IMG/VR virus record: IMGVR_UViG_3300032288_004063
DNA length: 64,000 bases
Direction: 5' to 3' (one strand)
Source: an uncultured virus (IMG/VR IMGVR_UViG_3300032288_004063)
Lineage: Duplodnaviria; Heunggongvirae; Uroviricota; Caudoviricetes
Shown here: positions 1 through 64,000 of the stretch, piece after piece
Layout: the number at the start of each line of letters is the position of its first letter
Position numbering within the stretch: the stretch's first letter is position 1
The notes under the pieces: model-generated
What the model was told of the DNA's origin: nothing
The model's input: the letters and a program-made list of their open reading frames with translations, nothing else
Databases searched by the model: none
Program-made: the position numbers and the translations under genes

Positions 1-114
1 CCCAACAGACAATCGCAGCATTCATATTTGAAGACGATGCAATTTCAATGCTCATGCATCTCATGTCTGGTGGAGGCTTTGACGGATTCACGCCTCGCTT
101 TTTTGTAACATAAC

Positions 115-699
115 ATGTTCATCTTCAATACTCTCATTCTTCTTCTCAATGGCATAGACATACCAAAGGGTACGACAAAAGCCATTGAGTTGAAGAAGAG
201 AGTATCAAAGTTGTTCGATAACGTAAAATTCAATATTGAAAGAGCTAGTAATCTAGATAATGAAGATTACACTATTGCAGGATTCTATATTGAGGAGCTG
301 CAAAAGATAGAAATACTATTGATCATACCAAAGAAAAGCAAGGGAATGATCAACATAGAAGATCCAGATCAGTTCAGGTTTTATCTTGCACAAACGATAC
401 AGCATGAGTACATACACCATCAGCAATACTTGAAGAGAGACGAACTGCCTACCGATTCATTTTCAATGTGTCGAACGGGTAGCAAGGAGAGGCAATATTT
501 AGCCGAAAGAGATGAAATCGATGCATACTCTTATGACATCGCTATTGAGGTGCATAGATATGGATGGGACAATTCTCAAACATTGAAAATATACAAGAAG
601 CAATTTGAAAGCCATCATCCCGTGATGAAAAGATTGCTAAAGAAGACATATAAGAATTTGGGAGTATTGAATGGAAAACTTAGAAGAGTTGATGCGTAG
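115..699 (+). CDS. hypothetical protein with HExxH (zincin-like) motif
   Basis: QHEYIH followed by EIDAY; start uncertain. Confidence 0.6.
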   Translation: MFIFNTLILLLNGIDIPKGTTKAIELKKRVSKLFDNVKFNIERASNLDNEDYTIAGFYIEELQKIEILLIIPKKSKGMINIEDPDQFRFYLAQTIQHEYIHHQQYLKRDELPTDSFSMCRTGSKERQYLAERDEIDAYSYDIAIEVHRYGWDNSQTLKIYKKQFESHHPVMKRLLKKTYKNLGVLNGKLRRVDA

Positions 700-877
700 C
701 ACGATGGATGAAGCGCATGTTATGTTGAATCGTGCTAAAAGTCGCGAAGAGTTCATGGCTATAAATGGTTCACTTTTAGCTGTGGTTCAAGGCATGTATG
801 TCAAATTCATGGGAAATCAATCTACGGCTCAGTTGTTTTATTCTATAGCAGATAAGTTGGCTACTACGAAAGACTAA
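671..877 (+). CDS. hypothetical protein
   Basis: 68 aa ORF with GGAG RBS, co-oriented. Confidence 0.6.
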   Translation: MENLEELMRSTMDEAHVMLNRAKSREEFMAINGSLLAVVQGMYVKFMGNQSTAQLFYSIADKLATTKD

Positions 878-902
878 ATATTGAGTAATCTTGGAGATAT
901 GG

Positions 903-2222
903 ATGACTCAATATAGAATTGATACGCACGAATTTTGGGGTGCGAACAAGACAATATACGAAGTGAATTTGACGACAGACATGTATGGAAATGTCATACC
1001 GGGTGGTAATCCGTCGGGAATGGCAGTAGATGCATTTGGTCGTTCAAGAGTCTCTACTCCACTAACACTATTCGACTCATCTCATAGATACAACGACAAT
1101 GGACTATGGGCGACATCAAACTCCAGCGGAACTACAGTTACGTTTGACGGAAATGCGGGTCTAATCAATTTGGCTTTGCCCACGACTGCGAATGCCGAAA
1201 TTATTCGTGAAACGACGAAAGTATTTTCATATCAGCCAGGAAAGTCTCTTCAGATTTTAAACACGTTTGTCCTTAATCCTGCACAAACAAATTTGCGTCA
1301 GAGGATTGGTTATTTTGGTGCAAACAACGGAATATATCTAGAACTAGACGGATCTAATCTATATTTTGTAGAAAGAAATTATATTAGCGGAACACTAGGC
1401 GAGACGCGAGTTGCACAAGCTGATTGGAATATTGATACACTTCTAGGTAATGTAACGTCGAGTCCATCTAAAATAACGTTAGACATAACTAAAGCGCAAA
1501 TCATGTTCACTGACATCGAATGGCTTGGACTTGGAACTGTACGATGTGGATTTGTCATTGATGGTAGATTTATTCATTGTCATTCATTTCATCATGCAAA
1601 TCTCATAGCATCCACGTACATGACAACAGCATCACTTCCGTTTAGATTGGAAATAAAGAACAATAACGGCGCTACTGCTAATTCAAGTGTAATGAAACAG
1701 GTTTGTTCTTCTGCAATATCTGAAGGTGGGTATGAACTTCGCGGAGCACAGCAAGCAATTTCTATTCCGATAACGGCTCCAACAGATCTACCAACAGCAG
1801 GAACTTATTATCCTGTAATTTCCATACGATTAAAAACATCCCCTAATAGATTGGACGCGATTGTCATTTTGACAGCACTTTCTATTCTAGGTATCACGAA
1901 TAACTGCAATTACAACTGGCAAGTAGTTACTAATGGAACAACTACTGGTGGAACTTGGGTGAGTGCTGGAGCTACTAGTGCTGTTGAATATAACATAACA
2001 GGAACAGGATTTAGTGGAGGACGAACTTTGGCATCTGGTTATTCAGCCTCAACTGCACTTTCGTCTGTTGCAACAGACATTTTGAAGGAAGCATTGTTCA
2101 AGTTTCAGTTGGAGCGCAATTCGTTGACAAGTACTCCATATGAATTGACGCTTGTTGCTGCTGGAAGTACGAACGGTGGAGATATTCTTGCATCAATGGA
2201 CTGGGAAGAAGTTTCAAGATAA
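903..2222 (+). CDS. putative virion structural protein
   Basis: Thr/Gly/Ser-rich beta-type sequence; DAFGRSRVS motif typical of T4-like phage structural proteins; CTAAATA late-promoter-like site at ~874. Confidence 0.65.
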   Translation: MTQYRIDTHEFWGANKTIYEVNLTTDMYGNVIPGGNPSGMAVDAFGRSRVSTPLTLFDSSHRYNDNGLWATSNSSGTTVTFDGNAGLINLALPTTANAEIIRETTKVFSYQPGKSLQILNTFVLNPAQTNLRQRIGYFGANNGIYLELDGSNLYFVERNYISGTLGETRVAQADWNIDTLLGNVTSSPSKITLDITKAQIMFTDIEWLGLGTVRCGFVIDGRFIHCHSFHHANLIASTYMTTASLPFRLEIKNNNGATANSSVMKQVCSSAISEGGYELRGAQQAISIPITAPTDLPTAGTYYPVISIRLKTSPNRLDAIVILTALSILGITNNCNYNWQVVTNGTTTGGTWVSAGATSAVEYNITGTGFSGGRTLASGYSASTALSSVATDILKEALFKFQLERNSLTSTPYELTLVAAGSTNGGDILASMDWEEVSR

Positions 2223-2237
2223 GAAGAGAGTAAGAAA

Positions 2238-2969
2238 ATGTCTGCACAACAAGGTTTTGTATATGAAAAAAATGCAGCTAAACTGTTGAAAAAATACAAT
2301 TTAGTTCCTAAAAACTTTAGACCTGCAGGTGCAGGACACAATCAACCGGATTTAATGTTGTTATATCGTGGAGAAGAAGCAGGATGTGAGTTAAAAATAA
2401 CTGCAGCATCTGCAGGTTCTCTCGTTTTAAAATATGATGATACGAAACAAAGAAATCCATGGGGATTTGGATCAATAAAACCTGAAGAGGACGAAAAAAA
2501 ATTTCTTGCGTATGTTGCAGAAAAATCAGGATTTTTTGAAGAAGTTGATGAACAATGGAAACCAAATGGCACTCCACAAAAATTTATGGACAATCCCACA
2601 ATAAAGGATAAGAAAAAACAATATGAGGCAGATCTAAGTAATTTTAGAGATATTAAAAAAGAAATAGATTCTTCTTTTGTTGAAAAATATTACGAAAAAA
2701 AAGATACATATTATGTGAATGTGGGAACTCATGGATTTTTTTTATTTGGAAATACCAATCCTTTAAAATTAAAAAATGTTCCTCGTTTTAGTGATGCAGC
2801 AAAAGTAATTTATAGAGGTAGAGTTCAATATAAAGGTTCTGGTAATTATCAATTTACTTTTGAACTACAATTTAGTATGACAATGAAATCACCATATAAC
2901 ATTGCTCCAGTGGATGGAAAATCTGTTAATATAATAAAGTCTAAATTGAATTTAGAGTGTTTTGAATGA
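2238..2969 (+). CDS. putative PD-(D/E)xK nuclease-fold protein
   Basis: YE...QPDL...CELK spacing. Confidence 0.5.
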   Translation: MSAQQGFVYEKNAAKLLKKYNLVPKNFRPAGAGHNQPDLMLLYRGEEAGCELKITAASAGSLVLKYDDTKQRNPWGFGSIKPEEDEKKFLAYVAEKSGFFEEVDEQWKPNGTPQKFMDNPTIKDKKKQYEADLSNFRDIKKEIDSSFVEKYYEKKDTYYVNVGTHGFFLFGNTNPLKLKNVPRFSDAAKVIYRGRVQYKGSGNYQFTFELQFSMTMKSPYNIAPVDGKSVNIIKSKLNLECFE

Positions 2970-2983
2970 ATAGGAAAAATCAA

Positions 2984-4189
2984 ATGCTAAGTTTCAAATC
3001 ATACACCGTACTAAATGAAGCAGCCGAAGGCATTGCTTCTGCAAAACATCAGGAACATCCTGAGGATAATGCCATTCGTGATCGCGCTGGATTTGAACAC
3101 GCAGTATCATCTCTAAATGCAATTCATCACGCACTAAGAACTGGCGATCATGGCGACACACATATATCGACAAAACTAGACGGCGCACCAGCAGTTGTTT
3201 TTGGTCATCATCCAAAAACAGGTAAATTTTTTGTTGCAACAAAACACTCCGCATATGGAGCAACACCAAGACTTGCAACGACACATGATGAAATAGATAA
3301 ACACTTTGGTCATTCTCCGGGTCTTGCACAAAAGATGCACGCCGCACTTGAACATCTTCCTAAAGTAACACCAAAGAAAGGTGTATATCAAGGAGACTTC
3401 ATGCATGATGGCAACGAAAGAAAAGAAGAAGGTAAAGATATTACCTTTAGACCAAACACGATCAAATATCATGTGGATAAAAATACGCCAGAAGGTAAAA
3501 AAGCAGCTGCTTCAAAAATAGGATTTGCTGTCCATACACAGATTCATGGAGATCCAGATAATCCAAGCACACTTCAGGCTTCTCCACTTCGCAATTCTTC
3601 TTTTAGACAACACAACGATGTGCATCTAGTTTCACCAGAAGCTAAACTAGGTTCTGGTGGTCACATAAGCCCAGAAGATAGTATGAAGGTTCACAATCAT
3701 CTTACGAAGGCACAGAAAATTCACGATGGTTTGAGCGATATTCATCATGACGTGGTCGGTAAACACGATGAACATATCTCAACATACATCAATCAAACTG
3801 TAAGAACAGGTGAAAAGCCAACGACAGCGGGACTTCGTCAGCATATACAAAGTCGTATGCAAAAAGAAGTTGATAAGCTAAAATCTGAAAAAGGTAAGGC
3901 TCGCGCAATAGAAAAAATGAGTGCGGCTCTTGCTCATCACGATACGCATGAAAAGGAATTTGCAAAAGCATTGCAGATTCATCATCACATTCAATCAGCA
4001 AAGAATATTCTTGTTGCCGGATTGAATAAAGCCCACGGCTCTGAAAACCCTATGCGTCAAAGCATAGAAGATAAAGAAACACATCCTGAAGGATATGTTG
4101 TTCAACACAAGGGTAGAATTATCAAAATGGTTGATCGTGGCGAATTCTCAAGAGCGAATTTCAATAAACCTAAAGAGTGGAAGAAGTAA
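2984..4189 (+). CDS. conserved T4-like phage protein (KLDGAP motif, ligase/nucleotidyltransferase-like) with capsid-targeting-like leader
   Basis: TKLDGAPAVVFG, YQGD, EGYVV..K.VDR.EFSRANF; N-term MLSFKSYTVLNEA. Confidence 0.65.
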   Translation: MLSFKSYTVLNEAAEGIASAKHQEHPEDNAIRDRAGFEHAVSSLNAIHHALRTGDHGDTHISTKLDGAPAVVFGHHPKTGKFFVATKHSAYGATPRLATTHDEIDKHFGHSPGLAQKMHAALEHLPKVTPKKGVYQGDFMHDGNERKEEGKDITFRPNTIKYHVDKNTPEGKKAAASKIGFAVHTQIHGDPDNPSTLQASPLRNSSFRQHNDVHLVSPEAKLGSGGHISPEDSMKVHNHLTKAQKIHDGLSDIHHDVVGKHDEHISTYINQTVRTGEKPTTAGLRQHIQSRMQKEVDKLKSEKGKARAIEKMSAALAHHDTHEKEFAKALQIHHHIQSAKNILVAGLNKAHGSENPMRQSIEDKETHPEGYVVQHKGRIIKMVDRGEFSRANFNKPKEWKK

Positions 4190-4215
4190 TCTTTAGATAT
4201 TAGGAATATTTTATT

Positions 4216-4794
4216 ATGAATTTAGAATTAGATAATGACAAAATAGTCATAATAAATGATTTTTTGCAAGAGAATGATTATAAAAACATAACATATAACC
4301 TCTGTAATTCTTCTTATCGATCCGAGTCCAAATCTAGTTTAAAAACAGATCCGCATGGTCATTGGGTTTTAAATTTTGTTTCTGGCGAAAACTCTACTAG
4401 TGACAATATCAAAGATATTTTTTCTTTTATAAAATATGATGATATAAAAAATGTTTGGACTTATATACAAAAAAAATATAATCTTGAAGATAAAATATTA
4501 CTAAGATGCTATTCAAATGCATATACATATGGAACTGAAGGATATCCACATACAGATTCACAAAGAAAAGATGAATGGACAATAGTATTGTTTATGAACG
4601 ATGAATGGAGCATTAATTGGGCCGGAGAGCTAGTATTTTTTTCAAATGATGAAATTATAAAAGCCGTTTTACCTAAAAAAAATACTGCAGTCATTTTTCC
4701 TTCACATATGATTCATGTAGCTCGTTCTGTTTCTAGAATTTGTTATCAAGTTAGAAGAACATTAATGTTCAAATTCAAGAATAAAAACATCTAA
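4216..4794 (+). CDS. 2OG-Fe(II) oxygenase
   Basis: HTD...WAGELVF...H...R facial triad pattern. Confidence 0.85.
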   Translation: MNLELDNDKIVIINDFLQENDYKNITYNLCNSSYRSESKSSLKTDPHGHWVLNFVSGENSTSDNIKDIFSFIKYDDIKNVWTYIQKKYNLEDKILLRCYSNAYTYGTEGYPHTDSQRKDEWTIVLFMNDEWSINWAGELVFFSNDEIIKAVLPKKNTAVIFPSHMIHVARSVSRICYQVRRTLMFKFKNKNI

Positions 4795-4836
4795 ATGCAT
4801 AAATACTCTCGTCACCGCTAATTATGGGAGTATACC

Positions 4837-5121
4837 ATGGAAGCAGAATTCTTCAAGCTGGTGGCGGAAGTTGGATTTCCAATTGCATCTTCTATAGCAG
4901 GCGGATACTTTGTTTTTCTTACGCTTAAATTTATCTTAGCCGGCGTTCAAAGTTCAGTAAAAGGATTGAGTGGAATTATTATGGCTCTTGACAATCGCGT
5001 CAAGACTATGAACCATGACATCGTGAGAATTGACACTTTGATCTCTACAGCACTTCATGTCAGACCCGACACCGATAGACTCGCAAGAGCTGACGGCAAA
5101 AACGACGCAAGAAAGGACTGA
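4837..5121 (+). CDS. small membrane protein (paralog pair, 1)
   Basis: GFPI + TM helix + coiled tail; CATAAATA late promoter at 4798. Confidence 0.7.
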   Translation: MEAEFFKLVAEVGFPIASSIAGGYFVFLTLKFILAGVQSSVKGLSGIIMALDNRVKTMNHDIVRIDTLISTALHVRPDTDRLARADGKNDARKD

Positions 5122-5123
5122 AC

Positions 5124-5384
5124 ATGGATCTCGTACAACTAATCAACAAATACGGATTCCCTATCGTTGCTGCTGGCGGTATGGGTTATCTCATTTTCTA
5201 CGTATGGAAATGGGCCACGGCAGAAATCAAACCTGTGTTATCTGAAGCAAACACAGTCCTGATTGCATTGATCGACCGCGTTAGAATGTTGGACAATGAT
5301 TTGATTAGACTTAATCAAAAAATCAACATCGTTCTAATGATGAGGGAAACATATGCAAACAAAGACAAGAAGGATACTGAATAG
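5124..5384 (+). CDS. small membrane protein (paralog pair, 2)
   Basis: YGFPI + TM helix + LIDRVRMLDNDLIRL similar to the upstream ORF. Confidence 0.7.
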   Translation: MDLVQLINKYGFPIVAAGGMGYLIFYVWKWATAEIKPVLSEANTVLIALIDRVRMLDNDLIRLNQKINIVLMMRETYANKDKKDTE

Positions 5385-7254
5385 CCTTCTACTTTTTGTC
5401 ACTCTATTAACTACAACCATTGCACTAGCACAAGTTCTTCCTTCGGGATATATTGGTACGGTTACAAATAATACACCGAATACCTGGCAGACCTATTCGT
5501 ACTCGTTTACACCAAATATCTCAGGAACAAACTATGTCGGTTTTGCGTTCAGACAAGATCCTGCATTCTGGACATTCGACAACGTGTCGTTAACAGAATC
5601 AGGATCTACCGTAAATCTATTGACAAACGGAGCATTCACAACTGGTGGTGCAATCAACATCACCACAAGTAATGGACCGGGAACAATTCAAGCACCAACA
5701 AACTGGGGCGTGTGGTATCAAAACGGCACGTATCCAGCAGCTGCCGGCACTTGGAACGACATCGGCGGATCACACGGCGGTGTTTGGTATGATGGAGCTG
5801 TCGGAACATTTGACGGTATCTATCAAGGAATCAGCCTACTAGCAGGCACAACATACACGATTACATTTGAAGTGTCTGGTAATCATGTAAGCAATGGTAG
5901 TTCTGTACAGCTTGGCATTTATGCTGGTCCATGTGCCGACACAACGATTGCTATTGCGTCATGTACAATACCAAGCTCAGCTGGATTCACTACATTAGCA
6001 ACACCAGCAGAAGGTGCATCTGCAGGCAATCCTACACCAACTATTGTAAGTCAAGTTGCTGGAACACCAATCGTTTCAGAATCATCAAGCCGTGGTACTA
6101 CGACAACTACTGTGACAAATACAAGAGGAACAACAGCTTATGTTCCAACAACTACATTCACAGGCACAAGACAAGACCCCACACTGACAGTAAATCGCAA
6201 CATCACTACAGTTGCAACAACACCGATCACCACAGTAACAACGCACACAACACCTATCACAGTAGTAACAAGCACAACACCAACTACAATTCAAACATGG
6301 AGTGATGGATCTACTACGACTGTAAACGGAACAGCAACTACTTCAACAACAGTTGTAAATGAAATATTGACAGGAACTTCTGTAGCAAATGAAGTGATAA
6401 CAACACAGGACAATCAGCGTTTCACAACAAGAATTGACCAGCTATCAAAACTTGACAAAATTAGCACTCTTCAAAATGAAAATTCACTAGCTGATCCTCT
6501 AGCAAGAAACAAAGCATCTGGCAACAAGATCACAACAAGAGGTCCTGTAAACAAGGATTCTCAAGTATATGTGACAGGCTATTCTCTTCGTTCTGGTACC
6601 AAAGACACATATAGCTACACGACAAATGTTTTTGGTATTGGATATGAACAGAAATACAGCGATTCATTATTGCTTGGCGCTCAGTTCAATGGCGCAGTTA
6701 CAGATCTAAGTGGTGATGCATCGTCTGGAGAACTAAGAAAGTATTCTTTGGACTTCTTTGCATTGAAAGTTGAAGATGATTGGATTCTAAAGACTAACTT
6801 TGGTATGGCCTACAACGAATTTGAAACATCACACTTCATGCGTGGTTTAAATCTATTGAACACAGCATCTACAAAAGGTCATGATACTTGGTTTGTAAAT
6901 AGACTATACACACCAGATATGTATGGATTTAGACCATTTGCTGGTCTAAAATTGGAATACGATTATAGAAAAAGTGTATTTGAAACTGGTCCAACTCTTA
7001 CTGCGGTAAGACATTCGGGTAGAAGTGACTTTGAAGTCACTGGTCATGGCGGTATTAGATTTGAACAGGATATCGTTGAAGACTTGACTGGTGTAATTGA
7101 AGGTTTGATTGAGACAAATAAGACAAAGACAGCTTTTGCTGGATTCTCTTATGCCATTGATCAAAACTCTTCTATCATGCTAAAGTATGCAATACAAGAG
7201 AAAGAAAGCGTGGTAAATAACATTATCGGAGCACAGATAAGGATAATGTTCTAA
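5353..7254 (+). CDS. autotransporter-like outer-membrane protein (signal peptide, beta-sandwich passenger, Thr-rich stalk, beta-barrel)
   Basis: signal peptide ending ALA; Thr-rich linker; ~250 aa amphipathic beta C-terminus ending in Phe. Confidence 0.75.
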   Translation: MQTKTRRILNSLLLFVTLLTTTIALAQVLPSGYIGTVTNNTPNTWQTYSYSFTPNISGTNYVGFAFRQDPAFWTFDNVSLTESGSTVNLLTNGAFTTGGAINITTSNGPGTIQAPTNWGVWYQNGTYPAAAGTWNDIGGSHGGVWYDGAVGTFDGIYQGISLLAGTTYTITFEVSGNHVSNGSSVQLGIYAGPCADTTIAIASCTIPSSAGFTTLATPAEGASAGNPTPTIVSQVAGTPIVSESSSRGTTTTTVTNTRGTTAYVPTTTFTGTRQDPTLTVNRNITTVATTPITTVTTHTTPITVVTSTTPTTIQTWSDGSTTTVNGTATTSTTVVNEILTGTSVANEVITTQDNQRFTTRIDQLSKLDKISTLQNENSLADPLARNKASGNKITTRGPVNKDSQVYVTGYSLRSGTKDTYSYTTNVFGIGYEQKYSDSLLLGAQFNGAVTDLSGDASSGELRKYSLDFFALKVEDDWILKTNFGMAYNEFETSHFMRGLNLLNTASTKGHDTWFVNRLYTPDMYGFRPFAGLKLEYDYRKSVFETGPTLTAVRHSGRSDFEVTGHGGIRFEQDIVEDLTGVIEGLIETNKTKTAFAGFSYAIDQNSSIMLKYAIQEKESVVNNIIGAQIRIMF

Positions 7255-7583
7255 TGATTAAAATTATAGGATGTTTGCTAGCTCTGGGGCTTTTGTTTAG
7301 CCCTAGAGCATTTGCTGAAGATGATCAGTTTGTTTGGTTATCAAAACCAGTTCTATGTGGTGATACTGCAGATGTCTTGAAAAGCGTGGAAACTAGCGGA
7401 TTCAAGCCCACAGCAAAATCTACAATTGTCAGAGATAGCGATGAACGAATTGTAGGAAATTTATATTTTATGACTAAAGATGACGACTTTTTGATAATCG
7501 AGATATTTCACAAAAAGAGTTGTATAATCAGCATTTCAAAACATTTCATTATGTTCAAACAGAAAAACGAAAATGAACTATAA
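7254..7583 (+). CDS. secreted hypothetical protein
   Basis: signal peptide AFA; KPVLC...CII. Confidence 0.65.
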   Translation: MIKIIGCLLALGLLFSPRAFAEDDQFVWLSKPVLCGDTADVLKSVETSGFKPTAKSTIVRDSDERIVGNLYFMTKDDDFLIIEIFHKKSCIISISKHFIMFKQKNENEL

Positions 7584-7663
7584 GACATCAGATCTTATAG
7601 TGGTGTTATGGGCAGGATTCATGATCGGATTAGTATCCGGGATTGGTCTCTGCCTAATTACAT

Positions 7664-9715
7664 TTACTTTGAAGTAGCACGATACACACCGTCCCAATCA
7701 GCGGGTGGTGGATTCTTGATGTAATCTTCGCAACGTTCAATCATCATCGAATAGTAGTTCTTCATTCCACCATTGAATGATGTCATGAGTTTTTCACAAG
7801 ATAACATTGCTCGCGTAAAGTTCTTTGAGCGATAATCGTCCAACATCATGTTGTGCATCTCACGAAATGGTGCATAGTTCAAGAATTCCATTTCTCTATT
7901 TGTACCAATCACGGTATAGATGTTGACGCCTTGTTTCTTGCCCTTGACTGCAATTGTGTCAAGTTCAATGACAAAGTATTCATCCGCGACATACTCTGCT
8001 GTCTTTGAACCAATGACTAGTTTGACTCCGTATGGTTTGCTTTGTCCTTCAAGACGACTAGCAAGGTTGACAGCATCACCGAGGCAAGTATAATCGAAAC
8101 GCTGATCGCTTCCCATATTCCCAACAACAACCATACCAGTATTGATACCAAGACCCATGCCGAAAGGAGGAACGCCTTCAGCTGCAATGCTTCTGTTGAA
8201 TTCATCTAGATCTCCTAACATGCTTAGAGCTGTTTTGACTGCATTCTTGGCGTGCTGCTTATCATCAAGCGGAGCATTCCAAAATGCCATTTGTGCATCA
8301 CCAATATACTTATCAAGCGTTCCTTCATTCTCAAGAATCTTTGCTGTCATCGCTGTCATGTAGCGATTCATGATCTGAGTTAGTCCCTGAACATTGTCGC
8401 CATAGTGTTCACTAATCGATGTGAATCCACGAACGTCAGTAAACATGATTGACAATTCTCTACTGTCACCACCAAGCTTCAATAGCTCTGGATTCTTCTG
8501 TAGCTTTTCCACGAGTGCCTTTGAAAGATAGGACTGAAACTGCTTCTTGATTTGTTGTTTTAGTCTAAACTCTCTTGCAAAGTTATTGAAGACTAGCCAT
8601 GCGAATACTAGAGTAATTGTAAATAAAGGAAATGAGTAATCAAATAGAATATTCATTTCGTACATATAGAAGCAAAATCCAACGATTCCTGCGGAAATTG
8701 CGGCAAAGAAAGGAATTGTTTGCCAAATCTTCAATCTTGGAACAAGCACTATGAACAACAATCCAATCAATGTCAATGTCAATATCTCGACAAAGTCCGC
8801 ATAATCAAGACGAGTCAAGCTATCACCATTGACCAGAGTTGATATCATGGCGGCTTGAACTTCAGCAATATTCTTCAATCCATATGGCGTTGGAACATTT
8901 GTTGCAAGACCTTCAGCAGATATTGTTAGAATGACTACCTTATTTTCTATGTCATCCATGTGATAGATAAAACGACGATCAAATTCCTTGTTGTACTTGA
9001 TCCACACTCTTGCATTTGAGTCAGTTTGAATTGTCTCAAATTGCGGAATGCGAACAGATTCGACACCGTTCACTCCAACTTTCATTTGATAGCTTGGATC
9101 ACTAGTCAATGCACGAATGACTTCCAATGATAGTGTTGGATATAGTTCCTTGTCAATTTGAACAACCATTGGCATACGTCGCACAACGCCGTCTATTTCA
9201 CCAGATGCGGCAAGTACACCAACACCAGCTGCCTTGTCCTCAAATATCTTTAGAGGACGAACGATACCCAAAAAACGTTGTAGGAAACTATCTGGATTTT
9301 GTCCAACTACAGAAATTCCACGAGGAGATCCTTCAACTTTTGATGCTTTATTTGATGGCGCTTGTGCTATGACAACACCCTCTAATGCATTTGCTAGATC
9401 AATATCTTTTCCAAAACGATCTGGTTCCGAGAAGATTATGGGCATGACAATCATTGCTGGCTTGAACGACTTGATCATTTCAAGCACAAATGCAACCTTG
9501 TCGCGCGGCCACGGCCATTGCCCTTGATTCTCAATATCATCGTCCGTGATTTCTATGATTGAGATTTGATCGCTTGGCGTTTGTCCCTTTTGTACTTGAT
9601 AATAATCGAATGTTTTTAGTCGAGCCGTTTCAACCAACCATCCATCTTGGAATCTCAAAGATATTAGACCAATCAAGACAAGAAGAACAACCTTCCAAGA
9701 TGCAAAGAACTTCAT
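7664..9715 (-). CDS. CHASE2-domain class III adenylate cyclase
   Basis: GQWPWPR and DGVVRR (CHASE2), 3 TMs, MFTDVRGFT, DKYIGDA, GDAVNLASRLE; Lys/Asp residues indicate ATP specificity. Confidence 0.93.
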   Translation of the reverse strand: MKFFASWKVVLLVLIGLISLRFQDGWLVETARLKTFDYYQVQKGQTPSDQISIIEITDDDIENQGQWPWPRDKVAFVLEMIKSFKPAMIVMPIIFSEPDRFGKDIDLANALEGVVIAQAPSNKASKVEGSPRGISVVGQNPDSFLQRFLGIVRPLKIFEDKAAGVGVLAASGEIDGVVRRMPMVVQIDKELYPTLSLEVIRALTSDPSYQMKVGVNGVESVRIPQFETIQTDSNARVWIKYNKEFDRRFIYHMDDIENKVVILTISAEGLATNVPTPYGLKNIAEVQAAMISTLVNGDSLTRLDYADFVEILTLTLIGLLFIVLVPRLKIWQTIPFFAAISAGIVGFCFYMYEMNILFDYSFPLFTITLVFAWLVFNNFAREFRLKQQIKKQFQSYLSKALVEKLQKNPELLKLGGDSRELSIMFTDVRGFTSISEHYGDNVQGLTQIMNRYMTAMTAKILENEGTLDKYIGDAQMAFWNAPLDDKQHAKNAVKTALSMLGDLDEFNRSIAAEGVPPFGMGLGINTGMVVVGNMGSDQRFDYTCLGDAVNLASRLEGQSKPYGVKLVIGSKTAEYVADEYFVIELDTIAVKGKKQGVNIYTVIGTNREMEFLNYAPFREMHNMMLDDYRSKNFTRAMLSCEKLMTSFNGGMKNYYSMMIERCEDYIKNPPPADWDGVYRATSK

Positions 9716-10740
9716 TTTTGTATTATCCTTATTTTGTTCACATACGGGGAATCGGCATCATTTATGCCAAATGAAACTGTAGTATCACCTTGCGTGATAC
9801 TAATTGAATAGTGCTTTTCTTTTTCTATGTTCATTTGAACTTCATTTTCGACATTACGAATAAGCTTGACTTTTGTTTGCGTGAATATAGTATATATTTG
9901 CGTAGATTGATTGAGTCCCGCAACCTTACCCACGGATGATGCATCATATTCATTGAGGACATTTTGTAGTAGATCTATGTCCAAAAGATTGACATCCAAA
10001 TCATTGAATTTCAAATTATCCTTGTCGAGATTAGTTGTATCCAGTTCTCGGAATTCAAGAAGATCAATTCGCAATGGATCATTTTTATTATGCTCTTCAT
10101 CCTTGTTTTTTTCTGGTTTGGAAACTATCAATAGATTGTTTATTTGACTCTCGGTAAGATTCAATATTGTTGGTTGAGCAGGCTTTCCTTCACTTGATGC
10201 AACATATGTAGATTGAAATGCCTTGTTTAGTATGACTTGACCTGCATCAGATTCTACCTTAATCTCTCCCACGCTCCCATCACGATTTGGTAGAAGAATG
10301 ACAAGACTTTGACCTATCTCATCTACTGTCATGCTAAATGATGTTCCACGAACTCCTATCGTGGCTACAGGTGTTTGAATGTTTATGTTTTCATTGTTGT
10401 TTTTGGCAATCGCTCCAGATGCATATCGCACCGTACCAAGAGCAATTTTCATTGACATCTTGCCAGCACCACGATTTGGATCAAAGACATATTCATCGAT
10501 GACCAACTTGCTATTTTCCGTAATTGCTACTTGTGTATCATCTTTGAACTTGATATTTGCTCTTGACCGAGCCGTGCGAATTGTGTCGAGGGATTCTACT
10601 TTGCTGCCCAAAGAAACATCAACTGACGAGCCAGCTTTTTTATCTACTTGTGCTGGACCCGTCAGTTGAATAAATTCACCAATCGGATTGGCTTTTGCTT
10701 CAGTCAGACTGAGTAATAGTAGCAGTAAGATTATTGCCAT
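9712..10740 (-). CDS. FecR-domain periplasmic protein
   Basis: signal peptide; DTIRT, F.DDT, TPVATIGVRGTSF. Confidence 0.85.
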   Translation of the reverse strand: MAIILLLLLLSLTEAKANPIGEFIQLTGPAQVDKKAGSSVDVSLGSKVESLDTIRTARSRANIKFKDDTQVAITENSKLVIDEYVFDPNRGAGKMSMKIALGTVRYASGAIAKNNNENINIQTPVATIGVRGTSFSMTVDEIGQSLVILLPNRDGSVGEIKVESDAGQVILNKAFQSTYVASSEGKPAQPTILNLTESQINNLLIVSKPEKNKDEEHNKNDPLRIDLLEFRELDTTNLDKDNLKFNDLDVNLLDIDLLQNVLNEYDASSVGKVAGLNQSTQIYTIFTQTKVKLIRNVENEVQMNIEKEKHYSISITQGDTTVSFGINDADSPYVNKIRIIQK

Positions 10741-11368
10741 TTGTCGTTACGTTCATGACCTTATTGATGCTACCCGATTGAGAATATGTAAAGTTTCCGC
10801 CATTTCCGGTATGCGTAATTGTAGCGGTGTGTGGAATCACAGGAGCTCCTGTTTGCGTGAAGCTTGTAGTGTTTGTATCGCCTGTAATATTCAATGTCAG
10901 CGTACCCGAAGCGGAATTCATTAACAATGTAGTTTGATTGCTATCTCCTGTTACGGTTGCATCTATTATCACATTGCTTTTCTTTATTGTTATGTCTGTA
11001 GTATTATTGTCGCCAATATTGTAGAACTTGGCATTGACGGAAGCACACGCATCTGTATTTCCTGCGTTGCACTTGAACTCCATGGTATTTGTACTACCCT
11101 CTTGTTTCAAGTCTACAGTATTGTTATTACCATTCAATTCAAAATTGAGTGTGTTTACTGCACCGTCTTGCATGATCGTTATATCGTTGTTGTCGCCATT
11201 GATTATTGCTGGCGTCGTTGATGAATTGACCTGATTCAATGCGCCATTTTGTTGCGTGATTGAAAGCGTCAATGCATCACCAAGTTGATCGATATAGATC
11301 TTGCTATCTGTTGCACTAGCGATGTTTGATAACAAAACCATGAACAATGCTGCCCATAGTTTCTTCAT
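10700..11368 (-). CDS. curlin-like repeat protein
   Basis: signal peptide; repeated Q.G..N / G..N beta-arch motifs; downstream of csgG. Confidence 0.7.
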   Translation of the reverse strand: MKKLWAALFMVLLSNIASATDSKIYIDQLGDALTLSITQQNGALNQVNSSTTPAIINGDNNDITIMQDGAVNTLNFELNGNNNTVDLKQEGSTNTMEFKCNAGNTDACASVNAKFYNIGDNNTTDITIKKSNVIIDATVTGDSNQTTLLMNSASGTLTLNITGDTNTTSFTQTGAPVIPHTATITHTGNGGNFTYSQSGSINKVMNVTTNGNNLTATITQSD

Positions 11369-12141
11369 TTATTTCCTTCCTTTCTTTTCCAAAGACCTTT
11401 TCTTTCGCCTTCTCTTATAGTCTCTATTATGCTTTGTTCTATCGCGGCCTTGACTGCGTAGTTTGTTGGTTCATTTACAGCAAGACCAGTTTCTATTTCA
11501 AATGCTCTTGTTCCCATGTCTACAAACTTTAGCGCATCGACTGATGTCTTTACGCTAAGAATTGTCTTTTGTATGGCTACCGATGTTAAAACTTCACCAG
11601 TTTGCACCGATATCAATCTTAGAAATACTGTAATGATGTCCTGTCTATATTGTGTAGAAACACCAACGCCAAGATATCTTGCACCAATTCCACCAGATGT
11701 TATGTTTGTATCATAGCTAATAATGCCGCCTTCAGCAATCAATCCTGCAAATAAAAGCGGACGAAGATCTTTTGCGCGTTCACCTTCAAATGCTTCACGA
11801 GCCGTACGAATAAGTTGGCGCTCCTTGATTAGATTGTCAAGACCAACACGCTCAACGACACGAAACCATTTTCCTTTACCAACATCTTGAAATCCCTTGA
11901 TCAACCAAGATTCAGCACCTTGTGTTACTGCCGTACTTAGATGAGCTACAGTTTCGCTTGGCTTTCTTTGACCTGTTCTGTCTAGAAATGAATATACAGC
12001 AACTATTAGCGGTTGACCATCTATTTCTTCAATCATATCAAACATGTTTTGTGCTTGAGATGGCATTGATTCTGGTTCAGTTACTTGCAATGGAGTCGTG
12101 CATCCAGCAAGCATTAGTAATGCGAGAATGTATTTTTTCAT
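11365..12141 (-). CDS. csgG: curli secretion channel CsgG
   Basis: lipobox LAGC; DRTGQRKP, STAVTQG, WFRVVER.GLDNLIKERQLIR, EGGIISYD. Confidence 0.95.
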   Translation of the reverse strand: MKKYILALLMLAGCTTPLQVTEPESMPSQAQNMFDMIEEIDGQPLIVAVYSFLDRTGQRKPSETVAHLSTAVTQGAESWLIKGFQDVGKGKWFRVVERVGLDNLIKERQLIRTAREAFEGERAKDLRPLLFAGLIAEGGIISYDTNITSGGIGARYLGVGVSTQYRQDIITVFLRLISVQTGEVLTSVAIQKTILSVKTSVDALKFVDMGTRAFEIETGLAVNEPTNYAVKAAIEQSIIETIREGERKGLWKRKEGNK

Positions 12142-12584
12142 CAGAACTTGAACTCGCCAATTGGAACTTCTACCGTCGTAGTATTTCCATTTGATTGAAC
12201 TATCGAAAGTGTTACTGCATCCGCTGTCTTGACAAAGGATATGGTATTTCCTTCGATAACGACGGAACCAGAATTGCTGGCATTTTCACCAAACATTGTA
12301 TCAACAAGTTGTTTGCTCAATTGAGCATAGATTCTACCTTCTACGTTGAGTAGAAACTTCGATAGATTTGAATTGTCTATCTTTCGCTGCTCGGCTTGTC
12401 TTCTTGCTTCTTCTTCAGCTTTTATCTTTTCGCGACGTTGAAATTCCATTGTTTCTATAGTTAGAACGTGCGAAGAATATCCTACACCACTAAATGAAGG
12501 ACTTTTGAAGTTGAATTGAAGATTATCGGCTAAAGCATTACCAGAAATCAACAAAAACATGACAAAGAAAGGTGCTTTTCTCAT
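12141..12584 (-). CDS. csgF: curli assembly factor CsgF
   Basis: signal peptide, F.FKSPSFSG motif, position directly upstream of csgG. Confidence 0.85.
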   Translation of the reverse strand: MRKAPFFVMFLLISGNALADNLQFNFKSPSFSGVGYSSHVLTIETMEFQRREKIKAEEEARRQAEQRKIDNSNLSKFLLNVEGRIYAQLSKQLVDTMFGENASNSGSVVIEGNTISFVKTADAVTLSIVQSNGNTTTVEVPIGEFKF

Positions 12585-12610
12585 GATGTCGAGTCCTTTC
12601 TTGCAATTAT

Positions 12611-12625
12611 TATTTAGGATAAATA
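12611..12625. promoter_or_regulatory. back-to-back T4-type late promoter variants (CCTAAATA on -, GATAAATA on +)
   Basis: TATTTAGGATAAATA between divergent csgF and the 891-aa ORF. Confidence 0.55.
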
Positions 12626-12652
12626 TTGATGTAACTACACATTTGGTGGGTA

Positions 12653-15328
12653 ATGAAGAACTATAGATCTTTTATATTGGAAGCTAAAACTAGAGGAACA
12701 AAACCTGCTGTAATGGCTTTTGGACGTATGAATCCTCCAACTACGGGTCATGCTAAACTAGTGGATAAAGTACGACAATTGGCACAACAGCACAATGCTC
12801 ATCATGAAGTCATAGTTTCTCATTCGCAGGATCCAAAAAAGAATCCTCTTACTCAAGCGCAAAAGATCAAGCATGTAAAAAGATATTTTCCAGGAACAAA
12901 TATTACAGGATCAAGTTCAGAACAGCCAAACTTTTTAGAACATGCAAAGAGACTACATCAAGCAGGACACGATCATCTAATTGTTGTTGCAGGATCGGAT
13001 CGCGTAAAAGAATATCATAAGATATTGCACAAGTATAATGGCACTCATCAAGGCGCACTATTCAATTTCAAGAAGATATCAGTAGTTTCCGCAGGTAGTA
13101 GAGATCCGGATGCCGAAGGAACAGAAGGTATGTCCGCATCAAAAATGCGCGAACATGCAAAGAGTGGAAACTTTGGTGAGTTTCGTAAAGGCGTTCCATC
13201 TCATGTATCAGATAAACATGCAAAAGAACTATATCATGATACGAGAAAAGGTATGGGACTAAACGAAGAAATCAATGAAGCTTGTTGGGATGGATATCAA
13301 CAAGTCGGCATGAAAAAGAAGAACGATAGAATGGTACCAAATTGCGTACCAGAAGAGAGTAGTGTTTTGAACAAACCGACAATGAGTCCTGAAGAAATTG
13401 CAAAGAAACATAAGGTAGATGTAAGTGAAATTGAAAAACAACTAAAAGTTGGGATTGGTGTAGAAAAAGAACACACCAAGAATGAAAAGACTGCAAGAGA
13501 AATTGCATTGGATCATCTTGGAGAGAATCCTAAGTATTATAAAAAGCTAAAGCAATATGTTGAATCCGTTGTCAAGATTGGCACATTAGTTCAAGATGAT
13601 TTTGGTGAAGTTGGTAAAGTTGTTTCATTGCGCGAAAATGCCATTGTATTCAATGTAATACAGACAGGCATGATGAAATCTGTCGAATATGAAAACATTG
13701 AAATATTGGAAGCTATTGGTCATATTGCTACAGGCGCGCCAGATTATTTCTTTGGCGGCGTGGCAGATGCTCCTAAGGATAAGCAAGAAGAGGCGGGTCA
13801 TTCTAAGCCTTCTCCTCAAGACAAAGACATTGGTGGAAAGAAGCATACGACACCAAGCAAATATTATCGTGGACTAGAAAAAGGAACAAAGGAAAAGCGT
13901 TATTCCGATTTTAGGCAAAAAGCTAAAAAAAGTTGGAAAGATCCTTCAGCCTATACTGATGCACCTGGTGACAAGGAAGCTAGAGAAAAAGATATACCTC
14001 AGTCCAAGCATACCAAGAAATATCACGCACTATATGATGAAAGAATAAATAATTCACAAATGAGGAATGATATGAACGAAGAAGCATCAAAAGGTTTAGC
14101 AGCAAAAGCCAAGAAGTCGGGTATTCCGTTATCGACTTTGAGAAAAGTTTATAATCGTGGAATGGCTGCATGGAGAAGTGGTCATAGACCAGGGACAACT
14201 CCTCAACAATGGGCAATGGCTCGTGTAAATTCATACATCACAAAAGGCAAGGGTACATATTATGGTGCTGATGCTGATCTAAGAAAAGAAAATGTATCAA
14301 CTGACTATACAGGAACTGGTTTGAATTACCCTTTTTATGGCACACTTGATAAAGTCGCTGTACATAATGAAAGCAAAGACATTGACAAGATGTTTGAAGA
14401 GTTCTTGGAAGAAAATGTACATGCACTTGATACAAATATGGAATCGCATTTATTTGGAACAAATGCTGCAAGAAAAGCAGCAGAACAAATGACACCAGGT
14501 GAACCGGGATATGTGGGACAAAATAAAAAATTACCTGACTCAGCCTATCATTCTAGAGAAGGCGAAGAAGCCAATCAAAAAGAAAAGAAGACTAAAAAGG
14601 GCCAAGAAGAAGACTACGCGGGTGCGGATTATAACTCCAGACTCTCCGGAGCGCCAAGAGCCGTAGGTGGATTGGGTGGTGCATATAGTATTGGTATTCA
14701 AGAAAATATGCTTCCAAATGTACCATCAATTCGTGCATGGGCATTGAAAGAGGCAACACAGAAAAACTTTATTGAAAGATACGGCGATCATGCAGCTGAA
14801 AAATTGATTGAGGCAGCACATCGCATGACAAATGCAAAATCATCCTTTGTAAGCTTTAGAAAAAAGCTGGATGAAGCTGATTATGCGCCACAGGCATTTT
14901 CCATGGGTTCTGGTTCGGGTCCCGTACTAAGTCCGCCAGAGACAGGCTATGCAAAGCAAGCATTCGGTGAAAGCAAGAAAAAGCCAAAGATGGAAAAGGT
15001 AAATGAGGATGAAGTTACATTTCATTGCGAAGAAGACGAGCTAATCGAAACTCTGCAGTGGGATGAAGAAACACATCCGATAGAAGAAGCAGAATATCAA
15101 GGCAAAAAAGTTCCTCTTGGCAAACCAATGAAAGGTGATGTCAAGAAGTCGAAAGTTTACGTCAAGGGACCAAGTGGTCGTGTAGTCAAGGTAAACTTTG
15201 GCGACAAGAACATGACAATCAAGAAAAACATTCCAGCTCGTAGAAAATCATTTAGAGCAAGACATCATTGCGATACGAATCCTGGACCTAGATGGAAGGC
15301 ACGCTACTGGTCGTGCAGGGCATGGTAA
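12653..15328 (+). CDS. cytidylyltransferase-like domain fused to several small phage modules (probable head-packaged polyprotein)
   Basis: FGRMNPPTTGH, AGSDRV, MSASKMR; later modules separated by (I/L/V)xE-A/E sites; leader MKNYRSFILEA. Confidence 0.8.
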   Translation: MKNYRSFILEAKTRGTKPAVMAFGRMNPPTTGHAKLVDKVRQLAQQHNAHHEVIVSHSQDPKKNPLTQAQKIKHVKRYFPGTNITGSSSEQPNFLEHAKRLHQAGHDHLIVVAGSDRVKEYHKILHKYNGTHQGALFNFKKISVVSAGSRDPDAEGTEGMSASKMREHAKSGNFGEFRKGVPSHVSDKHAKELYHDTRKGMGLNEEINEACWDGYQQVGMKKKNDRMVPNCVPEESSVLNKPTMSPEEIAKKHKVDVSEIEKQLKVGIGVEKEHTKNEKTAREIALDHLGENPKYYKKLKQYVESVVKIGTLVQDDFGEVGKVVSLRENAIVFNVIQTGMMKSVEYENIEILEAIGHIATGAPDYFFGGVADAPKDKQEEAGHSKPSPQDKDIGGKKHTTPSKYYRGLEKGTKEKRYSDFRQKAKKSWKDPSAYTDAPGDKEAREKDIPQSKHTKKYHALYDERINNSQMRNDMNEEASKGLAAKAKKSGIPLSTLRKVYNRGMAAWRSGHRPGTTPQQWAMARVNSYITKGKGTYYGADADLRKENVSTDYTGTGLNYPFYGTLDKVAVHNESKDIDKMFEEFLEENVHALDTNMESHLFGTNAARKAAEQMTPGEPGYVGQNKKLPDSAYHSREGEEANQKEKKTKKGQEEDYAGADYNSRLSGAPRAVGGLGGAYSIGIQENMLPNVPSIRAWALKEATQKNFIERYGDHAAEKLIEAAHRMTNAKSSFVSFRKKLDEADYAPQAFSMGSGSGPVLSPPETGYAKQAFGESKKKPKMEKVNEDEVTFHCEEDELIETLQWDEETHPIEEAEYQGKKVPLGKPMKGDVKKSKVYVKGPSGRVVKVNFGDKNMTIKKNIPARRKSFRARHHCDTNPGPRWKARYWSCRAW

Positions 15329-15329
15329 A

Positions 15330-15569
15330 ATGAAAAAATTCACACAATTCATGATAGAAGCTTCTGGCAACAATGATGACGATTATGATGAATATCGTGG
15401 TCAGATGGCTCGCACACAATTGATGTCTTTGTCTGATAAGGCAAAAGAATTAGCTGTTCAGATCAAAGATGATACGCAATTGGAAGCATGGGTCGAGTCA
15501 AAGATTACTCTTGCTGAAGACTATATTCAAACCGTTTACGATTATCTAAAATATAATAAGAAGGACTAA
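15330..15569 (+). CDS. small protein with capsid-targeting-like leader
   Basis: MKKFTQFMIEA; LEAWVESKITLAEDY. Confidence 0.7.
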   Translation: MKKFTQFMIEASGNNDDDYDEYRGQMARTQLMSLSDKAKELAVQIKDDTQLEAWVESKITLAEDYIQTVYDYLKYNKKD

Positions 15570-15574
15570 TAAGG

Positions 15575-17272
15575 ATGTTCACGAAAAAGTTCAATAATCT
15601 ATCTGATAGTTTGATTGAAGCTGCAGCAAAGGCGCTTGCAAATTCAATTGTCAATGAAGCATCTAACGAAACACCAACAATCAATCATTTGGAACTTTCC
15701 GAAGAAGAGATAAATGAATTGAGTCCGGCAGCACTTCAAAAATACAAAGCTGTAAGTAGAGAGCGTATGAGAGATCAAGGTGTGGTTGGTAAAGAATTAC
15801 AGAAGAGACAGACTGGTTATTCTACGGCTACAAAGAAATTGTCGGGTGATGCAAAAGTTGGTGCAAAAGAGCCAGAAAAGAAGCCTGAGCCGTCATTTGG
15901 CGTCAAGTTTGGTAAGATTACACCAAAGACTCCATATTCAAAAACAAATACCATGATCAAGGAGCCTCCACAGAGAGGCGCTAGCTCTATGCCACAGAAG
16001 GCTGCAGCTTCTCCTATGAAGGAAGAAGAAGAGGCAGAACTATCACCAAAGCAGAAGAAGATTGCACAAGTATCACATCCAAAGGATGAGATTGATGCAG
16101 GTGATTTTGCTAAACTACGTGCAGGACACAAGATTTCTGAAGGAAGAAAGCCAAAAGATGGCGGAGATCCTGGCGATGAAGGCTCTTATGTAGATCCTGA
16201 GACCGGAGAAAAGAGCGCACCTCCAAAGAAACATATCATGAATCAGCTAAGACAAGCTGCACAGTCAATGAAAGCACAGCATCCAGTAACATATGCTGAC
16301 GGTTCAACGCATAATGTTCCGAAGCACGTGGCTAAAGCTTTGGTCAATGCGTATCAAGATCCTAGAAAGAAGCCGTATGAAAGAGAAGCAATGCAGGCTA
16401 AGATTGGTCAATCTCATAAAGAATTGATGCAGCATCATTCAGAGCTAAATGAAGATTCATATAATCCAAAACTATCTCATAAGGGCAAAATGCTTGATGA
16501 AGTGCCTGTTGAAACAATGAAACAGGTCAAAATGGTCAATCAGGAAGAAGCTGAAGAAGAACCACCATTTGAGCCGACCAAGAAAGTAAATTGGAGAGCA
16601 AGTAAGCAATCTCGTGCAAAGTGGCTTGCAAAGACTGCAATGGAAAAGATGAAAAAGAAGAGTATGAAGAAAGAAGAAGCTGTAAAGCCTGGCGCACAAT
16701 ATGCAAAGAAGGTTTCTATTCCCGAAGAGGAACAAATTGATGAAATTAGTTCGGCTCTTGTAAATAGAGCTAGAATAGAAGCTCAACGAAGAGCAGATCT
16801 TGCTCAAGATAGTGGTCATATGGGAGCAGCATATCAATTACAGCAACAGGCAGATAGATTAGAACGTGCTCAAAGCCGCAAGGCAGATGACGAAGCTATG
16901 AGTCCGGCAAAGGCAAGAAGAGCACGTCGGGAACGTGAAGCTCTTGCCCAGCAAATGTCTCGTAGAAATCGTACTAAGCCAAAGTCTACAAAGAAAATAC
17001 GTTCAGAAGAAGTAAACGAAGAGCAGATTGTTGAGCGCGAAATGACATCTGATGAGAAGGCAAAGCGCGAAAAGATTGTTATGGCACTCAAGAAAAAGAT
17101 GGCAGGATTCAAGGAACGTTATGGTTCTAGAGCCAAGGATGTCATGTATGCAACTGCAACAAAGCAGGCTATGAAAGAAGAAGAGACCTCAGATGGACCA
17201 AAGGATGGTGTTAAAATCAATCCTCCCATGAGTACTAAAGAGGGTATTGGTATAAAGTCAACAACCACCTGA
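15575..17272 (+). CDS. charged modular protein, putative internal head protein
   Basis: repeated EEINE/EQIDE/EEVNE junctions; K/E-rich. Confidence 0.7.
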   Translation: MFTKKFNNLSDSLIEAAAKALANSIVNEASNETPTINHLELSEEEINELSPAALQKYKAVSRERMRDQGVVGKELQKRQTGYSTATKKLSGDAKVGAKEPEKKPEPSFGVKFGKITPKTPYSKTNTMIKEPPQRGASSMPQKAAASPMKEEEEAELSPKQKKIAQVSHPKDEIDAGDFAKLRAGHKISEGRKPKDGGDPGDEGSYVDPETGEKSAPPKKHIMNQLRQAAQSMKAQHPVTYADGSTHNVPKHVAKALVNAYQDPRKKPYEREAMQAKIGQSHKELMQHHSELNEDSYNPKLSHKGKMLDEVPVETMKQVKMVNQEEAEEEPPFEPTKKVNWRASKQSRAKWLAKTAMEKMKKKSMKKEEAVKPGAQYAKKVSIPEEEQIDEISSALVNRARIEAQRRADLAQDSGHMGAAYQLQQQADRLERAQSRKADDEAMSPAKARRARREREALAQQMSRRNRTKPKSTKKIRSEEVNEEQIVEREMTSDEKAKREKIVMALKKKMAGFKERYGSRAKDVMYATATKQAMKEEETSDGPKDGVKINPPMSTKEGIGIKSTTT

Positions 17273-17273
17273 T

Positions 17274-17281
17274 TATAAATA
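17274..17281 (+). promoter_or_regulatory. T4-type late promoter TATAAATA
   Basis: exact consensus upstream of AAGGAG RBS and a structural-type gene. Confidence 0.8.
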
Positions 17282-17308
17282 TAATAAAGATAAACAAGGA
17301 GAACAACA

Positions 17309-17899
17309 ATGGCCCTATGGGGAGCAACAGATAATTCAGCAAATGCACCAAAATGGACTGTACTTAGCGGTCTTGGTTCATCTGCAAACGGTTTCACCGC
17401 ATATCAGAACGTACAAACTTCAGCATTTGTAAGCGGTGCACAGTTGGGTATTGAAGGTGTCAATACTGTAGAAATTGCAGATACAACCTTACAAAATTCA
17501 AACGGAGCAGGTTTTGGTAAAGCTGCGCACACCGGATGGAACTTGAGAAAGCAAGGAACAGGATATGTTTCTAGCGTCTCTATTTCTAGCGGTGGTCAGG
17601 GATATAATGCCAATGCTTATATCATCTTTACTGGCGGTGGCGGAATTAGTGGTAGCAATGCAAATGCAAGTTACACAATTGCGAATTCATTGAATTCATC
17701 TCAGACATTTTCATCAAATGCACTACAAAATACTATTGTCACAGTAACACTAAATTCACCAGGTTCAAATTATACATCAGCACCAACTGCCACAGCACAA
17801 GGTGGAAATATCTCTGCTGCAACGTTCACAGTAACAATGGGCGGTCGTGTTGGTCGTGTACAGTTTGAAACACTTGTGGCATTGAATAACGTAGCATAA
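17309..17899 (+). CDS. putative virion structural protein
   Basis: MALWG..D start, H.GW, GGQGY/PGSNYTSAPT repeats, ETLVAL end; late promoter. Confidence 0.75.
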   Translation: MALWGATDNSANAPKWTVLSGLGSSANGFTAYQNVQTSAFVSGAQLGIEGVNTVEIADTTLQNSNGAGFGKAAHTGWNLRKQGTGYVSSVSISSGGQGYNANAYIIFTGGGGISGSNANASYTIANSLNSSQTFSSNALQNTIVTVTLNSPGSNYTSAPTATAQGGNISAATFTVTMGGRVGRVQFETLVALNNVA

Positions 17900-17912
17900 T
17901 AGGAATATACAA

Positions 17913-19586
17913 ATGAAAGTATTCTCGTTCAAGCAATTCCTGGAAGAAGAAGATAGCAAAGCTATCGTTCAAACAGGCATCAATTCCAAGGGATTGGATA
18001 ATAGTGTAACAAGAGAAATCATCAATTCTCGTCTAGTAGCAGCAACAAATCATGCATATTTGACACCATACATTGCTCTAGGTAACATTGCACGTATTTT
18101 AGCGTATGTTGGTATTGTTGTTCCACAATATACGTTCTTGGATAGAGAAGAAGGTGAAGTAGTATTTGATGCACCTCAGTTTGGTCAAGTTGCTGGTGTG
18201 AACATTGATGGTACACCAGCAATACCAAAAACACAATATTTCATTTATTTCTCATATGCAATGAATGAAGATGGATATTATGATTGCTTTGCCGCACTTG
18301 TTGACATTGATGAACTAGACAATATCATGGATGAGGGTGAAGATACAGATCCTGACGAAGTTCATAATGCACAGAAACTTGGTGAAGAATCAGTTAATGA
18401 AGAGGATCATGAGGACGAAGATAAAAAAAAAGTAAATGAGGAGATGCATCCAAGACAAAAGATTCCTAATGGAGCTTTTGTAAAGGTCACAAATTCTAGA
18501 GATTCAAATAGACACGAGGTCGTTGATTTTGAGCCCGGTGAGCATCCTGCTCAGGATACATATTACACAGTTACACATCTTCGCAAGCCAGGTAGTAGAA
18601 CTAAGTTTACACGATCTCCTCCCAAAAAGTATGATAATCCAGGAATCCCAGATCTTCCTGGAATTCCTCGAGCCGCAGCACAGATTCATAAACTAAATCC
18701 GTCAAATACAACAAATGAAGAGCATCTTCATGAAAAAATGGATTGGGAAGAGAAACAGGGTACATCAATACCCCATCTTGATCAACCAACTTTAAAAGCA
18801 CATAAAGATGCTGCTGATTGGCATACAGAGCGTTATAAAGCTGCCATGAAATATGGAAACACCAGAGAGGAGTTGTTTCATAGAAGAAGAATGGTTCATC
18901 ACAACGGCATGGTCCATACTATGGAAAGACAAGGCTTTAGGGACAAGGAAGAAGTGAATGAAGTTAGTTCAAAAACTCTTCAATCTTACAAGTCTAAGGC
19001 ATTGAATCAAGTTGATGATATGTCAAAAGACTTGAGGGGTAAATATATGAATCAAGTGGATCCTGAAAAATTACGTAGAAGAGCATCAGGAATACAACTA
19101 TCTCAGAAAAAATTAAAAGGAACAGCCAAAATAGGTGCTACGCACGAAGAAGTTGAATCCATTGATGAAAGAAAATCATCTGATCCAAAAGGTTTGGCAT
19201 ATAAAGTAACAGCAGCAAGTCATGCTGCACATCCTGAATGGGGTCCTGCTGATCATACAAAAGATCCAAAGACTCATTTTGGAACTGCTGCTACAAGAAG
19301 TTCCACACTTGCTGCAGTAAGAGCAATTAGAGGAAATCGTAATTTTGATGCAAATAATCCAAGTCATGTAGATGCAGCTGCAAAAGCAGTTCACGGTTCT
19401 CCAGAAGATCATGGCGGAAAGCCAAAAGGATGGTCGCAGACAGCAATGACTCATTCTGGACAAACACCAGAACAAAAAGAACGTAGAGCAAAACTAACAG
19501 GACCTTATAGTGGACTATCTGATGATGAAAAAGAAAAGGATAGAGAAATCGTTAGAACAGTTGCATCAAATATAAAAAAAAAGTAA
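17913..19586 (+). CDS. modular putative internal head protein with C-terminal RyR-repeat-like segment
   Basis: leader MKVFSFKQFLEEE; VNEE junctions; PYSGLSDDEKEKDR. Confidence 0.65.
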   Translation: MKVFSFKQFLEEEDSKAIVQTGINSKGLDNSVTREIINSRLVAATNHAYLTPYIALGNIARILAYVGIVVPQYTFLDREEGEVVFDAPQFGQVAGVNIDGTPAIPKTQYFIYFSYAMNEDGYYDCFAALVDIDELDNIMDEGEDTDPDEVHNAQKLGEESVNEEDHEDEDKKKVNEEMHPRQKIPNGAFVKVTNSRDSNRHEVVDFEPGEHPAQDTYYTVTHLRKPGSRTKFTRSPPKKYDNPGIPDLPGIPRAAAQIHKLNPSNTTNEEHLHEKMDWEEKQGTSIPHLDQPTLKAHKDAADWHTERYKAAMKYGNTREELFHRRRMVHHNGMVHTMERQGFRDKEEVNEVSSKTLQSYKSKALNQVDDMSKDLRGKYMNQVDPEKLRRRASGIQLSQKKLKGTAKIGATHEEVESIDERKSSDPKGLAYKVTAASHAAHPEWGPADHTKDPKTHFGTAATRSSTLAAVRAIRGNRNFDANNPSHVDAAAKAVHGSPEDHGGKPKGWSQTAMTHSGQTPEQKERRAKLTGPYSGLSDDEKEKDREIVRTVASNIKKK

Positions 19587-19660
19587 GTGAACAATCTCCA
19601 GAAGAAATAACACATAAAGAATATTCAACTTGGAGAGATATACAGACGCAATAACATGTA

Positions 19661-20047
19661 ATGATAGATGATTTGAATGATGAAACTTTCATGATATATG
19701 CAATCAAAGCTTATGACAAACCAAATTGTGTCATGAGTGAATTCTACGAAGATTTGAAAAGAATCAAGTATGTAAAAAGATTGTTCATAAAATATCATAA
19801 AAGCAAAGAAATAAAAGAGCGACTTATAATAAATCACTTGATAGTTTTATATAATGTATTTGGTGCAACAGCGGCAACAAGAATATTATTTTATAAAATT
19901 GATCAAAAGTATTATTCAATATTGAAAACATTTTTAATATTCTTGAATTATATGCCCAAAGTGATTACAAAAGTTAGAGGCAAGACAATTCGTACAACCG
20001 AAATACCTGTAGATCTAAAACTGGCAGAGATATTGAGAAAACAATAA
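19661..20047 (+). CDS. conserved T4-like phage hypothetical protein
   Basis: EFYEDLKRIKYVKRL...ERLIINHLIVLYNVFG. Confidence 0.75.
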   Translation: MIDDLNDETFMIYAIKAYDKPNCVMSEFYEDLKRIKYVKRLFIKYHKSKEIKERLIINHLIVLYNVFGATAATRILFYKIDQKYYSILKTFLIFLNYMPKVITKVRGKTIRTTEIPVDLKLAEILRKQ

Positions 20048-21075
20048 TGAACATACAAGAAAACAATCTGCATGTTTTTGACATAGATGACACTCTTTTT
20101 CATACAAATGCAAAAGTAAAAGTCGTTGATCATCAAGGTAAAGTAGTTCAAAAACTTTCCAATTCAGAATTCAATGATCACAAACTACCACATGGCCATT
20201 CATACGACTTCTCTGAATTTAGATCGGCCGATAAATTTCGCGATGAATCAAAACCTATTCCAAAAATGTTGAATAAGCTAAAAGCTATTCATTCAAACAT
20301 AAAAAAGAATCCGGGATCTAAATCTCGCGTCATCATGAATACTGCGCGGGCAGACTTTGACGACAAGAATAAATTCCTAAGTACATTTCGCAAGCAAAAT
20401 GTAGATATTGATGACATACACGTTCATCGTGCAGGAAATATTGAAGGTGATGAACTGCCAGCAGTAAAGAAAGTAAAGATAATAAAGAAACATCTAGAAT
20501 CTGGCAAATACAAACACGTTCATATGTACGATGATAGCACGACAAATCTGCATCATTTTCTTGCCATGAAGAAAGATCATCCTGACGTTCAGTTTCATGC
20601 ACATCATGTGCAACCAGATGGCACAACACGAAAGTTTATTTCCAATCCTAAACTAGAAGAAGACGCTCCAGCAAATGCCGCAGGTGGTGGTGCCATTGCA
20701 GGCATTGGAGTTGGTCCACAAGGTGAACCTGGTGTACAACCAGGAACACAACAAAATATTCTTGCAAGAATGCTTCGTCGCAAGGCATTAAAAGAACCCA
20801 AGCAAGAAGAAAAGATACAAAAAGTCAACGAAGCAACGTTTGCGGGACAAGAAGTATTCGTTGTTCCAACACAGTATTATCACAATTGTCGAGAAGGAAA
20901 GAATCGATATCATAGCTATGAAAGATATGTGGGTAATGATGAAATAGGCGAAACAATCAGAAAGTATGGTAGAGACAGAAAGAATCGCAAGAAGCCAATC
21001 ATCGTTCAAGATGAAAGAACTGGTGCGATGATGTATCTACGATACGGCGGAAAATATAGAAAGGATCGCACATGA
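20047..21075 (+). CDS. HAD-superfamily hydrolase with C-terminal extra modules
   Basis: FDIDDTL motif I, TAR, YDD; then LEEDAPANAAGGG and VNEA junctions. Confidence 0.8.
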   Translation: MNIQENNLHVFDIDDTLFHTNAKVKVVDHQGKVVQKLSNSEFNDHKLPHGHSYDFSEFRSADKFRDESKPIPKMLNKLKAIHSNIKKNPGSKSRVIMNTARADFDDKNKFLSTFRKQNVDIDDIHVHRAGNIEGDELPAVKKVKIIKKHLESGKYKHVHMYDDSTTNLHHFLAMKKDHPDVQFHAHHVQPDGTTRKFISNPKLEEDAPANAAGGGAIAGIGVGPQGEPGVQPGTQQNILARMLRRKALKEPKQEEKIQKVNEATFAGQEVFVVPTQYYHNCREGKNRYHSYERYVGNDEIGETIRKYGRDRKNRKKPIIVQDERTGAMMYLRYGGKYRKDRT

Positions 21076-21680
21076 TTACACCTGAAATTCTCAAGCAATG
21101 CCTACCAGAAGCAACAATGCAGGCTTGCGAGACATTTGCCGAGCCATTGGCCGAAGCATGTGAAAAATTTGAAATCAATACACCACAAAGACTTGCTGCA
21201 TTCATTGCACAAGTTGGTCACGAAAGCGGAAACCTACGCTTCGTAAAAGAAAACTTGAATTATTCTGCTCAAGGTCTTCGTAAGATATTTCCAAAATATT
21301 TTCCAAATGATCAACTTGCAATGCAGTATCAGCGTAATCCAGAAGCAATCGCAAATCGCGTATATGCAAATCGCATGGGCAATGGACCAGAAGATTCTGG
21401 CGACGGATGGAGATATCGCGGTCGTGGTCTAATTCAATTGACAGGTCATGACAATTATCACAAGTGCATGGCTGATCTAGAAGTAGATGATCCAGAATAC
21501 TTTGAAACTCCAGAAGGTGCAGTCTATTCAGCTTGCTGGTTCTGGAACACACGCAATCTAAATGCAGTAGCTGACACTGGCGATATCAAGAAAATGACCA
21601 AGTTGATCAATGGTGGATTCATTGGTCTTGAAGATCGCATCAAGCATTATCAACACGCACTTCACGTCCTTGGTGGATGA
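21072..21680 (+). CDS. glycoside hydrolase family 19 endolysin
   Basis: AQVGHES, ENLNYS, YRGRGLIQLTG..NY, TKLINGG.IGL.DR. Confidence 0.93.
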   Translation: MITPEILKQCLPEATMQACETFAEPLAEACEKFEINTPQRLAAFIAQVGHESGNLRFVKENLNYSAQGLRKIFPKYFPNDQLAMQYQRNPEAIANRVYANRMGNGPEDSGDGWRYRGRGLIQLTGHDNYHKCMADLEVDDPEYFETPEGAVYSACWFWNTRNLNAVADTGDIKKMTKLINGGFIGLEDRIKHYQHALHVLGG

Positions 21681-22147
21681 TGTTGGGGTTCTTTGCTTCA
21701 AAGGCAATGCTCGTAGTAGTAATCGCTTCTGTAGGTAGTGGCGGTTACTTCTATGTGCAAAGTCTTCGTCATCAACTTCAAGCAGCTGTAGAAGCGCAGC
21801 AGAAACTTGAAGATGCAATTGCTGCAAAAGAACTTGTCATGAACAAGATGAAAGAAGATATCGAAAACATAAGAAAGATAAATTCTGAATTGAATACAAA
21901 GTTTGCAACTGCTCAACGTGATGTTCATGACTTGGAAAAAAAGTTTAGAGATTCGGAAGGTCGTCTAAAGGATTTTTCAAGAGCAGCAGTACAAAATCCA
22001 AAAGCATTGCAAGACAAGATCAATCGTGGTACAAAGTTTGCATTACGATGCAATGAAATTTCTTCTGGCGCACCATTGAAGCCAGAAGATGATGCGAATA
22101 ACATTTGTCAAGAACTGATAAAGAGCAAGAAAGCGGAAAAGAAATGA
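21677..22147 (+). CDS. putative inner-membrane spanin
   Basis: N-terminal TM, coiled coil, C-terminal Cys; follows the endolysin. Confidence 0.7.
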   Translation: MMLGFFASKAMLVVVIASVGSGGYFYVQSLRHQLQAAVEAQQKLEDAIAAKELVMNKMKEDIENIRKINSELNTKFATAQRDVHDLEKKFRDSEGRLKDFSRAAVQNPKALQDKINRGTKFALRCNEISSGAPLKPEDDANNICQELIKSKKAEKK

Positions 22148-22545
22148 ATCGCCTGTTACTATGTGCTACGTTATTGCTTGCGGGATGTGGTGGCGTAGCC
22201 CCAAAGATTGTTGAAAAACCGATACTGGTTGATAGACCTGAGTTGATTGTTCCAGAAGTACAACCAGTGCAACAATATGACTTTGAGTGGATTGTGATTA
22301 CAAGAGAAAACTTCGATAGTGTTGCACGAGACTTGGAAAGTCGTGGACAAACAATCGTTCTATTTGCAATCACACCACAAGGATATCAAAATCTAAGTTT
22401 GAGCATCGCAGAACTTAGAAGATTCATAACACAACAACAGTCTGTGATCGTGTCATACAAGACATACTATGGTAAAAAGACTGAAGAACCAAAAGCAGAA
22501 GAAAAGAAAGAAGAAGAAAAGAAACCATTTTGGAAAATATTCTGA
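22144..22545 (+). CDS. putative outer-membrane spanin lipoprotein
   Basis: lipobox LLAGC, Pro-rich; ATGA overlap with the upstream gene. Confidence 0.7.
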   Translation: MNRLLLCATLLLAGCGGVAPKIVEKPILVDRPELIVPEVQPVQQYDFEWIVITRENFDSVARDLESRGQTIVLFAITPQGYQNLSLSIAELRRFITQQQSVIVSYKTYYGKKTEEPKAEEKKEEEKKPFWKIF

Positions 22546-22554
22546 GGTATTACC

Positions 22555-23046
22555 ATGGCAGTCAATGCAGAAACAGAAGTAAAAACACCTGACGGAAAAC
22601 CAGCTGAAGACTGGATGAGCAAAAGATGGCGACCAATGATGGGTTGGCTATACATGGGAACATGTACAGTTGACTTCATTGTTTTTCCTATTGTTTGGTC
22701 CGTTCTACAAGCAGCAACAGGTCAAAACGTAACACAATGGAATCCAATCACTCTACAGGGTGCTGGACTATATCATCTTGCAATGGGTGCAATATGCGGT
22801 GTCGCCGCATGGTCACGCGGACAAGAAAAGATGGCAGGCTCTGGTATGAGTGGTGGAATGGGTATGGGAATGGGCGGTGGAATGGGTATGGGTAGTGGTG
22901 TGGGTATGGGTATGAATAGATCAATGCCACTAAATAGTACTACACCGACGCCTTCATCATATTCAAGATCTACTGCGTCTACCTCAAAGTCGGTGCTTCC
23001 TGATACTGATATGGAAGACGCAGACAATATGATAAGAAGACGATAA
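22555..23046 (+). CDS. putative holin (WRP-motif type)
   Basis: WRPMMGW, two TMs, R..EK; lysis cassette context. Confidence 0.65.
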   Translation: MAVNAETEVKTPDGKPAEDWMSKRWRPMMGWLYMGTCTVDFIVFPIVWSVLQAATGQNVTQWNPITLQGAGLYHLAMGAICGVAAWSRGQEKMAGSGMSGGMGMGMGGGMGMGSGVGMGMNRSMPLNSTTPTPSSYSRSTASTSKSVLPDTDMEDADNMIRRR

Positions 23047-23057
23047 GGAGAAAACAA

Positions 23058-23228
23058 ATGGAATTTGTAACTAATCTAGTATCACTTCTATGGGCGCTAA
23101 TTTGGACTAAGGAAGCATTTTGGCTAGTCGTTGGACTTCTTGTTGGCTGGAACATTCTTCCACAACCAACTTGGGTAAAAGGTCTGGTTGCAAAAGTACT
23201 TCCTAAAAAAGTAACGTCACCAGAGTGA
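23058..23228 (+). CDS. small membrane protein (56 aa, not in ORF track)
   Basis: AAGGAG RBS; MEFVTNLVSLLWALIW...LPQPTWVK. Confidence 0.7.
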   Translation: MEFVTNLVSLLWALIWTKEAFWLVVGLLVGWNILPQPTWVKGLVAKVLPKKVTSPE

Positions 23229-23239
23229 TATAATAAATC

Positions 23240-23728
23240 ATGGGCGCGGTCAGAAGAAAAACAGACGTAAATACAGACGTAGAACTAATCAAGAAAGATA
23301 TATCTCTAATTACAGATGTATTCAAGAAACTCGATACTACAATAGAAAAACTAGAAGAACTGACCGCGTCCATGACCAAGGTCCTCTCACTTCATGAACA
23401 AAAACTAGAATACCAAGAAAGAAAAGATCAAGAATTGGATAAGCTAATAGAACAAAGACGTACAGAACTACAATCAGACATAAAAGAACTACATTCTCGC
23501 ATAACAACGGTAAATCGTGAATTGCTCGTAAAAATTGAACACACCGAACAAAAAATAACAAATGAAATCAAAGATCTAAAAGAACATATAACAAACGAAC
23601 ACAAGAAACAATCAAACGTAGTGGAACAAATACAACGCTGGAAGTGGATGATTCTTGGTGGGTCAGCCGCAGTAATGTGGCTGATCTCCAGCGTAAACTT
23701 TGCCGCTCTTTCAAAGTTTTTCAAATAA
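23240..23728 (+). CDS. coiled-coil protein with C-terminal TM helix
   Basis: heptad pattern, WKWMILGG TM. Confidence 0.75.
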   Translation: MGAVRRKTDVNTDVELIKKDISLITDVFKKLDTTIEKLEELTASMTKVLSLHEQKLEYQERKDQELDKLIEQRRTELQSDIKELHSRITTVNRELLVKIEHTEQKITNEIKDLKEHITNEHKKQSNVVEQIQRWKWMILGGSAAVMWLISSVNFAALSKFFK

Positions 23729-23729
23729 T

Positions 23730-23758
23730 TTGACTTTACAGCCCTGGTCGTCTATAAT
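23730..23758 (+). promoter_or_regulatory. sigma70-type promoter
   Basis: TTGACT-17bp-TATAAT before the primase gene. Confidence 0.7.
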
Positions 23759-23764
23759 GACGAA

Positions 23765-24766
23765 ATGATGTGGCTAGATAAAAAATACCTAAACTTGATC
23801 TCGCACAAGCTGGAACGCTTTGCGTGGAAAGGCGATAGACTTGCAAACATGAGATGTCCACTATGTGGCGATTCTCATAAGAACAAGTTGAAGGCGCGTG
23901 GTTATGCATTTGAACTCAAGGGAAGCTTGATGTACAAGTGCCACAATTGCTCTGCGTCAATGTCCATTCCAGCATTTGTCAAGATCATGGACGAAACGCT
24001 ATATCGCGAATACATGATGGAAAAGTTTGGTGCCGCCAATAACGCAACGACAAACACAGAACCAAAGCTTGTCATGAAGTCTCCAATCTTTCGTGCAAAG
24101 ATCAATCTACCAACGATTGAATCTCTACAAGAAGAACATTATGCTCGTCAATATATCGCGAATCGTAGGATTCCCAAGGAGTTCTATAATCAGCTATACT
24201 ATGCCGAAGACTTTCGTTCATTCATCGATGAACTATCTCCCGATCATGGCAAAGAATTGAAAAGCGATTCTCGCATCGTGATTCCATTCTATGATGTCAA
24301 AAAGCGTCTAGTTGCTGTGCAAGGTCGTGCATTGGCCGATAACAACAAGATTCGATATATCACCATCAAGGTAGATGAAACATCACCAAAGATCTATGGT
24401 CTTGATCGACTTGATGTTGGTAAGACAACATATGTTGTCGAAGGACCAATCGATTCAATGTTTCTGCCAAATGCAATTGCAATTGCTGGTGCAAATCTGA
24501 TTCAAGTTCGTGAATATATCAATGAAGAGACTGCGGTATTCATTTCCGACAATGAACCGAGAAATAAGGATATCGTTCGTCAGATTGCTCAAAACATAGA
24601 CTCTGGCTTGAAAGTGTGCATCTGGCCATCGACTGTGCAATTGAAAGACATCAATGATTTGATACTTGCTGGTTATACGACGCAACAAATTGTAACATTA
24701 ATCGACGCAAACACACATAGTGGTGTGAAAGCCAAGTTCATGCTCAATCAGTGGAAAAAAATATAA
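23765..24766 (+). CDS. 61: DNA primase (T4 gp61-like)
   Basis: RCPLCGDS..CHNC zinc finger, EGPIDSMF TOPRIM, DNEPRN, KDIND. Confidence 0.95.
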   Translation: MMWLDKKYLNLISHKLERFAWKGDRLANMRCPLCGDSHKNKLKARGYAFELKGSLMYKCHNCSASMSIPAFVKIMDETLYREYMMEKFGAANNATTNTEPKLVMKSPIFRAKINLPTIESLQEEHYARQYIANRRIPKEFYNQLYYAEDFRSFIDELSPDHGKELKSDSRIVIPFYDVKKRLVAVQGRALADNNKIRYITIKVDETSPKIYGLDRLDVGKTTYVVEGPIDSMFLPNAIAIAGANLIQVREYINEETAVFISDNEPRNKDIVRQIAQNIDSGLKVCIWPSTVQLKDINDLILAGYTTQQIVTLIDANTHSGVKAKFMLNQWKKI

Positions 24767-24844
24767 AAAATATTTTTTGTTGATATTTTCTATTTTCATG
24801 ATATAATCGTCATAAGTATACTATCCGCTAATGATGGGTGAATC

Positions 24845-25528
24845 ATGAAAATAGAATTAGTGTCCTACACACAACCAGTGAAGCGATTGCAAGATCAAGG
24901 GATTTCTACACCTGTTGATCTAGTGGCATACTGTGCGCGCGTATCTAATCCAGCAAATCAATTCAACAATGAAACATCAGAGAAACTTGTCAATTACTTG
25001 ATTCGGAACAAGCATTGGTCTCCGCTTCAAATGGTTGACATGACTTTGGAAATTGAAACCACACGCGATATCGCACGACAGATATTGCGTCATCGTTCAT
25101 TTGAATTTCAAGAATTTAGTCAGAGATATGCAGTTGCCGATCTTGGATTTGAATTTAGAGAGGCAAGATATCAAGATACAAAAAATAGACAGAACTCAAC
25201 TGAAATGGATTTGACTGACATTAGTCAAAAAGATACTTATGAAATGTGGAATGAGTATCAAAAAAGACTTTCCGAGATGTCATCAAAGTTTTACAACTGG
25301 GCAATAGCAAATGGTATTGCCAAAGAAGTTGCGCGCTCAGTTCTTCCTGAAGGATTAGTTCTAACTCGCATGTACATGAAGGGATCCCTTCGTTCTTGGG
25401 TCCACTATATAGAACTACGTTCGGCGAACGGAACTCAAAAAGAACATAGGCTAATAGCCATAGAGGCTGCAAAGGTAATATCTCAGGTATTTCCTATCGA
25501 TAAAATTATTTCAACCAATAATCAATAA
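24845..25528 (+). CDS. thyX: FAD-dependent thymidylate synthase
   Basis: HWSP, RHRSF..QEFSQRY, KEVARSVLP. Confidence 0.95.
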   Translation: MKIELVSYTQPVKRLQDQGISTPVDLVAYCARVSNPANQFNNETSEKLVNYLIRNKHWSPLQMVDMTLEIETTRDIARQILRHRSFEFQEFSQRYAVADLGFEFREARYQDTKNRQNSTEMDLTDISQKDTYEMWNEYQKRLSEMSSKFYNWAIANGIAKEVARSVLPEGLVLTRMYMKGSLRSWVHYIELRSANGTQKEHRLIAIEAAKVISQVFPIDKIISTNNQ

Positions 25529-25539
25529 AGAGGCACGAG

Positions 25540-27459
25540 ATGAGTAATTCACTTCCGACACAGTATCAATCCTTTATCCATCTTTCACGATATTCAAGAT
25601 GGTTGCCAGACAAGAACAGAAGAGAAACTTGGTTTGAAACTGTCGGTCGTTACTTTGATTTCTTTGAAGAACACCTAAAGGAAGTTTGCAATTACAAGAT
25701 CAAGCCAGAAGAACGTCGTGAACTGGAAGACGCTGTTCTTAGCCTTGAGATCATGCCATCGATGCGTTGCTTGATGACTGCAGGCGAAGCATTGAAGCGT
25801 GAGAATGTTGCTGGATATAATTGCTCATACGTTGCTGTCGATTCTCCACGTTCGTTCGATGAAATCCTATACATTCTAATGAATGGTACTGGCGTTGGTT
25901 TCTCGGTCGAACAGAAATATACCGATCAACTTCCTATCATCGCTGAAGATTTCTTTGAGACAGACACTACTGTAGTAGTCGGCGATAGCAAGTTGGGATG
26001 GGCAAAGGCACTAAAGGAAATCATTCATCTTCTTTATGGCGGTCAGGTTCCACGTTGGGATGTGTCTAAAGTTAGACCTGCAGGAATGCCATTGAAGACA
26101 TTTGGTGGTCGTGCATCTGGACCAGAGCCACTTGTTTCTCTCTTTGAATTCGTTTCGCGCATCTTCAAGAACGCAGCTGGTCGCAAGTTGACTTCGCTTG
26201 AATGCCACGACATCGTATGCAAGATCGCAGAAATCGTTGTTGTTGGTGGTGTTCGTCGTTCAGCCCTTATTTCATTGTCGGATCTTTCTGACGATGGTAT
26301 GCGTACTGCCAAGTCGGGTATGTGGTGGGAAAACAATCCACAGCGCGCACTAGCAAATAATTCATTCGTTGCAAAACGTAAGCCCGACATGTCTGTATTC
26401 ATGAAGGAATGGTTTGCACTCTATGAGTCTAAGTCGGGCGAGCGAGGAATCTTCTCGCGCACAGCTTCACAGAGCCAAGCAAAGAAGTATGGTCGTCGCA
26501 ATCCAGATTTTGAATTTGGAACGAATCCTTGCTCGGAGATTATTCTCCGCAATCGTGAATTCTGCAATCTAACTGAAGTCGTTGTTCGCGCAAATGATAG
26601 CGCAGTCGATCTTCATCGCAAGATCAGACTTGCAACTATTCTTGGTACATGGCAATCAACATTGACGAACTTCAAGTATCTTCGCAATACATGGAAGAAC
26701 AATTGCGATGAAGAAAGATTGCTTGGCGTATCATTGACTGGTATCATGGACAACGAGATCACGAACGGGAAGAAGGGGCACGAAGAACTGCGTTCGACAT
26801 TGAATGCCATTCGCACTCATGCAGTCACTACAAATACTGAATGGGCAAAGAAGCTAGGCATTCCTCGTTCAGCAGCCATCACTTGTGTAAAGCCATCTGG
26901 AACTGTGTCACAGCTTGTTGACTCGGCATCGGGTATTCATGCTCGTCATGCACCATATTACATTCGTACTGTTCGTGCTGACAAGAAAGACCCATTGGCC
27001 AAGATGATGGTTGATGCAGGATTTCCTGTTGAAGACGATGTGATGAAGCCTGATCACACATATGTCTTTGCATTCCCAATGAAGACGCCAGAAAATGCAG
27101 TATTTCGTAAAGACATGACTGCGATTGAACAACTTGAATTGTGGCTTGAATACCAGCGTCATTTCTGCGAGCATAAGCCTTCTGTCACTATTTCTGTCAA
27201 GGAAGAAGAGTGGATGGAAGTCGGTGCATGGGTCTATGAGCATTTTGATGAAATGTCTGGCGTTTCATTCTTGCCGTTCTCAGATCATGTGTACAAGCAG
27301 GCACCTTATCAAGATTGCACCAAGGAAGAATATGAAGCAATGTTGGCAAAGATGCCAAAGAATGTTGACTGGAGCAAGCTATCAGAGTATGAAAAGCGTG
27401 ATACGACAACTGGAACTCAGGAGCTTTCGTGTACTGCTGGATCCTGTGAGGTGGTGTGA
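25540..27459 (+). CDS. nrdJ: class II (B12-dependent) ribonucleotide reductase
   Basis: PSMR, YNC, GTGVGFS, TNPCSEI, CNLTE, KPSGT, C-terminal CTAGSC; no beta subunit adjacent. Confidence 0.9.
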   Translation: MSNSLPTQYQSFIHLSRYSRWLPDKNRRETWFETVGRYFDFFEEHLKEVCNYKIKPEERRELEDAVLSLEIMPSMRCLMTAGEALKRENVAGYNCSYVAVDSPRSFDEILYILMNGTGVGFSVEQKYTDQLPIIAEDFFETDTTVVVGDSKLGWAKALKEIIHLLYGGQVPRWDVSKVRPAGMPLKTFGGRASGPEPLVSLFEFVSRIFKNAAGRKLTSLECHDIVCKIAEIVVVGGVRRSALISLSDLSDDGMRTAKSGMWWENNPQRALANNSFVAKRKPDMSVFMKEWFALYESKSGERGIFSRTASQSQAKKYGRRNPDFEFGTNPCSEIILRNREFCNLTEVVVRANDSAVDLHRKIRLATILGTWQSTLTNFKYLRNTWKNNCDEERLLGVSLTGIMDNEITNGKKGHEELRSTLNAIRTHAVTTNTEWAKKLGIPRSAAITCVKPSGTVSQLVDSASGIHARHAPYYIRTVRADKKDPLAKMMVDAGFPVEDDVMKPDHTYVFAFPMKTPENAVFRKDMTAIEQLELWLEYQRHFCEHKPSVTISVKEEEWMEVGAWVYEHFDEMSGVSFLPFSDHVYKQAPYQDCTKEEYEAMLAKMPKNVDWSKLSEYEKRDTTTGTQELSCTAGSCEVV

Positions 27460-27620
27460 TGGAGAGAACACTACAATGCGTATCATGCGACTCTGAATAC
27501 ACCATAGAGTATGATGAGGATGCAGTAACGGGCAAAGACTGCTATTGCCCGTTCTGCGGTCATATGTATGACTTTGATGATGCCGAAGAAGATGATTCCT
27601 GGAATGAGGAAGAAGAATAA
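27459..27620 (+). CDS. small zinc-ribbon protein (53 aa, not in ORF track)
   Basis: CVSC...CPFCG, acidic tail; TGATG overlap with nrdJ. Confidence 0.75.
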   Translation: MERTLQCVSCDSEYTIEYDEDAVTGKDCYCPFCGHMYDFDDAEEDDSWNEEEE

Positions 27621-27658
27621 ATAGTCAATATATCTCAATTCTAGAGAGAGAGAGAATC

Positions 27659-28072
27659 ATGAACGACACATTAAATCAATTCAGACGCCGTTTGGCACAG
27701 ATCAATGGCATCAAGCTAGATGAAGCGGCATCAAAACCAGAACACTTAACTCAAGAATACAAGGACAAAATGAAAGAGTTGCAATCCGCAGTTAATAGCA
27801 CAAGAGAGGCAAAAAATGCCGCGAAAATTGCCGCTGAAGAGGCTCATCAAAATCACCAAACAGCAATAGCGGCATTGCGCGCTCATCAGAATATAAATCC
27901 TAATCATTATGATCAAGTTCGAAGAAGAAATGAAGCTGGTATAAAGAAAAGAGCCGATGCAGAGGAAGCAGAACACCAACGCAGGATGAAGACTGATCCA
28001 AAGTATGCTAGACAAGAACGTCGTGCAGAACGTCAAATGGGTAGTTTTGTTAATGCTTGGATGAATAGATAA
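27659..28072 (+). CDS. leader-cassette family protein 1
   Basis: RLAQINGIKLDEA leader; AATAAATA upstream. Confidence 0.8.
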   Translation: MNDTLNQFRRRLAQINGIKLDEAASKPEHLTQEYKDKMKELQSAVNSTREAKNAAKIAAEEAHQNHQTAIAALRAHQNINPNHYDQVRRRNEAGIKKRADAEEAEHQRRMKTDPKYARQERRAERQMGSFVNAWMNR

Positions 28073-28092
28073 ATTTTTTCAGAGAGAGAACC

Positions 28093-28722
28093 ATGGACGA
28101 CACATCAATTCAATACAGAATTCGTTTGGCACAGATCAATGGTATCAAGCTGAATGAAGCAAGAAGTCAGTATGCTACACATGATACTATGACGAAAAAT
28201 TCTTTAGGACAACTTTGGCATAAACATTTTCAGCGCGCACTTGATGCAGCACCCCCTTCAGATAAACTTGAACGCGATGTCGAACATTATCATGGACCAG
28301 AAGCCGCTAAAGATATGAAAAGACACACCAACCTTCTACACTTCAGCGGTGGTTCGGGGCCGAACCGGTTAAGCGCGTTAACCCAAGCTAGAGGATTGAG
28401 AGATAAGCATAACATTCCGCATGACATTTTTGAATCGGTGCAAATGGAACAAATCAATGGCATCAAGCTGAATGAAGCAAAAGAAAAAGATTGGGAACAA
28501 CCTAAACAGGATGATTCATATCATAACATGGAACGTGCATCTGCTATACAGTTATACCATGATGAAATGAGAAACAATACTAGAAACGGGTTATCAAGCA
28601 ATAGAGCACATAAAGAAGCCATGGATGCTGTAGAGAATGAGCATGGTAAATCCGGATTAGATCATCTGCATGGTCATTTTTCGGAGCTAGAATTGAATCG
28701 TAATTCTGAAGAAAACAAATAA
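28093..28722 (+). CDS. leader-cassette family protein 2 (two cargo segments)
   Basis: leader at N-terminus and internal QINGIKLNEA copy. Confidence 0.8.
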   Translation: MDDTSIQYRIRLAQINGIKLNEARSQYATHDTMTKNSLGQLWHKHFQRALDAAPPSDKLERDVEHYHGPEAAKDMKRHTNLLHFSGGSGPNRLSALTQARGLRDKHNIPHDIFESVQMEQINGIKLNEAKEKDWEQPKQDDSYHNMERASAIQLYHDEMRNNTRNGLSSNRAHKEAMDAVENEHGKSGLDHLHGHFSELELNRNSEENK

Positions 28723-28736
28723 TTAGAGAGAGAATC

Positions 28737-29039
28737 ATGGACGACACATCAATTCAATACAGAATCCGTTTGGCACAGATCAATGGTATCAAGCTGGATG
28801 AAGCATTCAGCGATGAACATTTGGATGTGTTGCGTAATACACCCGGTAAAACGCTTGGTGACAAGTTTAATCATTTGGGCCCAGACAAGGCCAGAGAGCT
28901 GATTGAAAAAATCAAGCGCGAACGCACTCAGAATATCAATGCTGGCCAATCGTCATATAAAAATCTCATGCATCACGATCTCGCCATCGGGGCCCACGGG
29001 GCTTGGGTAAGAATTCAACAGAAGCAGAATGATAAATGA
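28737..29039 (+). CDS. leader-cassette family protein 3
   Basis: MDDTSIQYRIRLAQINGIKLDEA. Confidence 0.8.
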   Translation: MDDTSIQYRIRLAQINGIKLDEAFSDEHLDVLRNTPGKTLGDKFNHLGPDKARELIEKIKRERTQNINAGQSSYKNLMHHDLAIGAHGAWVRIQQKQNDK

Positions 29040-29077
29040 ACTAAACAACTGATATAAAATCCATACTATATAATGGT

Positions 29078-29497
29078 ATGGATTATGAAAACCCCTGGCT
29101 TCTAAACGAACAAATTTTTATCTCTGAAATGATAAGCGACCACATCGGATTCGTATATAAAATTACGAATCTTGATAGTGGTCGCTTTTATATTGGCAAA
29201 AAACTCTTTACCCGTGCTGGAAGAAAGCAAGTCAAGGGCAAGAAGAAGAAGATTCGTGTGGAATCTGATTGGAAGAAATATTACTCATCATCAGAAGAAT
29301 TGAATGCGGATGTACAAAAGCTAGGCATTCACAAGTTTCGTAGAGAGATATTGAGACTGTGCAAATCTAGAGGCGAGTTAAACTATTTTGAAGCCAAATA
29401 TCAATTTTCCATGGATGCTCTAGAGTCTGACAACTTTTATAATAATCTAATCATGGTTAGAGTTCATAGATCTCATCTCAAGTTTCTCAAGACTTAA
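29078..29497 (+). CDS. GIY-YIG nuclease-fold protein
   Basis: GFVYKITN...FYIGKK...E. Confidence 0.85.
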
Positions 29498-30070
29498 TTT
29501 TCTCTCCAAAGCCTGTTTTTTTCTACCATCCGTCATTTTTCTTAAATGCTCGGCCGACATTTTTCTACCGGAGGGAACTCCCTTTCTCAAAGTTGAAATT
29601 TTCTTTCGAGTTTCATCTGACCAGAAATATCCCTTCTTACGAGGTTTGCCTTTATTTGCCTCGCTAATTTTTTTTCTATATTCATCAGATTTCATGTATG
29701 ATCTATCTATCTTTCGAAGTTTTTCTACATGCTCTGATGTGTGTTTTCTACCAGTTAATTTTATGCTATGATTTTGACACCATTCTTTCGATCTTAATCC
29801 CGTATTTCCTTCACCACCTTCTGTACGATTTCGAAGAATGCCCGTACCAATATCTTTTCTTCCATACCACAATATGTATCTTCTTTCTAACGCACAAGCG
29901 CCAATATTTGATAGATTGGTTTCCAAAAACACTATTTTGGATTTGTCTTTAGGAACTGGAATATGGTCATGTTTACCAAAAGCTCTTTTGTTTTTTCCTT
30001 TACCTATGTAGTAAGGAGAACCATCTTCGCGCAAATATGCGTAAACGTAAAAGATAAATAAATTTGCCAT
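29447..30070 (-). CDS. GIY-YIG/NUMOD3-type homing endonuclease
   Basis: [24 protein letters not shown](T/W)S.E.R.KIS repeats; antisense insertion with late promoter. Confidence 0.85.
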
Positions 30071-30139
30071 TGCTGATAGCTCCATTCAAGCTGTTAGAGT
30101 CAGTGGGACTGTCATCCGCGACTGACATTTTTATTTATA
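30071..30139 (-). promoter_or_regulatory. late promoter TATAAATA plus structured 5' leader of endonuclease gene
   Basis: GTCAGT-CGC-GGA..TCC-C-ACTGAC-TCTA, then RBS hairpin. Confidence 0.7.
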
Positions 30140-30203
30140 AAGAATGTGAACTTCAACAAATGAACAAGTGGATACAATGCAAGATAAGAAGATCAAGTAA
30201 GAT

Positions 30204-31517
30204 ATGATTGATTTCTTGATTCCTTCATTTTTTGGATTAATTTCTGGAATAATCGTAGGACTAGTTCCGGGTTTAGGATTGTCCACATTTTTATTGCTAT
30301 GTTTTCCTTATTTGATTAGTCAATCTTTATTGTTTTGCGTGATATTTTACTGTGTTGCATCGGCGACCAGTCAATATTTTGGAAGCATAACGACTTTAAC
30401 TTTTGGCATTCCTGGAGAAACGACAAGCTTGCCTCTGTTTGCAATTAGAGACCAAATAATTGATTCAAATAAGTTTAATGAAGCACATTTTTTGTCTTGT
30501 TATGGTAGTTTTGTTGCCTCAATCATTAGTTTGTTTTTATTTTTCGCAATCGTTGATTTTTTTTCTGAAATTATCTTTTACTTAAAAAGCTACATTGCTT
30601 TAATTAGCTTGATTGTAGGATTAATACTATGTGTCTTTTTTAGTAGCAACAAGAAACTAGTATCAATAGCTTTTATAATATTGGGTTGGTACGCCGGCAA
30701 AGTTGGGTATGATCCTCTATACAATCAAGATTTTTTGACGTTCGGAAATGTTTATCTATATTCTGGCATTCCAATATTACCGGCAGTGCTAGGAATTTAT
30801 GCGATACCGAATGTAATTAAAATGATCTATGATTTAGAGCAGATAAAAACTATTCAATTTCACTATGAAAAAGTTTTTGACAAGACAAATCTTGCTTTAC
30901 AACATAGTTTTGTAGCTATTCGATCTTCCTTCATAGGATTCATAAGTGGGATAATTCCATATGTCGGTACAAGCATTAGCAGTTATTTGGCTTTCTTGAT
31001 TGAAAAGAAACTCAATCCAAACAAATTTTTGTATCAAGCAATTGCAGCAGAATCTGCCAACAACTCTGCAAATATTTCAGTTCTTTTTCCGTTGTTGATG
31101 CTATCTGTTGCAATAGTACCAAGTGAATATATCTTATTGGAAATAGTGTCAAATCAAAACGTTTCAGCAATATGGTCAACCATAACTCAGAATGTTTTTT
31201 ATATTTTGTCTTGTTTATTGATTATCAATGCGATTTGTTTTTTGGTATCTTGGAATCTAATCAATTTCATTAGTATGATATTTTTCAAGGCAAAAAGAGT
31301 ATTGTGTTTTTGCATGATATTTCTTATATTGTATGGCGTATATACGATAGGTTTCAATTACGGACAAGAACTATACTACGTTGTTGTCTTGCTTGTGTTT
31401 TCTATTTTTGGATTTTTATTGCGTAAACATGATTTGCTACCTTTTGTATACTGTTTTTTGCTTCAAAATCATATACAACAAATTGTATATAGAGTAACAA
31501 CAATTTATTTTGGATAA
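30204..31517 (+). CDS. TctA-like tripartite tricarboxylate transporter permease (divergent)
   Basis: GLVPGLG, GIPGE, AAESANNS; ~12 TMs. Confidence 0.75.
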   Translation: MIDFLIPSFFGLISGIIVGLVPGLGLSTFLLLCFPYLISQSLLFCVIFYCVASATSQYFGSITTLTFGIPGETTSLPLFAIRDQIIDSNKFNEAHFLSCYGSFVASIISLFLFFAIVDFFSEIIFYLKSYIALISLIVGLILCVFFSSNKKLVSIAFIILGWYAGKVGYDPLYNQDFLTFGNVYLYSGIPILPAVLGIYAIPNVIKMIYDLEQIKTIQFHYEKVFDKTNLALQHSFVAIRSSFIGFISGIIPYVGTSISSYLAFLIEKKLNPNKFLYQAIAAESANNSANISVLFPLLMLSVAIVPSEYILLEIVSNQNVSAIWSTITQNVFYILSCLLIINAICFLVSWNLINFISMIFFKAKRVLCFCMIFLILYGVYTIGFNYGQELYYVVVLLVFSIFGFLLRKHDLLPFVYCFLLQNHIQQIVYRVTTIYFG

Positions 31518-31522
31518 CTGAA

Positions 31523-32767
31523 ATGTTAGAAAACCATCCATACTACAATTTTTATGAACACAGCGGAAAAAAATATCCAAATAAAGTACTAGCTGTATCA
31601 TCATCACGTTTGCCGCAAAACAAGGGAAATACAGTTTGGAAACTTTTTCACTTTGAGAACGAATTGGACAAACTAGATCTGTCACTGGAACCAGAGGAAA
31701 GTTTGCAACAACTATATCTTCAAAGAGCATATGAATTAAGAAACAATTATGATTACCTAATACTAAACTACAGCGGTGGTCCAGATAGTCACAATGTTCT
31801 GGAAACATTTTTGCTCAACAATATATTTCTAGATGAAATCTTCATTTATAGCCAATTCAATGAACAAACCATAGCTCATTTGCAAAAAAACGATCCAGAT
31901 ACCTTTGCAATGTTTCCTGAATTTTATGAAGCTCAGATGAGTGCTATTCCCATTGCAAAACATATGGTAGAAACATATTCTCCACATACAAAGATTACAT
32001 ATGTCGATAACTTTTATGAAACACACAAAAAATTTTGGGAAAGTAAAAACGAAAAAGCCTTTATGGATGACATGAAAGGAAATGCGAGTGTCATGCTAAC
32101 GCATAGGCATATGGATAGATCCAGAAATCCAAATTTCAAGCCCGAATGGAAAATCATCAAGCAAAAAAAGAAAACGGCTCACATATGGGGTATAGAAAAA
32201 CCGAATTTGGTTCATGACGAAAAGGGTGTGTATTTTACTCTAGTTGATAATACAATATTAAGTAGAATCGATTTGCAACATAACTTGACTGTTGAAGATA
32301 TTCCAAATAACCACGAGCTATTTTACATTCATCCAACCGCTGTCAAAATGTTTTTGAAACAGGCTCATGTGATCAATAGAAATTTTTCAAAAAGTTTTTT
32401 TGAGAACCCTGCAATTTTATACGGAACAAGAAAAAAACAAGATGAACTTGCCAGAGTCCTATACTCGTTCAAGACAAAAATACCTTACTCGGGTTTAAAA
32501 AATTCTGATTTAATTTTCAAATATGATAATATGCCTATATTGAAAGAATTAAGTAAAACTGGTATAATACCCGGTTATACAGATATGTCGGAACCACTAA
32601 ATCTAAAACTGTATGTAGATAATAAAGATTCATTAGCCTCCATGAATTATGATAAATTTGTATCTTTCATACAATCAAATTTTTTTAGACACATAGATAG
32701 AAAAGAATTACTATACATATTGTGTATAGGATATGTTAGCAAGAAATACTATATCAAACTCTATTGA
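31523..32767 (+). CDS. PP-loop (SGGxDS) adenine-nucleotide alpha-hydrolase-like protein
   Basis: YSGGPDS. Confidence 0.65.
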   Translation: MLENHPYYNFYEHSGKKYPNKVLAVSSSRLPQNKGNTVWKLFHFENELDKLDLSLEPEESLQQLYLQRAYELRNNYDYLILNYSGGPDSHNVLETFLLNNIFLDEIFIYSQFNEQTIAHLQKNDPDTFAMFPEFYEAQMSAIPIAKHMVETYSPHTKITYVDNFYETHKKFWESKNEKAFMDDMKGNASVMLTHRHMDRSRNPNFKPEWKIIKQKKKTAHIWGIEKPNLVHDEKGVYFTLVDNTILSRIDLQHNLTVEDIPNNHELFYIHPTAVKMFLKQAHVINRNFSKSFFENPAILYGTRKKQDELARVLYSFKTKIPYSGLKNSDLIFKYDNMPILKELSKTGIIPGYTDMSEPLNLKLYVDNKDSLASMNYDKFVSFIQSNFFRHIDRKELLYILCIGYVSKKYYIKLY

Positions 32768-32780
32768 CGGAGAAATTGTC

Positions 32781-33650
32781 ATGTTCAAGTTCGTATTTTT
32801 ATTCTTTTTAATTGTTTTTGGACAATATTCTTTTGCTAAAGAATTGACTATTGTAAATAATGGATCATCCACAGGCATCAATAGTCAATTGCTTCAGGAA
32901 TACGTCAAACAGTTTTCTGAGTACAAAGTCAACATTACCAGCACGAATTCAAATTGTGCCCTAAGCAAGATGTTGTGGGAAAATTCACAAAAACCAACAC
33001 TATATGTACTAACAACAAACATTGATGGATCATCTGATCAAAACAATTCTGTTTGCTATGTTAGAATAGCTAAGGAAAATTTGCTTTTCATAAACTATTC
33101 TGCACCCATTGAGTTGTGTTCAGTAGGAACGAGAACGTGGAAAGATTTGACCGCAAAGAATAGCAGTCACATCATCGGCATCACATCGACCACAACAAAC
33201 ATTCCTGAACAATTTCTTAGCAAATTGGCAAGCAAATACGACATTCAATTAAAGTTGGTTAGAATAAACAATAATTCAGACTTCATGACGCTCGCGAAAG
33301 CACAAGAATTGGATTTTGGATTTAGAACAGGATTGAGTGGTCTAGAATTCTTCAAAGATAAATGCATGTGGAATGTATCTCAATTGGATACAAATAATAT
33401 AATTCCAAATGTGCATGAATTGAAAAAAATGTATGATAATCTCTATGAAGAATCAGTCATCCTTCATAAGAATTTGACAACAGATGAAATCAATGAATTT
33501 AGAAACAAGTTGCAAAGATCTTGGCTATCTAAAGATTCTGTGGCTTTGAGAACTCGTAGGGGATACGATGATACAAGAGTCAAGTATGAAACTGAAGAAG
33601 AAAGATCTAATCTATTTGATAGATTTCTAACTCGACTAGAATCTAAATAA
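32781..33650 (+). CDS. secreted protein, possibly TctC-like solute-binding
   Basis: signal peptide SFA; context with TctA-like gene. Confidence 0.45.
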   Translation: MFKFVFLFFLIVFGQYSFAKELTIVNNGSSTGINSQLLQEYVKQFSEYKVNITSTNSNCALSKMLWENSQKPTLYVLTTNIDGSSDQNNSVCYVRIAKENLLFINYSAPIELCSVGTRTWKDLTAKNSSHIIGITSTTTNIPEQFLSKLASKYDIQLKLVRINNNSDFMTLAKAQELDFGFRTGLSGLEFFKDKCMWNVSQLDTNNIIPNVHELKKMYDNLYEESVILHKNLTTDEINEFRNKLQRSWLSKDSVALRTRRGYDDTRVKYETEEERSNLFDRFLTRLESK

Positions 33651-33670
33651 ATTGCATTCAACTGCAACAC

Positions 33671-33678
33671 TATAAATA
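33671..33678 (+). promoter_or_regulatory. T4-type late promoter TATAAATA
   Basis: exact consensus upstream of the Nudix gene. Confidence 0.75.
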
Positions 33679-33713
33679 TATCGTTCCAATAGTGACATGT
33701 CAAGGAAAATCGC

Positions 33714-34151
33714 ATGAAATCGTTTAGGGAATATCTGCACGAAGAAGATAATGAAAGACTCGCGGCGGGCGCGCTCTTTCATGCATTAGATACAGGCAAA
33801 TATGGTGTCGCTCTACGATCAAAGATTTGCGATCAACCAAACACATATTCGCCTGTAGGCGGTTCATCAGATACAAACGACAAGGATCTAAAAGCTACAG
33901 TCGTGCGTGAAGTCGGTGAAGAGATCGGGCATGAGATCACACCAGAACAACTTGAGCCACTTCATGTGTTCAAGAAAAAAGGATTCCAGTATCACACATA
34001 CTTGTGCAAAGTGCCAAAGCAAGATGATGTTCAACCAAAGCTAAATGACGAGAACGATAGATTTGATTGGTTTGAAAAGCACAAGATGCCCAAGAACCTG
34101 CATCCGGGGTTTGCCGAGATGCTTTCCAAGAGTATGCATAAGCTTCCATAA
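33714..34151 (+). CDS. Nudix hydrolase with capsid-targeting-like leader
   Basis: GG.....D.....VREVGEEIG Nudix box; MKSFREYLHEE. Confidence 0.85.
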   Translation: MKSFREYLHEEDNERLAAGALFHALDTGKYGVALRSKICDQPNTYSPVGGSSDTNDKDLKATVVREVGEEIGHEITPEQLEPLHVFKKKGFQYHTYLCKVPKQDDVQPKLNDENDRFDWFEKHKMPKNLHPGFAEMLSKSMHKLP

Positions 34152-34296
34152 GTCGCCGAACGACGACAAATCAAAATGTCGTTGAACGACGACATGCGAC
34201 AACTTGTCATCAGATAATTTTGTTGCACCGCACAAAAGTTTGCTATATACTATGTGTGTCGGCTCAATAGTGGGCGACAAAAGAAGGAGGCGCACG

Positions 34297-34557
34297 ATGT
34301 GGCCCTGGACAATGGAAGAGAATGAATATCTAACAAAGTTCTTCAAGGCGGAAGATACCAAAAAGACTGCTGATGCATTTTCGCATAAAATGCGTAAGAT
34401 TACATTGGATGTAACAGACATCCAAGTTGATCTAGCATCAAAGATGTTTGGTCTGGTCAACAAGCACACAGACAATCTATTTGGAATCTACGAGAATGTG
34501 TTCAACAAGCAGGTTACCGACTATCGTAACGTCGTTCGTTCAGTTTGCAAGGAGTAA
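34297..34557 (+). CDS. hypothetical helical protein
   Basis: AGGAGG RBS. Confidence 0.65.
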   Translation: MWPWTMEENEYLTKFFKAEDTKKTADAFSHKMRKITLDVTDIQVDLASKMFGLVNKHTDNLFGIYENVFNKQVTDYRNVVRSVCKE

Positions 34558-34560
34558 GAC

Positions 34561-34758
34561 ATGAAGTTTTGTTTGGTAAAGAAGGTTGCCGATAAGGCAA
34601 AGGAAATCGCAAAGAAGGTTCTACACGCTATAACAGAAGCAAATAAGAAGCGTGCCGAACGTGCCATTTCTTGGGAACTTCGTCAGTATTACAAGAGAGA
34701 GTATGGCGATACTTTTCTGGAAAAGTTTCCATATCACGTTGTAAATAGACGCGACTAA
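34561..34758 (+). CDS. hypothetical protein
   Basis: AAGGAG RBS. Confidence 0.6.
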   Translation: MKFCLVKKVADKAKEIAKKVLHAITEANKKRAERAISWELRQYYKREYGDTFLEKFPYHVVNRRD

Positions 34759-34799
34759 CACGCATACCAGCTATGCGGTAGGTGCATGAAGAGGGGGGA

Positions 34800-34828
34800 T
34801 TGACATCTCCCCTCTTTCCATTTATAGT
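34800..34828 (+). promoter_or_regulatory. sigma70-type promoter
   Basis: TTGACA-17bp-TATAGT. Confidence 0.7.
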
Positions 34829-34834
34829 GAGAAC

Positions 34835-35320
34835 ATGTTTACTGTATTTGTGGGAAGCAAGAATCAGGCGGTCAGCCTGGTAAAGAGGCACAATGCAACG
34901 CATTGGATTAGTCTTCTTGATCCGGGCGACAGGCAATTTGTGCCGTCTGATTCGCGATTTGACTCTGTCAATCGCTTGTTCATGAACTTTGAGGATGTCA
35001 ACAGAGATACTGACTCTGGTGCGCCTACAAGGGATCATGTTCAACGCATCTTGGACTTTACCAAGAATGTGAATGACGGTGTCATTGTGGTGAACTGCTT
35101 TGCTGGTGTGAGCCGTTCGACGGCAGCAGCATTCGCAATTCTGTTCCAGCATCATAGATGCATTGAGACATCGGTCGAGATGCTTCTGGATGTCCGTCCA
35201 CAAGCCTGTCCAAATCCACTCATCAGCAAGTTTGCCGATGACATCCTGGGTTGCAATGGACGCCTCTTTGAGGCCGCAGAGACGATAGCAAAAGAGAGAC
35301 TTTTACGGGTGTTTGGCTAA
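34835..35320 (+). CDS. protein-tyrosine-phosphatase-like (CX5R) protein
   Basis: VNCFAGVSRSTA, PNPL. Confidence 0.85.
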   Translation: MFTVFVGSKNQAVSLVKRHNATHWISLLDPGDRQFVPSDSRFDSVNRLFMNFEDVNRDTDSGAPTRDHVQRILDFTKNVNDGVIVVNCFAGVSRSTAAAFAILFQHHRCIETSVEMLLDVRPQACPNPLISKFADDILGCNGRLFEAAETIAKERLLRVFG

Positions 35321-35413
35321 GTCATTGAAATCATTGCAAAAAATAGTCCTTGACAATTGTTCGACACCCATATATACTGCATCTTGTAAGTTGATTGATG
35401 AGGCAGAGCAAAC

Positions 35414-35560
35414 ATGAATCCGAACGAAGTGTTGGAGTATAGTTTTGAAGACGCTGTTCAGGATCCTACCCTTTGGGCTGGATACGAGCAGTGGCTGGAT
35501 GAGCAAGCCAACATTTCGGACTTTGAACTCTGGCATGAGGAAAACGAATACCAGGGTTGA
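35414..35560 (+). CDS. small acidic protein (48 aa, not in ORF track)
   Basis: TTGACA-17-TATACT promoter at 35350, GAGG RBS; MNPNEVLEYSFED... Confidence 0.65.
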   Translation: MNPNEVLEYSFEDAVQDPTLWAGYEQWLDEQANISDFELWHEENEYQG

Positions 35561-35637
35561 TAAAAAAAGTCCTTGCGTTTTGAAAAAAAGTTTGCTAGAA
35601 TGCAGAAATGATGAAACGAGACGACTAAATAGAGATT

Positions 35638-35724
35638 ATGAAACATAGAACACTAAAACAGAATTCGATCCGCGTCGCAACAAAGCCTGAATGGTTTGCC
35701 ATTCAGCAAGCGGGTTTGTCTTGA
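35638..35724 (+). CDS. putative leader peptide (28 aa)
   Basis: MKHRTLKQNSIRVATKPEWFAIQQAGLS*; stop codon lies in the antiterminator 5' strand. Confidence 0.5.
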   Translation: MKHRTLKQNSIRVATKPEWFAIQQAGLS

Positions 35725-35784
35725 CTGCGTAGGGACTTTGAATCCCTTCACACCAAGACAAGCCCTCCTCGCGAGGGCTTTTTT
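35712..35784 (+). terminator. intrinsic terminator with mutually exclusive antiterminator
   Basis: AAGCCCTC/GAGGGCTT+T-run; GGGTTTGTCTTG pairs with CAAGACAAGCCC. Confidence 0.75.
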
Positions 35785-35785
35785 G

Positions 35786-35814
35786 TTGACAAAGTGATGG
35801 ATACCAGATAGTAT
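35786..35814 (+). promoter_or_regulatory. sigma70-type promoter for the ncRNA/tRNA cluster
   Basis: TTGACA-17bp-TAGTAT. Confidence 0.65.
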
Positions 35815-35934
35815 CTGATATCTGATAAACGCAACGAGGGCGTGACCTGCACTAGATTAGGTCGAACGGTCGGAACCGAGGATGAAATCTGCGGCGACAA
35901 CGCAGAGAGTAAAATTCGGGAAACAAGTATCAAG

Positions 35935-36282
35935 TGATACTTGATTGTGTGCATCAAACGATCCGATGGCCGTGGCCCAGTAGGGCGGACTCGGCGGTTG
36001 TTATCGAATGATGCACACAATCAAGTATCATAGAAAAAGAAGTGATATTTGATTGTGTGCATTAAACGAAGCACCGTGGCCCAGTAGGGCGGTCAGTGGA
36101 CTGGCGTTTGTTATCGAATGATGCACACAATCAAGTATCATAGAAAAAGAAGTGATGCTTGATTGTGTGCATGGAAGGCGTCAGGCCACGCCGATATAAT
36201 GGAGAATAGCTCTGGGAAATTTGCGAAAGCCTCGGAGTTGGGTGAGTTCAATTCTCATCAAAATGCACACAATCAAGTATCA
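35935..36282 (+). ncRNA. three tandem long-stem-enclosed RNA cassettes (35935-36030, 36043-36140, 36153-36282)
   Basis: 20-22 bp inverted repeats TGATACTTGATTGTGTGCAT/ATGCACACAATCAAGTATCA with G-U-compatible variants. Confidence 0.65.
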
Positions 36283-36285
36283 TAA

Positions 36286-36360
36286 CGCAGAGTGGAGCAG
36301 CAGCAGCTCGTCTGGCTCATACCCAGAAGGCCACAGGTGCAAGTCCTGTCTCTGCAACCA
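36286..36360 (+). tRNA. tRNA-fMet(CAT)
   Basis: C1:A72 mismatch, CAT anticodon, CCA. Confidence 0.85.
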
Positions 36361-36511
36361 ATTGTGCTAGGCTCTATGGTAGTCTAGCACATAAGGGTGT
36401 TATTCGATGAAGCCTAGCCAGGTGGAGAATAGCTAGTTGGGTTGCGCGAATCCAACGAAGTCGCAAATGAGCGGTGGCACCGACATTTGTGGAGCCCTTT
36501 CGCAATTACAT

Positions 36512-36599
36512 GGAAGTGTGGGAGAGTGGTTTAATCCGTCAGTCTTGAAAACTGAAGGACCTACGGGTCCCGTGAGTTCGAATCTCACCGCTTCCGCCA
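36512..36599 (+). tRNA. tRNA-Ser(TGA)
   Basis: cloverleaf, long variable arm, CCA. Confidence 0.95.
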
Positions 36600-36603
36600 T
36601 TAT

Positions 36604-36679
36604 GGAGCATTCGTCTAGAGGCCTAGGACCGCGGGCTTTCAATCCGCTAACAGGGGTTCGAATCCCCTATGCTCTACCA
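36604..36679 (+). tRNA. tRNA-Glu(TTC)
   Basis: cloverleaf, CCA. Confidence 0.9.
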
Positions 36680-36772
36680 ATTTTGCATGTTTTTGAGATA
36701 AAACATGCCGTACCTATCCGCGAGAGCTTAATAGACACAGGTGAGGTAGGTCATTCTGTGTCACAAAATCAG

Positions 36773-36849
36773 GCCCGTGTAGCCCAACTGGCAGAGGCGC
36801 CAGTCTTAGGTACTGGAGGTTGTCGGTTCAAATCCGACCGCGGGCACCA
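36773..36849 (+). tRNA. tRNA-Leu(TAG), short variable loop
   Basis: cloverleaf, CCA. Confidence 0.9.
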
Positions 36850-36854
36850 AATAT

Positions 36855-36929
36855 GGGTTGTTAGCTCAGAGGTAGAGCAGCGTCTTTACACGGCGAATGT
36901 CGGCGGTTCGATCCCGTCACGACCCACCA
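36855..36929 (+). tRNA. tRNA-Val(TAC)
   Basis: cloverleaf, CCA. Confidence 0.93.
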
Positions 36930-37026
36930 CTACAGCCGGATTACTAAGAAGCGGTTTCTAGATCTGCTTCGGTGCGTACCGGTAGAGGACCCCGTCACCT
37001 CTTAAAAAAATCGTGGAGCTTTTTAT

Positions 37027-37102
37027 GGACCAGTAGCTCAATTGGTAGAGCGTCGGACTCTTACTCCGTAGGTTCTCGGTTCAAATCCGAGCTGGTCTTC
37101 CA
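37027..37102 (+). tRNA. tRNA-Lys(CTT)
   Basis: cloverleaf, U73, CCA. Confidence 0.9.
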
Positions 37103-37108
37103 ATCATC

Positions 37109-37184
37109 GGGGCATTAGCTCAATCAGGAGAGCGCCTGCTTTGCAAGCAGGAGGCAGTCGGGGCGGAACCGACATGCTCCACCA
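37109..37184 (+). tRNA. tRNA-Ala(TGC), atypical T-loop
   Basis: G3:U70, T-loop GGCGGAA, CCA. Confidence 0.9.
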
Positions 37185-37188
37185 AGAT

Positions 37189-37356
37189 GCGAGTGCAGAT
37201 GCTGAGAAATTAGATGTAGGCATACATCTGAGAGTCCAACGGTGCGAGTCCGATCCAGAGACTGGACAAGTAACAGCTGCAACTGCTTACCTCTAACCCG
37301 GCGCGCCTAGTTTACACGGGTAAAATGAGTCCGAATGAGGGAGGCGGACTGCTCGC
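37189..37356 (+). ncRNA. unidentified structured RNA
   Basis: closing GCGAG..CAG/CTGCTCGC helix, several internal hairpins, no ORF. Confidence 0.4.
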
Positions 37357-37365
37357 TACTAATAT

Positions 37366-37442
37366 GGAGGCTATCGTCTAATGGTTGAGGACGGCGGTCT
37401 GTGACTCCGCAGGTGAGGGTTCAATTCCCTCTAGTCTCCCCA
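37366..37442 (+). tRNA. tRNA-His(GTG)
   Basis: encoded G-1:C73, CCA. Confidence 0.9.
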
Positions 37443-37450
37443 AATTTTAT

Positions 37451-37526
37451 GTCCCTATCATCTAATGGTTTAGGATATTGCCCTCTCAAGGCAAAAATAC
37501 GGGTTCAAATCCCGTTAGGGATACCA
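37451..37526 (+). tRNA. tRNA-Glu(CTC)
   Basis: cloverleaf, CCA. Confidence 0.9.
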
Positions 37527-37532
37527 GTTTAT

Positions 37533-37606
37533 TGGGGAATCGTCTAGTGGTAGGACTGCGGCCTTTGACTCCGCCTACGGTGGTTCGAATCCATCTTCCC
37601 CAGCCA
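37533..37606 (+). tRNA. tRNA-Gln(TTG)
   Basis: U1:A72, cloverleaf, CCA. Confidence 0.92.
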
Positions 37607-37611
37607 TTTGC

Positions 37612-37685
37612 TGCCCTTTCGTCTAACGGTAGGACACTCGGCTCTGAACCGATTAGTTGTGGTTCGAATCCATGAAGGGCAACCA
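37612..37685 (+). tRNA. tRNA-Gln(CTG)
   Basis: cloverleaf, CCA. Confidence 0.92.
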
Positions 37686-37689
37686 ATAT

Positions 37690-37763
37690 ATCAGCGTAGT
37701 GTAACGGTAGCACGGCAGCCTCCAAAACTGCTTGTCAGGGTTCAAATCCTTGCGCTGGTGCCA
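37690..37763 (+). tRNA. tRNA-Trp(CCA)
   Basis: cloverleaf, G73, CCA. Confidence 0.92.
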
Positions 37764-37767
37764 TTAT

Positions 37768-37857
37768 GGAGAGTGGGCAGGACGGTAATGCAGCGGTTTG
37801 CTAAACCGTAGATCGCCTAAAAACGGTCACAGGGTTCGATTCCCTGACTCTCCGCCA
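37768..37857 (+). tRNA. tRNA-Ser(GCT)
   Basis: long variable arm, CCA. Confidence 0.93.
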
Positions 37858-37866
37858 AATTAGTGC

Positions 37867-37924
37867 TTGACAATGCCAAGCACATAGCGTAATATGCACA
37901 TATTGATGTTTGACAACTGAATAT
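37867..37924 (+). promoter_or_regulatory. sigma70-type promoter followed by boxA-like element
   Basis: TTGACA-17-TAATAT then GATGTTTGACAACTGAATAT. Confidence 0.6.
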
Positions 37925-38001
37925 GCTCCTGTAGCTCAACGGACTAGAGCTGCTCGTTTCTACCGAGAAGGTTGTGGGTTCGAATCCTGCCAGGAGCGCC
38001 A
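37925..38001 (+). tRNA. tRNA-Arg(TCT)
   Basis: cloverleaf, CCA. Confidence 0.92.
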
Positions 38002-38009
38002 GTTTCTAG

Positions 38010-38376
38010 TAAGGGGTTTGATGCGGAACACTATTTATAGTGTCCCGATAGGGATCAAGGGTCTTGCTAGAGAGCCATTCACACTCTTACTGTTTGTTGG
38101 TGAAGGTTTGAAAGTAAACAGCATTCACTAGGTTTACTGATTTTTCCGAGAGGTGAATGGGCCATTACAAAAAACGGGCCGTGTTGATGCGGCGTCTCGC
38201 AAGGGAGTATCAACAACTTCACACTCTGAGCTGTCGGTTGGTGAAGTTTATATAGATGACAGGACGTTCCAGTCTGTGTGGGGGATTGGAAAAGAGAACA
38301 TGGCAAGATGCAGTTGATCGATGCGGCGAACTGTAAATCCAGGGGCCGAGCCGCCATCTTGTGCATAGCCCACACA
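38010..38376 (+). ncRNA. unidentified structured RNA region with duplicated pseudoknot-like motif
   Basis: TTCAC..CTGT..GTGAA..ACAG twice; GTGTGGG/CCCACAC long hairpin. Confidence 0.45.
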
Positions 38377-38383
38377 AATTTAT

Positions 38384-38458
38384 TCCGACCTAGCTCAATG
38401 GTAGAGCATTCGGCTGTTAACCGAATGGTTGCTGGTTCGAGTCCAGCGGTCGGAGCCA
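38384..38458 (+). tRNA. tRNA-Asn(GTT)
   Basis: cloverleaf, CCA. Confidence 0.95.
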
Positions 38459-38462
38459 ATAT

Positions 38463-38536
38463 ACCACACGATGCGGTTTCATCGCCTGCGTCTCATAAGC
38501 GCGGAGCTTCTGGTTCAACTCCAGAGTGTGGTACCA
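38463..38536 (+). tRNA. atypical tRNA(CAT) with degenerate D arm
   Basis: 7-bp acceptor, T arm, CTCATAA loop, CCA; lacks normal D-loop consensus. Confidence 0.7.
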
Positions 38537-38558
38537 AGTTGTGTCATACATTCATTTA

Positions 38559-38634
38559 GGACTGATAGCATAATGGTCAATGCCCTCTGCTCATAACAGA
38601 AACTATGGGGGTTCGAATCCCTCTCGGTCCACCA
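38559..38634 (+). tRNA. tRNA(CAT), Met or Ile2
   Basis: cloverleaf, CCA. Confidence 0.9.
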
Positions 38635-39087
38635 TTATCCAATATAATGATTAGATTTTCTTCTATTTTCTTCTTTTGTTAAATATTGAAGATTATCTTC
38701 ATGGTGCCAACCACCAAGAGATAATGGAATAATATGATCTACTTCATATCCTTCAGGACACAATTTGTAGATCTGTTTAATTTTATCTCTATTGGCCGTT
38801 GGATGAATTTTTCTTAGTTCTTTTGCGCGATACTTTGCTTGACGTTCTTTGTTTTTGGATTGATGATGTTTTTTATCTATAATTTTATAATATGATCCAC
38901 AGCAAATGCTTGAGCAAAATTTTCTGCGAGAACTTGAACATAAATTGTTGCAAACCAAACATAAACTTTTCGGTTTTCCTCTACGAGGACGATGTTTATT
39001 GGTGTATGTTGCAGAACACGATTGAGAACAAAATTTATGATTGCTAGTTTCCTTGCTGCAAACAAGGCAATAAATAGTGTTTGACAT
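38635..39087 (-). CDS. HNH homing endonuclease with zinc-finger repeats
   Basis: CxxC..FCS..C repeats; EVDHIIPL..GG.H..DNLQ.L...EN..KSN. Confidence 0.88.
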   Translation of the reverse strand: MSNTIYCLVCSKETSNHKFCSQSCSATYTNKHRPRRGKPKSLCLVCNNLCSSSRRKFCSSICCGSYYKIIDKKHHQSKNKERQAKYRAKELRKIHPTANRDKIKQIYKLCPEGYEVDHIIPLSLGGWHHEDNLQYLTKEENRRKSNHYIG

Positions 39088-39162
39088 TGCTGTGTCTCCG
39101 TTGTAAGATATTGGACATAGAGTGGATGGAAGTTCGCGCTTCGCGATCCACACTTATTTATC
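39088..39162 (-). promoter_or_regulatory. late promoter (GATAAATA) plus structured 5' leader of HNH gene
   Basis: GTGGAT-CGC-GAAG..CTTC-C-ATCCAC-TCTA, same architecture as 30071-30139. Confidence 0.7.
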
Positions 39163-39169
39163 TGAATAC

Positions 39170-39244
39170 GCTCGTCTAGTTCAATGGCAAGAACATCCAC
39201 CTCGTAAGTGGAAGATCAAGGCTCGATTCCTTGGATGAGCACCA
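39170..39244 (+). tRNA. tRNA-Thr(CGT)
   Basis: cloverleaf, CCA. Confidence 0.9.
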
Positions 39245-39253
39245 AAATCATGC

Positions 39254-39329
39254 TTGACAATAAGTCAGACATGATGTAGTATACAAACAATAGATGCGAA
39301 AGCATCGCTGATGTTTGACAATTAAATAT
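39254..39329 (+). promoter_or_regulatory. sigma70-type promoter followed by boxA-like element
   Basis: TTGACA-17-TAGTAT then GATGTTTGACAATTAAATAT. Confidence 0.6.
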
Positions 39330-39426
39330 GTGACGTTTAGTGTAGTGGTAGCACGGAAAGTCCGAGACACAGTAATGTGGAGTAGGCACCCAATGTCTAG
39401 CAATGGTTCGATTCCATTAGCGTCAC
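39330..39426 (+). ncRNA. tRNA-like RNA with expanded non-anticodon centre, no CCA
   Basis: acceptor GTGACGTT/AGCGTCAC, canonical D arm and T arm. Confidence 0.6.
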
Positions 39427-39441
39427 TTTTAATCCACATTT

Positions 39442-39516
39442 GCCCTCATAGCACAGCGGTAGTGCAGCGGTTTTGTAAACCGAAGGCCGGGAGTTCGATC
39501 CTCTCTGGGGGCACCA
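39442..39516 (+). tRNA. tRNA-Thr(TGT)
   Basis: cloverleaf, CCA. Confidence 0.93.
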
Positions 39517-39523
39517 GTTCAAT

Positions 39524-39601
39524 GGTCCGTTGGTCTAGACGGCTTAAGACACCCGCCTGTCACGCGGGAGATCACGGGTTCGAATCCCGTACGGATCGCC
39601 A
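39524..39601 (+). tRNA. tRNA-Asp(GTC)
   Basis: cloverleaf, CCA. Confidence 0.95.
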
Positions 39602-39605
39602 ATAT

Positions 39606-39681
39606 GGGGGTATAGCTCAGTTAGTAGAGCAATCGGCCGATAACCGATAGGTCGCAGGGGCAGAACCTGCTACCCCTACCA
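39606..39681 (+). tRNA. tRNA-Ile(GAT), atypical T-loop and C33
   Basis: loop CCGATAA, T-loop GGCAGAA, CCA. Confidence 0.88.
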
Positions 39682-39685
39682 TTGC

Positions 39686-39885
39686 TACCATTTGAAAGCA
39701 CACTGACGGATCGAGTTGAACATCCAGCTATAGCAACCTTGAGGTTCGAGTCCTCTCTCAATCTGGAAAGATTGTGTTGGTTTCGGTAACTGTTGCTGGA
39801 AGTTGAATTCGATTCGGTCCCCTGGCAGGGGCGAAAGATATCTGTGCCAGCAGATAATTCGATATCAGTGTGCCTTCAAATGGTA
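39686..39885 (+). ncRNA. long-stem-enclosed RNA A (second family)
   Basis: TACCATTTGAAAGCACACTGA/TCAGTGTGCCTTCAAATGGTA; internal T-arm GAGG-TTCGAGT-CCTC. Confidence 0.65.
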
Positions 39886-39902
39886 TGTGATGTTAAATCG
39901 TC

Positions 39903-40044
39903 TATCATTTGTAAGCACATTCGTTGCTGAGTCGCAATTCAGTTGCTGAGTCGCTATCAGTGACTGAGTCGCAATCAGTACGGAATATAGGGAGTCATGA
40001 CCCTAGTAGGTTCAAATCCTACCCGAATGTGCTTTCAAATGGTA
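39903..40044 (+). ncRNA. long-stem-enclosed RNA B (second family)
   Basis: TATCATTTGTAAGCACATTCG/CGAATGTGCTTTCAAATGGTA; three CTGA-GTCGC.A-TCAG hairpins; T-arm. Confidence 0.65.
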
Positions 40045-40103
40045 TTTTGTGCTAAACCAACAGTAGACTATAGGATGTGATAAAGCTGCCAGTTCAAATC
40101 AAT

Positions 40104-40179
40104 GGACCTCTAGCTCAATTGGCAGAGCAGCATCCTTTTAAGTTGTTGGTTCAGGGTTCGACTCCCTGGAGGTCCTCCA
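40104..40179 (+). tRNA. tRNA-Lys(TTT)
   Basis: cloverleaf with weak anticodon stem, U73, CCA. Confidence 0.88.
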
Positions 40180-40183
40180 ATTT

Positions 40184-40258
40184 GGTCCCTTAGTATAACG
40201 GAAAGAACATCTGACTACGAATCAGAAGGTGGGGGTTCGATTCCTCCAGGGACTACCA
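40184..40258 (+). tRNA. tRNA-Arg(ACG)
   Basis: cloverleaf, CCA. Confidence 0.92.
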
Positions 40259-40265
40259 GTACAAC

Positions 40266-40343
40266 CCGTGTGTAGCTCAGTCTGGCCAGAGCACTCCGTT
40301 TGGGGCGGAGGGGTCGTAGGTTCAAATCCTACTACACGGACCA
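40266..40343 (+). tRNA. tRNA-Pro(TGG)
   Basis: cloverleaf, CCA. Confidence 0.95.
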
Positions 40344-40363
40344 TTTTAATCATGTGAGGTATC

Positions 40364-40597
40364 ATGCAGCTAACCAATCTGAATGAGATGCAAAAAGCAC
40401 TCTGCGAAATTCTTTGGGAACTTGATGATCACAAAGAAGTCGGTGCTTTTCTTGATGGTCTTCCTACCAGAATCAGGCAAGATGCCCATAACATGATCGA
40501 ACTAATGATCTTAAATAAGATTGATGAAACTGAGGCAACTGATATTGCCGATGATATCGTCAATAAAATCCTTGCAAAAAAGAAAGATACTGAGTAG
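40364..40597 (+). CDS. hypothetical protein
   Basis: GAGGT RBS, 77 aa. Confidence 0.7.
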   Translation: MQLTNLNEMQKALCEILWELDDHKEVGAFLDGLPTRIRQDAHNMIELMILNKIDETEATDIADDIVNKILAKKKDTE

Positions 40598-40630
40598 AAT
40601 AACAAAGTGGAGTAAAGAAGGAAAGTTACC

Positions 40631-41188
40631 ATGTCTATCGGTCTTAGAACTCTTGTCTTGAACGCGGACTATCATCCAATTTCTCTGTTTCCTCTACACA
40701 CAATTCCTGTAGAAGATGCAGTGACACGCTTGTTCAATGGTACATGCCAAATGGTATTTGAGCATGATAGAAAGATTCTAACGCCGTCTCTGGACATGCG
40801 TTGGCCGTCTGTCATTGCTCGTATTGATACCAAGCGTGTCAAAGAGCGTGTCAAGCTTGGTGCGGAAGGTTTGTACTATCGTGATCACGGTCTGTGCGCG
40901 TACTGTGAAACGCCACTGACGTTGAAGTGCATCACGTTCGACCATGTCGTGCCAAAGTCTAAGGGTGGTGGATATACATGGGACAATCTTGTCTCTGCGT
41001 GTTCTACCTGTAATCTGCTCAAGGGCGATTCGATGCCTGTTGGTAGATGGAAGCCCAAGAAGCAGCCTTATAAGCCCTCTTACTATGATTTGCTTGCAAT
41101 TCGGAAGAAGTTTCCGATTCAGGTAGATGACGAGAACTGGCTGCAGTTCATTGGTAAGTGGGATGCACCTGTGGTGGTCAGGAACTAG
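40631..41188 (+). CDS. HNH endonuclease family protein
   Basis: LVLNADY.P; RD..CAYC, TFDHVVPKSKGG..WDNLV.AC..CN..K. Confidence 0.9.
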   Translation: MSIGLRTLVLNADYHPISLFPLHTIPVEDAVTRLFNGTCQMVFEHDRKILTPSLDMRWPSVIARIDTKRVKERVKLGAEGLYYRDHGLCAYCETPLTLKCITFDHVVPKSKGGGYTWDNLVSACSTCNLLKGDSMPVGRWKPKKQPYKPSYYDLLAIRKKFPIQVDDENWLQFIGKWDAPVVVRN

Positions 41189-41240
41189 AAATAGTTCTTG
41201 ACTATCTCAGAGAGAACTGATATAGTTAGTGAATAAATAC

Positions 41241-41333
41241 GGGAGTGTTGGTACTATGGCGTGTGTGCCCTCCGACTGTAAATCGGATCCCTTGTGGTAA
41301 ACGATGCTGGTTCGAATCCGGCCACTCCCACCA
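41241..41333 (+). tRNA. tRNA-Tyr(GTA)
   Basis: GTA anticodon, long variable region, CCA. Confidence 0.88.
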
Positions 41334-41336
41334 ATT

Positions 41337-41410
41337 GCGGCGTTAGTATAATGGTATTATTACAGCCTTCCAAGCTGAAGACGCGGGTTCGATTCCCGCA
41401 CGCCGCTCCA
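41337..41410 (+). tRNA. tRNA-Gly(TCC)
   Basis: cloverleaf, U73, CCA. Confidence 0.95.
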
Positions 41411-41416
41411 AATTTT

Positions 41417-41491
41417 GCGGGCATAGCTCAGTGGTAGAGCGTCACGTTGCCAACGTGAATGTCGTCGGTTCGACCCCGATTGCCCGCTCCA
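41417..41491 (+). tRNA. tRNA-Gly(GCC)
   Basis: cloverleaf, U73, CCA. Confidence 0.95.
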
Positions 41492-41719
41492 GCAAATGTC
41501 AGAAACACGACGTTTAGTAATAGGCTTCTCATCTATGAAAACCGTTGTCTAGTATGACAGAATCAGCAACCGCTAAAGGTGTGAGAGCCAATGCGTTGTC
41601 CCATAAGTGTTGCCAAAGGATGACTGTAACCTTCAAATATGAAGTGTGTAGCTAAGGTACACACTCAATCGAGGCTTTCTAGATTGTGCCAGCATAGCAA
41701 AACAATCTACACCATTTTC

Positions 41720-41796
41720 GCCCTTGTATCCCAATTGGCAGAGGAGGCGGCTTCAAACTCCGCATGTTGTCGGTTCGACTCCGACCGAGGGCACCA
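41720..41796 (+). tRNA. tRNA-Leu(CAA), short variable loop
   Basis: Leu-type D arm, A73, CCA. Confidence 0.85.
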
Positions 41797-41929
41797 AACA
41801 CCGATGTGGTAACCAAACCACACGGTTAGCATAGAAGTACGTTAGAGTTTGAGCGTTTAAAGTGACGTAATGACACAATGGGTTCCTAGGCCATTGTGGA
41901 ATCATCTCCCGCTTCTATGTGATTTATTT

Positions 41930-42005
41930 GTGCATGTGACCCGAACGGCTAGGGACATGACTGCAACTCATGTATATGTAGGTTCAACTCCTATCATGCA
42001 CTCCA
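41930..42005 (+). tRNA. tRNA-Cys(GCA)
   Basis: cloverleaf, U73, CCA. Confidence 0.92.
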
Positions 42006-42009
42006 TTAC

Positions 42010-42085
42010 GGACTGTTGGTGAAGCTGGTGCTCACATTCGCCTGAAGAGCGAAGGAACTCTGTTCGATTCAGAGACAGTCCACCA
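42010..42085 (+). tRNA. tRNA-Phe(GAA)
   Basis: cloverleaf, CCA. Confidence 0.9.
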
Positions 42086-42089
42086 TTTT

Positions 42090-42164
42090 GGGACCATAGC
42101 TCAGTGGTAGAGCATCTGCTCGACACGCAGAGGGTCGTTGGTTCAAATCCATCTGGTCCCACCA
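42090..42164 (+). tRNA. tRNA-Val(GAC)
   Basis: cloverleaf, C33, CCA. Confidence 0.9.
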
Positions 42165-42165
42165 T

Positions 42166-42240
42166 GCCCTCATAGTACAGTGGCTAGTACATCGCTTTGG
42201 TAAAGCGGAGATGGCAGTTCAATTCTGCCTGAGGGCACCA
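42166..42240 (+). tRNA. tRNA-Thr(GGT)
   Basis: cloverleaf, CCA. Confidence 0.93.
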
Positions 42241-42250
42241 GTTTCAAGAT

Positions 42251-42282
42251 AGGGGAAGAGAGCAATCTCTTCCCCTTTTTTT
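42251..42282 (+). terminator. intrinsic terminator ending the tRNA cluster
   Basis: AGGGGAAGAGA-GCAA-TCTCTTCCCCT + T-run. Confidence 0.9.
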
Positions 42283-42925
42283 ATTCAAAATTTTTTGATT
42301 TCCAATGAGTTGGAATAATATCTCTCATCTGAGATTCTATTTCTTGTCTTATTTCCGTTATGTTTTCTGGCTGTTTTGTTTTCTGAGGATACTCTATAGG
42401 TAGAGCACTAAAATCCACATCTTCGTAGTAAACGCGCTTATGAAAAATATCACAATTTTCTGCGTAAAACGATGCTATAGTGACTTGCTCAATTATTTGT
42501 GAAATCTTGAATTTATCAAGTTTTACAGAATATGTTTGAGTCATTTTATTATTATTGTTAGACCAATTATTCGTCTGTTCGGCGATATACCAACTCGCAA
42601 TTTGACCAACTATGTCTCTTCTTTGTAGAAGAATTTTGTATCCGGTTTTCATATCTTCATGATATGGTGATCGATGATCAAGTTGTGTTATCCAAAATTT
42701 CACTATGTATTTTTTACTTTTTTGTCGATAGTCCAGGTATTTTAGATAGCCATTGGCTTTTTCTTTTTCTTTATACATTCCAAAACTCCATGGCTCGCTA
42801 AAAGCAGGTAATCCTAATCCAAGACTCAATAAACTCATATATGCTGTTGATCCGCATCTTGGAGATGTTCCAATTACTACTATAGGTAATTTATTAATCA
42901 CAATCTCTTTCCCTTTTTTATTCAA
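42281..42925 (-). CDS. sulfotransferase-like protein (Stf0/NodH-like), paralog 2
   Basis: SPRCGST, EPW, RRD..QIASW, YYED. Confidence 0.7.
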   Translation of the reverse strand: MNKKGKEIVINKLPIVVIGTSPRCGSTAYMSLLSLGLGLPAFSEPWSFGMYKEKEKANGYLKYLDYRQKSKKYIVKFWITQLDHRSPYHEDMKTGYKILLQRRDIVGQIASWYIAEQTNNWSNNNNKMTQTYSVKLDKFKISQIIEQVTIASFYAENCDIFHKRVYYEDVDFSALPIEYPQKTKQPENITEIRQEIESQMRDIIPTHWKSKNFE

Positions 42926-43607
42926 CGTATTTGATGCTCATTTTATTTTTATCAACATATGAACCCAATCCAAATTTCCAGTGATTGGGAATTGGTTCAT
43001 TCATGATCTCTTTTATTTTATTTTTTAAATCTTCTAGATTTAATGGTTGTAAAGTTTTTCGATATATCGATTTCAATTCACTAAAATCAATATCCTCGTA
43101 GTAGATTTTTTTATCAAGAATTTGACAATTTTCTAAAGAGTAATTCGCGTTAGTTACGCGATATATGATGGCCGATATGGATTGCGGATCAATACTAATC
43201 GTGTAATTTTTTGGACTATCATTTATGTTATCGTGAAATTTTTTTCTACCTTCAGCTATGTAATAGCTCGCAATCTGATCTACGACGTTTCGGCGAAATA
43301 ATCCTATCTTGTATCCTATTTTTAATTCTGGGTGATATGGACATCTATGCTCTATATCGGCAAAGAAAATTTTAACAATGTATCTATTACTCGAAGATCG
43401 AAGTTTCATGTATTCAATAAAGTTTTGTTTTTGCATGAAAGGATTTTCAATGAATAGTTTTTCATTATAATCGCTTGAGGATTCTATTAGCCTTTTATTC
43501 CAAGGCTCATGAAAAGACGGTATCCCCATTTTTTGCTCTAGTAAATGAGCATATGGTGTTGACCCACACCTAGGTGCTGTTCCAATAATTACTATTGGTA
43601 ATGTCAT
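42918..43607 (-). CDS. sulfotransferase-like protein, paralog 1
   Basis: APRCGST, HEPW, RRN..QIASY, YYED. Confidence 0.7.
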   Translation of the reverse strand: MTLPIVIIGTAPRCGSTPYAHLLEQKMGIPSFHEPWNKRLIESSSDYNEKLFIENPFMQKQNFIEYMKLRSSSNRYIVKIFFADIEHRCPYHPELKIGYKIGLFRRNVVDQIASYYIAEGRKKFHDNINDSPKNYTISIDPQSISAIIYRVTNANYSLENCQILDKKIYYEDIDFSELKSIYRKTLQPLNLEDLKNKIKEIMNEPIPNHWKFGLGSYVDKNKMSIKYVE

Positions 43608-44383
43608 AGACCAAGACTCTTTCTTATTTTTGTTGCACTAATACTGGTAATGCTTTCGTCAAACGATTCTTGCTCAATCTTGTAACCAACATCTCTTCCA
43701 TATGTAATGTTAACGATGTTTGGTACCGAAAGAATTGTGAAACGACCTTTGTACTCTGGATCAAGGTCTCTGCAAATTCTATCTTCAACATCTGAAAAAC
43801 TAAATGGATTATTCTCATCATGGCAATCGCGAACCATGATGACGACTTGCCCAGTCTTTGCTATTGCACGTTCAAACAATGCGCGATGACCTTTATGCCA
43901 TGGTTGCCAACGCCCAAGCATTTGAACTGATGGTTTTTTCCAGTTGAAGCATGGTCGAATATCATTTACGATTGCATGTGCAATTCGCTCTGCCCATTTT
44001 ACAGCATCAAATTCAGTTATGCGAAAATCATATTCGTAACGATGTGGTTTTTTGAAGATTGAATTAGTGTCTTGATATCTGCCTTCGTCAATCGTGTCCA
44101 TCCAAATTGTCCAATCGGCATGATAGATTTCGCGCATTCCCCTTAGAGGACAAACAAAATCAGAGATGACAAAATGATGTTCAGAATGATCGGCAAGATC
44201 GCGCATTCTCTTGGCTTGACGCAATCTTCCTTCTTCGGAAAAATCCCAGTCATTATGCATTCTACGAATGTCATCGGCATTGTACCATACAACATTCTGA
44301 TCTTTCATGCGATTTGTGAGTTCTTTAGCCAGTGTTGTTTTACCTGAGCCAGGAAGACCCATTATGAGGATTCGCTTTGACAT
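43604..44383 (-). CDS. APS-kinase-like P-loop domain fused to HxGH nucleotidyltransferase
   Basis: GLPGSGKTT, ADDIR, DFS.EGR; GRWQPWHKGH, SISATKIR. Confidence 0.85.
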   Translation of the reverse strand: MSKRILIMGLPGSGKTTLAKELTNRMKDQNVVWYNADDIRRMHNDWDFSEEGRLRQAKRMRDLADHSEHHFVISDFVCPLRGMREIYHADWTIWMDTIDEGRYQDTNSIFKKPHRYEYDFRITEFDAVKWAERIAHAIVNDIRPCFNWKKPSVQMLGRWQPWHKGHRALFERAIAKTGQVVIMVRDCHDENNPFSFSDVEDRICRDLDPEYKGRFTILSVPNIVNITYGRDVGYKIEQESFDESITSISATKIRKSLGL

Positions 44384-44457
44384 GATGTTCTCTACTTTAT
44401 GTTTCACGACGATATTTATTTCAATAAATAATTCAGTTCTAGAAAAAGGATTTTTTT

Positions 44458-45963
44458 ATGTTTCTTAACAAGTTAAGTTTTAAGAAATTTTCTTATACTC
44501 GTTCAGATCACGATTCCTCTTTTTGTTTTTTGAAAAATCAAAAATTAAATTACTTTAAACACGAAAGATTTCTTCAAATGAAACATTTTGGTTTAGGGGA
44601 TAAAGGATCAGAGTATATCATTGAACAAGAAAATAAAATTATTAGAACGTTAAATCCAGAAGTTGTAATTTTACCAGAAAGATTACTAGAAGATGATATA
44701 TTTCATAACGCAGTAAAACATCATCATCTTCATGCCTTAAGCGTCGATTTTATGGAAAAAATACCATGTGATGTGCATATCATCATAGATGGAGATGGAA
44801 ATGGTAGATGGTACAGTGTATATAGAAACAATCAATTAATAGATAGCGTATTCACAAAAAATACTGGCGGATCTTTAGGTCTTGGTTTAATTTGGTCTGG
44901 ATTTTTATGTGGCGTGACTGCAAAACATGGTATGGATATACCAGGAAAGGTCATGGGATTACAAAGTTACGGTAAACTAAATGAGCTGCATTATGAAAAA
45001 ATTGAAAAGTATAACATGAATTATATAGGTGATCAAGACGCTTTCGACACAGAAGGTCCTTTAGAGCGTATTCCTAGACCATTTTTAAAAAATGAAAATC
45101 ATCTTTTTGTAGTACCTGAAGATATATCTTCAAAAGAAAAACTGGATATCTTACACACAATTCATAAAAAAACCGGTGAAATAGTACTAAGTATATTTGA
45201 AAAATATGCTAAACCAAATGAGCGCATAGGATATTCTGGAGGAGTTGCGCAGAACATAATTTGGAATACGATGCTAAAAAATAGATATCCAAATCTTTCA
45301 ATATATCCACACTGTGGCGACGAGGGGTTAGTCATTGGATTTGCCGAACATTATAGAAAAATAAAAAATATTTCAAAAGAAAATTTTAGTCTTAAAAACT
45401 ATCCATATTCCCAGTTTGATCAAGCTCCCAACGAAGATCCTTCAATTGATACTATTCATAAAACCGCAAAATATCTTGCTGAAGGAAAAATAGTAGCTTG
45501 GTATCAGGGCCATGGAGAAATAGGTCCGCGCGCATTAGGAAATAGATCTATTCTTATGGATCCAAGAATACCAAATGGTAAAAATATTATAAACAATGTC
45601 AAAAAAAGGGAAATATATCGTCCATTTGGTTGTTCCGTTCTAGAAGAATATGCAAAAGAATATTTTGATCTAAATTATCCAAATCCATATATGTTGTATC
45701 TAGGATACACACAAAAAAAAGAATTACGTTCCATAACTCATGTTGATGGCACATCAAGATGTCAAACTGTCAATTCTTCATGCGGTTATTTCAGAACCCT
45801 ACTTGAACATTTTTTTGAGTTGACAGGATGTCCTGTTTTGTTGAATACAAGCCTAAACGAGGCAGGTAAACCTATAGCAGGCTGGATTCACAATGCTGAA
45901 AATTTATTCAAGTCAAGTTCAATAGATGTTCTTGTTGTAGGTAACAAAATTTATAGAAAGTGA
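44458..45963 (+). CDS. carbamoyltransferase (NodU/CmcH family)
   Basis: HD, HH..HA, DG.G, GKVMGL, SGGVAQN, EIGPRALGNRSIL, HVDGTSR.Q, LNTSLN. Confidence 0.92.
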   Translation: MFLNKLSFKKFSYTRSDHDSSFCFLKNQKLNYFKHERFLQMKHFGLGDKGSEYIIEQENKIIRTLNPEVVILPERLLEDDIFHNAVKHHHLHALSVDFMEKIPCDVHIIIDGDGNGRWYSVYRNNQLIDSVFTKNTGGSLGLGLIWSGFLCGVTAKHGMDIPGKVMGLQSYGKLNELHYEKIEKYNMNYIGDQDAFDTEGPLERIPRPFLKNENHLFVVPEDISSKEKLDILHTIHKKTGEIVLSIFEKYAKPNERIGYSGGVAQNIIWNTMLKNRYPNLSIYPHCGDEGLVIGFAEHYRKIKNISKENFSLKNYPYSQFDQAPNEDPSIDTIHKTAKYLAEGKIVAWYQGHGEIGPRALGNRSILMDPRIPNGKNIINNVKKREIYRPFGCSVLEEYAKEYFDLNYPNPYMLYLGYTQKKELRSITHVDGTSRCQTVNSSCGYFRTLLEHFFELTGCPVLLNTSLNEAGKPIAGWIHNAENLFKSSSIDVLVVGNKIYRK

Positions 45964-47312
45964 AAAATATGATTGCTTCAAATACATATTGTTCTTTACC
46001 TTTTTCTAGTTTAGACATAGCGACAAATGGAAATTATAGAATATGTTGTGAAATAGATTGGACAAATGAGGAAGCAATATCTATGAATTTGATCAAAAAT
46101 GACAACGGAAATCCTTATAATGTTTTTGATAAAAAACCTAGTGAAATATTTAATAATAAAGAATTTTTGTCAATAAGAAAACAGATGTTAGATAATGAAA
46201 AACCAAAAATGTGTAAATCATGTTTTGATAGAGAGGAAAATGTAAAATCTTATAGCGTAATTTCTCGTAGAAAAAGATTCAATCGAAAACTCAATTTAGA
46301 TAGTTTCGATATCAATCAAGACATAAAACTTGACGTAAAAAAAATTAATAAACTCTTTATAAGAATGGGAAATCTATGTAATCTTAAATGTAGAATGTGC
46401 AATCCTTATAGTAGTAGTCCGTGGGTTGATGACTGGAACGATATGGCCAAAAAAACAAACATGCTAAGTTTTAGTAAAAAAATGTGGTATTTGACTGACG
46501 ACAAAAAAAATGAACTCAATAGTTATGATTGGTCAAGCAATGATCTTTGGATAAAAAATATTGAAGAAATAGCAGAGAATTTGCAATTAATTGATTTTGC
46601 TGGCGGAGAACCAACTTTATTTGTAGAACAATATAAGTTGTATGATATGCTAATAGAAAAAGATTGTGCAAAAAATGTAACTTTGCTTATGACAACAAAT
46701 CTAACAAATATTCCAAACCAATTTATACAATATATCGACAAATTTAAAAAAGTAGTACTCAATGCAAGTATTGACGGATATAAAGACGTTAATCGTTATG
46801 TAAGGTATCCTACTGCATGGTCTTCAGTAGAAAAAAATTTAGAAAAATATAGATCATACAAAAATGTTGTCTTAAAAAATCAATGCACCATTCAAATGTA
46901 CAACATACTACATTTTGATAAATTTCTAAATTGGATAAAAGAAAAAGAAAAAAATAATTTTAAATTTGATAGTGTACTTTTCAATTCCTTAAGATCACCC
47001 GTTCAATTGGATATCAGAGTTTTGCCAGAAAGATTAAAAAATCTTGCTTATGAAAGACTAAAACCTTTCATTAATGATCCAACTTTTTTTGACAAAAACA
47101 TCATCAACAACAAAGAATGTCCAGTACAATCAATTGTGGATTGGATGCATAGTTCTGATCTATCACAGCACTTGAATCATTTCTTTGCATATACAACTGC
47201 AATTGATATGCAAAGAAATGAAAGTTTGTTGAACATCGCACCTGAATTTGAACCATACTACACGGTATGGAAAAATTATGTCATCAAGAACAAGAATCTA
47301 ATGTCTTCTTGA
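45960..47312 (+). CDS. radical SAM protein with twitch/SPASM-like Cys cluster
   Basis: CNLKCRMC, AGGEP; N-terminal C..PF, CC, CKSC. Confidence 0.9.
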   Translation: MKNMIASNTYCSLPFSSLDIATNGNYRICCEIDWTNEEAISMNLIKNDNGNPYNVFDKKPSEIFNNKEFLSIRKQMLDNEKPKMCKSCFDREENVKSYSVISRRKRFNRKLNLDSFDINQDIKLDVKKINKLFIRMGNLCNLKCRMCNPYSSSPWVDDWNDMAKKTNMLSFSKKMWYLTDDKKNELNSYDWSSNDLWIKNIEEIAENLQLIDFAGGEPTLFVEQYKLYDMLIEKDCAKNVTLLMTTNLTNIPNQFIQYIDKFKKVVLNASIDGYKDVNRYVRYPTAWSSVEKNLEKYRSYKNVVLKNQCTIQMYNILHFDKFLNWIKEKEKNNFKFDSVLFNSLRSPVQLDIRVLPERLKNLAYERLKPFINDPTFFDKNIINNKECPVQSIVDWMHSSDLSQHLNHFFAYTTAIDMQRNESLLNIAPEFEPYYTVWKNYVIKNKNLMSS

Positions 47313-47317
47313 CAACT

Positions 47318-48880
47318 TCATCTACTAATACTACCTAAATTCATATACCAACCAGCAGCAGTCAAGTTCACATTCTTCAATTGCTTGTTTGAAGCAATCT
47401 TGAATGTAGGTTGTACAAGATTTATGAAAATAGCTTCATCGACCATGTTTTTCTGATACTGTTCATACATCGCATTTCTACGAATGACATTAGACTCCAT
47501 AGCTCCCATTTCAGCAAGATCAACAAGATCCTTTGATGGCTGCCAATGCATTCTTTTTGCGATTCCTCTCACAAAAGGTTTTGTCCACAAACTAGGTTCA
47601 AGTGCATCGATTGTAAATGATACGATAGATGCTTGAAGTTTTGCGGTCCTGTATTGTGTTGTTACTGAAGACGCATCCATTGGAGTCAGATTGACTTTGA
47701 TATTGATCTTGGCAAGATCCGATTGAATTTTTTGTGCCAATAGTGATGTGCTAACATTTAGAGTTGGAGTTGTTGAGTATGCAAAATTGAATTCAAATCC
47801 ATTTGGATTATTCGACATGCTCAAATGCTTTCTTGCCTTTTCTAGATCAAATCTATATCCAAACTTTTCAGTTTGTTCGTTTGTCGCACCACCAATTCCA
47901 ATTGGAAGAATTGATGCTGGTCTTATGCCATAATTACCAAGAAGATTTTTGATGATACCATCATAATCAATTGCATGTGCAATTGCTAGTCGCGCATTCT
48001 TGTTTGCAAGGGCGCTATTCAACTGTGAACCGTTTGTTAGTGCCATGTAGACATAGTCCAAACTTGGTTCAGATACAATTCTAAAATCTTTGTTCTTAGC
48101 CAGTTCGATCTGTTCATTTGACAGATTGAATGCGATGTCGATGTCATTTCTCTGTAGAGCTAGAAACTGTGCAGCGCCATCAGCAATGTGGCGAATGATC
48201 ACTCTATCAAAGTGCAATTTTTCATGCCAAAATGAATTGCGTTCAAGAACAACAATCTCATTTCTTGTCCATCGTGTCATTCTATATGGGCCAGAACCAT
48301 AAGACTTTTCATCAAGATGTCTTGTTGCTGTATCTTTGTCTTTTGATGTCTCATTGCTGACACCACCAAGAGCCTCAAGTTGTTTCTTTGAAAAAATTGA
48401 AAGAGACACAGTTGTCAAAATAGGAAGTAATGGCTCTTGAGGATTTTCCATAAAAACATCAAAAGTTGTGTTGTCTATCACGACAGTTTCTTTTATGTTC
48501 TCGGCAAAATATGCGGGCTGATCTTTCAGATTCTTTAGTCTATCAAAAGAAAATTTTACATCATGTGCGGTAACAGGTTCTCCGTTCCAAAATTTGGCAT
48601 TTTCGCGAAGATAGAATCTCCACGATTTTCCAGAATTAGAAGACTCCCATCTCTTTGCAAGTGCTGGTTTTAGGTCCTCATAATTATTTGCCGAAACAGT
48701 GATCAAAGTCTCGTATACATTACCTAAAGTCAGTGGCGGAGAAACTTCTGCTTGACGAGATGGATCATATGTTCGCCCGTCAGAAATATTCATACCAATA
48801 ATTAGTGTCCTATCTCGTTGAGCGTGAGCATTGAACGCAAGTAGGAAAATTGATAAAATGATAGACAAAAACTTTTTCAT
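47318..48880 (-). CDS. ABC transporter substrate-binding protein (family 5, peptide/nickel)
   Basis: signal peptide; YETL, PALA..W, F.LR..KF.NG.PVTA.DVKFSF, GSGPY. Confidence 0.92.
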   Translation of the reverse strand: MKKFLSIILSIFLLAFNAHAQRDRTLIIGMNISDGRTYDPSRQAEVSPPLTLGNVYETLITVSANNYEDLKPALAKRWESSNSGKSWRFYLRENAKFWNGEPVTAHDVKFSFDRLKNLKDQPAYFAENIKETVVIDNTTFDVFMENPQEPLLPILTTVSLSIFSKKQLEALGGVSNETSKDKDTATRHLDEKSYGSGPYRMTRWTRNEIVVLERNSFWHEKLHFDRVIIRHIADGAAQFLALQRNDIDIAFNLSNEQIELAKNKDFRIVSEPSLDYVYMALTNGSQLNSALANKNARLAIAHAIDYDGIIKNLLGNYGIRPASILPIGIGGATNEQTEKFGYRFDLEKARKHLSMSNNPNGFEFNFAYSTTPTLNVSTSLLAQKIQSDLAKINIKVNLTPMDASSVTTQYRTAKLQASIVSFTIDALEPSLWTKPFVRGIAKRMHWQPSKDLVDLAEMGAMESNVIRRNAMYEQYQKNMVDEAIFINLVQPTFKIASNKQLKNVNLTAAGWYMNLGSISR

Positions 48881-48941
48881 TTCAGTTCACCTCATGTTGT
48901 ATAACTGCATACTATATAGTTCGTCATAATCATGGAGATAT

Positions 48942-49652
48942 ATGAAAATGTATTCATACGAACAAACAAAAACCATTCCAATGGCAGATTATGATGACGG
49001 TCTACGTTCATATATGATGGGCGTATACAATCACATGATGGTCGCATTGCTTGTAACAGGCCTTACGTCATATCTATCCGCACCACTTCTTGCTCCACTA
49101 ATTGGAACAGCATGGTGGTTTGTAATTGCTCTATCGCCTTTGGCCTTTGTTCTTGCCTTTTCGTTTGGTATCAATAGAATGTCTGACATCATGGCAAAAA
49201 TAGTTTTCTATGCATATTCGATTGCAATGGGAGCAAGTCTAAGCATCATTTTCATTTCTTTCACTACAGCAAGCATTGCAAAAGTATTTTTCATTTGTTC
49301 ATCGATCTTTGCAGCAGCTAGCCTATACGGATATACGACAAAGAAAGATCTGACAAGCATGTCCACATTTCTTCTCATGGGAATGTTTGGACTAATCATT
49401 GCAAGCATCGTCAACATTTTCTTGGCAAGTTCAATGGTGGCTTGGATCATTTCTGTTGTTGCCGTTCTTGTTTTTACAGCAATGACTGCATATGACACGC
49501 AAAATTTGAAAGAGGAATATTTGAGCAACGGTGAGGTGTATGGACTCGATTCTAAGGAAAAAAGTTCCATATTTGGAGCCTTGACATTATATCTGAATTT
49601 TGTTATACTCTTTGAACATCTCTTGGCTCTATTGGGTCAAAAGAACGAGTGA
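48942..49652 (+). CDS. Bax inhibitor-1/YccA family membrane protein
   Basis: GLRSYM.GVY..M, YGYTTKKDL, AYDTQ, ALTLYLNF. Confidence 0.92.
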   Translation: MKMYSYEQTKTIPMADYDDGLRSYMMGVYNHMMVALLVTGLTSYLSAPLLAPLIGTAWWFVIALSPLAFVLAFSFGINRMSDIMAKIVFYAYSIAMGASLSIIFISFTTASIAKVFFICSSIFAAASLYGYTTKKDLTSMSTFLLMGMFGLIIASIVNIFLASSMVAWIISVVAVLVFTAMTAYDTQNLKEEYLSNGEVYGLDSKEKSSIFGALTLYLNFVILFEHLLALLGQKNE

Positions 49653-49702
49653 CTATATAATATACATGCTAGTGTGTTCTAGCGATTTCAAAGGAGAAGT
49701 AA

Positions 49703-50149
49703 ATGAAGAAGTATCTTGCTGCACTCGCAGGCGTTGTTATGTCAACTTCGGCAATGGCTGCTGATCTTTATGTGACGGGTTCAGTTGGAACTCATGCTAC
49801 GGGCGCTGGCGACTCGGTCGTTGGTGTTGCTCTTGGCATGGAGCCAAACAAGAATCTGCGTGTTGAGGCTGCATATCAGTATGATGTGGACAACAAGAAG
49901 AACAACCTTTTCGCACACGTTCTTCCACAGTACGCAATTCCCAACACAGGCCTAACTCCATATGTTCTAGTTGGTGTTGGCGCTGACCTTGAATCGCTTG
50001 ATTCAAGACCTCTGTATGTTCTTGGCGGCGGTCTTCGCGTCGAAATGACAAAGACTGTCGATTTCGATGTGCGCTATCGTCGCATTGACAATACAGACAA
50101 TACAGACAAGCGTGAAGTCGTTACAGGCGGCGTAAGCGTAAAGTTCTGA
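49703..50149 (+). CDS. small 8-stranded outer-membrane beta-barrel protein
   Basis: signal peptide AMA; LRVE, TPYV.VGVG, terminal Phe. Confidence 0.85.
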   Translation: MKKYLAALAGVVMSTSAMAADLYVTGSVGTHATGAGDSVVGVALGMEPNKNLRVEAAYQYDVDNKKNNLFAHVLPQYAIPNTGLTPYVLVGVGADLESLDSRPLYVLGGGLRVEMTKTVDFDVRYRRIDNTDNTDKREVVTGGVSVKF

Positions 50150-50163
50150 TCTGAACACACACG

Positions 50164-50197
50164 GTGGCGACATGGGAAACCGTGTCGCCACTTTTTT
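50164..50197 (+). terminator. intrinsic terminator
   Basis: GTGGCGACATGG-GAAA-CCGTGTCGCCAC + T6. Confidence 0.85.
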
Positions 50198-50216
50198 CAT
50201 TATAGGAGATTGATAA

Positions 50217-50750
50217 ATGATTACAAAGGTTCCAAATGTTGTTTTTCATACTCGCGTTCGCGATGATTCTATTGATAGCCCAAACCCATATAGATGGGCG
50301 CAGGTAAGCACCTTTGAATTGTTTTCCGACAAGACAATTCTAGCATTCTCTCTTCCTGGCGCATTCACACCAACTTGTTCGACATATCAAGTTCCTCGCT
50401 TTGAGGAAATGTATACCAAGTTCCGCGCTCTTGGCATTGACGATGTCTATTGCATTTCAGTCAATGATGCTTTCGTCATGAATGCATGGGCCAAGAAGCA
50501 GGGCATCGAAAACTTGAAGATGATTCCAGATGGTTCTGGTAATTTTACTCGTCACATGGGAATGCTTGTTGACAAGGACAATCTTGGATTCGGTATGCGT
50601 TCATGGCGCTATGCATTTCTTGCTCGCAATATGGAAATTACTGGTTCATGGATTGAGCCGGGCTTCAAGGATCTTGCAGTCGATGATCCGTATGGCGAAA
50701 CCAATCCAGAAAAGATCTATTCGGATCTAAAAGGTATTAACATTAGATGA
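50217..50750 (+). CDS. peroxiredoxin (Prx5 type)
   Basis: LPGAFTPTCS, SVNDAFVMNAW, GMRSWRY. Confidence 0.95.
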   Translation: MITKVPNVVFHTRVRDDSIDSPNPYRWAQVSTFELFSDKTILAFSLPGAFTPTCSTYQVPRFEEMYTKFRALGIDDVYCISVNDAFVMNAWAKKQGIENLKMIPDGSGNFTRHMGMLVDKDNLGFGMRSWRYAFLARNMEITGSWIEPGFKDLAVDDPYGETNPEKIYSDLKGINIR

Positions 50751-51166
50751 TAGAATGCTTGATCATTGGCGACTCAATAGCTGTAGGTGTAGCATCTGCT
50801 CGTCCCGAATGCATTACCTATAGTCGTGTTGGATGGACAAGTCAAAGATGGGTTCGTGACTACCTTTCACAAGTAGAAAACAAACCTGCGGAGATCGTCG
50901 TCATCTCATTGGGCGCCAATGATCATTCTGGTGTGAAGACCGAAGAGGAATTGCGTAAGATCAGATCCGCAATCAAGGCACTTCATGTGTTTTGGATTAG
51001 TCCTGGTGTCGAACGCAAACCAATTCCACAAGCTGCCATTGAACGTATTGCACAGGAATATGGCGATACCGTTCTACCAAGACCAAGCAGCATGAGTCCA
51101 GATGGTGTTCATCCAACTGGACGCGGATACAAAGAACTTGCAGACAAGACAAAAAACAAGCCTTGA
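50747..51166 (+). CDS. SGNH/GDSL hydrolase
   Basis: GDS, G.ND, DGVHP. Confidence 0.88.
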   Translation: MIECLIIGDSIAVGVASARPECITYSRVGWTSQRWVRDYLSQVENKPAEIVVISLGANDHSGVKTEEELRKIRSAIKALHVFWISPGVERKPIPQAAIERIAQEYGDTVLPRPSSMSPDGVHPTGRGYKELADKTKNKP

Positions 51167-51197
51167 CATTACCAGAACTATTTCGTATCATAGGATC

Positions 51198-51569
51198 ATG
51201 AATATCATATATGTGCGAAATAGTTCTGGTAAGAAAAAGCCTTCCAACTCCAAGAAGCTGGAAGCAATTCGCCGTGAACATCAGAAGTTTCTGGAATCGG
51301 TTGGCTATACCGGCCGAGCACGTTTATGTACAACAAAACCAAAGCTTGTTGTACAAAGCGCACCAGAGCCATATAGCACCAAATCTCTACAGGAGATGGT
51401 TGGTCCATGTCCCAAGCGTGATATTTGGGAACGCACCAGAAATGAGTCTGACGAAGTCAAGGAGGCAATTCGCCAGAAGGCAGCTCGCACGGCGCCTATT
51501 TGGAATAAGGGTGGTTTGATGTATATTACTGATGACCAAGATTTGACAACCTTGAGTAAAAAGGTTTAG
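51198..51569 (+). CDS. hypothetical protein
   Basis: AP.WNKGG.MY motif seen in T4-like phages; promoter at 51163. Confidence 0.7.
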   Translation: MNIIYVRNSSGKKKPSNSKKLEAIRREHQKFLESVGYTGRARLCTTKPKLVVQSAPEPYSTKSLQEMVGPCPKRDIWERTRNESDEVKEAIRQKAARTAPIWNKGGLMYITDDQDLTTLSKKV

Positions 51570-52026
51570 GTTCATATGAATTCAATAATCTACCTTTTCC
51601 AGTATTTTTAGATTTAAATGTTGGGGTTTGTGAGTGACAATTCGGACACAACAATCTAACATTTTTAAGACTATTGTCATTGAAATTGCCATTAATATGA
51701 TCAAGTTCTAAGCTAATTTTTTTGTTTCTCCAGTCAGATATTTCACATTCTTCACACTTGTAACCGCGCGTTTCAATCAAATGTCGTTTAGTTGAACCGC
51801 TTCCGGCAATTCCTAATTCAATTGCTTTTTTTCTGGCGTATTCATGTTGACATCTATTGTTATTGCAAAACTTTAACGGTTTATTTGCTCTATGTCTTTT
51901 ACCTAATAGTGTATTGCAATTTAGACAATGATCAATCAATTTACTCCAATCCTTCTTACGAAGATCAACATAATTATCACTTTGTTTTCTTTCTCTATAA
52001 TTTGCCATGTATTTTGCTCTTGACAT
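51526..52026 (-). CDS. HNH homing endonuclease
   Basis: CEEC, LELDHING...N...N.RLLCPNCHSQT; GATAAATA upstream. Confidence 0.9.
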   Translation of the reverse strand: MSRAKYMANYRERKQSDNYVDLRKKDWSKLIDHCLNCNTLLGKRHRANKPLKFCNNNRCQHEYARKKAIELGIAGSGSTKRHLIETRGYKCEECEISDWRNKKISLELDHINGNFNDNSLKNVRLLCPNCHSQTPTFKSKNTGKGRLLNSYEPKPFYSRLSNLGHQ

Positions 52027-52448
52027 TACACATTCCTTGTGATATGTTGTATGATATTATTTATCTTCATGAAGCCTTTCGAAATATTACAAATGGAAAA
52101 GAATAAGGAAAAGAAGGAAAACGGTATGAATGATGCAGACAGAGTCAAGGCTCTTGGGAATGCCCTTGACGATATTGTAGAGCTATGCGATAATGACAGA
52201 GTGAGGCCAAAGGTGAAGTTGGCTCTCATAGAGACATTTGCTAGGCTTGCACGAGGATTGACCAATGCAGAAAATAATGTATACGAGTGAAGAGATTGCC
52301 ACGATCAAGCATAGGGCTAGGCGCCTGATGCAGGGTGCGTCTCATACGCCAACCTACATTGATCCAAATTATCTAATGATTGAACAGCTACTAAATATCA
52401 TCACACAGTACGAAGATAACATGCCTAAGTGGATGAAGGAGTCCGATA

Positions 52449-52859
52449 ATGCGTAATATTGTTCTTGCTCTTGCTGCTGCCACAATGCTTTCTGGATGCT
52501 TGACTGCTGGTCCTAATCAGGCTGGCGGAGCTGTCGTCGGCGGTGTTGCTGGTGGTCTTCTTGGTTCCATGGTCGGTGGCGGAACTGGTCGTATCGCAGG
52601 TGCTGCAATTGGTGCGGCCGCAGGTACGATGGTTGGCTCTTCTGTTGGCGCATCGATGGATCGTCAGAATCAGGCTGTTCAGCAGCCGTACTATGCTCCA
52701 GCCCATGTATATGGTCAGAACAATGTTTCTGGATATCCTCAGCCCGGTTCTTCAGCCGGTGAGGCATCTGCATATGCTCGCGGCCGCGCCGAGCGTGAGG
52801 CACAGCTGCAGCAGCAGCGCGAGCATGACGCATATCTTCGCGGTCTTCGCGGTAACTAA
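52449..52859 (+). CDS. glycine-zipper lipoprotein (17 kDa surface-antigen-like)
   Basis: lipobox LSGC; GA..GG..GG..G zipper; G..IG..MD. Confidence 0.85.
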   Translation: MRNIVLALAAATMLSGCLTAGPNQAGGAVVGGVAGGLLGSMVGGGTGRIAGAAIGAAAGTMVGSSVGASMDRQNQAVQQPYYAPAHVYGQNNVSGYPQPGSSAGEASAYARGRAEREAQLQQQREHDAYLRGLRGN

Positions 52860-52874
52860 TTGAGAGACTATATC

Positions 52875-53132
52875 ATGGATTTTGTTGTTTACACCTCGCC
52901 GTCATGCGGCTATTGCCACATGGCCAAGGATCTAATTATCAAGCGTGGACATAATTATGTCGAGAAGGTAATTGGAAAAGACTTGACAAAGGAAGAGTTC
53001 TTTGCTAAGATGGGACCATCAGTTCGTTCAGTCCCTCAGGTCTTCTTGAGGGAAGACCGAATCGGTGGATACGAAAAGCTTCAGGAATACTTTGAAGAGA
53101 TTTCAAACAATTTTGGAAAGCAGGGATTCTAA
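52875..53132 (+). CDS. glutaredoxin
   Basis: CGYC, SVPQVF, IGGY. Confidence 0.92.
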   Translation: MDFVVYTSPSCGYCHMAKDLIIKRGHNYVEKVIGKDLTKEEFFAKMGPSVRSVPQVFLREDRIGGYEKLQEYFEEISNNFGKQGF

Positions 53133-53383
53133 TGTATACCAAGCATGAACTTCGTGAGATGATGCACAATGGTGTTCATACCGTTGTGTTTGTGAAGGCA
53201 GATGGTTCCGAGCGCACCATGCGCGCCACTCTTCTGCCAGAGTATGTGAACAATGGCAAGACGCTATTGCAGGAAGAGGGTGCTGTAAAGCGTCCAGAGA
53301 ATCCTGATGTTCTCGCCGTTTGGGATATGGACAACAATGGCTGGCGTTCATTCCGCATTGATTCCGTGAAGGAGATTGTATAA
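53132..53383 (+). CDS. small SH3/WYL-like-fold conserved phage protein
   Basis: F.KADG.ER.M.ATL...VWD....WRSFR. Confidence 0.8.
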   Translation: MYTKHELREMMHNGVHTVVFVKADGSERTMRATLLPEYVNNGKTLLQEEGAVKRPENPDVLAVWDMDNNGWRSFRIDSVKEIV

Positions 53384-53472
53384 TGCCACATGCACACAAG
53401 AACCGCCCTCGCAAGGGTCGTCGCAAGGTTGGATCAAAGAAGCGCAGGGCTCGCGCTATGCGTAAGAAGTAA
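53383..53472 (+). CDS. very basic 29-aa peptide (not in ORF track)
   Basis: AAGGAG RBS, TAATG overlap; MPHAHKNRPRKGRRKVGSKKRRARAMRKK. Confidence 0.65.
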   Translation: MPHAHKNRPRKGRRKVGSKKRRARAMRKK

Positions 53473-53480
53473 GTTAATAT

Positions 53481-53572
53481 CGGCGCCGGTGTTGGTACAC
53501 AGGGAGGTCTTATAAACCTTTCAGCGGCAGATTACCGTTCTCGACTGGATTCGATTTCCAGGGCGCCGACCA
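53481..53572 (+). tRNA. atypical tRNA(TAT) with long variable arm
   Basis: CGGCGCC/GGCGCCG acceptor, CTTATAA loop, T arm, CCA. Confidence 0.75.
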
Positions 53573-53576
53573 ACTT

Positions 53577-53653
53577 GCCCACGTAGACCAACCGGCAGAG
53601 TCAGGAGACTTAAAATCTCTGTAGTGCGAGTTCGAATCTCGCCGTGGGCACCA
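53577..53653 (+). tRNA. tRNA-Leu(TAA), short variable loop
   Basis: cloverleaf, CCA. Confidence 0.92.
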
Positions 53654-53670
53654 AAATTCAAGGAGTAATC

Positions 53671-54786
53671 ATGAAGGGCTCTCGAAAGATCCCCAAGGTA
53701 AAGGTCAGCAATCTTCTGGAGAAGAGTCTTGCTGGCGCTGAACCAATGTTCATGCCTAATCAGGTCGCGGAGCGTGATGCTCTTGCCGATGCATACAATT
53801 GGTACAACACCAATTATGATTATGCAGATTCCAGAAGGTTTCTTGTTGCGTATCTGAAGTCTGTCGGTCACGACAAGGATGTGCTGCAGAATGTCGCCAA
53901 TCTTCCGTTGACGTATCATGTCACTACGATTGGTTGGGTTGCGCGTATTCTGACGCGAGGCGCAGTTCTTCCTGACGAGAGTCGCGATTGGTTCGATGAT
54001 CAGGTGAAGACTATTCTGGCTCAGAAGCCCATCGTGGTCGTTGATAATGCGATGCCGAAGGCTTCCGTGCAGGATCGCATGTTTGCTCAGTATGATCGCT
54101 GTGTGGCTGATCTGGACGAGAAGATTGACCAGTTCTATGATGGAGTCATTGACTCTCTGGACATCAAGGCTCTTTTGTCGGAGATGAAGCTGTCTGCTCC
54201 TGTCGCCAAGCGTGTCATGGAGCATTACAAGCCTCTGATGGATGAGTATGATGAGGTGCTTGGTCGCAAGGATGAACAGCTGAATGAGGCGTATTCGTCT
54301 ATTCCTCGTTCCAAGGTCAAGGCGATGAAGGCTTTTCTTGAAGGTATCATTGCTGAACTTGGTAATGAGTCATACAAGGCCAAGATGGTTAGGAAGCCGC
54401 GTCGTGCGCGTGTGGTGCCTGCGACCAAGCAGGTGTCCAAGATGAAGTACATGATGCACTGTGCTGAACCAGAGCTGCATTCGGTTGCACCAGAGAGTAT
54501 CATTGGTGCATCTCAGCTGTGGGTGTACAACGTGAAGAAGCGAAAGCTTGGTGTATACAATTCGGAGAGTGCCACTGGACTGCGCGTGAAGGGATCTACC
54601 ATTCAGGCTTATAATCCGCAGACATCTGTGGCAAAGAAGCTGCGTAAGCCCGACAAGGTTCTGGCAATTGTGACGCAGGGTGGAAAGGTTGCTTTGCGTT
54701 CGGTATTGGATGATGTAAAGGCTATTGCTTCGCCCTTGACAGGACGAGTGAATGGTGATACAATTCTTGTGAGAGTTGTGAAATAA
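53671..54786 (+). CDS. conserved T4-like phage hypothetical protein
   Basis: AAGGAG RBS; IIGASQLWVYN.K.RKL, VKGSTI, KKLRKP, GRVN. Confidence 0.8.
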   Translation: MKGSRKIPKVKVSNLLEKSLAGAEPMFMPNQVAERDALADAYNWYNTNYDYADSRRFLVAYLKSVGHDKDVLQNVANLPLTYHVTTIGWVARILTRGAVLPDESRDWFDDQVKTILAQKPIVVVDNAMPKASVQDRMFAQYDRCVADLDEKIDQFYDGVIDSLDIKALLSEMKLSAPVAKRVMEHYKPLMDEYDEVLGRKDEQLNEAYSSIPRSKVKAMKAFLEGIIAELGNESYKAKMVRKPRRARVVPATKQVSKMKYMMHCAEPELHSVAPESIIGASQLWVYNVKKRKLGVYNSESATGLRVKGSTIQAYNPQTSVAKKLRKPDKVLAIVTQGGKVALRSVLDDVKAIASPLTGRVNGDTILVRVVK

Positions 54787-54797
54787 GGAGGTTATTA

Positions 54798-56381
54798 GTG
54801 AAAAAGATTGAGCTAGACGGCGAAACCGCAGATCGCATCACTGTTTCATGCCTAAAAGAGCATCGAGATTTTCTTAAAAAAGAACTAAAGGAATGGAAAA
54901 AGAATCCCAAGACAGATTCTAACCCTCAAGGATACTGGTTGCATCCAGAAGATGTAGCGGAGTATACTCTTCTAATCGAAGCAATGAATCTTCTTCTTAA
55001 ACAATATTTTGAAGCTAAGTAATGAAAAACATTGACGTAGCTATTTCTCAAAACTTGACTAGTTTTGAGACCTCAAAAGATGAACTAGAGCAAGAGCTGG
55101 AACACTATACAAATATGTATGTGTTTTTCAAGGATCTATGTTTCAATATTCTTGAAGGCAAGATTACTCAGGATCAGCTAGCTCAGATTCTTTATGGATT
55201 TGATAGAGGGCATGATGCATGAGCGTTTTTCAGCCTTGGTTGACAAGGCGCAGGAGCTGTCGTATAAAGAGTACGAGAAGCGACTAACTGGCTATTCGCG
55301 CGAAGATTTATTCAATCAAATCTTTGCAGAATTGATTGTCAGAGAATGCATTGCCAAGATCGAAACATATCGCATTCCTGTAGGCAATAGTGCTGCGGGC
55401 GAGATGGCAGCCGAATGGACGCACGATGCATTGTGGCAAATTAGAGACGATATCAAACAGCATTTTGGAGTTGAGTGATGAACAAGATGAACGAAAGAAT
55501 TAAACAACTTGCTGAACAGGCTGGGGCAGGTTGGGACCACAAATATCATTGGTATGTGGGTTCTGAAACAATGCAAAAGTTTGCCGAGTTGATTGTCAGG
55601 GAATGTGTTGATGTATGCAATTCGGTTGCTAAAGATAGAGCAGGTTGTCACGATAGCGAGGGTAGAGATACAGCGTATTCTTGCGGTGATGAGATCAAAG
55701 AACATTTCGGTGTTGAGTGATGAACAAACATCAACTAATTAAATTGCTAACAGAGAAGGCATTTGATATCTATCACTATGATAGAAGATATCCAGAAGTT
55801 GGAATGGGACCTCCTGTGGAATGGATAGTTAGCAAAGCAGCACACAAAATACTTGAAGATGCTGAAACTTGGGGCTATAACGATATGAGTGGGCTTAAAC
55901 AGTTATTGATTGATATTGAAGTCGTAGAGGCTGTGGATGATGCCCTTCGTAAAAGGATAAGAAAATATGGCTGACAACGCTATTCTAGAAGAGCTAATCA
56001 AGATCAGGCAGTTGCTTGAGAGGATGCAGCTTCCTATCCCAGTTGTTAGAGACAACTGGGGTACGATGAATGCACATAAGCCAGATTGTGGTTGTCCTCC
56101 GTACACTGTTTGCGGGAGTCTATCCTGTCCTAGAGGGATAAAGGTAACCAGCTAAAATGGCCAAACAAGTATTCACAAAAAAAGAAGTGACTAGACTCTG
56201 GAAACATCAGTTTGGTCCTTGGGAGAAAGGTCAGTTCTTTCATCCATATACCTGCGAGAATCGCAGTAACCACCCTAAAGTGGCTGGCGACAAAGGCGTT
56301 CTCGTTCCAACTGTTCGCGGATGGATTTGTCCGTTCTGCGATTATACCCAGGACTGGGCGCATGGGGTAAATCAGAAATGA
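54798..56381 (+). other. run of seven small co-oriented hypothetical ORFs (54798, 55022, ~55215, 55475, 55717, 55967, 56157)
   Basis: abutting ORFs; two share FAELIVREC...IK.HFGVE. Confidence 0.65.
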
Positions 56382-56617
56382 GCAAAGGAAAAGGTTATTT
56401 TGATGAACATGGATGGTATCACGATCCAAATGTTCCTGGTGTGTCAATTTACGCCTACCTCGCCACTGGTAATAAATGCGAGAGATGTTGGAAAGTTCTA
56501 CGAGAAGTTGGGACGCATTCAAAATACAAGGATCTGTGCATGAGATGCGTCGATGCAGTTGAATGGTTGAACACATTATCAGATGATGAAAAGAGAGAGA
56601 TGGGATATAAAAGATGA
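56378..56617 (+). CDS. free-standing IleRS/FPG-type zinc-finger protein
   Basis: GNKCERCWKVLREVG...DLCMRCVDAV. Confidence 0.75.
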   Translation: MSKGKGYFDEHGWYHDPNVPGVSIYAYLATGNKCERCWKVLREVGTHSKYKDLCMRCVDAVEWLNTLSDDEKREMGYKR

Positions 56618-56952
56618 GCCTTGACATTACCCTTACAGCTCTTCGTCCAACCTCTGTGTGGACAGAGAACATCACTCACAACTTGACCACCATGGCAAAG
56701 GCAGTGAAGGTGAGTAACACAACTCTGTACAAGGTTCTTTGGTATCCAGAAGAACTTGGATTGAAGACAGGAGAAGACATCTTGCCTTATCTGCGAGTGG
56801 GTCTTTCAATCCTAATGACCTTTCCCGAAGAATACAAGCAACACAATCCCTCAAACGGGTGGGGCGACTACTACAACCTTGTAGATTTCGTCAAGTCATA
56901 TATCATTGCGTGTACGGAATTTCCTGATGGTGTGATAGAGATTTCTAAATGA
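56614..56952 (+). CDS. conserved phage hypothetical protein
   Basis: MSLDI, NITHNL..MA, NP.NGWG.Y. Confidence 0.75.
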   Translation: MSLDITLTALRPTSVWTENITHNLTTMAKAVKVSNTTLYKVLWYPEELGLKTGEDILPYLRVGLSILMTFPEEYKQHNPSNGWGDYYNLVDFVKSYIIACTEFPDGVIEISK

Positions 56953-57290
56953 CTAGAGTTAAAAATAGGTATGATTGGTATAGGCCAATGACCTTAGGTG
57001 AGATAGAGCGTCTTGATAAACTACTGCAGTTGGCTTATACTATGACAGACAATAGACTACAAGGAGTGCAGCTTGAGTATTGGGCTCTATATATGCAAAT
57101 GTATCCCCATGTAACTCAGCCAAAAGATCTTGCTTGGTTTGTAGACTTTATCGTTAAGATGTGTACACCAGAATTTATGGAATCGACAGTGAAATGCGTC
57201 AAGATTTGTGCCCATATAATTGTCGACCTGATCATACCACACTGTAACTCTTTAAAAAAGAAAAAGAAAAGTTTTGAAAACAATTCATAA
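56949..57290 (+). CDS. hypothetical protein
   Basis: co-oriented overlapping ORF. Confidence 0.55.
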   Translation: MTRVKNRYDWYRPMTLGEIERLDKLLQLAYTMTDNRLQGVQLEYWALYMQMYPHVTQPKDLAWFVDFIVKMCTPEFMESTVKCVKICAHIIVDLIIPHCNSLKKKKKSFENNS

Positions 57291-57304
57291 AATGGAGACT
57301 TCAT

Positions 57305-57694
57305 GTGACAACCGAGAATGAAAACAAGCCTACGAATGTACTAAAGTTTCCCAAGCACAAGCAGCCAGTGTCTCTTTCGGCAGCTCAGTCAAAGGAAGAG
57401 TTTGTCAAGCAGCTGGGAGAAAACAAGGAACGATACATTGACATGGTTCTCGCTCGCACGATGAATCAACTATATGGTCGTATGGCAGCAGAAGGATTCA
57501 ATACCGAAGACGATGCATTCTTCACCGACTTCTGCTTCGTCGTGGAAGCATTGAAGTCGGCCATGCTTCGTCAGTGTGGTCTGGAACATTCTCTCCAGAA
57601 GTTCGTTGATGAAAACTTTGAAGCCGCACCACAGACGGAAGAAATGGAAGATTATGAAGAGTATATGGGAAAGAATGATGACGAAGACAAGTAA
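57305..57694 (+). CDS. hypothetical protein
   Basis: GGAG RBS; NVLKFP motif; upstream of rnh. Confidence 0.75.
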   Translation: MTTENENKPTNVLKFPKHKQPVSLSAAQSKEEFVKQLGENKERYIDMVLARTMNQLYGRMAAEGFNTEDDAFFTDFCFVVEALKSAMLRQCGLEHSLQKFVDENFEAAPQTEEMEDYEEYMGKNDDEDK

Positions 57695-57736
57695 AAAGTT
57701 CTTGATCTTTCCAACATAATGAAGTAAGATACATTT

Positions 57737-58579
57737 ATGATTCTTATTGATTATAACCAACTTTGCATTGCCAATCTCATGAAGCAGATTGGTAATTCTC
57801 AAAATCTGGAAGAGGGCCTTGTGCGTCACATGGTTCTCAATTCCATTCGTGCAATTTCCAAGAAGTTTCGCAATCATGGCGATATAGTAATCGCCTGTGA
57901 TGGTCCAACTTATTGGCGTCGCGATGTATATCCTCAGTATAAGCAGCATCGCAAGAAGGATCGCGAGAAGTCCGGACACGATTGGACCGCTATCTTCACC
58001 ATTCTGCACAAGATCCGTGAAGAGATCTCCCAGCATATGCCATACAAGGTCATTCGCGTCGAAGGCGCCGAGGCTGACGATATCATTGCCGTGCTGACCA
58101 AGAAGTATGCGCCGCATGAGAATATCATGATCGTGTCTTCGGACAAGGATTTCGTTCAGCTTCATGTCAACAAGAGCGTGAAGCAGTGGTCACCTATTCT
58201 TGGTAAGTTTGTCACTACGGATTCTCCGCAGCGCGACAAGCTGGAGCATATTCTGCGAGGTGATAAGGGTGATGGCATTCCTAATGCGCTATCCGACGAC
58301 GATTCTTTCGTGAAGGGCGAACGTCAGAAGACGCTAAATAGCAAGAAACTGGCTGAGTGGTTAGAACTTTCGTATGATGACCTCGCTCAGCATAGCCAAC
58401 TTGGACATGGATTTACTCGTAACAGAATGCTAATCGACCTCGACAACATTCCGACAAATATCTCGCAGGCCATTACTGATCAATACGAATCCATTGCTCC
58501 GAAGCCTCGTGCTGCCATGATCAATTATTTCATGGCATCCAAACTAACCAATCTAATTTCCTCTATTGATGAGTTTTGA
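57737..58579 (+). CDS. rnh: RNase H / 5'-3' exonuclease (T4 rnh-like)
   Basis: ILIDYNQ, YWRR..YP.YK..R, EADDII, SSDKDF.QL, GDKGDGIPN. Confidence 0.93.
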   Translation: MILIDYNQLCIANLMKQIGNSQNLEEGLVRHMVLNSIRAISKKFRNHGDIVIACDGPTYWRRDVYPQYKQHRKKDREKSGHDWTAIFTILHKIREEISQHMPYKVIRVEGAEADDIIAVLTKKYAPHENIMIVSSDKDFVQLHVNKSVKQWSPILGKFVTTDSPQRDKLEHILRGDKGDGIPNALSDDDSFVKGERQKTLNSKKLAEWLELSYDDLAQHSQLGHGFTRNRMLIDLDNIPTNISQAITDQYESIAPKPRAAMINYFMASKLTNLISSIDEF

Positions 58580-59019
58580 AAATGATATTGACAATTTCCG
58601 AAGTGTTTGAAAAATTTGAAAAGGCGGAAACGGATGCTGATCGCATCAATGTTCTTCGCGCAAACAATACCAGAACCCTACGCAAGGTTCTCGCCTGTGC
58701 ATTCAATCCAAACATTCAGTTTACGACTGAAGGACGCTGGCCGAATTGGAAGCCATCGGATGTACCAACTGGCGTAACATATTCAGATCTACATCGCGAG
58801 TTTGATCGCGTGTATCTGTTTATTGCAAATCATCCAAAGCGTCCTCCGACTCTGGCAGAGAAGCGTTCAAATGAACTGCTTATCCAGATGCTTGAGATCA
58901 TGCCTCAAGGTGATGCCATCGTGCTATTGAACATGATGGGCAAGAACCTGAAGGTCAAGGGACTAACGCAAGAAATTGCTGAAGCTGCATTTCCAAATGT
59001 CTTGAACGAGAGTATTTGA
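58576..59019 (+). CDS. conserved T4-like phage hypothetical protein
   Basis: ISEVF...IQMLE...AFP; typical position after rnh. Confidence 0.75.
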   Translation: MKMILTISEVFEKFEKAETDADRINVLRANNTRTLRKVLACAFNPNIQFTTEGRWPNWKPSDVPTGVTYSDLHREFDRVYLFIANHPKRPPTLAEKRSNELLIQMLEIMPQGDAIVLLNMMGKNLKVKGLTQEIAEAAFPNVLNESI

Positions 59020-59049
59020 TTATGATGAACGCAAGAAGGAGCCTTCCAA

Positions 59050-59445
59050 ATGCGAAATCGTACCAAATCAAAGCTAGCAAAGGAAATGTCTCGCACACAT
59101 GAAAAGTGCAAATATGTTCCCACGGAAGATGAAGTCATTCGTTGGTTCAATATAATCAATCGTGAGATTTTCAAGAATGATCTTCCGCAATTTAGGAAAA
59201 TTGAAATACGTCGCCGCCATGGTTGTTGGGGTGAGTGTATTGGAGACACTAGCAAGACGAAAGGCAGATACTCTGATCTTTCCCTCAACCATTACCAAAA
59301 ATCCAAAAAGCATTTCATTGAAGTCCTGATACACGAAATGGTTCACCACTATCAATGGATACATGAGAATACAATGACACACGGCGAAACATTCTTCTCA
59401 TGGAAACCAAAGCTCGCCAAATACAACGTCACCCTGACAGCATAA
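59050..59445 (+). CDS. SprT-like zinc metalloprotease
   Basis: IN..IF, LIHEMVH.YQ, HG..F. Confidence 0.85.
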   Translation: MRNRTKSKLAKEMSRTHEKCKYVPTEDEVIRWFNIINREIFKNDLPQFRKIEIRRRHGCWGECIGDTSKTKGRYSDLSLNHYQKSKKHFIEVLIHEMVHHYQWIHENTMTHGETFFSWKPKLAKYNVTLTA

Positions 59446-59463
59446 GGAGTAGAATTATCAAAC

Positions 59464-59631
59464 ATGTCTAAGCGTAAGTATAATGAGAATTATGAAGAAG
59501 ATGATGAAATTGACTTTGATGCAGACAAGGCGGTTCGCAAAGCAAAGCGACAGAATTCCAAAAGCCTATTGAAGAAGTGGCAAGATGCTGAAGAAGATGA
59601 TGAATATGACGATGAATTTTACGCCAGATAA
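59464..59631 (+). CDS. small charged protein (55 aa, not in ORF track)
   Basis: AAGGAG upstream; MSKRKYNENYEEDD... Confidence 0.6.
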   Translation: MSKRKYNENYEEDDEIDFDADKAVRKAKRQNSKSLLKKWQDAEEDDEYDDEFYAR

Positions 59632-59632
59632 A

Positions 59633-59902
59633 ATGATAATTCTAAACGAGGTCATTGTTGATCCAAAGACCTCAGAAATGCATACGCGCCGAATGCTTGT
59701 TCGCGCATCCGATGTGATTCAGGCATATGAAAGAAACACAAAACGTAATACATACGTTCATGTCGTGCTAAGAAATGCCACGGGAGCATCAAACATCATT
59801 GAGGTGCAGGAGACTCTGGCTCAGATCATGACGCGAGTCAATATGAATTGGGATTCAGATTCCAATCATCTTGATCCAGAATACAAGGAAATGTATTACT
59901 AA
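59633..59902 (+). CDS. hypothetical protein
   Basis: IEVQETLAQI motif; co-oriented. Confidence 0.6.
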   Translation: MIILNEVIVDPKTSEMHTRRMLVRASDVIQAYERNTKRNTYVHVVLRNATGASNIIEVQETLAQIMTRVNMNWDSDSNHLDPEYKEMYY

Positions 59903-60219
59903 AAGGATTCGTTATCGTCCGACGGGAAGATAGGATCAAGAGGTTCATAATATCCGTAATGATTCTTGTAGCTAGACTCTCTGAGTCTATCAAGATGAAC
60001 TTCGGATAAATTGTTTCGGCGAACTGCTTCTCTGCGCTTTTGTTCCTGTTCGGGAGTAAACTTTTGCATACCACGATTTTTAGCAGCACAAGGCTTGGAA
60101 CAGAATCTCGCCTTGGTACGAGTAGTAAACTCAGCATCACAGTACTGACAAACTTTCGTTGTGCGTGATGTTGCAGGACGACCAACAGGACGATTTGTTT
60201 TGACGTAATATTTTCCCAT
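59899..60219 (-). CDS. zinc-finger protein, possible endonuclease-derived DNA-binding remnant
   Basis: GRP, CQYC...FCSKPC; CATAAATA upstream; antisense. Confidence 0.6.
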   Translation of the reverse strand: MGKYYVKTNRPVGRPATSRTTKVCQYCDAEFTTRTKARFCSKPCAAKNRGMQKFTPEQEQKRREAVRRNNLSEVHLDRLRESSYKNHYGYYEPLDPIFPSDDNESF

Positions 60220-60840
60220 GGAGATATTTATGATAGACGATAGAATGTTTATAGATAGAATTGCACGTTCAATGTATGTCATGAAGCTTGGTCTTGCTGA
60301 TGATGCATGGGACAAGCTGAATGATGAAGCCAAGAGGTTTTGGCGAAGCGAAGTCGAGCAGTTCATTGCGGCTACAAATCATGCGAATATTGCACTCTAC
60401 GATTCGATGGATGTAAGATGAACAAGAAACAAACCGAACATCTGCTTGAAGTTTGTGATTCGATTTTGGATTTGATGGAGAATTTTTCTCCACACAATTT
60501 TGAAGCTTCCAAACACAGCTTCATGTTTACGATGATGTATGACATGATGCTCACTTCGATTGTAGTCATGCAAAATACCCTGTATTTGCATCACGATATG
60601 TTGGAAGAAAATGAAATAAAGAACACGCCGCCAACGTTAGATACACATACTGCAATGGATGACTAATGCATCTACTAGAACTAACCAAGATTGTAGACGA
60701 TACTTTTCAGCGCACGATCAAGTTCAATCCCGATGGGAGTGTAGGTCATAATTTAGATAGGGATGTCTTTCGCGTTATTGCCATAGCCGTCGCAGCAGAT
60801 ATACTAGATAGGCATACGGTCACAAAAAAGGAAGACTAGA

Positions 60841-61023
60841 ATGAAACGTCTATATGTGCTTTCTCTTCTATTTCTTGGTGGATGCTACGTTCATTATCCA
60901 TACTATCACCCACGAAGATACTATCATCCTCCAGTAATGCATTACCGCGCACCGATTTGCCATACACAGTATTACTGGAATCCATATACGCGCAATTACT
61001 ATCCAAGAAGACATTGCTATTGA
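60841..61023 (+). CDS. small Tyr/His/Pro-rich lipoprotein-like protein
   Basis: LGGC lipobox, YYHP repeats. Confidence 0.65.
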   Translation: MKRLYVLSLLFLGGCYVHYPYYHPRRYYHPPVMHYRAPICHTQYYWNPYTRNYYPRRHCY

Positions 61024-61273
61024 CATTTTTTGAATTTTGCGTTATAACTCTTGTTGTAGGATTTGTTTTATCCTTGATACTATTCGTGATCATTGGAGTG
61101 GAAAAAAATGATTGAGAAGCGAAAAGTGGAAATCAGCATGGATGAATTCTATGAGGCAGTTCGCCTGTTCATCCATGATACCAAGAAAATCGTCATGCCA
61201 ATGGAAAGATCCAAAGTCAAGATGGACGCCACAGAACACAAACTGACCTTTGAGTGGGAACTCAAATAAGTAG

Positions 61274-61302
61274 TTGACATATTCAACGAACCAAGATATA
61301 AT
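61274..61302 (+). promoter_or_regulatory. consensus sigma70 (early) promoter
   Basis: TTGACA-17bp-TATAAT. Confidence 0.85.
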
Positions 61303-61332
61303 CTGAATACAAACTCAATAAGGAGAAGTGGA

Positions 61333-61692
61333 ATGAAGACTTTCAAGAACATGGCTGCGCAGGGTGATTTCATCATCATGCGCGTGGACAATCTTCCCAA
61401 GGGACTTGAGAAGATCGATCCAAAGAACAACACCTATACGGTGGCACACTCGGAGACTGGTCATGACCACGTGATGGTCATGGAGCGTCCTGGCACCGTC
61501 GAGGCTTTCAAGGAGAAGGGTGCCAGCGACGTTGATCTCTATGAGATGTTTCTGCTGGTAACGGAGGATACTCCGATTGAGCATAGGCGCGCATGGGACA
61601 CCCATGAGACTCTGCTTGTTCCTCCTGGAAAGTACAAGATCCGTCGTCAGCGTGAGTATGTGCCGGAGGGTTTCCGCAAGGCTGCTGACTGA
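61333..61692 (+). CDS. His-rich beta-fold conserved protein (partner of DUF6745-like gene)
   Basis: AQGD, HSETGHDH, H...TH, PPG.Y.IRRQREY.P. Confidence 0.8.
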   Translation: MKTFKNMAAQGDFIIMRVDNLPKGLEKIDPKNNTYTVAHSETGHDHVMVMERPGTVEAFKEKGASDVDLYEMFLLVTEDTPIEHRRAWDTHETLLVPPGKYKIRRQREYVPEGFRKAAD

Positions 61693-61763
61693 TCCTGAAT
61701 TCCTGAGCGATGTTTGCTTAGAGCGGTTGGAGAATTAGTTCTCGCGAACCGCATTTTTTCTGC

Positions 61764-61792
61764 TTGACAATACCAATCATACATCGTATCAT
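61764..61792 (+). promoter_or_regulatory. sigma70-type promoter
   Basis: TTGACA-17bp-TATCAT. Confidence 0.75.
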
Positions 61793-61821
61793 ACATTCAC
61801 ACTAATCATACAGAGGAAAAC

Positions 61822-62685
61822 ATGACGAAGAAGCTTACCAGTCTTACCAAGAACCAGACCGAGGCGATGCCGAAGTATGTCACTAAGTGGGTTGACATTG
61901 GCCTTTCCACGGAGCCTGTGGATTTCGAGAAGGCCAAGGGTCTCGTAGCAAAGGCATATACTGCCGTTGGTCTTCCTGAGCCAAAGAAGTATCATTTCGC
62001 GAAGGGTCCAGATGAGGGCTTTAAGATCTTCAAGAAGCGTTCTGGCAACAAGAGCCGTTCGGACTATACGGCTGGTTGCATGTTCGGTTCGATGGAAGCT
62101 TCTTGGCTTTCCTATTACGATTACTATCGTAACGAGACCAATATCGAACTGACTGACATCAGCTATATGCAGGAGCTGGCTCGGAACTGTGGCTGGGTTT
62201 ACTGTGGCGAGACCGAGGCGATTATTCATGATCGTCCCGAGGTCATCAAGTTTGATGACCGTCGTCTGTCTCATTGCGAGACTGGTCCGGCAATTCGGTA
62301 TCGCGATGGCTTTGAGATCTATTCGTGGCATGGTCTGACCATTCCTGACGAGTGGATCAAGGACCGCAAGAGCCTGACCGCGAAGGTTGCTCTTGGTCAG
62401 ACCAACGCGGAGCTGCGTCGTGCTGCGTGTGAGATCCTGGGTTGGGCTAATGTCATCGATCAGCTTGATTCGACGGTGATTGATGAGGATGCTGATGAGA
62501 TGATCGGCACTCTGCTGGAAGTCAATATTCCAGACATTGGCAAGGAGAAGTTTCTTTTCGTGAAGTGTGGCACGGGACGTAACTTTGCGCTTCCTGTTCC
62601 GCCAGACATGAAGACTGCTCTTGAGGCTAACGCCTGGACGTATGGTCTGAAGCCCGCTGAGTATGTTCCAGAGGTTCGTACCTGA
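61822..62685 (+). CDS. DUF6745-like protein
   Basis: A.WL.YYDY, DRP..I..D..RL.H.ETGPAIRYRDG..IY.WHG, NAELRR..EI.G, VPP.M..A.EA.AWTYG. Confidence 0.8.
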   Translation: MTKKLTSLTKNQTEAMPKYVTKWVDIGLSTEPVDFEKAKGLVAKAYTAVGLPEPKKYHFAKGPDEGFKIFKKRSGNKSRSDYTAGCMFGSMEASWLSYYDYYRNETNIELTDISYMQELARNCGWVYCGETEAIIHDRPEVIKFDDRRLSHCETGPAIRYRDGFEIYSWHGLTIPDEWIKDRKSLTAKVALGQTNAELRRAACEILGWANVIDQLDSTVIDEDADEMIGTLLEVNIPDIGKEKFLFVKCGTGRNFALPVPPDMKTALEANAWTYGLKPAEYVPEVRT

Positions 62686-62697
62686 GTGAGGGTGAGG

Positions 62698-62728
62698 GAA
62701 ACAGCGGCGAAAGCCGCTGTTTTCTTTT
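62698..62728 (+). terminator. intrinsic terminator-like hairpin
   Basis: GAAACAGCGGC-GAAA-GCCGCTGTTTT + CTTTT. Confidence 0.75.
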
Positions 62729-62733
62729 GTGTC

Positions 62734-62904
62734 ATGAAGTCAGTCATAGATCAAGTCTTCGATCAAGTCAGAGATCAAGTCTTCGATCAAGTCAGAGATC
62801 AAGTCGAGAGTCAAGCCTGGTATCAAGTCGGGGATCAAGTCTTGAGTCAAGTCTTGCATCAAGTCTGGGATCAAGTCTTCTCCAAAGCGAGAACTGAATC
62901 ATGA
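62734..62904 (+). CDS. QV-repeat mini-protein 1
   Basis: MKSVIDQVFDQVRDQV...KARTES. Confidence 0.65.
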   Translation: MKSVIDQVFDQVRDQVFDQVRDQVESQAWYQVGDQVLSQVLHQVWDQVFSKARTES

Positions 62905-63071
62905 AATCAGTCAAAGATCAAATCTGTAGCCAACTCGATGACCAAGTCTCAAATCAAGTCTTGCGTCAAGTCTTGTTTCAAGTCTACATACAAGTCTTTG
63001 ATCAAGTCAGGTTTCAAGTCTGGATTCAAGTTGGACGTAAAGTCTTGTCCAAAGCGAGAACTGAATCATGA
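62901..63071 (+). CDS. QV-repeat mini-protein 2 (56 aa, not in ORF track)
   Basis: MKSVKDQICSQLDDQVSNQV...KARTES; ATGA overlap. Confidence 0.7.
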   Translation: MKSVKDQICSQLDDQVSNQVLRQVLFQVYIQVFDQVRFQVWIQVGRKVLSKARTES

Positions 63072-63262
63072 AATCAGTCGAACATCAAGTAAAGAAACAA
63101 GTCTATTATCAAGTCGATGATCAAGTCAGGCGTCAAGTCGGGCGTCAAATCTGGAATCAAGTCTATCGTCAAGTCGGAGATCAAGTCTATCATCAATTCG
63201 GAGAACAAGTCGTGCGTAAAGTCTGGCATCAAGTCTGGCATAAAAAGAGATCCAAATCATGA
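63068..63262 (+). CDS. QV-repeat mini-protein 3
   Basis: MKSVEHQV...; ATGA overlap. Confidence 0.7.
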   Translation: MKSVEHQVKKQVYYQVDDQVRRQVGRQIWNQVYRQVGDQVYHQFGEQVVRKVWHQVWHKKRSKS

Positions 63263-63453
63263 AATCAGTCAGAGATCAAGTCAGAGATCAAGTCGAGAGT
63301 CAAGTCTTCGAACAAGTCGGGGATCAAGTTAGAGATCAAGTCGAGAGTCAAGTCTGGTATCAAGTCGGGGATCAAGTCGGGGATCAAGTCTTGAGTCAAG
63401 TCTGGAATAGAATTGAGCGTAGAGTCTGGGACAAAGCGAGATTCAAACAATGA
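63259..63453 (+). CDS. QV-repeat mini-protein 4
   Basis: MKSVRDQV...; ATGA overlap. Confidence 0.7.
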   Translation: MKSVRDQVRDQVESQVFEQVGDQVRDQVESQVWYQVGDQVGDQVLSQVWNRIERRVWDKARFKQ

Positions 63454-63632
63454 ATTCAGTCATAGATCAAATCAAAGATCAAGTTGCGGATCATGTCTAT
63501 GATCAAGTCTTGAATCAAGTCACTGGTCAAGTCTATTACCAAGTCCAAAATCAAGTCTGGTATCAAATCGAGGTTCAAGTCGGCAGTCAAGTCAGATATC
63601 AAATTTCGGATAAAACGAGTGCTGAAGCATGA
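63450..63632 (+). CDS. QV-repeat mini-protein 5
   Basis: MNSVIDQI...; ATGA overlap. Confidence 0.7.
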   Translation: MNSVIDQIKDQVADHVYDQVLNQVTGQVYYQVQNQVWYQIEVQVGSQVRYQISDKTSAEA

Positions 63633-63811
63633 AATCAGTCATAAAACAAGTCAGAGGAAAAGTCTGGAATCAAGTCTTTGATCAAGTCGAGCGTCAAGTC
63701 ACGGATGAAGTCGAGGATCAAGTCTGCGATCAAGTCAGAAATCAAATCACGGATCAAGTCGGGGATCAAGTCTGGCTTGAAGTCTTGCATAAAGCGAGAA
63801 CCCATCCATGA
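63629..63811 (+). CDS. QV-repeat mini-protein 6
   Basis: MKSVIKQV...; ATGA overlap. Confidence 0.7.
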   Translation: MKSVIKQVRGKVWNQVFDQVERQVTDEVEDQVCDQVRNQITDQVGDQVWLEVLHKARTHP

Positions 63812-64000
63812 AATCGGTCAAAGATCAAGTCTGGATTCGAGTCGCGGAACAAGTCTCATGTCAAGTCTTGCATCAAGTCTTGCATCAAGTCTATTATCAA
63901 GTCTGGAATCAAGTCCAAAATAAAATCTGGCATCAAGTCGAGAATCAAGTCTTGGATCAAGTCTGGTCTAAAGTCTGGATTCAATCCTCGGAAGAAACGA
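63808..64000 (+). CDS. QV-repeat mini-protein 7 (truncated by window end)
   Basis: MKSVKDQVWIRV...; ATGA overlap. Confidence 0.7.
   Translation, partial: MKSVKDQVWIRVAEQVSCQVLHQVLHQVYYQVWNQVQNKIWHQVENQVLDQVWSKVWIQSSEET

Follow-up and report, generated by a model that had tools for sequence, protein, structure and literature searches.

The window analysed here, i.e., the whole stretch of 64,000 nucleotides, is part of a 138,877-base virus record that encodes a T4-type major head protein and a late sigma factor (PHROGs); the sigma gene present in this genome is of the gp55 type and was found with PHROGs, a Sigma70_r4 search having missed it. Two nuclease genes on the minus strand of the window carry copies of one structured element at their 5' ends, and a third copy stands without a nuclease gene. 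The following features have been located.

29447..30070, minus strand: gene for a free-standing GIY-YIG-like endonuclease with a NUMOD3 motif, 207 aa, opposite to its neighbours
30054..30060, plus strand: pOUT box ATAAATA of copy 1, within nuclease codons 4-6; predicted RNA start near 30066
30068..30070, minus strand: nuclease start codon of copy 1, read from the sequence, with the SD GGAG at 30083-30080 (minus strand)
30073..30097, plus strand: hairpin P3 of copy 1, 9 bp with two G.U pairs (MFE), base CUG/UAG, loop with part of the anti-SD
30098, plus strand: linker between P3 and P1/P2 of copy 1, a single A
30099..30126, plus strand: hairpin P1/P2 of copy 1, consisting of 6 bp, a bulged G, 1 bp, a bulged G, 3 bp and a 6-nt loop
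30127..30138, plus strand: U-rich tail 3' of P1 of copy 1, overlapping the pIN box; predicted 3' end of the outward RNA
30132..30139, minus strand: pIN box TATAAATA of copy 1, late-promoter-like, for the nuclease mRNA
38635..39087, minus strand: gene for an HNH endonuclease of 150 aa, flanked by tRNA-Met and tRNA-Thr and running against the tRNA cluster
39070..39162, plus strand: whole cassette of copy 2, 61.1 bits (this copy was in the model training set)
Parts of copy 2: pOUT 39070-39076, P3 39090-39120, A 39121, P1/P2 39122-39151, pIN 39162-39155 (minus strand)
61703..61759, plus strand: orphan copy 3, comprising both hairpins and AUUUUUU and lacking a nuclease gene, an SD and late boxes

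The gene at 29447-30070 gives a NUMOD3 match (E=3e-6) and a weak match to the homing endonuclease PHROG 314 (E=2e-5), and residues 1-95 of its protein have ESM Atlas neighbours at 0.94-0.96 that include GIY-YIG clusters. Since the Pfam GIY-YIG model does not match this protein, the family call is made with moderate confidence. The gene at 38635-39087 is matched by Pfam HNH and by a PHROG of HNH type (E=6e-12). The two proteins have no mutual similarity (best BLASTP E = 1.8), in agreement with the earlier note on this DNA, which had called the two genes unrelated.

Read from its sequence, the element is a cassette of about 85 bp between two facing boxes that resemble T4-type late promoters, one lying upstream of the nuclease gene (pIN) and the other inside its first codons (pOUT). 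The core pattern has three matches in the window, at 30095-30121 (copy 1, minus strand), 39118-39146 (copy 2, minus strand) and 61719-61747 (copy 3), and none in each of 100 shuffles. With a covariance model, five copies were found in the whole genome, four heading nuclease genes and one without a nuclease. The leaders described earlier for the two nuclease genes are thus present with the sequences given for them, a third copy in the window having been overlooked; the extent assigned to copy 1, 30068-30140, encloses the core and falls short of the second box at 30054-30060. A loose pattern run over the own genome was dropped, because it gave 73 matches and its reversed control 80.

Some further observations concern the surroundings of these genes. 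The stop codon of the HNH gene abuts the CCA end of the opposite-strand tRNA-Met gene (38559-38634; junction 38632-38637), and a second HNH gene in the tRNA cluster (40631-41188, plus strand) is co-directional with its neighbours and has no cassette. ARAGORN called 33 tRNA genes in 36286-42240 and 53481-53653, including long atypical calls at 39936-40030 and 53481-53572, and Rfam added one further tRNA at 39331-39426. Only tRNAs reached gathering scores in the Rfam search of the window, which gave four chance matches (E 3.9-7.2) around copy 1, so that the cassette matches no Rfam family. Phage genes in the window include a TctA tricarboxylate-transporter-like gene (30204-31517) and a family 5 solute-binding-protein gene (47318-48880). 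Two small genes next to each other have a 5' stretch of ~81 bases in common (28081-28161 and 28725-28806); it is single copy in locus L461, a close relative.

Covariation and the strand of the fold

Three pattern scans of IMG/VR gave an estimated ~2,000, ~2,000 and ~4,400 stretches, chance matches included, and among the distinct matches listed for the loosest pattern 89 of 123 have paired stems. The pattern that does not require pairing, from which the 104 cores below come, gave 78 matches in GTDB genomes, of which only 15 are paired (13 of these, judged by eye, are the cassette on MAG contigs), and thus the pattern alone does not create the stems. The member set used below consists of 195 distinct sequences with intact stems and sufficient flank from at least 382 IMG/VR loci; a CAGY-start context could be parsed in 180 of them, and 106 have a complete ORF of at least 100 aa. 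These members are mutually related, and all counts are of sequences, not of independent events.

With a pattern that does not require pairing, 104 distinct cores were obtained, in which P1 positions 1-4 are Watson-Crick paired in 94, 100, 102 and 99 cores, respectively; shuffles reach maxima of 55-78, and slid pairing gives 69-122 of 312-416 cells. The two free positions of P2 are paired in 102-103 of the 104. The compensatory stem changes that the earlier note had seen between two copies therefore hold far beyond them. RNAalifold, applied to 62 opposite-strand rows (the two window copies and 60 of the 104 members, of typical length), predicts two hairpins with a one-base joint and both-side changes in 15 of 19 pairs. 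A separate pair counter agrees with this fold on rows preselected for pairing, and a pairing figure of 99.4% and one table of TCTA against CAGC come from members selected for those features and are not taken as proof.

Several parts regarded previously as invariant loops or linkers proved to be paired or variable. In the "CGC/C loop", two bulged Gs flank a single pair, which is G/C in 150, A/C in 38, A/T in 7 and G/T in none of the 195 members. TCTA and CAGC are the two arms of the P3 base (CUG/UAG on the opposite strand), and they change together: TTTA occurs with CAAC and without CAGC in 38 of 38 members. These come from a scan that let the C of TCTA vary and gave 40 intact-stem members among 74 distinct matches; the TTTA group may have descended from few events. 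Among TCTA members from scans not requiring CAGC, 98 of 112 have CAGC and two have CAAC alone. A G-C swap at the P3 base is seen in one IMG/VR member and in phage XG4, and none of 20 distinct matches from a scan that varied the T of TCTA has intact stems. The start context CAGCATG, also described as fixed, is the commonest form and is found at only 68 of 106 loci.

The loops have some features of their own. The MFE structure of the opposite strand is P3-A-P1 in 174 of 180 members, and in 163 of these 174 the P3 loop contains the anti-SD C-run. A required U-turn loop was not found, YUNR being present in 66 mRNA-strand and 57 opposite-strand loops of the 195, with loops occurring in both orientations. 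P2 loops occur in both orientations at similar counts (TTGGCG 13 and CGCCAA 10; CGGCAA 10 and TTGCCG 9), which suggests frequent loop inversion. The commonest P2 loop pair (TTGGCG/CGCCAA) presumably equals the Inc target loop of ColIb-P9, which gives a lead, and bulges near the loop matter in plasmid antisense RNAs. Pairing of the ATAAATA and TATTTAT boxes as an RNA helix was considered and rejected: the downstream box varies (GTAAATA, ATAAGTA, ATATATA) and the upstream box stays A/CTAAATA.

Imperfect pairs can tell the strands apart, because an A.C mismatch on one of them corresponds to a G.U wobble on its complement. Across the 195 members, the imperfect P1/P2 cells on the mRNA strand are A.C in 23 cases, C.A in 9, G.T or T.G in none and other in 2; the corresponding P3 counts are 88 for A.C/C.A and 2 for T.G, and P1 cells taken without any pairing filter give 21 A.C/C.A and 1 G.U. 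These mRNA-strand mismatches are G.U wobbles on the opposite strand. The bias extends over 19 distinct P1 contexts and over both classes of gene orientation (22 in 75 loci and 14 in 31), which argues against a replication-strand artefact. Folding energy is lower for the opposite strand in 172 of 180 members, and the z-score against own shuffles in 144 of 180. On account of the wobble asymmetry, the folding energies and the RNAalifold consensus, the sequences and models place the fold on the plus strand of the window, opposite to the nuclease mRNA and not on the mRNA strand to which it had been assigned. Some observations count against this placement: the loop-closing positions are mixed (T.G 11 and 34, C.A 8 and 58), the mRNA strand folds too (mean -12.8 kcal/mol, z -1.2), and two or more of the four SD bases are paired there in 147 of 175 cases.

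Promoter-like boxes, orientation and termination

Of 180 members, 171 have a variant of the pOUT box, and these boxes fall in each of the three reading frames; of 894 control windows, 30 have one. The spacing from pOUT to GCTG is 4-6 nt in 161 of the 171, and it is still 5 nt in all six members with the ATG inside P3. By its sequence, pOUT is conserved as DNA, and the common nuclease starts MTIY, MNIY and MYL encode the opposite-strand late box. The four full copies of this genome have a spacing that is rare in the family (11-12 nt; 11 in copy 1), and their predicted RNA consequently gains a short 5' tail over the start codon, departing from the family norm. In this genome, 18 of 25 ATAAATA occurrences sit 8-70 nt before an ORF on the same strand, compared with 4.6% of positions; ATAAATA thus behaves as a promoter motif here, and pIN and pOUT are putative promoters. 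The late consensus reported for cyanophage S-PM2 is NATAAATA (PMC2984593).

The pIN box was recorded in 186 of 195 members, many of which had been found by patterns requiring it; among the 89 paired matches of the pattern without this requirement, 67 have it by a test for the ATAAATA type that missed CTAAATA. The spacing of pIN is 3-5 nt in 177 of the 186, and the predicted nuclease mRNA starts at the foot of the hairpins, both arms of both hairpins lying downstream of pIN in copies 1 and 2. Since both promoters look late, their timing gives no obvious switch.

That start at the hairpin foot would suit a cis-regulatory leader acting on the nuclease mRNA itself, by ligand, protein or RBS control, as would the residual folding of the mRNA strand with its partly paired SD and the use of RBS hairpins by T-even endonucleases (PMC2988022). 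We consider such a leader quite unlikely, since all the strand-informative stem counts favour the opposite strand, the supposedly invariant loop and linkers are paired or variable, and the position of pIN, outside the hairpins, differs from that in the T4 lock. Of the cis-regulatory RNA proposed earlier, the conserved covarying structure stands, and the ligand- or protein-sensing leader on the mRNA strand has found no support. A riboswitch or ribozyme is likewise improbable, there being no Rfam match and no invariant unpaired core on the mRNA strand.

The orientation of the nuclease gene was compared with that of its neighbours, called by the longest ORF, a crude rule that left out 23 genes. 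Among the 83 genes with both neighbours called, 55 are opposite to both, 20 run with both and 8 are mixed. The pOUT box is kept at 69 of 75 opposite-orientation loci and at all 31 co-oriented loci, where there is no phage gene ahead on its strand, and its role is thus not only promoter donation. The reading that pOUT donates a late promoter to a phage gene cut off by the insertion, the hairpins being a stabilising 5' end of that mRNA and the nuclease becoming hard to lose, is in our opinion unlikely. Embedded promoters do occur in T4 segG and others (PMC2988022), most nuclease genes are opposite to their neighbours, and the insertion of copy 1 parts two genes whose ends share ATGA in the empty allele; at the 31 co-oriented loci, however, box and fold are kept with nothing ahead to serve, and many opposite-orientation neighbours show a TTGACA-type promoter of their own after the tail (from rows viewed, uncounted).

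The tail has a mean of 5.1 U in its first 9 nt (106 loci), starts with A, and is an interrupted U-run that also spells pIN. Its U content is the same in both orientation classes (p=0.9), by which the idea of a stronger tail in co-oriented loci was dropped, and a simple terminator scan was negative for both copy 1 and the orphan. Beyond the hairpin, 59 of 75 opposite-orientation loci lack a late box, and at copy 1 the downstream TctA-like gene has no exact late box, so that read-through may be needed there.

Orphan copy 3 scores 36.8 bits (E=1e-6) with the model, from whose training set it was absent. It has six Us and G.U pairs in its hairpins on the plus strand, lies between the stop codon of the gene at 61333-61692 and a sigma-70-like (TTGACA) promoter at 61764, and is kept in three of three close relatives. 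Distant orthologous loci number 13; in five of them, from about three independent lineages, the place of the orphan is taken by a plain hairpin and T-run, and the other eight run on to the next gene. The sequence context makes it likely that the orphan serves as a terminator, and at the nuclease-bearing cassettes termination appears plausible, perhaps partial.

It is conceivable, if doubtful, that the main role of the fold is to terminate transcripts running against the nuclease gene, whether from pOUT or from phage genes, or to insulate their 3' ends, repression being by promoter collision or by long antisense read-through and not by a discrete small RNA. The orphan, which keeps the fold with neither SD, late boxes nor nuclease, the plain terminators at its orthologous loci and the prevalence of nuclease genes opposite to both neighbours speak for such an insulator. 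Against it, termination needs neither P3 nor the anti-SD loop nor the two bulges, eight of the 13 orthologous loci have no such terminator, and orphans are rare: about one in 89 paired matches has no ORF and lacks both boxes.

Nuclease partners, spread and mobility

Pfam-type matches (E up to 0.01) among the 106 downstream ORFs comprise 15 of GIY-YIG type, 15 HNH, 5 HNH_3 and 47 NUMOD3, many ORFs having none, and the N-terminal 90 residues form six clusters of 5-28 members, two pairs and eight singletons. The element thus occurs with different nuclease families, as the earlier note supposed from its two genes, and it also marks nuclease genes missed by Pfam. An RNA-guided nuclease is barely credible, because the partner families are unrelated and at least 47 of the 106 carry a NUMOD3 DNA-binding motif of their own. 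The nearest cassette belongs to the same nuclease cluster in 21 of 94 cases (chance 20%), and in one pair of cassettes identical at 54 of 55 nt, one heads a GIY-YIG-type gene and the other an HNH_3-type gene. Judged by these sequences, cassette and nuclease are reassorted, probably by recombination between cassettes, and a pair such as the last gives a route for shuffling of nuclease domains.

Cultured carriers were found by way of a protein search. The model matched two of five records chosen from 40 protein hits, PV558790.1 and PP712099.1, by which the idea becomes testable by ordinary RNA work. The first is phage V45v66, which infects Variovorax sp. SCN45, with the cassette at 85992-86071, and the second is the Pseudoalteromonas phage vB_Psh_XG4, with the cassette at 56131-56218. 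A blastn search with the cassette as query found no match in 50,697 phage records, and a model search of T4, Aeh1, Aeromonas phage 25 and S-PM2 matched none of the four. Cassettes with no nuclease ORF were seen in L088 (match at 132), L125 and L019, the one in L088 lying just before what appears by eye to be a terminase large-subunit gene. Synechococcus phage S-SRM01 (L462, 1380-1500) has a related nuclease with a different leader, a hairpin between two late boxes, which does not match the cassette model R1; the record calls the protein "translation initiation factor 2".

The relative L461, which has no copy 1 nuclease, matches window positions 29036-29407 at 85% and 30163-33840 at 98.5%. Positions 29408-30162 are replaced in it, including a new 3' end of the neighbouring gene, so that this is not a clean insertion; its SegE-like gene has a different end, which overlaps the TctA-like gene by ATGA. 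By its sequence, this empty allele fits homing with co-conversion and not a clean cut-and-paste. In two RNA runs (word shares 0.09 and 0.06; assembled contigs, which hold no strand or end information), one contig of low depth connects 29367 with 30163, as an empty allele would. In the window, a mini-ORF of 15 codons (30160-30207, plus strand) is the old SegE-like 3' end as in L461 and overlaps the TctA-like start by ATGA; it may preserve translational coupling after the insertion. The SegE-like GIY-YIG gene (29078-29497, plus strand) extends into the 3' end of the copy 1 nuclease gene and differs at its C-terminus from the 85%-identical L461 allele; it may be the target of this nuclease, recoded on its arrival.

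No conserved 3' end was found at the 106 loci, the best 7-mer being present in 20 of 106 and all of them A/T-rich, compared with 91 of 106 at the 5' end. The mobility-related element of the earlier note is not borne out by these results, the empty allele being a replacement together with flanking DNA. Hairpins of attC, REP and IS200/IS605 ends act in single-stranded DNA, and the cassette could by analogy be an end recognised by a recombinase or an HUH transposase. Its G.T wobbles and bulged bases would suit a DNA hairpin as well, it moves between nuclease families, and its boxes form a short terminal inverted repeat. A DNA end of this kind is nevertheless highly improbable: the 106 genes show no conserved second end, the one empty allele examined is imprecise (29408-30162 replaced), as expected of homing with co-conversion, and the boxes match the promoter usage of this genome.

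Proposed control and comparison with known systems

From the observed layout, covariation, strand bias and spread, we propose, with a probability of roughly 0.55, that the portable cassette makes a cis-antisense RNA of ~65-70 nt that blocks translation of the nuclease. Judging from the spacing, late RNA polymerase would start the nuclease mRNA ~5 nt downstream of pIN, at the foot of the mirror hairpins. Transcription from pOUT would start the opposite-strand RNA, predicted to fold as P3-A-P1/P2 and likely to end in the U-rich tail. By layout, this predicted outward RNA is fully complementary to the leader, to the SD and, in this genome, to the start codon. By analogy with known antisense RNAs, it would pair through its anti-SD loop and bulged hairpin and exclude ribosomes, and the repression would grow as genome copies accumulate, as in the multicopy inhibition of IS10. 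Where the nuclease gene is opposite to its neighbours, read-through phage transcripts would carry the same fold at their 3' ends. The pattern of sharing between unrelated nuclease genes is observed, and the exchange was likely by recombination.

Pairing in cis alone does not explain the near-constant G bulges, nor P3 in the orphan, which has no target. A further reading, offered here tentatively and as doubtful, is that the cassette is an autonomous plug-in head that captures unrelated nucleases by recombination and gives them promoter, RBS, first codons and a brake, its double-G-bulge RNA being read by one shared phage factor, by which all the homing endonucleases would form one regulon.

The papers cited below are considered with those parts of their texts and supplements that were available. 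In IS10/Tn10, the antisense RNA-OUT of ~69 nt covers the translation initiation region, and repression rises with copy number (PMC5006887). The cassette resembles this RNA-OUT/RNA-IN pair in that a pIN and a pOUT face each other where the enzyme gene of a mobile element begins; unlike it, the cassette uses T4-type late boxes and two G-bulged hairpins and is common to unrelated GIY-YIG and HNH genes, and its RNA and repression are predictions. The art200 RNA of IS200 is cis-encoded opposite the 5' UTR of the transposase, with mRNA structure over the RBS and involvement of Hfq (PMC4513863). An antisense strand opposite the 5' UTR and mRNA structure over the RBS are shared with the cassette, whereas the gene there is a transposase in bacterial chromosomes and the genes here are nucleases. 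As sequence families, RNA-OUT and art200 are not represented by the cassette, which has no Rfam match and nucleases as its downstream genes.

RBS-sequestering hairpins have been described for T-even I-TevI/II/III, segB, Aeh1 mobE and seg43(25) (PMC2988022), and hairpins also for fractured-gene endonucleases (PMC2677866). The cassette shares with this T-even lock a late promoter and hairpins before GIY-YIG or HNH genes of T4-like phages. The T-even hairpins form in the mRNA, and their promoter is so placed that one arm is lost from the transcript, whereas the promoter of the cassette lies outside both hairpins and is faced by a second box, and the fold fits the other strand; of the three features of the lock, the cassette has the late promoter, and neither the arm-removing promoter placement nor a structure conserved on the mRNA strand. 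The five Motif 1 rows in the supplement of Dassa (PMC2677866), as far as it was available, also differ from the cassette.

A comparable case by target is CfrI of cyanophage S-PM2, an antisense RNA of ~225 nt that has been shown experimentally and spans psbA and a nuclease gene (PMC2984593); within the literature searched, it is the one reported antisense RNA against an endonuclease gene of a T4-like phage. The cassette RNA, which is a prediction, would likewise act against a homing-endonuclease gene in such a phage. It would be much shorter (~65-70 nt), and S-PM2 has no match to the model. Fremin et al. (2023, PMC10690425) predicted structured RNAs of 67-97 nt from IMG/VR, of which DNAVirus_8080, _1290, _227 and _5494 lie within 25 bp upstream of GIY-YIG and/or HNH genes, DNAVirus_8080 with both families. 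By the table description, on which this comparison is based, one of these candidates may be the present cassette. The main text of that paper, in its available form, does not mention endonuclease leaders, the word occurring once, in the reference list. Our literature search, within the texts accessible, found no account of the cassette; a catalogue entry may exist in PMC10690425 or PMC5737381.

It is only partly understood how T4-like phages tolerate many toxic homing endonucleases, some of which are encoded in the opposite direction to their neighbours. Of those in T4 itself, only segD is so placed (PMC2988022), and in two thirds of the cassette carriers the nuclease gene is. If the proposed control is true, the cassette would be a general answer to this problem, i.e., a transposon-style antisense control built from late promoters. 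By analogy, it likely works like RNA-OUT while standing outside that family, and would represent cis-antisense control in a new form.

Follow-up and report, generated by a model that had tools for sequence, protein, structure and literature searches.

Ribosome-mediated attenuation works by mutually exclusive pairings. In the leaders trpL, hisL, thrL, ilvL and pheM, which belong to amino-acid operons and pheST, a promoter is followed by a short open reading frame (ORF) and by an antiterminator and an intrinsic terminator that exclude each other, and a ribosome at the stop codon favours termination. Why large phages carry full sets of tRNA genes is a long-open question, and to our knowledge the regulation of phage tRNA arrays has hardly been studied. 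The leader described here, which precedes the tRNA array of an uncultured phage, resembles attenuators of the trp, his and pheST type in its promoter, short ORF and exclusive helices. In leaders of the trp, his and thr type, however, the sensed codons occur in runs and the genes controlled encode enzymes, whereas the phage leader has no codon run and precedes small RNAs and tRNA genes. The class of mechanism is textbook knowledge; tRNA genes as its target are absent from the literature searched, and the open-licence literature, as judged from titles and the beginnings of abstracts, yielded no report of a phage tRNA array controlled by attenuation.

The nearest functional analogue is the PA5471.1 leader of Pseudomonas aeruginosa, which is reported to raise transcription of armZ (PA5471) on ribosome stalling, including stalling after loss of the tRNA CCA-adding enzyme (PMC13041342). 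A second source describes its attenuation mechanism as proposed and in need of confirmation (PMC12057347). In both leaders the translation state of a short ORF is proposed to set termination, and PA5471.1 is reported to respond to general ribosome trouble and not to one amino acid. PA5471.1 is bacterial and acts on protein genes for efflux regulation, whereas the phage leader precedes an array of tRNAs and small RNAs, has 28-31 codons and would probably be leaderless when made from its late-promoter-like box; the two are likened by function, not by homology. Mycobacteria have polycysteine attenuators with leaderless short ORFs (10.1101/834739), and these share with the leader proposed here a leaderless short ORF at the 5' end of the transcript as a sensor of ribosome stalling.

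The trn operon of Anabaena is a stress-induced tRNA array controlled by the repressor TrcR (PMC10272220). It resembles the phage array, as interpreted below, in being a long tRNA array on a mobile replicon that is switched on by translational stress, but its switch is a ribbon-helix-helix repressor acting at initiation, not attenuation. Three papers indicate that the tRNAs encoded by phages can restore infection where the host deploys tRNA-cleaving defences (PMC11555353; PMC10264068; PMC11464382), and the rescue depends on promoter strength (PMC11555353). In the main text of the last-named paper the phage tRNAs are expressed from a strong promoter with no sensor, and the strings 'attenuat' and 'leader' are absent. 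A supply of tRNA when the host destroys its own pool is the likely benefit of the array described here. With a probability of about 0.7, the element ahead of this array is a ribosome-mediated transcription attenuator.

Genome context

The window, that is, the whole stretch of 64,000 nucleotides that was analysed, lies within a source record (G000) of 138,877 bp with a G+C content of 40%. The record contains genes for a T4-type primase, a ribonucleotide reductase and a gp55-type late sigma factor. The best matches of the primase among annotated phages are cyanophages, with an identity of only 42-44%, and the record is therefore regarded as an uncultured T4-like phage with no close cultured relative and no host assignment. 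The features of the locus are summarized in Table 1. The initial annotation had named the CTAAATA box, the ORF, the terminator, the 12-bp alternative helix and the TTGACA-17-TAGTAT promoter, all of which were recovered in a check of the sequence at the coordinates of Table 1; the sigma70-like promoter upstream, the hairpin inside the ORF and the hairpin at the downstream -10 box had been overlooked.

Table 1. Features of the leader and of the tRNA array, in window positions.
Feature	Position	Strand	Basis or remark
Sigma70-like promoter TTGCGT-17-TAGAAT	35573..35601	+	consensus match; would fire into leader
T4-type late-promoter-like box CTAAATA	35625..35631	+	predicted start 35637
Leader ORF, 28 codons, 17 amino-acid types	35638..35724	+	open in all relatives (28-31 codons)
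Hairpin inside ORF, 8 bp	35687..35706	+	-9.5 kcal/mol
Antiterminator 5' arm	35712..35723	+	holds last codons and start of stop codon
Variable inner hairpin closing the antiterminator loop	35726..35752	+	sequence free, indels
Antiterminator 3' arm	35754..35765	+	last 6 nt = terminator 5' arm
Intrinsic terminator, 8 bp and U-tract	35760..35784 (stem 35760-35780)	+	64/64 cells paired
Sigma70-like promoter TTGACA-17-TAGTAT	35786..35814	+	immediately behind terminator
10-bp hairpin centred on downstream -10 box	35799..35823	+	covariation; -7.0 kcal/mol
Structured non-coding RNAs at array head	35821..36282	+	one conserved folded RNA, then three stem-clamped units
tRNA array	36286..42240	+	about 33 genes
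Sigma70-like promoters inside tRNA array	37867, 39081, 39254, 41198	+	sequence
Strong terminator closing tRNA array	42251..42284	+	sequence

ARAGORN called 31 tRNA genes in the array and Rfam added three; one ARAGORN call (39936) is without Rfam support, hence the approximate number in Table 1. No plus-strand terminator of comparable strength to the closing one was found between 35784 and 42251, so that read-through from the leader could span the entire array. Among metatranscriptome runs, at least 24 of the matches listed contain parts of 35300-37900 (shares 0.13-0.44), figures that refer to the region as a whole and do not single out the expressed part within it.

The structured RNAs at the array head had no match in an Rfam search of 35821-36282. 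The first (35821-35930) lies directly 3' of the downstream promoter; it occurs in each of the 8 relatives and, partially, in the distant record G001. The three small folded RNAs at 35935-36282 have a common closing stem of 20-28 bp (fold z -7.6 to -10.6), and the third carries a T-arm-like hairpin; relatives have one unit or different units. Assignment of these stem-clamped RNAs as YrlA-like was rejected, since Rfam gives no support at their coordinates. Behind two of the internal promoters lie boxA-like motifs (37904-37916 and 39293-39321), the second preceded by a GAAA-loop hairpin; they resemble rRNA-operon antitermination signals. A tRNA-like element of 96 nt (39331-39426) has an Rfam score of 38 bits and no ARAGORN call. 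Two endonuclease-like genes are found inside the array, one at 40631-41188 that matches HNH PHROGs and one on the minus strand (38635-39153), antisense to the array, with a motif that looks HNH-like by eye; in relatives, insertions occupy other positions of the array. Two more tRNAs, a long tRNA-Ile (anticodon TAT) and a tRNA-Leu (TAA), lie at 53481-53653, 11 kb from the array. In G001 (L105) ARAGORN called a tRNA-Pyl with an amber anticodon in a second tRNA array on the minus strand. Two genes upstream of the leader (34835-35320) lies a gene whose protein falls in a cluster with members named 'predicted protein tyrosine phosphatase'; L009 and L010 keep this gene in synteny. In L009 (4463-4630), the gene of 48 codons that precedes the leader carries an internal duplication of its WxxYEQWLD segment.

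Relatives of the leader

Pattern and protein searches for relatives among viral and metagenome contigs yielded nine different leader sequences, that of the window among them. Eight were aligned; L020, near-identical to the window, was left out. The eight aligned sequences (the window and seven relatives) represent about five lineages of one clade, with a mean column identity of 84%. The promoter, the AUG, both helices and a stop codon within 2 nt of the helix end are kept in 8/8. A tRNA array follows the leader wherever the contig reaches far enough; in L036 and two short metagenome loci the contig ends before any tRNA. Conservation of the ORF-stop position and of both helices upstream of tRNA clusters in relatives, which the initial annotation had proposed as a check, was thus observed throughout the aligned set.

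Clade members accounted for 1/2, 7/8, 9/9, 8/44 and 6/33 of the matches in the pattern scans, the last of which gave no new member, and the remaining matches were unrelated. A scan with a pattern of the downstream RNA returned eight viral contigs, and the leader was present in 8/8, a test that is only partly independent because the degenerate positions of the pattern were drawn from the same relatives. Outside the clade no leader was found in annotated phages or in the prokaryote genome set. A blastn search of annotated phages with 35540-36300 gave three records with 26-nt, terminator-sized matches only. Pattern scans of bacterial and archaeal genomes gave 0 matches and, in another scan, 2 matches, neither of which scored with model R1. 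L044, L058 and L061 were similar or scored with model R1, but had been picked by the same motif and were rejected; L044 has no stop before its terminator, and L058 and L061 are the ends of ordinary genes. The distant phage records G001, G002 and G003 contain tRNAs and gave no match to model R1, and no leader switch was seen at the array heads examined in G001 and G002. A second copy of the leader element was not found in the source record. Part of the downstream RNA, and with it the first tRNA, is also present in G001, where both are started by that record's own promoter with no leader; the leader is therefore not obligatory for such arrays.

Pairing geometry and masked folding

Of the 12 pairs between the two antiterminator arms, 11 are Watson-Crick and one is G-U; the helix has six nucleotides, AAGCCC, in common with the terminator. 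The T and G of the TGA stop codon are the last two bases of its 5' arm, which places the last codons and stop of the ORF on this strand, as originally described. The predicted energy of the antiterminator domain is -27.3 kcal/mol against -12.4 kcal/mol for the terminator, and the domain is complete 15 nt before the terminator. The leader region folds better than its shuffles (z = -3.3). To assess the geometry, the terminator was kept fixed and the upstream 122 nt were dinucleotide-shuffled 2,000 times. An excluding helix of at least 10 bp appeared in 11 shuffles and one of at least 12 bp in two, while the combination of a helix of at least 12 bp with a stop within 3 nt appeared in 0/2000. Ten terminators were called genome-wide by a strict scan, and an excluding helix is present in this one only.

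In the alignment of eight sequences the terminator is paired in 64/64 cells and the antiterminator in 97/104 (93.3%). The variation of the antiterminator consists of U/C changes opposite G and one double change, at the closing pair. Its covariation is weak: one pair is changed on both sides, a level also reached in 238 of 500 shuffles, and 8 of the 13 pairs never vary. The flanks are nearly free: none of the 13 columns of the linker before the 5' arm is invariant, and 3 of 31 are in the spacer after it.

Each leader was folded up to the terminator in an equilibrium model with the ribosome footprint forced unpaired; footprint sizes were 9, 12 and 15 nt, and either start site was used. A ribosome placed on the stop codon gave a modelled terminator probability of 1.00 in 8/8, which is a consequence of the geometry rather than an independent result. 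With the ribosome at codons 8-17 the mean modelled probability was 0.00-0.38; L010 was mixed at most ribosome positions. The exclusive-pairing geometry claimed for the leader is upheld by the conservation of both helices and of the stop position in 8/8, and the masked leaders switch in the model as predicted. The accompanying claim that stalling on any depleted or cleaved tRNA allows read-through was overstated, since a ribosome on the last 6-8 codons would cover the antiterminator and favour termination in the model. In the window, stalls at codons 1-7 and 19-22 are also predicted to favour termination at equilibrium. With no ribosome, the terminator was preferred in the window (0.95), L007 and L021 (range 0.95-1.00), via the extra pairing 35667-35673 / 35710-35716, which is not kept in L010, L012, L015 and L036. 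The antiterminator was preferred in L009, L012 and L015, and L010 and L036 were mixed; the default state is thus not conserved among the relatives.

Leader reading frame

The amino acids Cys, Asp and Tyr are absent from the leader ORF of the window. The count of 17 amino-acid types given in the initial annotation is correct, but it is weak evidence, as 6.7% of random 28-mers from the proteins of this genome have the same number. The first 22 codons hold 16 types (P = 0.03), and the leaders of the relatives hold 15-18 (P 0.03-0.5 against random peptides). Tyr is missing from 8/8 leaders, and Cys and Asp from 7/8; Gly occurs only in the last codons, where the ribosome already masks the antiterminator. 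Among the 28 codons 25 distinct sense codons are found, with no run longer than two. On these counts, too, a sensor of 'any' tRNA was overstated, with 15-18 amino acids sampled and Tyr, and mostly Cys and Asp, absent. The leader codons cover all 10 amino acids of the first sub-array, as do 1.5% of random 28-mers; this match was not counted, because it was defined after the data had been seen and many leader codons are read by later tRNAs.

In 8/8, and in two frames, the stop codon is positioned -1, +1 or +2 relative to the final G of the helix 5' arm. A frameshift of 1 nt within the last codons of three relatives brings in a TAA stop right behind the helix, and in L036 TGT replaces TGA, with a new TGA one codon later. 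The rough joint chance of both re-acquisitions is 0.005-0.01, at a stop-triplet frequency of 0.051. The retention of the stop at the helix end through a frameshift suggests that the ORF is translated, and is the best evidence for it. Over the 20 codons up to and including the conserved EWxAI motif, no indel breaks the frame. Under neutrality, the chance that a frame would still be open after about 30 changes is roughly 0.2 (stop fraction 0.048), so that the openness of the ORF by itself proves little.

In a comparison with L010, the 20 aligned leader codons have 0 synonymous and 9 non-synonymous changes. The corresponding numbers are 67 and 41 for the upstream phosphatase-like gene (Fisher p = 0.0003 against the leader) and 9 and 9 for the 48-codon gene (p = 0.012 against the leader). 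Leader changes fall on the three codon positions in the numbers 10, 11 and 9. These comparisons indicate that the leader peptide is not selected as a protein, which fits a leader whose translation, and not its product, matters, and fits a non-coding RNA as well. The peptide is absent from a 15-billion protein set and has no match in PHROG, and tblastn against annotated phages gave one record at E = 1.

If the leader were a non-coding RNA switch, its helices would be set by a protein, RNA or metabolite that binds it, for example at 35687-35706, and the ORF would be incidental. The even spread of changes over codon positions is that of a non-coding RNA, no good Shine-Dalgarno sequence precedes the ORF, and invariant stretches of the ORF can pair with the terminator 3' arm and with the spacer of the downstream promoter. 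These long-range pairs lack covariation, however, and the pairing of the ORF with the terminator 3' arm was rejected. The AUG is moreover invariant at the predicted start, no indel breaks the frame before the last codons, and the stop was re-acquired twice at the helix end. Rfam riboswitch, T-box and leader families are also unmatched: the leader families gave no match at 35625-35814 beyond a sub-threshold minus-strand hit, and the T-box covariance models gave no hit at the gathering score or at E values up to 5. A switch of this kind is considered distinctly unlikely.

Seven inner pairs of the hairpin at 35687-35706 never vary, while its loop changes; it may be a pause or timing element. Of eight invariant leader residues, five fall late in the ORF and immediately precede the masking zone. 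This arrangement would suit an attenuator with a specific input, in which the nascent peptide or the conserved codons near K-x-E-W-x-A-I stall the ribosome on one cue, be it one amino acid such as Trp, one tRNA or a drug. The only mildly raised amino-acid diversity of the leader points the same way, and in PA5471.1 the response to a tRNA defect is reported to depend on two particular codons (PMC13041342). Against such an input, the leader has no run of one codon, conservation of the EWxAI codons is already explained, as they are the invariant RNA hairpin, and synonymous sites are as fixed as the others. On balance a single specific cue is unlikely, and sensing by an attenuator of broader input is preferred.

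Promoters

In the relatives the upstream sigma70-like promoter has better -35 boxes, and directly upstream L036 has three and L010 two tandem copies. These tandem promoters point into a unit that holds only the leader ORF. The sequence ACTAAATAGAG is invariant in 8/8 sequences (11/11 columns), and the preceding 16 columns are not invariant. The hexamer TAAATA occurs 36 times in the window against 49 expected and is not over-represented; the late box is thus not above chance by its hexamer alone and is supported instead by the conservation of ACTAAATAGAG. The gp55-type late sigma gene of the source record accompanies this reading. In T4 the late box spans -13 to -6, and the form CTAAATA is used by phage Aeh1 (PMC1524935). 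An AUG follows TAAATA at a distance of 5 or 6 nt in 8/8. Together with the T4 position this spacing would place the AUG at +2 (+1 in three relatives) of a nearly leaderless mRNA, and by this analogy the leader mRNA made from the late box would be leaderless. No well-spaced Shine-Dalgarno sequence is visible before the leader ORF, so that its translation from the sigma70 transcript is doubtful.

Both hexamers of the downstream promoter and their 17-nt spacing are invariant in 8/8, and similar promoters are also present in the complete relative G004. This conservation and the four promoters inside the array make basal transcription independent of the leader probable, and they lend weight to the caveat of the initial annotation that a separate promoter behind the terminator may drive the cluster. 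The spacer positions 35792-35799 are invariant in 8/8, which is unusual for a spacer, and can pair with the invariant stretch 35673-35678.

A purely constitutive arrangement would have the terminator end upstream transcription and insulate the array, which would run on its own promoter at 35786, the leader being a stand-alone gene for a small RNA or peptide. The invariant downstream promoter, the four promoters inside the array, the folding of the naked window RNA to the terminator and the similar array head that G001 runs with no leader all agree with it. It leaves unexplained, however, a conserved 12-bp helix that dismantles the terminator, a stop kept on that helix through a frameshift, the lack of protein-level selection and the covarying hairpin at the -10 box, and is regarded as very unlikely.

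This hairpin (35799-35823) is paired in 100% of the cells in eight sequences, with four pairs changed on both sides and two one-sided changes (G-C/G-U or A-U/G-U). Its 5' arm lies upstream of the start of the downstream promoter, so that as RNA it would form only in the read-through transcript, and its covariation is consistent with such a read-through RNA. The element could also act as DNA, an operator or cruciform whose palindrome, centred on the -10 box, represses the downstream promoter and sets control mainly at initiation, as with TrcR. The one-sided G-C to G-U changes and the four double changes suit an RNA helix better than an operator read by a protein, and by eye no such palindrome is present at the other promoters of the array. 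The invariant promoter spacer and the precedent of a repressed, stress-induced tRNA operon (PMC10272220) point the other way. Such an operator as the main control is given very little weight; operator and attenuation can coexist.

Proposed mechanism

The locus contains the parts of a ribosome-mediated attenuator, with overlapping helices and with conservation in all aligned relatives. Transcription would start at the upstream sigma70-like promoter or promoters or at the late box, and a ribosome would translate the leader ORF behind the RNA polymerase. A ribosome that reaches the last 6-8 codons in time would cover 35712-35723, the terminator would form and the transcript would end at about 35784. 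A ribosome that lags, or that stalls around codons 8-18 and probably even as late as codon 22, would let the antiterminator form, and the polymerase would then continue through the small RNAs into the tRNAs, perhaps reaching 42284.

Since no single codon forms a run, the leader would report the general speed of translation, which would drop when tRNAs for the roughly 15 sampled amino acids are uncharged or cleaved, or when drugs act. In this model the switch would sense the overall speed of decoding for about three in four amino acids instead of 'any tRNA'. Given the promoters behind the terminator and inside the array, it would provide a stress-dependent boost over a basal level and is likely a booster rather than the sole gate of the array. 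The boost is perhaps the main supply of tRNA in the late phase.

A further step is more tentative, and we hold it at somewhat less than even odds: the leader would be a leaderless test ORF that senses general tRNA failure, an inducible counter-defence with no protein sensor and with a closed feedback loop. The ORF behind the late promoter would sample most codon families, and slowed decoding, for example on cleavage of tRNAs by an anti-phage nuclease, would lift termination. About 33 replacement tRNAs and the stem-clamped small RNAs would then be transcribed.

Should the attenuator be real, the phage measures translation and makes tRNA on demand. This would favour phage tRNAs as a means of repairing a damaged or depleted pool over simple compensation of codon bias, and the stresses that open the switch would tell what the array is for.

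Follow-up and report, generated by a model that had tools for sequence, protein, structure and literature searches.

Stem-closed RNA units with exchangeable cargoes at the head of a tRNA operon in an uncultured T4-like phage

The closest described systems are the stable RNAs encoded in the tRNA clusters of phages T5 and T4. In the T5 record (NC_005859), RNAI, RNAIII, RNAIV, RNA2H and RNAX are annotated as stable RNAs with unknown functions, and RNA1 and RNA2 as tRNA-like stable RNAs. RNAIII and RNAIV are not tRNAs themselves but lie within the tRNA cluster, on the same strand as the tRNAs, and each consists of about 100 nt folding into three hairpins and a terminal closing stem. As annotated, the closing stems comprise 12 bp (RNAIII) and 8 bp (RNAIV) in the predicted folds; with the flanks included they reach 20 bp and 13 + 8 bp, respectively, so that the annotated mature ends fall inside the stems. 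The two RNAs with their precursor stems of about 20 bp lie at 4270–4405 and 6822–6960 of T5 (L159), on the minus strand, and the RNAIII stem makes use of the CCA end of RNAI and of the first bases of tRNA-His. RNA1 and RNA2 of T5, like RNA C (species 1) and RNA D (species 2) of T4, are non-decoding RNAs whose closing stems measure 3–8 bp in the annotated mature folds. The last element of RNA2 and of RNA C is a T-arm, adjacent to the closing stem. No long stalks were found in the tRNA clusters of T4 and S-CBWM1.

Three further systems are relevant for comparison. In rRNA operons, the leader and trailer flanks pair into a helix of about two turns around the RNA, which is cut by RNase III. Bacterial Y RNAs such as YrlA, which are bound by Rsr/Ro, combine a long stem made of the two RNA ends with a tRNA-like domain. 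According to PMC5737381, GOLLD and ROOL are structured RNAs that often occur in the vicinity of tRNAs and in prophages and may share transcripts with tRNAs; the length given there for ROOL is 581 nt. Both are much larger than the units described below, and their own Rfam models gave no match here.

The locus considered here lies in a stretch of 64,000 nucleotides, referred to as the window, from an uncultured virus (IMG/VR IMGVR_UViG_3300032288_004063). The source phage is T4-like, and the genes of the window include a T4-type RNase H, a SegE-like endonuclease, ThyX and ribonucleotide reductase. There is no cultured model phage, since the nearest cultured relatives are cyanomyoviruses with only about 48% protein identity. 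CsgG and CsgF homologues, a weak curlin-repeat match, a FecR-like protein and a CHASE2-cyclase are found at 7664–12584, and a curli-type secretion set of this kind is unusual for a phage. ARAGORN called 33 tRNAs in the window, + strand throughout, with 31 in a main cluster and 2 near 53.5 kb. An Rfam scan of the whole window at gathering thresholds gave 32 matches, all of them tRNAs; three tRNAs called by the Rfam model (37109–37181, 39331–39426 and 39606–39678) are absent from the ARAGORN list. The first tRNA of the operon, tRNA-Met, has a C1·A72 mismatch at the top of its acceptor stem, which is a hallmark of bacterial initiator tRNA. The gap of 150 nt separating it from tRNA-Ser (36361–36511; 1978–2125 in the relative L149) is a conserved structured region, with at least two helices showing compensatory differences between the window and L149.

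An earlier note, made from the letters of the sequence alone, had described a tandem array of three stem-closed units at the head of this tRNA operon. The sequence agrees with it on the three intervals (35935–36030, 36043–36140 and 36153–36282), and the position in the operon is also right, because a promoter follows a terminator upstream of the array and tRNA-Met starts downstream of it. The units are thus placed between a conserved promoter and leader on one side and tRNA-Met on the other, with the following features:

35760–35780, + strand: intrinsic terminator of the upstream gene block, a stem-loop with a T run, also present in relatives
35786–35814, + strand: sigma-70-like promoter of the tRNA operon (TTGACA, 17-nt spacer, TAGTAT), 10 of 12 consensus matches
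35821–35934, + strand: conserved leader of about 115 nt, including a hairpin at 35889–35905
35921–35932, + strand: partial copy of the 3' arm at the end of the leader, found as a repeat match
35935–36030, + strand: unit 1, cargo type A, with a 22-bp stem (35935–35956 with 36009–36030)
36031–36042, + strand: linker TAGAAAAAGAAG, 12 nt
36043–36140, + strand: unit 2, cargo type A (subtype with an extra hairpin), with U-G pairs in the stem
36141–36152, + strand: second copy of linker TAGAAAAAGAAG, 12 nt
36153–36282, + strand: unit 3, cargo type B, with a 20-bp stem
36177–36192, + strand: GC-rich hairpin of unit 3
36193–36210, + strand: hairpin of unit 3 with a GG loop
36210–36237, + strand: variable hairpin of unit 3 with a hypervariable tip, the loops having 7 to 18 nt among relatives
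36241–36259, + strand: T-arm of unit 3
36286–36360, + strand: tRNA-Met, first tRNA of the operon, 3 nt past the stem of the last unit

The promoter scan is not significant by itself (2 sites against 1.8 expected), and the site is conserved in relatives. Over the leader, identity to the window is 158/158 in L001 and 133–142 of about 158 positions in distant relatives. The arm pattern occurs six times in the 64,000 bases, three times as 5' arm and three times as reverse-complement 3' arm, against a mean of 0.05 expected, and none of 100 shuffled sequences reached six occurrences. The 3' arms of the three units are identical, with one transition each in the 5' arms of units 2 and 3. That all three units carry the same closing stem of 20–22 bp, as proposed, is borne out by both the sequence and the folds, and the linker described as identical is indeed present in two copies. 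It also occurs in one relative (L119), and in another (L117) it begins just before the end of the contig. The remnant 3' arm reported ahead of unit 1 corresponds to the partial copy at the end of the leader. In relatives this partial arm covaries with the stem type, and it persists in a locus without a following unit (L158); it may have been left behind by a deletion and kept similar through gene conversion, or it may truly serve as an alternative partner for pairing.

Folded as + strand RNA, units 1, 2 and 3 have predicted energies of −58.9, −46.8 and −55.7 kcal/mol (z = −8.9, −6.8 and −6.5), with the arms forming a continuous closing stem and none of 200 shuffles folding as well. The − strand folds are weaker (−54.2, −37.6 and −40.8 kcal/mol), and the two substitutions become mismatches in them. 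In the minimum free energy fold of the whole leader and array, the 5' arm of unit 2 pairs with the 3' arm of unit 3. Closure unit by unit would therefore depend on the order of folding, and no unique fold is claimed for the array. When the whole window was scanned for inverted repeats that were near-perfect, 16 bp or longer and 30–260 nt apart, the only hits were the three units of the array, a further two in the same tRNA cluster and a 17-bp hairpin unrelated to them; each of 20 shuffled controls gave 0 or 1 hit. A perfect 17-bp hairpin with a 30-nt loop is located at 51169–51232, and is kept in the relative L149 (11785–11849) with a partly different stem sequence.

The two additional units are both confined to the tRNA cluster, as are the three of the array, and follow the same design with other stems:

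39686–39885, + strand: unit with an unrelated 21-bp stem (one A·C mismatch) and a T-arm-like hairpin in the cargo, found by the inverted-repeat scan
39903–40044, + strand: unit of the same design with a 21-bp stem, three tandem 4-bp hairpins and a T-arm

The first of these is predicted to fold as a rod-like RNA of 200 nt (z = −8.9). The cargo of the second consists of three tandem copies of about 18 nt, with a 7-nt loop that is identical in two of them and has one additional U in the first; it looks like a triple anticodon-arm mimic. The tRNA-Ala called by ARAGORN at 39936–40030, inside this unit, is the only tRNA-Ala call of the window and is probably spurious; the Rfam tRNA model does not call it. 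Across the five units of the window, the helix encloses 56–158 nt. A complete relative of 197 kb (G002) has three units with three different 22-bp stems.

The earlier note had also pointed out that the substitutions in the 5' arms give G-U pairs only on the + strand, which it took as a sign of selection on RNA structure. For both transitions, in units 2 and 3, the + strand has G-U pairs where the − strand has mismatches, and the pattern holds more widely: all six one-sided changes in the window stem type lead to G-U pairs on the + strand, and no pair is broken among the variants compared. When 12 stem variants belonging to three stem types were lined up on their conserved inner block, 240 of the 250 cells were Watson-Crick pairs, with 6 G-U, 2 A·C and 2 C·C. 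At least two Watson-Crick pair types occur at 15 of the 22 stem positions, so that compensatory changes, whose absence from homologues would have spoken for simple duplication of a palindrome, are present across stem types. This covariation stems from comparisons between types; for the same cargo type on the window stem, the sequences are about 90% identical and show no double compensatory change. The A·C mismatches carried by the two other stem types correspond to G-U pairs on the opposite strand, which counts against a strict + strand reading. Taken at the level of sequence comparison, these patterns support the view that the stem is an RNA helix under selection. Its length is conserved and its sequence is not, since two more units in the window and two more in G002 have stems that are unrelated in sequence and nevertheless within 20–25 bp. 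Among relatives, the inner stem is conserved and the outer stem is variable.

The cargoes of units 1 and 2 are related to each other, as had been noticed: they share an identical 19-mer (35970–35988 and 36074–36092) and the same 3' end. Across five variants of cargo A, the core is invariant except for one position which is either C or U. The variants fall into two subtypes, the second of which has an extra hairpin that reads CAG/CUG in unit 2 and CAA/UUG in L117, i.e. a G-C pair replaced by an A-U pair. The cargo of unit 3 is unrelated to the other two and carries the tRNA T-arm mimic attributed to it. The 5-bp stem of this T-arm is that of the T-arm of a tRNA-Ser in the window, and the loop differs at 2 of 7 positions; no T-arm with a tRNA-type loop was found in units 1 and 2. 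A 12-mer is common to unit 3 (36200–36211) and to the gap between tRNA-Met and tRNA-Ser (36423–36434).

Homologues of cargo B were found in G002, where the unit precedes tRNA-Val and therefore occupies another position in the operon, and in L158, which has a homologous unit on the same stem. In both, all four hairpins are kept, with compensatory changes in the stem and in two of the hairpins, and 7 of the 39 predicted pairs are changed on both sides in an alignment of five sequences. In the L158 homologue, the T-arm directly adjoins the stem. No unit matched the Rfam tRNA model (RF00005), even at E-values of up to 10. According to these predicted structures, cargo B is tRNA-shaped and non-decoding without being a tRNA, and cargo A has a fold different from that of cargo B.

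Relatives of the array were collected by searching public viral and metagenome contigs with the arm. A complete unit was found in three viral loci and in 5 of the 16 metagenome loci (L114, L117, L119, L120 and L124, which have both arms), at the same site in all cases, and a search with the cargo A core added a sixth relative (L130). The 11 metagenome loci with a match to a single arm were set aside as chance or unresolved. One of them, L115, has three forward arm-like matches and no reverse arm, and may belong to a different repeat family. A scan of the viral contigs with a 14-mer was too loose, giving at least 108 loci; both arms were present in 4 of 111, all on contigs already found. For the cargo A core, L131 and all 21 matches in bacterial genomes were regarded as chance in GC-rich DNA, as none has flanking stems.

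The arrangement of the units differs between these relatives. Against [A][A][B] in the window, a single [B] is found in four loci and a single [A] in one, and L119 has [B][A], the reverse order, joined by the same linker. L117 has a type A unit ahead of its partial linker. The flanks are nearly the same throughout: compared with the window, L001, L119 and L120 have 157–158 of 158 identical positions in the leader and 224–227 of 229 in the downstream stretch. Near-identical flanks thus carry [B], [A] or [B][A], and the modularity which had been read from the window by itself is borne out more strongly than a reader of one sequence could know. More distant relatives, found by a search with the tRNA-Met core, share the promoter, the leader and tRNA-Met, and their units hold cargoes of two other types, C and D. 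The stems of these units have 22–25 bp, the inner 8 bp matching the window stem and the outer part being different yet complementary. At the head of the operon, L158, a relative with 74% identity in a neighbouring phosphatase, lacks units altogether, which indicates that the units are dispensable. Judged from these alignments, units are shown to have been gained, lost and reordered between phages. An otherwise different, AT-rich phage contig (L002/L150, record G003) likewise has this type B unit together with the end of the leader and tRNA-Met, which suggests that the three may move between phages as a block.

As for the identity of the units, the earlier statement that no named family matches them stands as far as Rfam is concerned: permissive scans of the array region, of the second pair of units and of the units of the relative returned no family for any unit, and the sub-threshold look-alikes among miRNA and snoRNA hairpin models were rejected. 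What that statement missed is an unnamed precedent, the stable RNAs of the T5 and T4 tRNA clusters. A blastn search of the array region against 50,697 phage records matched in the tRNA-Met part alone and showed no homology to the T5 or T4 RNAs. A literature search, probably not reaching the older papers on T5 and T4, brought up no account of such a design. A CRISPR-like array was rejected, as cargoes 1 and 2 are homologous to each other and a scan of 50 ORFs gave no cas domain. The longest cargo complements in the window have 10–12 nt and are no longer than those of shuffled cargoes, which leaves a guide or antisense role without support there. The original interpretation is thus supported in part, for its modularity and for selection on an RNA helix, and finds no support for guide-like RNAs.

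Compared with the systems described at the outset, the units share most with T5 RNAIII and RNAIV, which lie likewise on the tRNA strand of a tRNA cluster without being tRNAs and have a precursor stem of about 20 bp around a multi-hairpin body; RNAIII adjoins the next tRNA, as unit 3 does. Unlike the window stems, those of T5 differ from one another and overlap the neighbouring RNAs, and T5 has neither a tandem array of identical arms and linker nor any known cassette shuffling. RNA1, RNA2, RNA C and RNA D are likewise non-decoding RNAs of phage tRNA clusters, with sequences unrelated to the window units and much shorter stems; the T-arm beside the closing stem in RNA2 and RNA C resembles that of cargo B. 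The processing stems of rRNA are, as here, conserved as pairing and not as sequence, but they enclose rRNAs of 1.5–3 kb, whereas the helix of the window units is perfect, encloses far shorter cargoes within a tRNA operon and is a putative substrate for cleavage. The units differ from YrlA in having no Rfam match and no bulged Ro-binding helix, and their stem enters the tRNA-like fold elsewhere. The 50 window ORFs that were scanned contain no TROVE gene, and neither do four related records. By analogy, then, the units probably belong to the kind already known from the T5 and T4 tRNA clusters; the novel features are that one stem serves unrelated cargoes, that the units stand in tandem, and that cassette turnover is documented.

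The reading we favour, with a probability of roughly 0.6, is that the units are small structured RNAs which are co-transcribed with the tRNAs, marked by the stem and excised from the tRNA precursor, the stem being a mark defined by its length and the units behaving as recombination cassettes. They would make up the 5' part of the polycistronic tRNA transcript that starts at the operon promoter. Sequence and comparison show each cargo as a compact multi-hairpin domain whose ends are joined by the perfect helix of 20–22 bp. The helix would act as a sequence-independent, length-defined mark for excision, within which a host double-strand RNase, most likely RNase III, would cut. A perfect helix of about two turns is a classic substrate of that enzyme, and the window units have what an RNase III stalk calls for, namely about 20 bp or more of double-stranded RNA formed by the flanks and conserved as pairing. 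The enzymes would have to come from the host, since the phage lineage lacks them: neither RNase III nor a dsRNA-binding domain was found in any of four records or in the one complete genome, and Y RNA/Rsr, RtcB, a CCA-adding enzyme, RNase III and dsRBD proteins are absent from the complete relative. Cleavage by RNase P at tRNA-Met, 3 nt downstream, would trim the last unit to a tail of 3 nt. The products would be tRNA-sized RNAs which retain the conserved inner stem, the outer part being discarded, and this fits the observation that the inner stem is conserved and the outer one variable. As the arms are identical, the same products would be obtained whichever arms pair. Identical arms and linker would also provide homology for the recombination by which units are exchanged between co-infecting phages.

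Our leading guess for the released RNAs is that they may act in trans on host proteins involved in tRNA handling or defence. A more specific form, in which the stem would be a portable excision handle and the cargoes interchangeable trans-acting decoys for host tRNA-directed defence nucleases or tRNA-handling enzymes, we consider speculative and unlikely as it stands.

Of the other explanations, the one that survives best is that the units act in cis as spacers, their stems and hairpins organising the folding of the transcript, insulating the tRNAs and guiding or protecting the precursor, so that the excised pieces would have no function. The position of the array at a processing site, 3 nt ahead of tRNA-Met, is what such spacers would have, and they could well be dispensable, variable in number and filled with cargo types which are mutually unrelated. 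A mere spacer, however, does not need the conservation observed in the cargoes: cargo B keeps its four hairpins and its T-arm through compensatory change at two operon positions, and the 19-mer core of cargo A is invariant in both window units, with a single C/U position varying across the five variants. Moreover, by the annotation of the record, the counterparts in T5 are stable RNAs that accumulate. This explanation is thus disfavoured, and we hold it to be rather improbable.

Selfish palindromic DNA elements, either MITE-like or spread by homing or recombination, could also have colonised the tRNA cluster, in which case the RNA folds would be incidental. The arms do look like terminal inverted repeats, and the polymorphism in presence and order, the partial arm at the end of the leader, the occurrence of B-family units at different operon sites, the homing endonuclease genes nearby and the same unit with tRNA-Met in an otherwise different phage would all be in line with mobile DNA. 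Yet there is no evident transposase, and the arms lack a clear target-site duplication at their borders, for which reason a MITE-like element was rejected as an identity for the units. The copies in the window are moreover restricted to the tRNA cluster, and the arms of different units are unrelated in sequence and equal in length. The G-U changes on the sense strand, the compensatory changes in the cargoes and the T-arm motifs present on the + strand only point to selection at the RNA level, which makes this origin very unlikely in our judgement. Decayed tRNA genes with extended acceptor stems, i.e. pseudogenes on their way out, are suggested by the T-arm in unit 3 and in the two units near 39.7–40.0 kb, one of which was called a tRNA by ARAGORN, but are equally hard to credit, given that types A, C and D have no tRNA features, that no unit reaches E = 10 with the Rfam tRNA model, and that perfect stems of 20–22 bp with compensatory changes are not expected from decay.

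The preferred reading, excision of stem-marked RNAs from the tRNA precursor, places the locus among the stable RNAs of T4 and T5, which are annotated without function in current genome records, and the window shows the T5/T4-type design in an unusually legible form. With four or more cargo types and several stem sequences, each stem being about two helical turns long, the pattern suggests that the stem is a generic handle and that the cargoes provide accessory, exchangeable functions. If the cargoes were indeed decoys, the cassettes would correspond, at the RNA level, to the anti-defence gene islands with fast turnover that phages carry, and the stable RNAs of T4 and T5 would be given a function.

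Follow-up and report, generated by a model that had tools for sequence, protein, structure and literature searches.

The hypervariable tetrapeptide tract that most DUF6745 relatives carry inside the protein has left that protein and persists as arrays of small free-standing genes, and comparison of loci shows that this happened at least two independent times. One such array stands beside a repeat-less DUF6745 gene in a large uncultured phage, at the end of the 64,000-nt window (the whole stretch of DNA analysed here). In the reading we favour, with a little better than even confidence, these mini-genes are translated copies of the tract that would serve an arms-race trio together with the DUF6745 protein and its conserved partner.

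The array consisted of seven ORFs on the + strand, running from 62734 to the window end, with lengths of 56, 56, 64, 64, 60, 60 and at least 64 aa. The mini-genes were located, in order, at 62734..62904, 62901..63071, 63068..63262, 63259..63453, 63450..63632, 63629..63811 and 63808..64000, the last one being open at the window end. For mini-gene 1 the ORF list gave a GTG start at 62686; the in-frame ATG at 62734 was chosen instead, which gives an MKSV start like that of its relatives. Six of the seven mini-genes began with MKSV, and mini-gene 5 with MNSV. All six junctions were 4-nt ATGA overlaps, in agreement with the initial annotation, which had proposed at least seven coupled ORFs with M(K/N)SV starts and ATGA chaining. 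Its further description of length steps of 4 aa and mostly basic, KAR-like tails also fitted: length differences (56, 60 and 64 aa) were multiples of 4 aa, and the tails were SKARTES (twice, one of them in mini-gene 1), HKKRSKS, DKARFKQ and HKARTHP, with one non-basic tail, DKTSAEA, in mini-gene 5. Since a 98%-related contig, L001, contains nine such mini-genes, the array probably continues beyond position 64000.

With tetrads set in register, 65 of 106 were exactly xxQV and 90 of 106 fitted xx[QKEHRS][VIL]. Tandem Repeats Finder reported a period of 12 in the array. Positions 6-12 of the unit read TCAAGTC (T in 57/65, CAAGT in 65/65, C in 61/65), and positions 1-5 were variable, with an entropy of 1.0-1.8 bits and all four bases present. 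These values match the xxQV units, 12-nt period, TCAAGTC core and hypervariable xx residues that had been described for the array at the outset. The framework codons were close to uniform, CAA in 65/65 and GTC in 61/65. This uniformity is not codon bias, since the window's other ORFs encode 66% of their Gln with CAA and only 21% of their Val with GTC. Framework codons differed by lineage, with CAG in 83/84 in L087 and GTA in 30/36 in L084. A universal TCAAGTC DNA motif with its own reader was excluded, because some lineages have CAGGTC or CAAGTA and are equally uniform inside. Among one-step neighbour units pooled from 27 loci, the synonymous share was 0.131 against 0.201 expected (p 1.7e-8, from pairs that are non-independent); in the window alone there were 8 synonymous and 44 non-synonymous cases, with an expected share of 0.208, and the deficit was not significant. 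The variable words were limited in each array, e.g., L089 had only 27 words among 206 units.

According to the window's ORF list several frames are open through the repeats on both strands, so that openness by itself is no proof of coding. On this ground, and on that of framework bases conserved at synonymous sites, the region could be regarded as a non-coding 12-bp DNA repeat, made up of binding sites or junk, where open frames are a by-product of composition. We hold this to be highly improbable, as long conserved DUF6745 ORFs run through this DNA repeat in the QV frame, and conserved MKSV-type starts with overlapping stops were found over 49 loci in the QV frame only. In addition, the CAGGTC and CAAGTA lineages, in which the core is replaced, argue against one sequence-specific reader.

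A profile search with the mini-proteins returned 3287 proteins at E<=1e-3, although such E-values overstate the kinship to fused tracts because the repeats are of low complexity. Among the best 150 of the 3287 matches, 145 were DUF6745 proteins (assigned by match to a DUF6745 profile built in this analysis) whose internal tract, in most cases QVxx, begins near residue 75-90. This confirms the statement of the initial annotation that in many DUF6745 proteins a QV repeat lies inside the protein, ahead of the WLSFYDY motif. When homologues were compared in order to map the repeat insertion, the tract fell exactly at the place, before WLSFYDY, where the window's DUF6745 has a short linker, and no 12-nt periodic stretch was present in that gene. 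An hhalign comparison of the mini-protein alignment with the xxQL tract of Mycobacterium phage prophiGD102-1 gp38 gave a probability of 96.5. Fused DUF6745 proteins (prophiGD102-1 gp38, those of L012, L013, L015, L085 and L088, and of many alphaproteobacterial loci) have the same core domain as the window's protein, and their tracts have the framework type (QV, QL) in common with the window's mini-proteins. The same partner adjoins nearly all of them, but is absent beside prophiGD102-1 gp38. The fused tracts comprise 16-70 tetrads within the protein, whereas the window's mini-proteins, of 12-14 tetrads each, are not part of the DUF6745 polypeptide: each is encoded by an ORF of its own, which has its own start, stop, tail and overlap junction. 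The fused tracts had no MKSV or KARTES-like flanks, and so nothing marks a docking element.

The viral sample started from a repeat-less query, of whose 228 relatives the best 80 were taken, and 88 viral loci were grouped into 48 clusters; in this sample, which the choice of query biases to repeat-less forms, 35 clusters were split (repeat-less DUF6745 with nearby tetrad ORFs), 5 were fused and 8 were neither. Arrays were found in none of the five fused clusters, the chance of which is C(13,5)/C(48,5) = 7.5e-4 by our own arithmetic. The counts are in line with the co-occurrence of array and gene pair supposed in the initial annotation. In 8 of the 48 clusters a repeat-less DUF6745 was found without an array within the available flanks, and thus the DUF6745 core may work without mini-proteins, or the arrays sit elsewhere. 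At least one QV mini-ORF was present in 49 of the 88 viral loci, nearly always on the DUF6745 strand. Adjacent mini-ORF pairs had the 4-nt overlap in 77 of 164 cases, and in several loci mini-genes overlapped or abutted the genes of the pair at 0-7 nt.

Among the bacterial loci the fused form was clear in 18 of 50; it dominated in bacterial genomes, and the split form in free viral contigs. The fused loci of bacterial genomes are probably prophages. Automatic "split" calls in bacterial loci were rejected, being mostly due to contigs that ended within a fused tract or to profile matches that had been split, and true arrays were confined to L092 and L124. The outside repeats of L111 and L119 were also discarded: the one in L111 was a masked run of N, and those in L119 were a tract within another protein, of 248 aa, and a Gly-rich repeat.

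One locus, L010, contained five free mini-genes of the xNAT type (AATGCCACT 41/41) and was placed on the tree within a clade of fused xSAT/xAAT/xNAT proteins (SH-aLRT 98). Since the xNAT framework is found in fused as well as in free form, detachment took place more than once; only three changes between the split and the fused state are needed on the tree. Turnover of the arrays was seen among close relatives of the window. Identity in the pair region was 96-98% with L001 and L002, and over the 3 kb upstream it was 99.5% with L002, whereas the best mini-gene matches between phages were at 0.70-0.84, no better than those among the window's own paralogues (0.73-0.78). In L001 two adjacent mini-gene copies were identical. 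A junction of approximately 29 nt, which includes the stop/start overlap, was conserved, and so was the 7-nt unit core. Judged from these alignments, the arrays change much more rapidly than the sequence around them and are reshuffled between near-identical phages. Both the origin of the mini-genes from a DUF6745-type tract and their evolutionary dynamics are shown.

Conserved junctions and cores, identical adjacent copies, whole arrays reshuffled among near-identical phages and a word vocabulary as limited as that of L089 would all be expected of an array which serves mainly as a reservoir at the DNA level, with cassettes that recombine at the conserved core and junction, among themselves or with the tract genes of co-infecting phages, translation being secondary. 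Such a role is improbable: this phage's DUF6745 lacks an acceptor tract, the scan of 62 window ORFs showed neither a recombinase nor a reverse transcriptase, and 171 distinct QV mini-ORFs retain their starts, stops and overlaps. The split, diversifying system proposed in the initial annotation, whose peptides would be helical and may act in trans on the large protein as specificity modules or decoys, was upheld in part, with regard to the missing tract, separate genes, the 35 of 48 clusters and fast turnover; its recombination reservoir has no acceptor tract in this DUF6745.

A literature search found no paper on the arrangement of array and DUF6745, nor on DUF6745 or PF20530, and in the literature on phage tetrapeptide or 12-bp hypervariable repeats only the Tweety line was relevant. 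In PMC2884959, the tract of mycobacteriophage Tweety gp54, the closest studied analogue, is described as a 12-bp unit encoding a tetrapeptide, with framework codons invariant including third positions and two variable residues whose codons differ at the first and second positions; tracts of this type differ in copy number and content among close phages. The 12-bp unit, the invariant framework codons, the two variable residues and the differences in copy number and content among close phages are features which the window shares with gp54 (and with Che8 gp57 and PMC gp51). According to PMC9262239 and PMC8549241, the prophage defences of Phrann (gp29/gp30) and MichelleMyBell are countered by gp54, and escape mutants whose repeat number has gone up or down tune this counter-defence against one or the other; the mechanism of tuning is called obscure in the review literature. 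By these accounts gp54 is so far the one studied phage protein with a hypervariable tetrapeptide tract, and the only tract of such kind with an experimental phenotype. However, gp54 is a single 374-aa polypeptide with N- and C-terminal domains of its own and the framework AAxx, while the window's mini-proteins have the framework xxQV and no flanking domains. No His-motif partner gene adjoins gp54, and gp54 was excluded as a member of DUF6745 (no Pfam match, hhalign probability 0.1 against the DUF6745 alignment). PMC2884959 also draws a comparison with diversity-generating retroelement (DGR) targets and VR2 of Bordetella phage BPP-1, where hypervariability is likewise confined to a coding repeat within a phage gene. 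In the window no reverse transcriptase was found among the 62 ORFs of at least 100 aa (E<=1e-5), no template copy was seen, and a DGR target was excluded. DGRs follow a rule of adenine-directed changes, unlike the window's variable positions with their four bases.

Upstream of the array the two genes of the pair were recovered as a His-motif protein and a DUF6745 protein, each behind a promoter-like site, as had been annotated initially. The partner gene (61333..61692, +) encodes a protein of 119 aa with a match to phrog_27831 (E 6e-11), and is preceded at 61274..61302 (+) by TTGACA-17-TATAAT, 12/12, which is a match to the sigma-70-type consensus only. The repeat-less DUF6745 gene (61822..62685, +; 287 aa; PF20530, E 9.5e-31) is preceded at 61764..61792 (+) by TTGACA-17-TATCAT, 11/12, also of sigma-70 type; the density of such sites in the region as a whole was not above that in shuffles. 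The partner has the motifs QGD, AHSETGHxH, HxR..DTHE and RQREY and, among 36 homologues, 20 invariant residues, including H39, H44, H46, H84 and H91; this invariant His cluster looks like a metal-binding site. Its AF2 model was all-beta (pLDDT 81), and a fold search of the model ended without a match (best E 0.22, best Z 4.3). In P0135 the partner is fused to DUF6745 in one polypeptide. The partner adjoined DUF6745 in 45 of 48 viral clusters and in 48 of 50 bacterial loci; this adjacency is typical of the DUF6745 family and is not part of Pfam's definition. The window's DUF6745 scored 107.1 bits against a cut-off of 27, above the Pfam gathering score, over profile positions 8-206 of 206, and it also matched phrog_31813 (E 2.7e-15). 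Its AF2 model had a pLDDT of 93.3 (92-98 at residues 60-110) and a pTM of 0.82. No solved structural relative of the model was found (best E 0.47 with Foldseek against the PDB, best Z 4.5 with VIA wide), and searches of the sequence against solved structures gave chance-level rows only (E 0.23 and 0.41). ESM Atlas searches returned unnamed viral clusters of similar length only. PADLOC and NCBIfam gave no match at E<=0.01 for the partner, DUF6745 or the mini-proteins, save a sub-threshold ComB10 row. Matches of the mini-proteins in Pfam and PHROG were all under cut-off and scattered, and megablast of 57000-64000 against GenBank phages gave no match.

A short variable peptide array beside two conserved proteins of unassigned fold, one of them with an invariant His cluster, may resemble precursor arrays such as those of the prochlorosins. 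The mini-ORFs as RiPP-like precursors, with a short conserved N-terminus and variable cores modified by DUF6745 and its partner, have nevertheless very little probability in our view: in most relatives the tract is an internal segment of DUF6745, a leader of usual length is missing, no protease or exporter adjoins the array, and neither upstream protein matches a known modifying enzyme.

The gap between DUF6745 and the array contained a terminator-like hairpin with a T-run (62694..62731, +; scan match at 62703-62721 plus the T-run), at the place where one had been noted earlier. Its predicted RNA fold was -30.7 kcal/mol (z -6.3), which none of 200 shuffles equalled, and it was kept in L001 and L003. 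A consensus scan found no good promoter-like site downstream of this strong hairpin, and expression of the array would thus need read-through. The separation of array and pair by the hairpin is one of several observations consistent with mini-proteins that act without this DUF6745 core, either as free binding or self-assembling peptides that engage the target directly or as decoys jamming the tract-bearing DUF6745 of resident prophages or competing phages. The fused tract is an excursion from a core which is compact and folds confidently without it, so that no docking site is implied; the fused form prevails in bacteria and the split form in free viral contigs; and tetrad tracts were seen in at least three unrelated protein contexts. 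We consider independent action unlikely, though not negligibly so, as the arrays are tightly linked on the same strand to a repeat-less DUF6745, often with translational overlap, free arrays are complementary in distribution to fused tracts, and the framework type of the free genes is that of their nearest fused relatives.

In the favoured reading, with the mini-proteins acting alongside DUF6745 and its partner, the seven ORFs would be real, translated genes, each a free-standing diversified copy of the tract that most DUF6745 relatives hold between their N-terminal part and the WLSFYDY helix. The array would grow and be reshuffled by duplication and recombination, possibly driven by the 12-nt unit core and the junction of approximately 29 nt. 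Framework codons stay uniform within a lineage, and the two variable residues of the tetrad would change freely or under positive selection. The trio would be read by the host polymerase from the consensus promoters, and each mini-protein, offering a different surface and length, may act with the repeat-less DUF6745 core and the metal-binding-looking partner. We infer this function from gp54 by likeness of the tract alone; gp54 is one tract retuned by mutation against particular prophage defences, and the phage would instead carry a ready-made library. A more specific version is doubtful: a germline repertoire in which DUF6745 and partner form the core and seven to about 20 interchangeable, positively diversified mini-proteins are each pre-tuned, in surface and length, to neutralise or sense a different host or prophage defence. 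If true, a hard-wired set of several genes would do here what mutational tuning does in gp54, and it would be a new viral form of combinatorial specificity.

The same kind of tract as in gp54 is now tied to DUF6745 and its conserved partner, a family that is very large and unstudied. As no domains flank the free tracts, there is nothing for them to hold apart; a role beyond that of spacer or ruler between two domains is therefore probable, and the tract is itself likely to be the working surface. Proteins of 56-64 aa, occurring as natural libraries and in natural fused and split forms, are convenient experimental material, and the arrays, should they prove to be anti-defence libraries, would supply many binders to bacterial immune proteins. 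Among cultured phages, the DUF6745 family is represented in Microcystis phage Ma-LMM01 and its MaMV relatives. A BFVD structure search with the DUF6745 model returned its own family only, with the Ma-LMM01 protein as best match (E 2.4e-16), and in tblastn this protein was a distant relative of the window's, at 28.6% identity (E 6e-12).

The final 1.27 kb of the window is filled by an array of seven ORFs on the + strand, coding for proteins of 56 (62734-62904), 56 (62901-63071), 64 (63068-63262), 64 (63259-63453), 60 (63450-63632), 60 (63629-63811) and at least 64 aa (63808 to beyond 64000). As described in the initial annotation, all of them begin with M(K/N)SV (MKSV in six, MNSV in one), are chained by ATGA overlaps at all six junctions, and differ in length by multiples of four residues. 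Among 106 in-register tetrads, 65 read exactly xxQV and 90 follow xx[QKEHRS][VIL]. The 12-nt unit claimed there, with core TCAAGTC and hypervariable xx positions, was recovered: Tandem Repeats Finder gave a period of 12, and in the 65 strict units positions 7-11 were invariably CAAGT, position 12 was C in 61, position 6 was T in 57, and positions 1-5 had an entropy of 1.0-1.8 bits. No second tract comparable to the array was found by a regex scan of all 64 kb. Codon bias as the cause of the framework codons was ruled out by codon use in the other ORFs, as CAA makes up 66% of Gln and GTC 21% of Val codons in the window's other 64 long ORFs, and the two genes upstream use CAG for Gln in six of six cases. 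The mini-ORFs appear to be translated, given the conservation of frame, the overlaps, and the reading of the same DNA in that frame inside long ORFs.

Upstream of the array lie a gene for a 119-aa partner protein (61333-61692; phrog_27831, E 6e-11) with motifs QGD, AHSETGHxH, DTHE and RQREY, and a gene for a 287-aa DUF6745 protein (61822-62685; PF20530, E 9.5e-31, 107 bits vs cut-off 27), together called the pair. The strong sigma70 promoter attributed to each was seen as a near-perfect sigma-70-type site, at 61274-61302 (12/12 consensus match) and 61764-61792 (11/12), respectively; such sites were no commoner in the region as a whole than in shuffles. The terminator-like hairpin said to divide the array from the large gene was likewise found (62694-62731, -30.7 kcal/mol, z -6.3); it is strong and stops three bases ahead of the first ATG of the array, and a promoter-consensus scan of the region found no good promoter-like site downstream of it. 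G+C was 53% in the partner gene, 51% in the DUF6745 gene, 42% in the array and 40% in the window; the pair may have been imported recently, or may face codon pressure unlike that of the array. The window belongs to a large phage with genes for a T4-type RNase H, SegE, ThyX, class II ribonucleotide reductase, a primase and a virion protein. Within it, a block of bacterial-looking genes (7667-12584, - strand) codes for a CHASE2 sensor fused to an adenylate/guanylate cyclase, a FecR-domain protein, and the curli secretion parts CsgG and CsgF. Further host-like genes code for a TctA transporter subunit (30204-31514), a family-5 solute-binding protein (47321-48880), a Bax1-I family membrane protein (48942-49649), an outer-membrane beta-barrel (49703-50146) and a redoxin (50217-50747), and carbamoyltransferase and radical SAM genes are found at 44458-47309.

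Searching 1.84 billion representatives with a profile built from 24 mini-proteins gave 3287 matches at E<=1e-3, of which 508 had E<=1e-10 and 53 had E<=1e-30. A DUF6745 profile built from our alignment of that family matched 145 of the best 150 hits, and these 145 proteins carry a period-4 tract, mostly QVxx, from near residue 75-90, in line with the internal repeat initially ascribed to many DUF6745 proteins. In 33 examples with such a fused tract, it runs from after a helix ending in DSPLxGAxGAAxL to a few residues before GxHDAGWLSFYDYF, and exactly there the window protein reads GPDEGFKIFKKRSGNKSRSDYTAGCMFGSMEASWLSYYDYY, in agreement with the short linker noted at this position. The mini-protein repeat is thus equivalent to the internal DUF6745 tract. 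The fused tracts have no MKSV or KARTES-like flanks, so the mini-protein termini belong to the free genes and their DNA junction. Frameworks of fused tracts vary: xxAV (L013) and xSAT (L012) in viral loci, xNAT (proteins P0124 and P0127), xxAT (P0122), xxQL (Mycobacterium phage prophiGD102-1 gp38), and xxNL, xxNI and xxSV in bacterial loci. In the 133-aa P0372 a mini-gene tail (MLKSVRKQVWDQ...) runs straight into the partner protein, which shows gene callers merging overlapping mini-gene and partner genes.

The viral sample consisted of 87 loci and the window; its second search, made with a repeat-less query, retained the best 80 of the 228 relatives found, and for that reason the sample leans towards repeat-less forms. 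Grouped at 90% identity, the viral DUF6745 proteins formed 48 clusters, of which 35 are split, i.e., have a repeat-less DUF6745 protein and free 12-nt-periodic ORFs within 6 kb; in five the tract is fused and free ORFs are lacking, and eight have neither. Arrays thus co-occur with the gene pair, and QV repeats are present in homologs. At least two QV-type ORFs were found in 28 of the 35 split clusters, the non-QV types being L010 (xNAT), L086 (xxRV) and L016. Of the 48 clusters, 45 have the partner gene. With clusters counted as if unrelated, the probability of finding all five fused ones within the 13 that lack arrays is 7.5e-4. Across loci there were 171 distinct QV mini-ORFs (median 64 aa), and among 164 adjacent pairs 77 had the 4-nt overlap and 29 another overlap. 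Their strand is that of DUF6745, except for 4/10 in L022 and 1/2 in L054/L055. The mini-ORFs are therefore linked to repeat-less DUF6745 and the partner. Among 50 loci from bacterial genomes, mostly Alphaproteobacteria, the partner was found in 48, clear fused tracts in 18 and long non-periodic inserts in six. True arrays were seen only in L092 and L124; the remaining automatic split calls were rejected, being due to contigs truncated within a tract or to profile hits that were split. Three bacterial contigs (L104, L113, L118) have two DUF6745 genes in tandem.

On a tree built with IQ-TREE (quick mode, SH-aLRT support only) from 195 C-terminal residues in each of 72 proteins, three changes between split and fused/insert forms are needed. 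Most split forms fall into a 33-row group (support 90, not starred) and a 7-row group (support 93), with rows lacking both tract and array dispersed among them. L010, with five free xNAT genes (framework AATGCCACT in 41/41), was placed within a starred clade (98) of fused xSAT/xAAT/xNAT proteins, so its free genes share their framework with the fused proteins closest to them. Detachment of the tract has occurred at least twice. The xNAT framework (L010:5276-5919 and 7068-7520, P0124, P0127) is a repeated Asn-Ala-Thr, which matches, perhaps by coincidence, the N-x-T sequon of N-glycosylation.

Three viral contigs, L001-L003, share the pair with 91-98% protein identity. DNA of the pair region is 96-98% identical between the window and L001 and L002, and the 3 kb upstream of it 99.5% identical between the window and L002. 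The best match of any window mini-gene in these two contigs was 0.70-0.84, no better than between paralogues within the window (0.73-0.78). The junction, AAAGCGAGAACyGAAyC-ATGAAATCAGTC, has been conserved from gene to gene and between contigs. L001 has nine mini-genes, of which two adjacent ones (7092-7286 and 7283-7477) code for identical 64-aa proteins, apparently after a recent tandem duplication through the conserved junction; in the ninth (8399-8581), a degenerate member, the MKSV start is kept and the tetrads are lost. In L002 an extra 190-aa ORF on the opposite strand (6785-7357, - strand), absent in the window and L001, lies between DUF6745 and the array, and a remnant mini-gene tail is found just ahead of the first array gene; judged by its sequence, the ORF may be an insertion of homing-endonuclease type. 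Turnover of the array is rapid.

Framework codons are near-invariant inside each array and vary among lineages: most arrays use CAA-GTC, while L026, L030, L057, L060 and L087 use CAG-GTC (83/84 in L087) and L084 uses CAA-GTA (30/36). The arrays are thus homogeneous in framework, as expected if each had been homogenised or had recently expanded. Such lineage-specific codons do not fit one DNA motif served by a dedicated reader. Variable words correspond nearly one-to-one to dipeptides (45 words for 41 dipeptides in the window, 27 for 27 over 206 units in L089). Units differing by one base, pooled from 27 loci, gave 120 synonymous vs 797 non-synonymous pairs, a synonymous share of 0.131 vs 0.201 expected (p 1.7e-8, the pairs not being independent); in the window alone the deficit was not significant (8 vs 44). 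Because the synonymous share lies under expectation, the variable residues are at least unconstrained, and change in them is probably favoured; synonymous framework sites stay fixed.

The DUF6745 model was confident (pLDDT 93.3, pTM 0.82), and Foldseek (best E 0.47) and VIA (best Z 4.5) found no solved structural relative; in BFVD it matched its own family only, best in Microcystis phage LMM01. The partner model is all-beta (pLDDT 81), with no fold match in structure searches. Invariant partner residues include five His as well as Asp and Glu, which could form a metal site. In a natural fusion, P0135 (542 aa), a DUF6745 domain is followed on the same polypeptide by a C-terminal partner copy, which argues that the two work together.

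No paper was found under the names DUF6745 or PF20530. For mycobacteriophage Tweety gp54, PMC2884959 describes 48 copies of an AAxx tetrapeptide with a 12-bp unit that varies at first and second codon positions but is invariant in its alanine codons and at third positions, and a tract differing in copy number and content in Che8 and PMC. According to PMC9262239 and PMC8549241, Tweety overcomes the Phrann gp29/gp30 defence through escape mutations that raise or lower the repeat number, and these 'tune' the phage to Phrann or MichelleMyBell by an obscure mechanism. gp54 matches no Pfam family, and profile comparison found no similarity between it and DUF6745. Of the split, diversifying system proposed initially, separate repeat genes and fast turnover were borne out; for the peptides acting in trans, we infer that the mini-proteins may act together with the DUF6745 protein. 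Against this stand the terminator between pair and array, the eight clusters with repeat-less DUF6745 and no arrays, and the absence of recognisable docking flanks from the tracts. By analogy with gp54, the system may serve counter-defence or another kind of arms race. A free tract cannot act as a spacer between two domains, which argues that the tract would be a working surface in its own right, and this would bear on the mode of action of gp54 too.

Residues 143-203 of gp54 (P0136), in the AAxx tract, gave sub-threshold FliH matches (E 1.1e-12, 48 bits vs cut-off 180). FliH has period-4 small-residue repeats of its own, through which these matches presumably arise. In a Pseudomonadota MAG, a 248-aa protein (L119:1901-2647) is encoded 3.4 kb upstream of a DUF6745 gene with a fused xxQL tract; in it, about 17 xSAA tetrads follow an N-terminal domain and precede a short C-terminal tail. 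This architecture is that of gp54, but no similarity between the two proteins was detectable, and the 248-aa protein is a third unrelated context for a tetrad tract.
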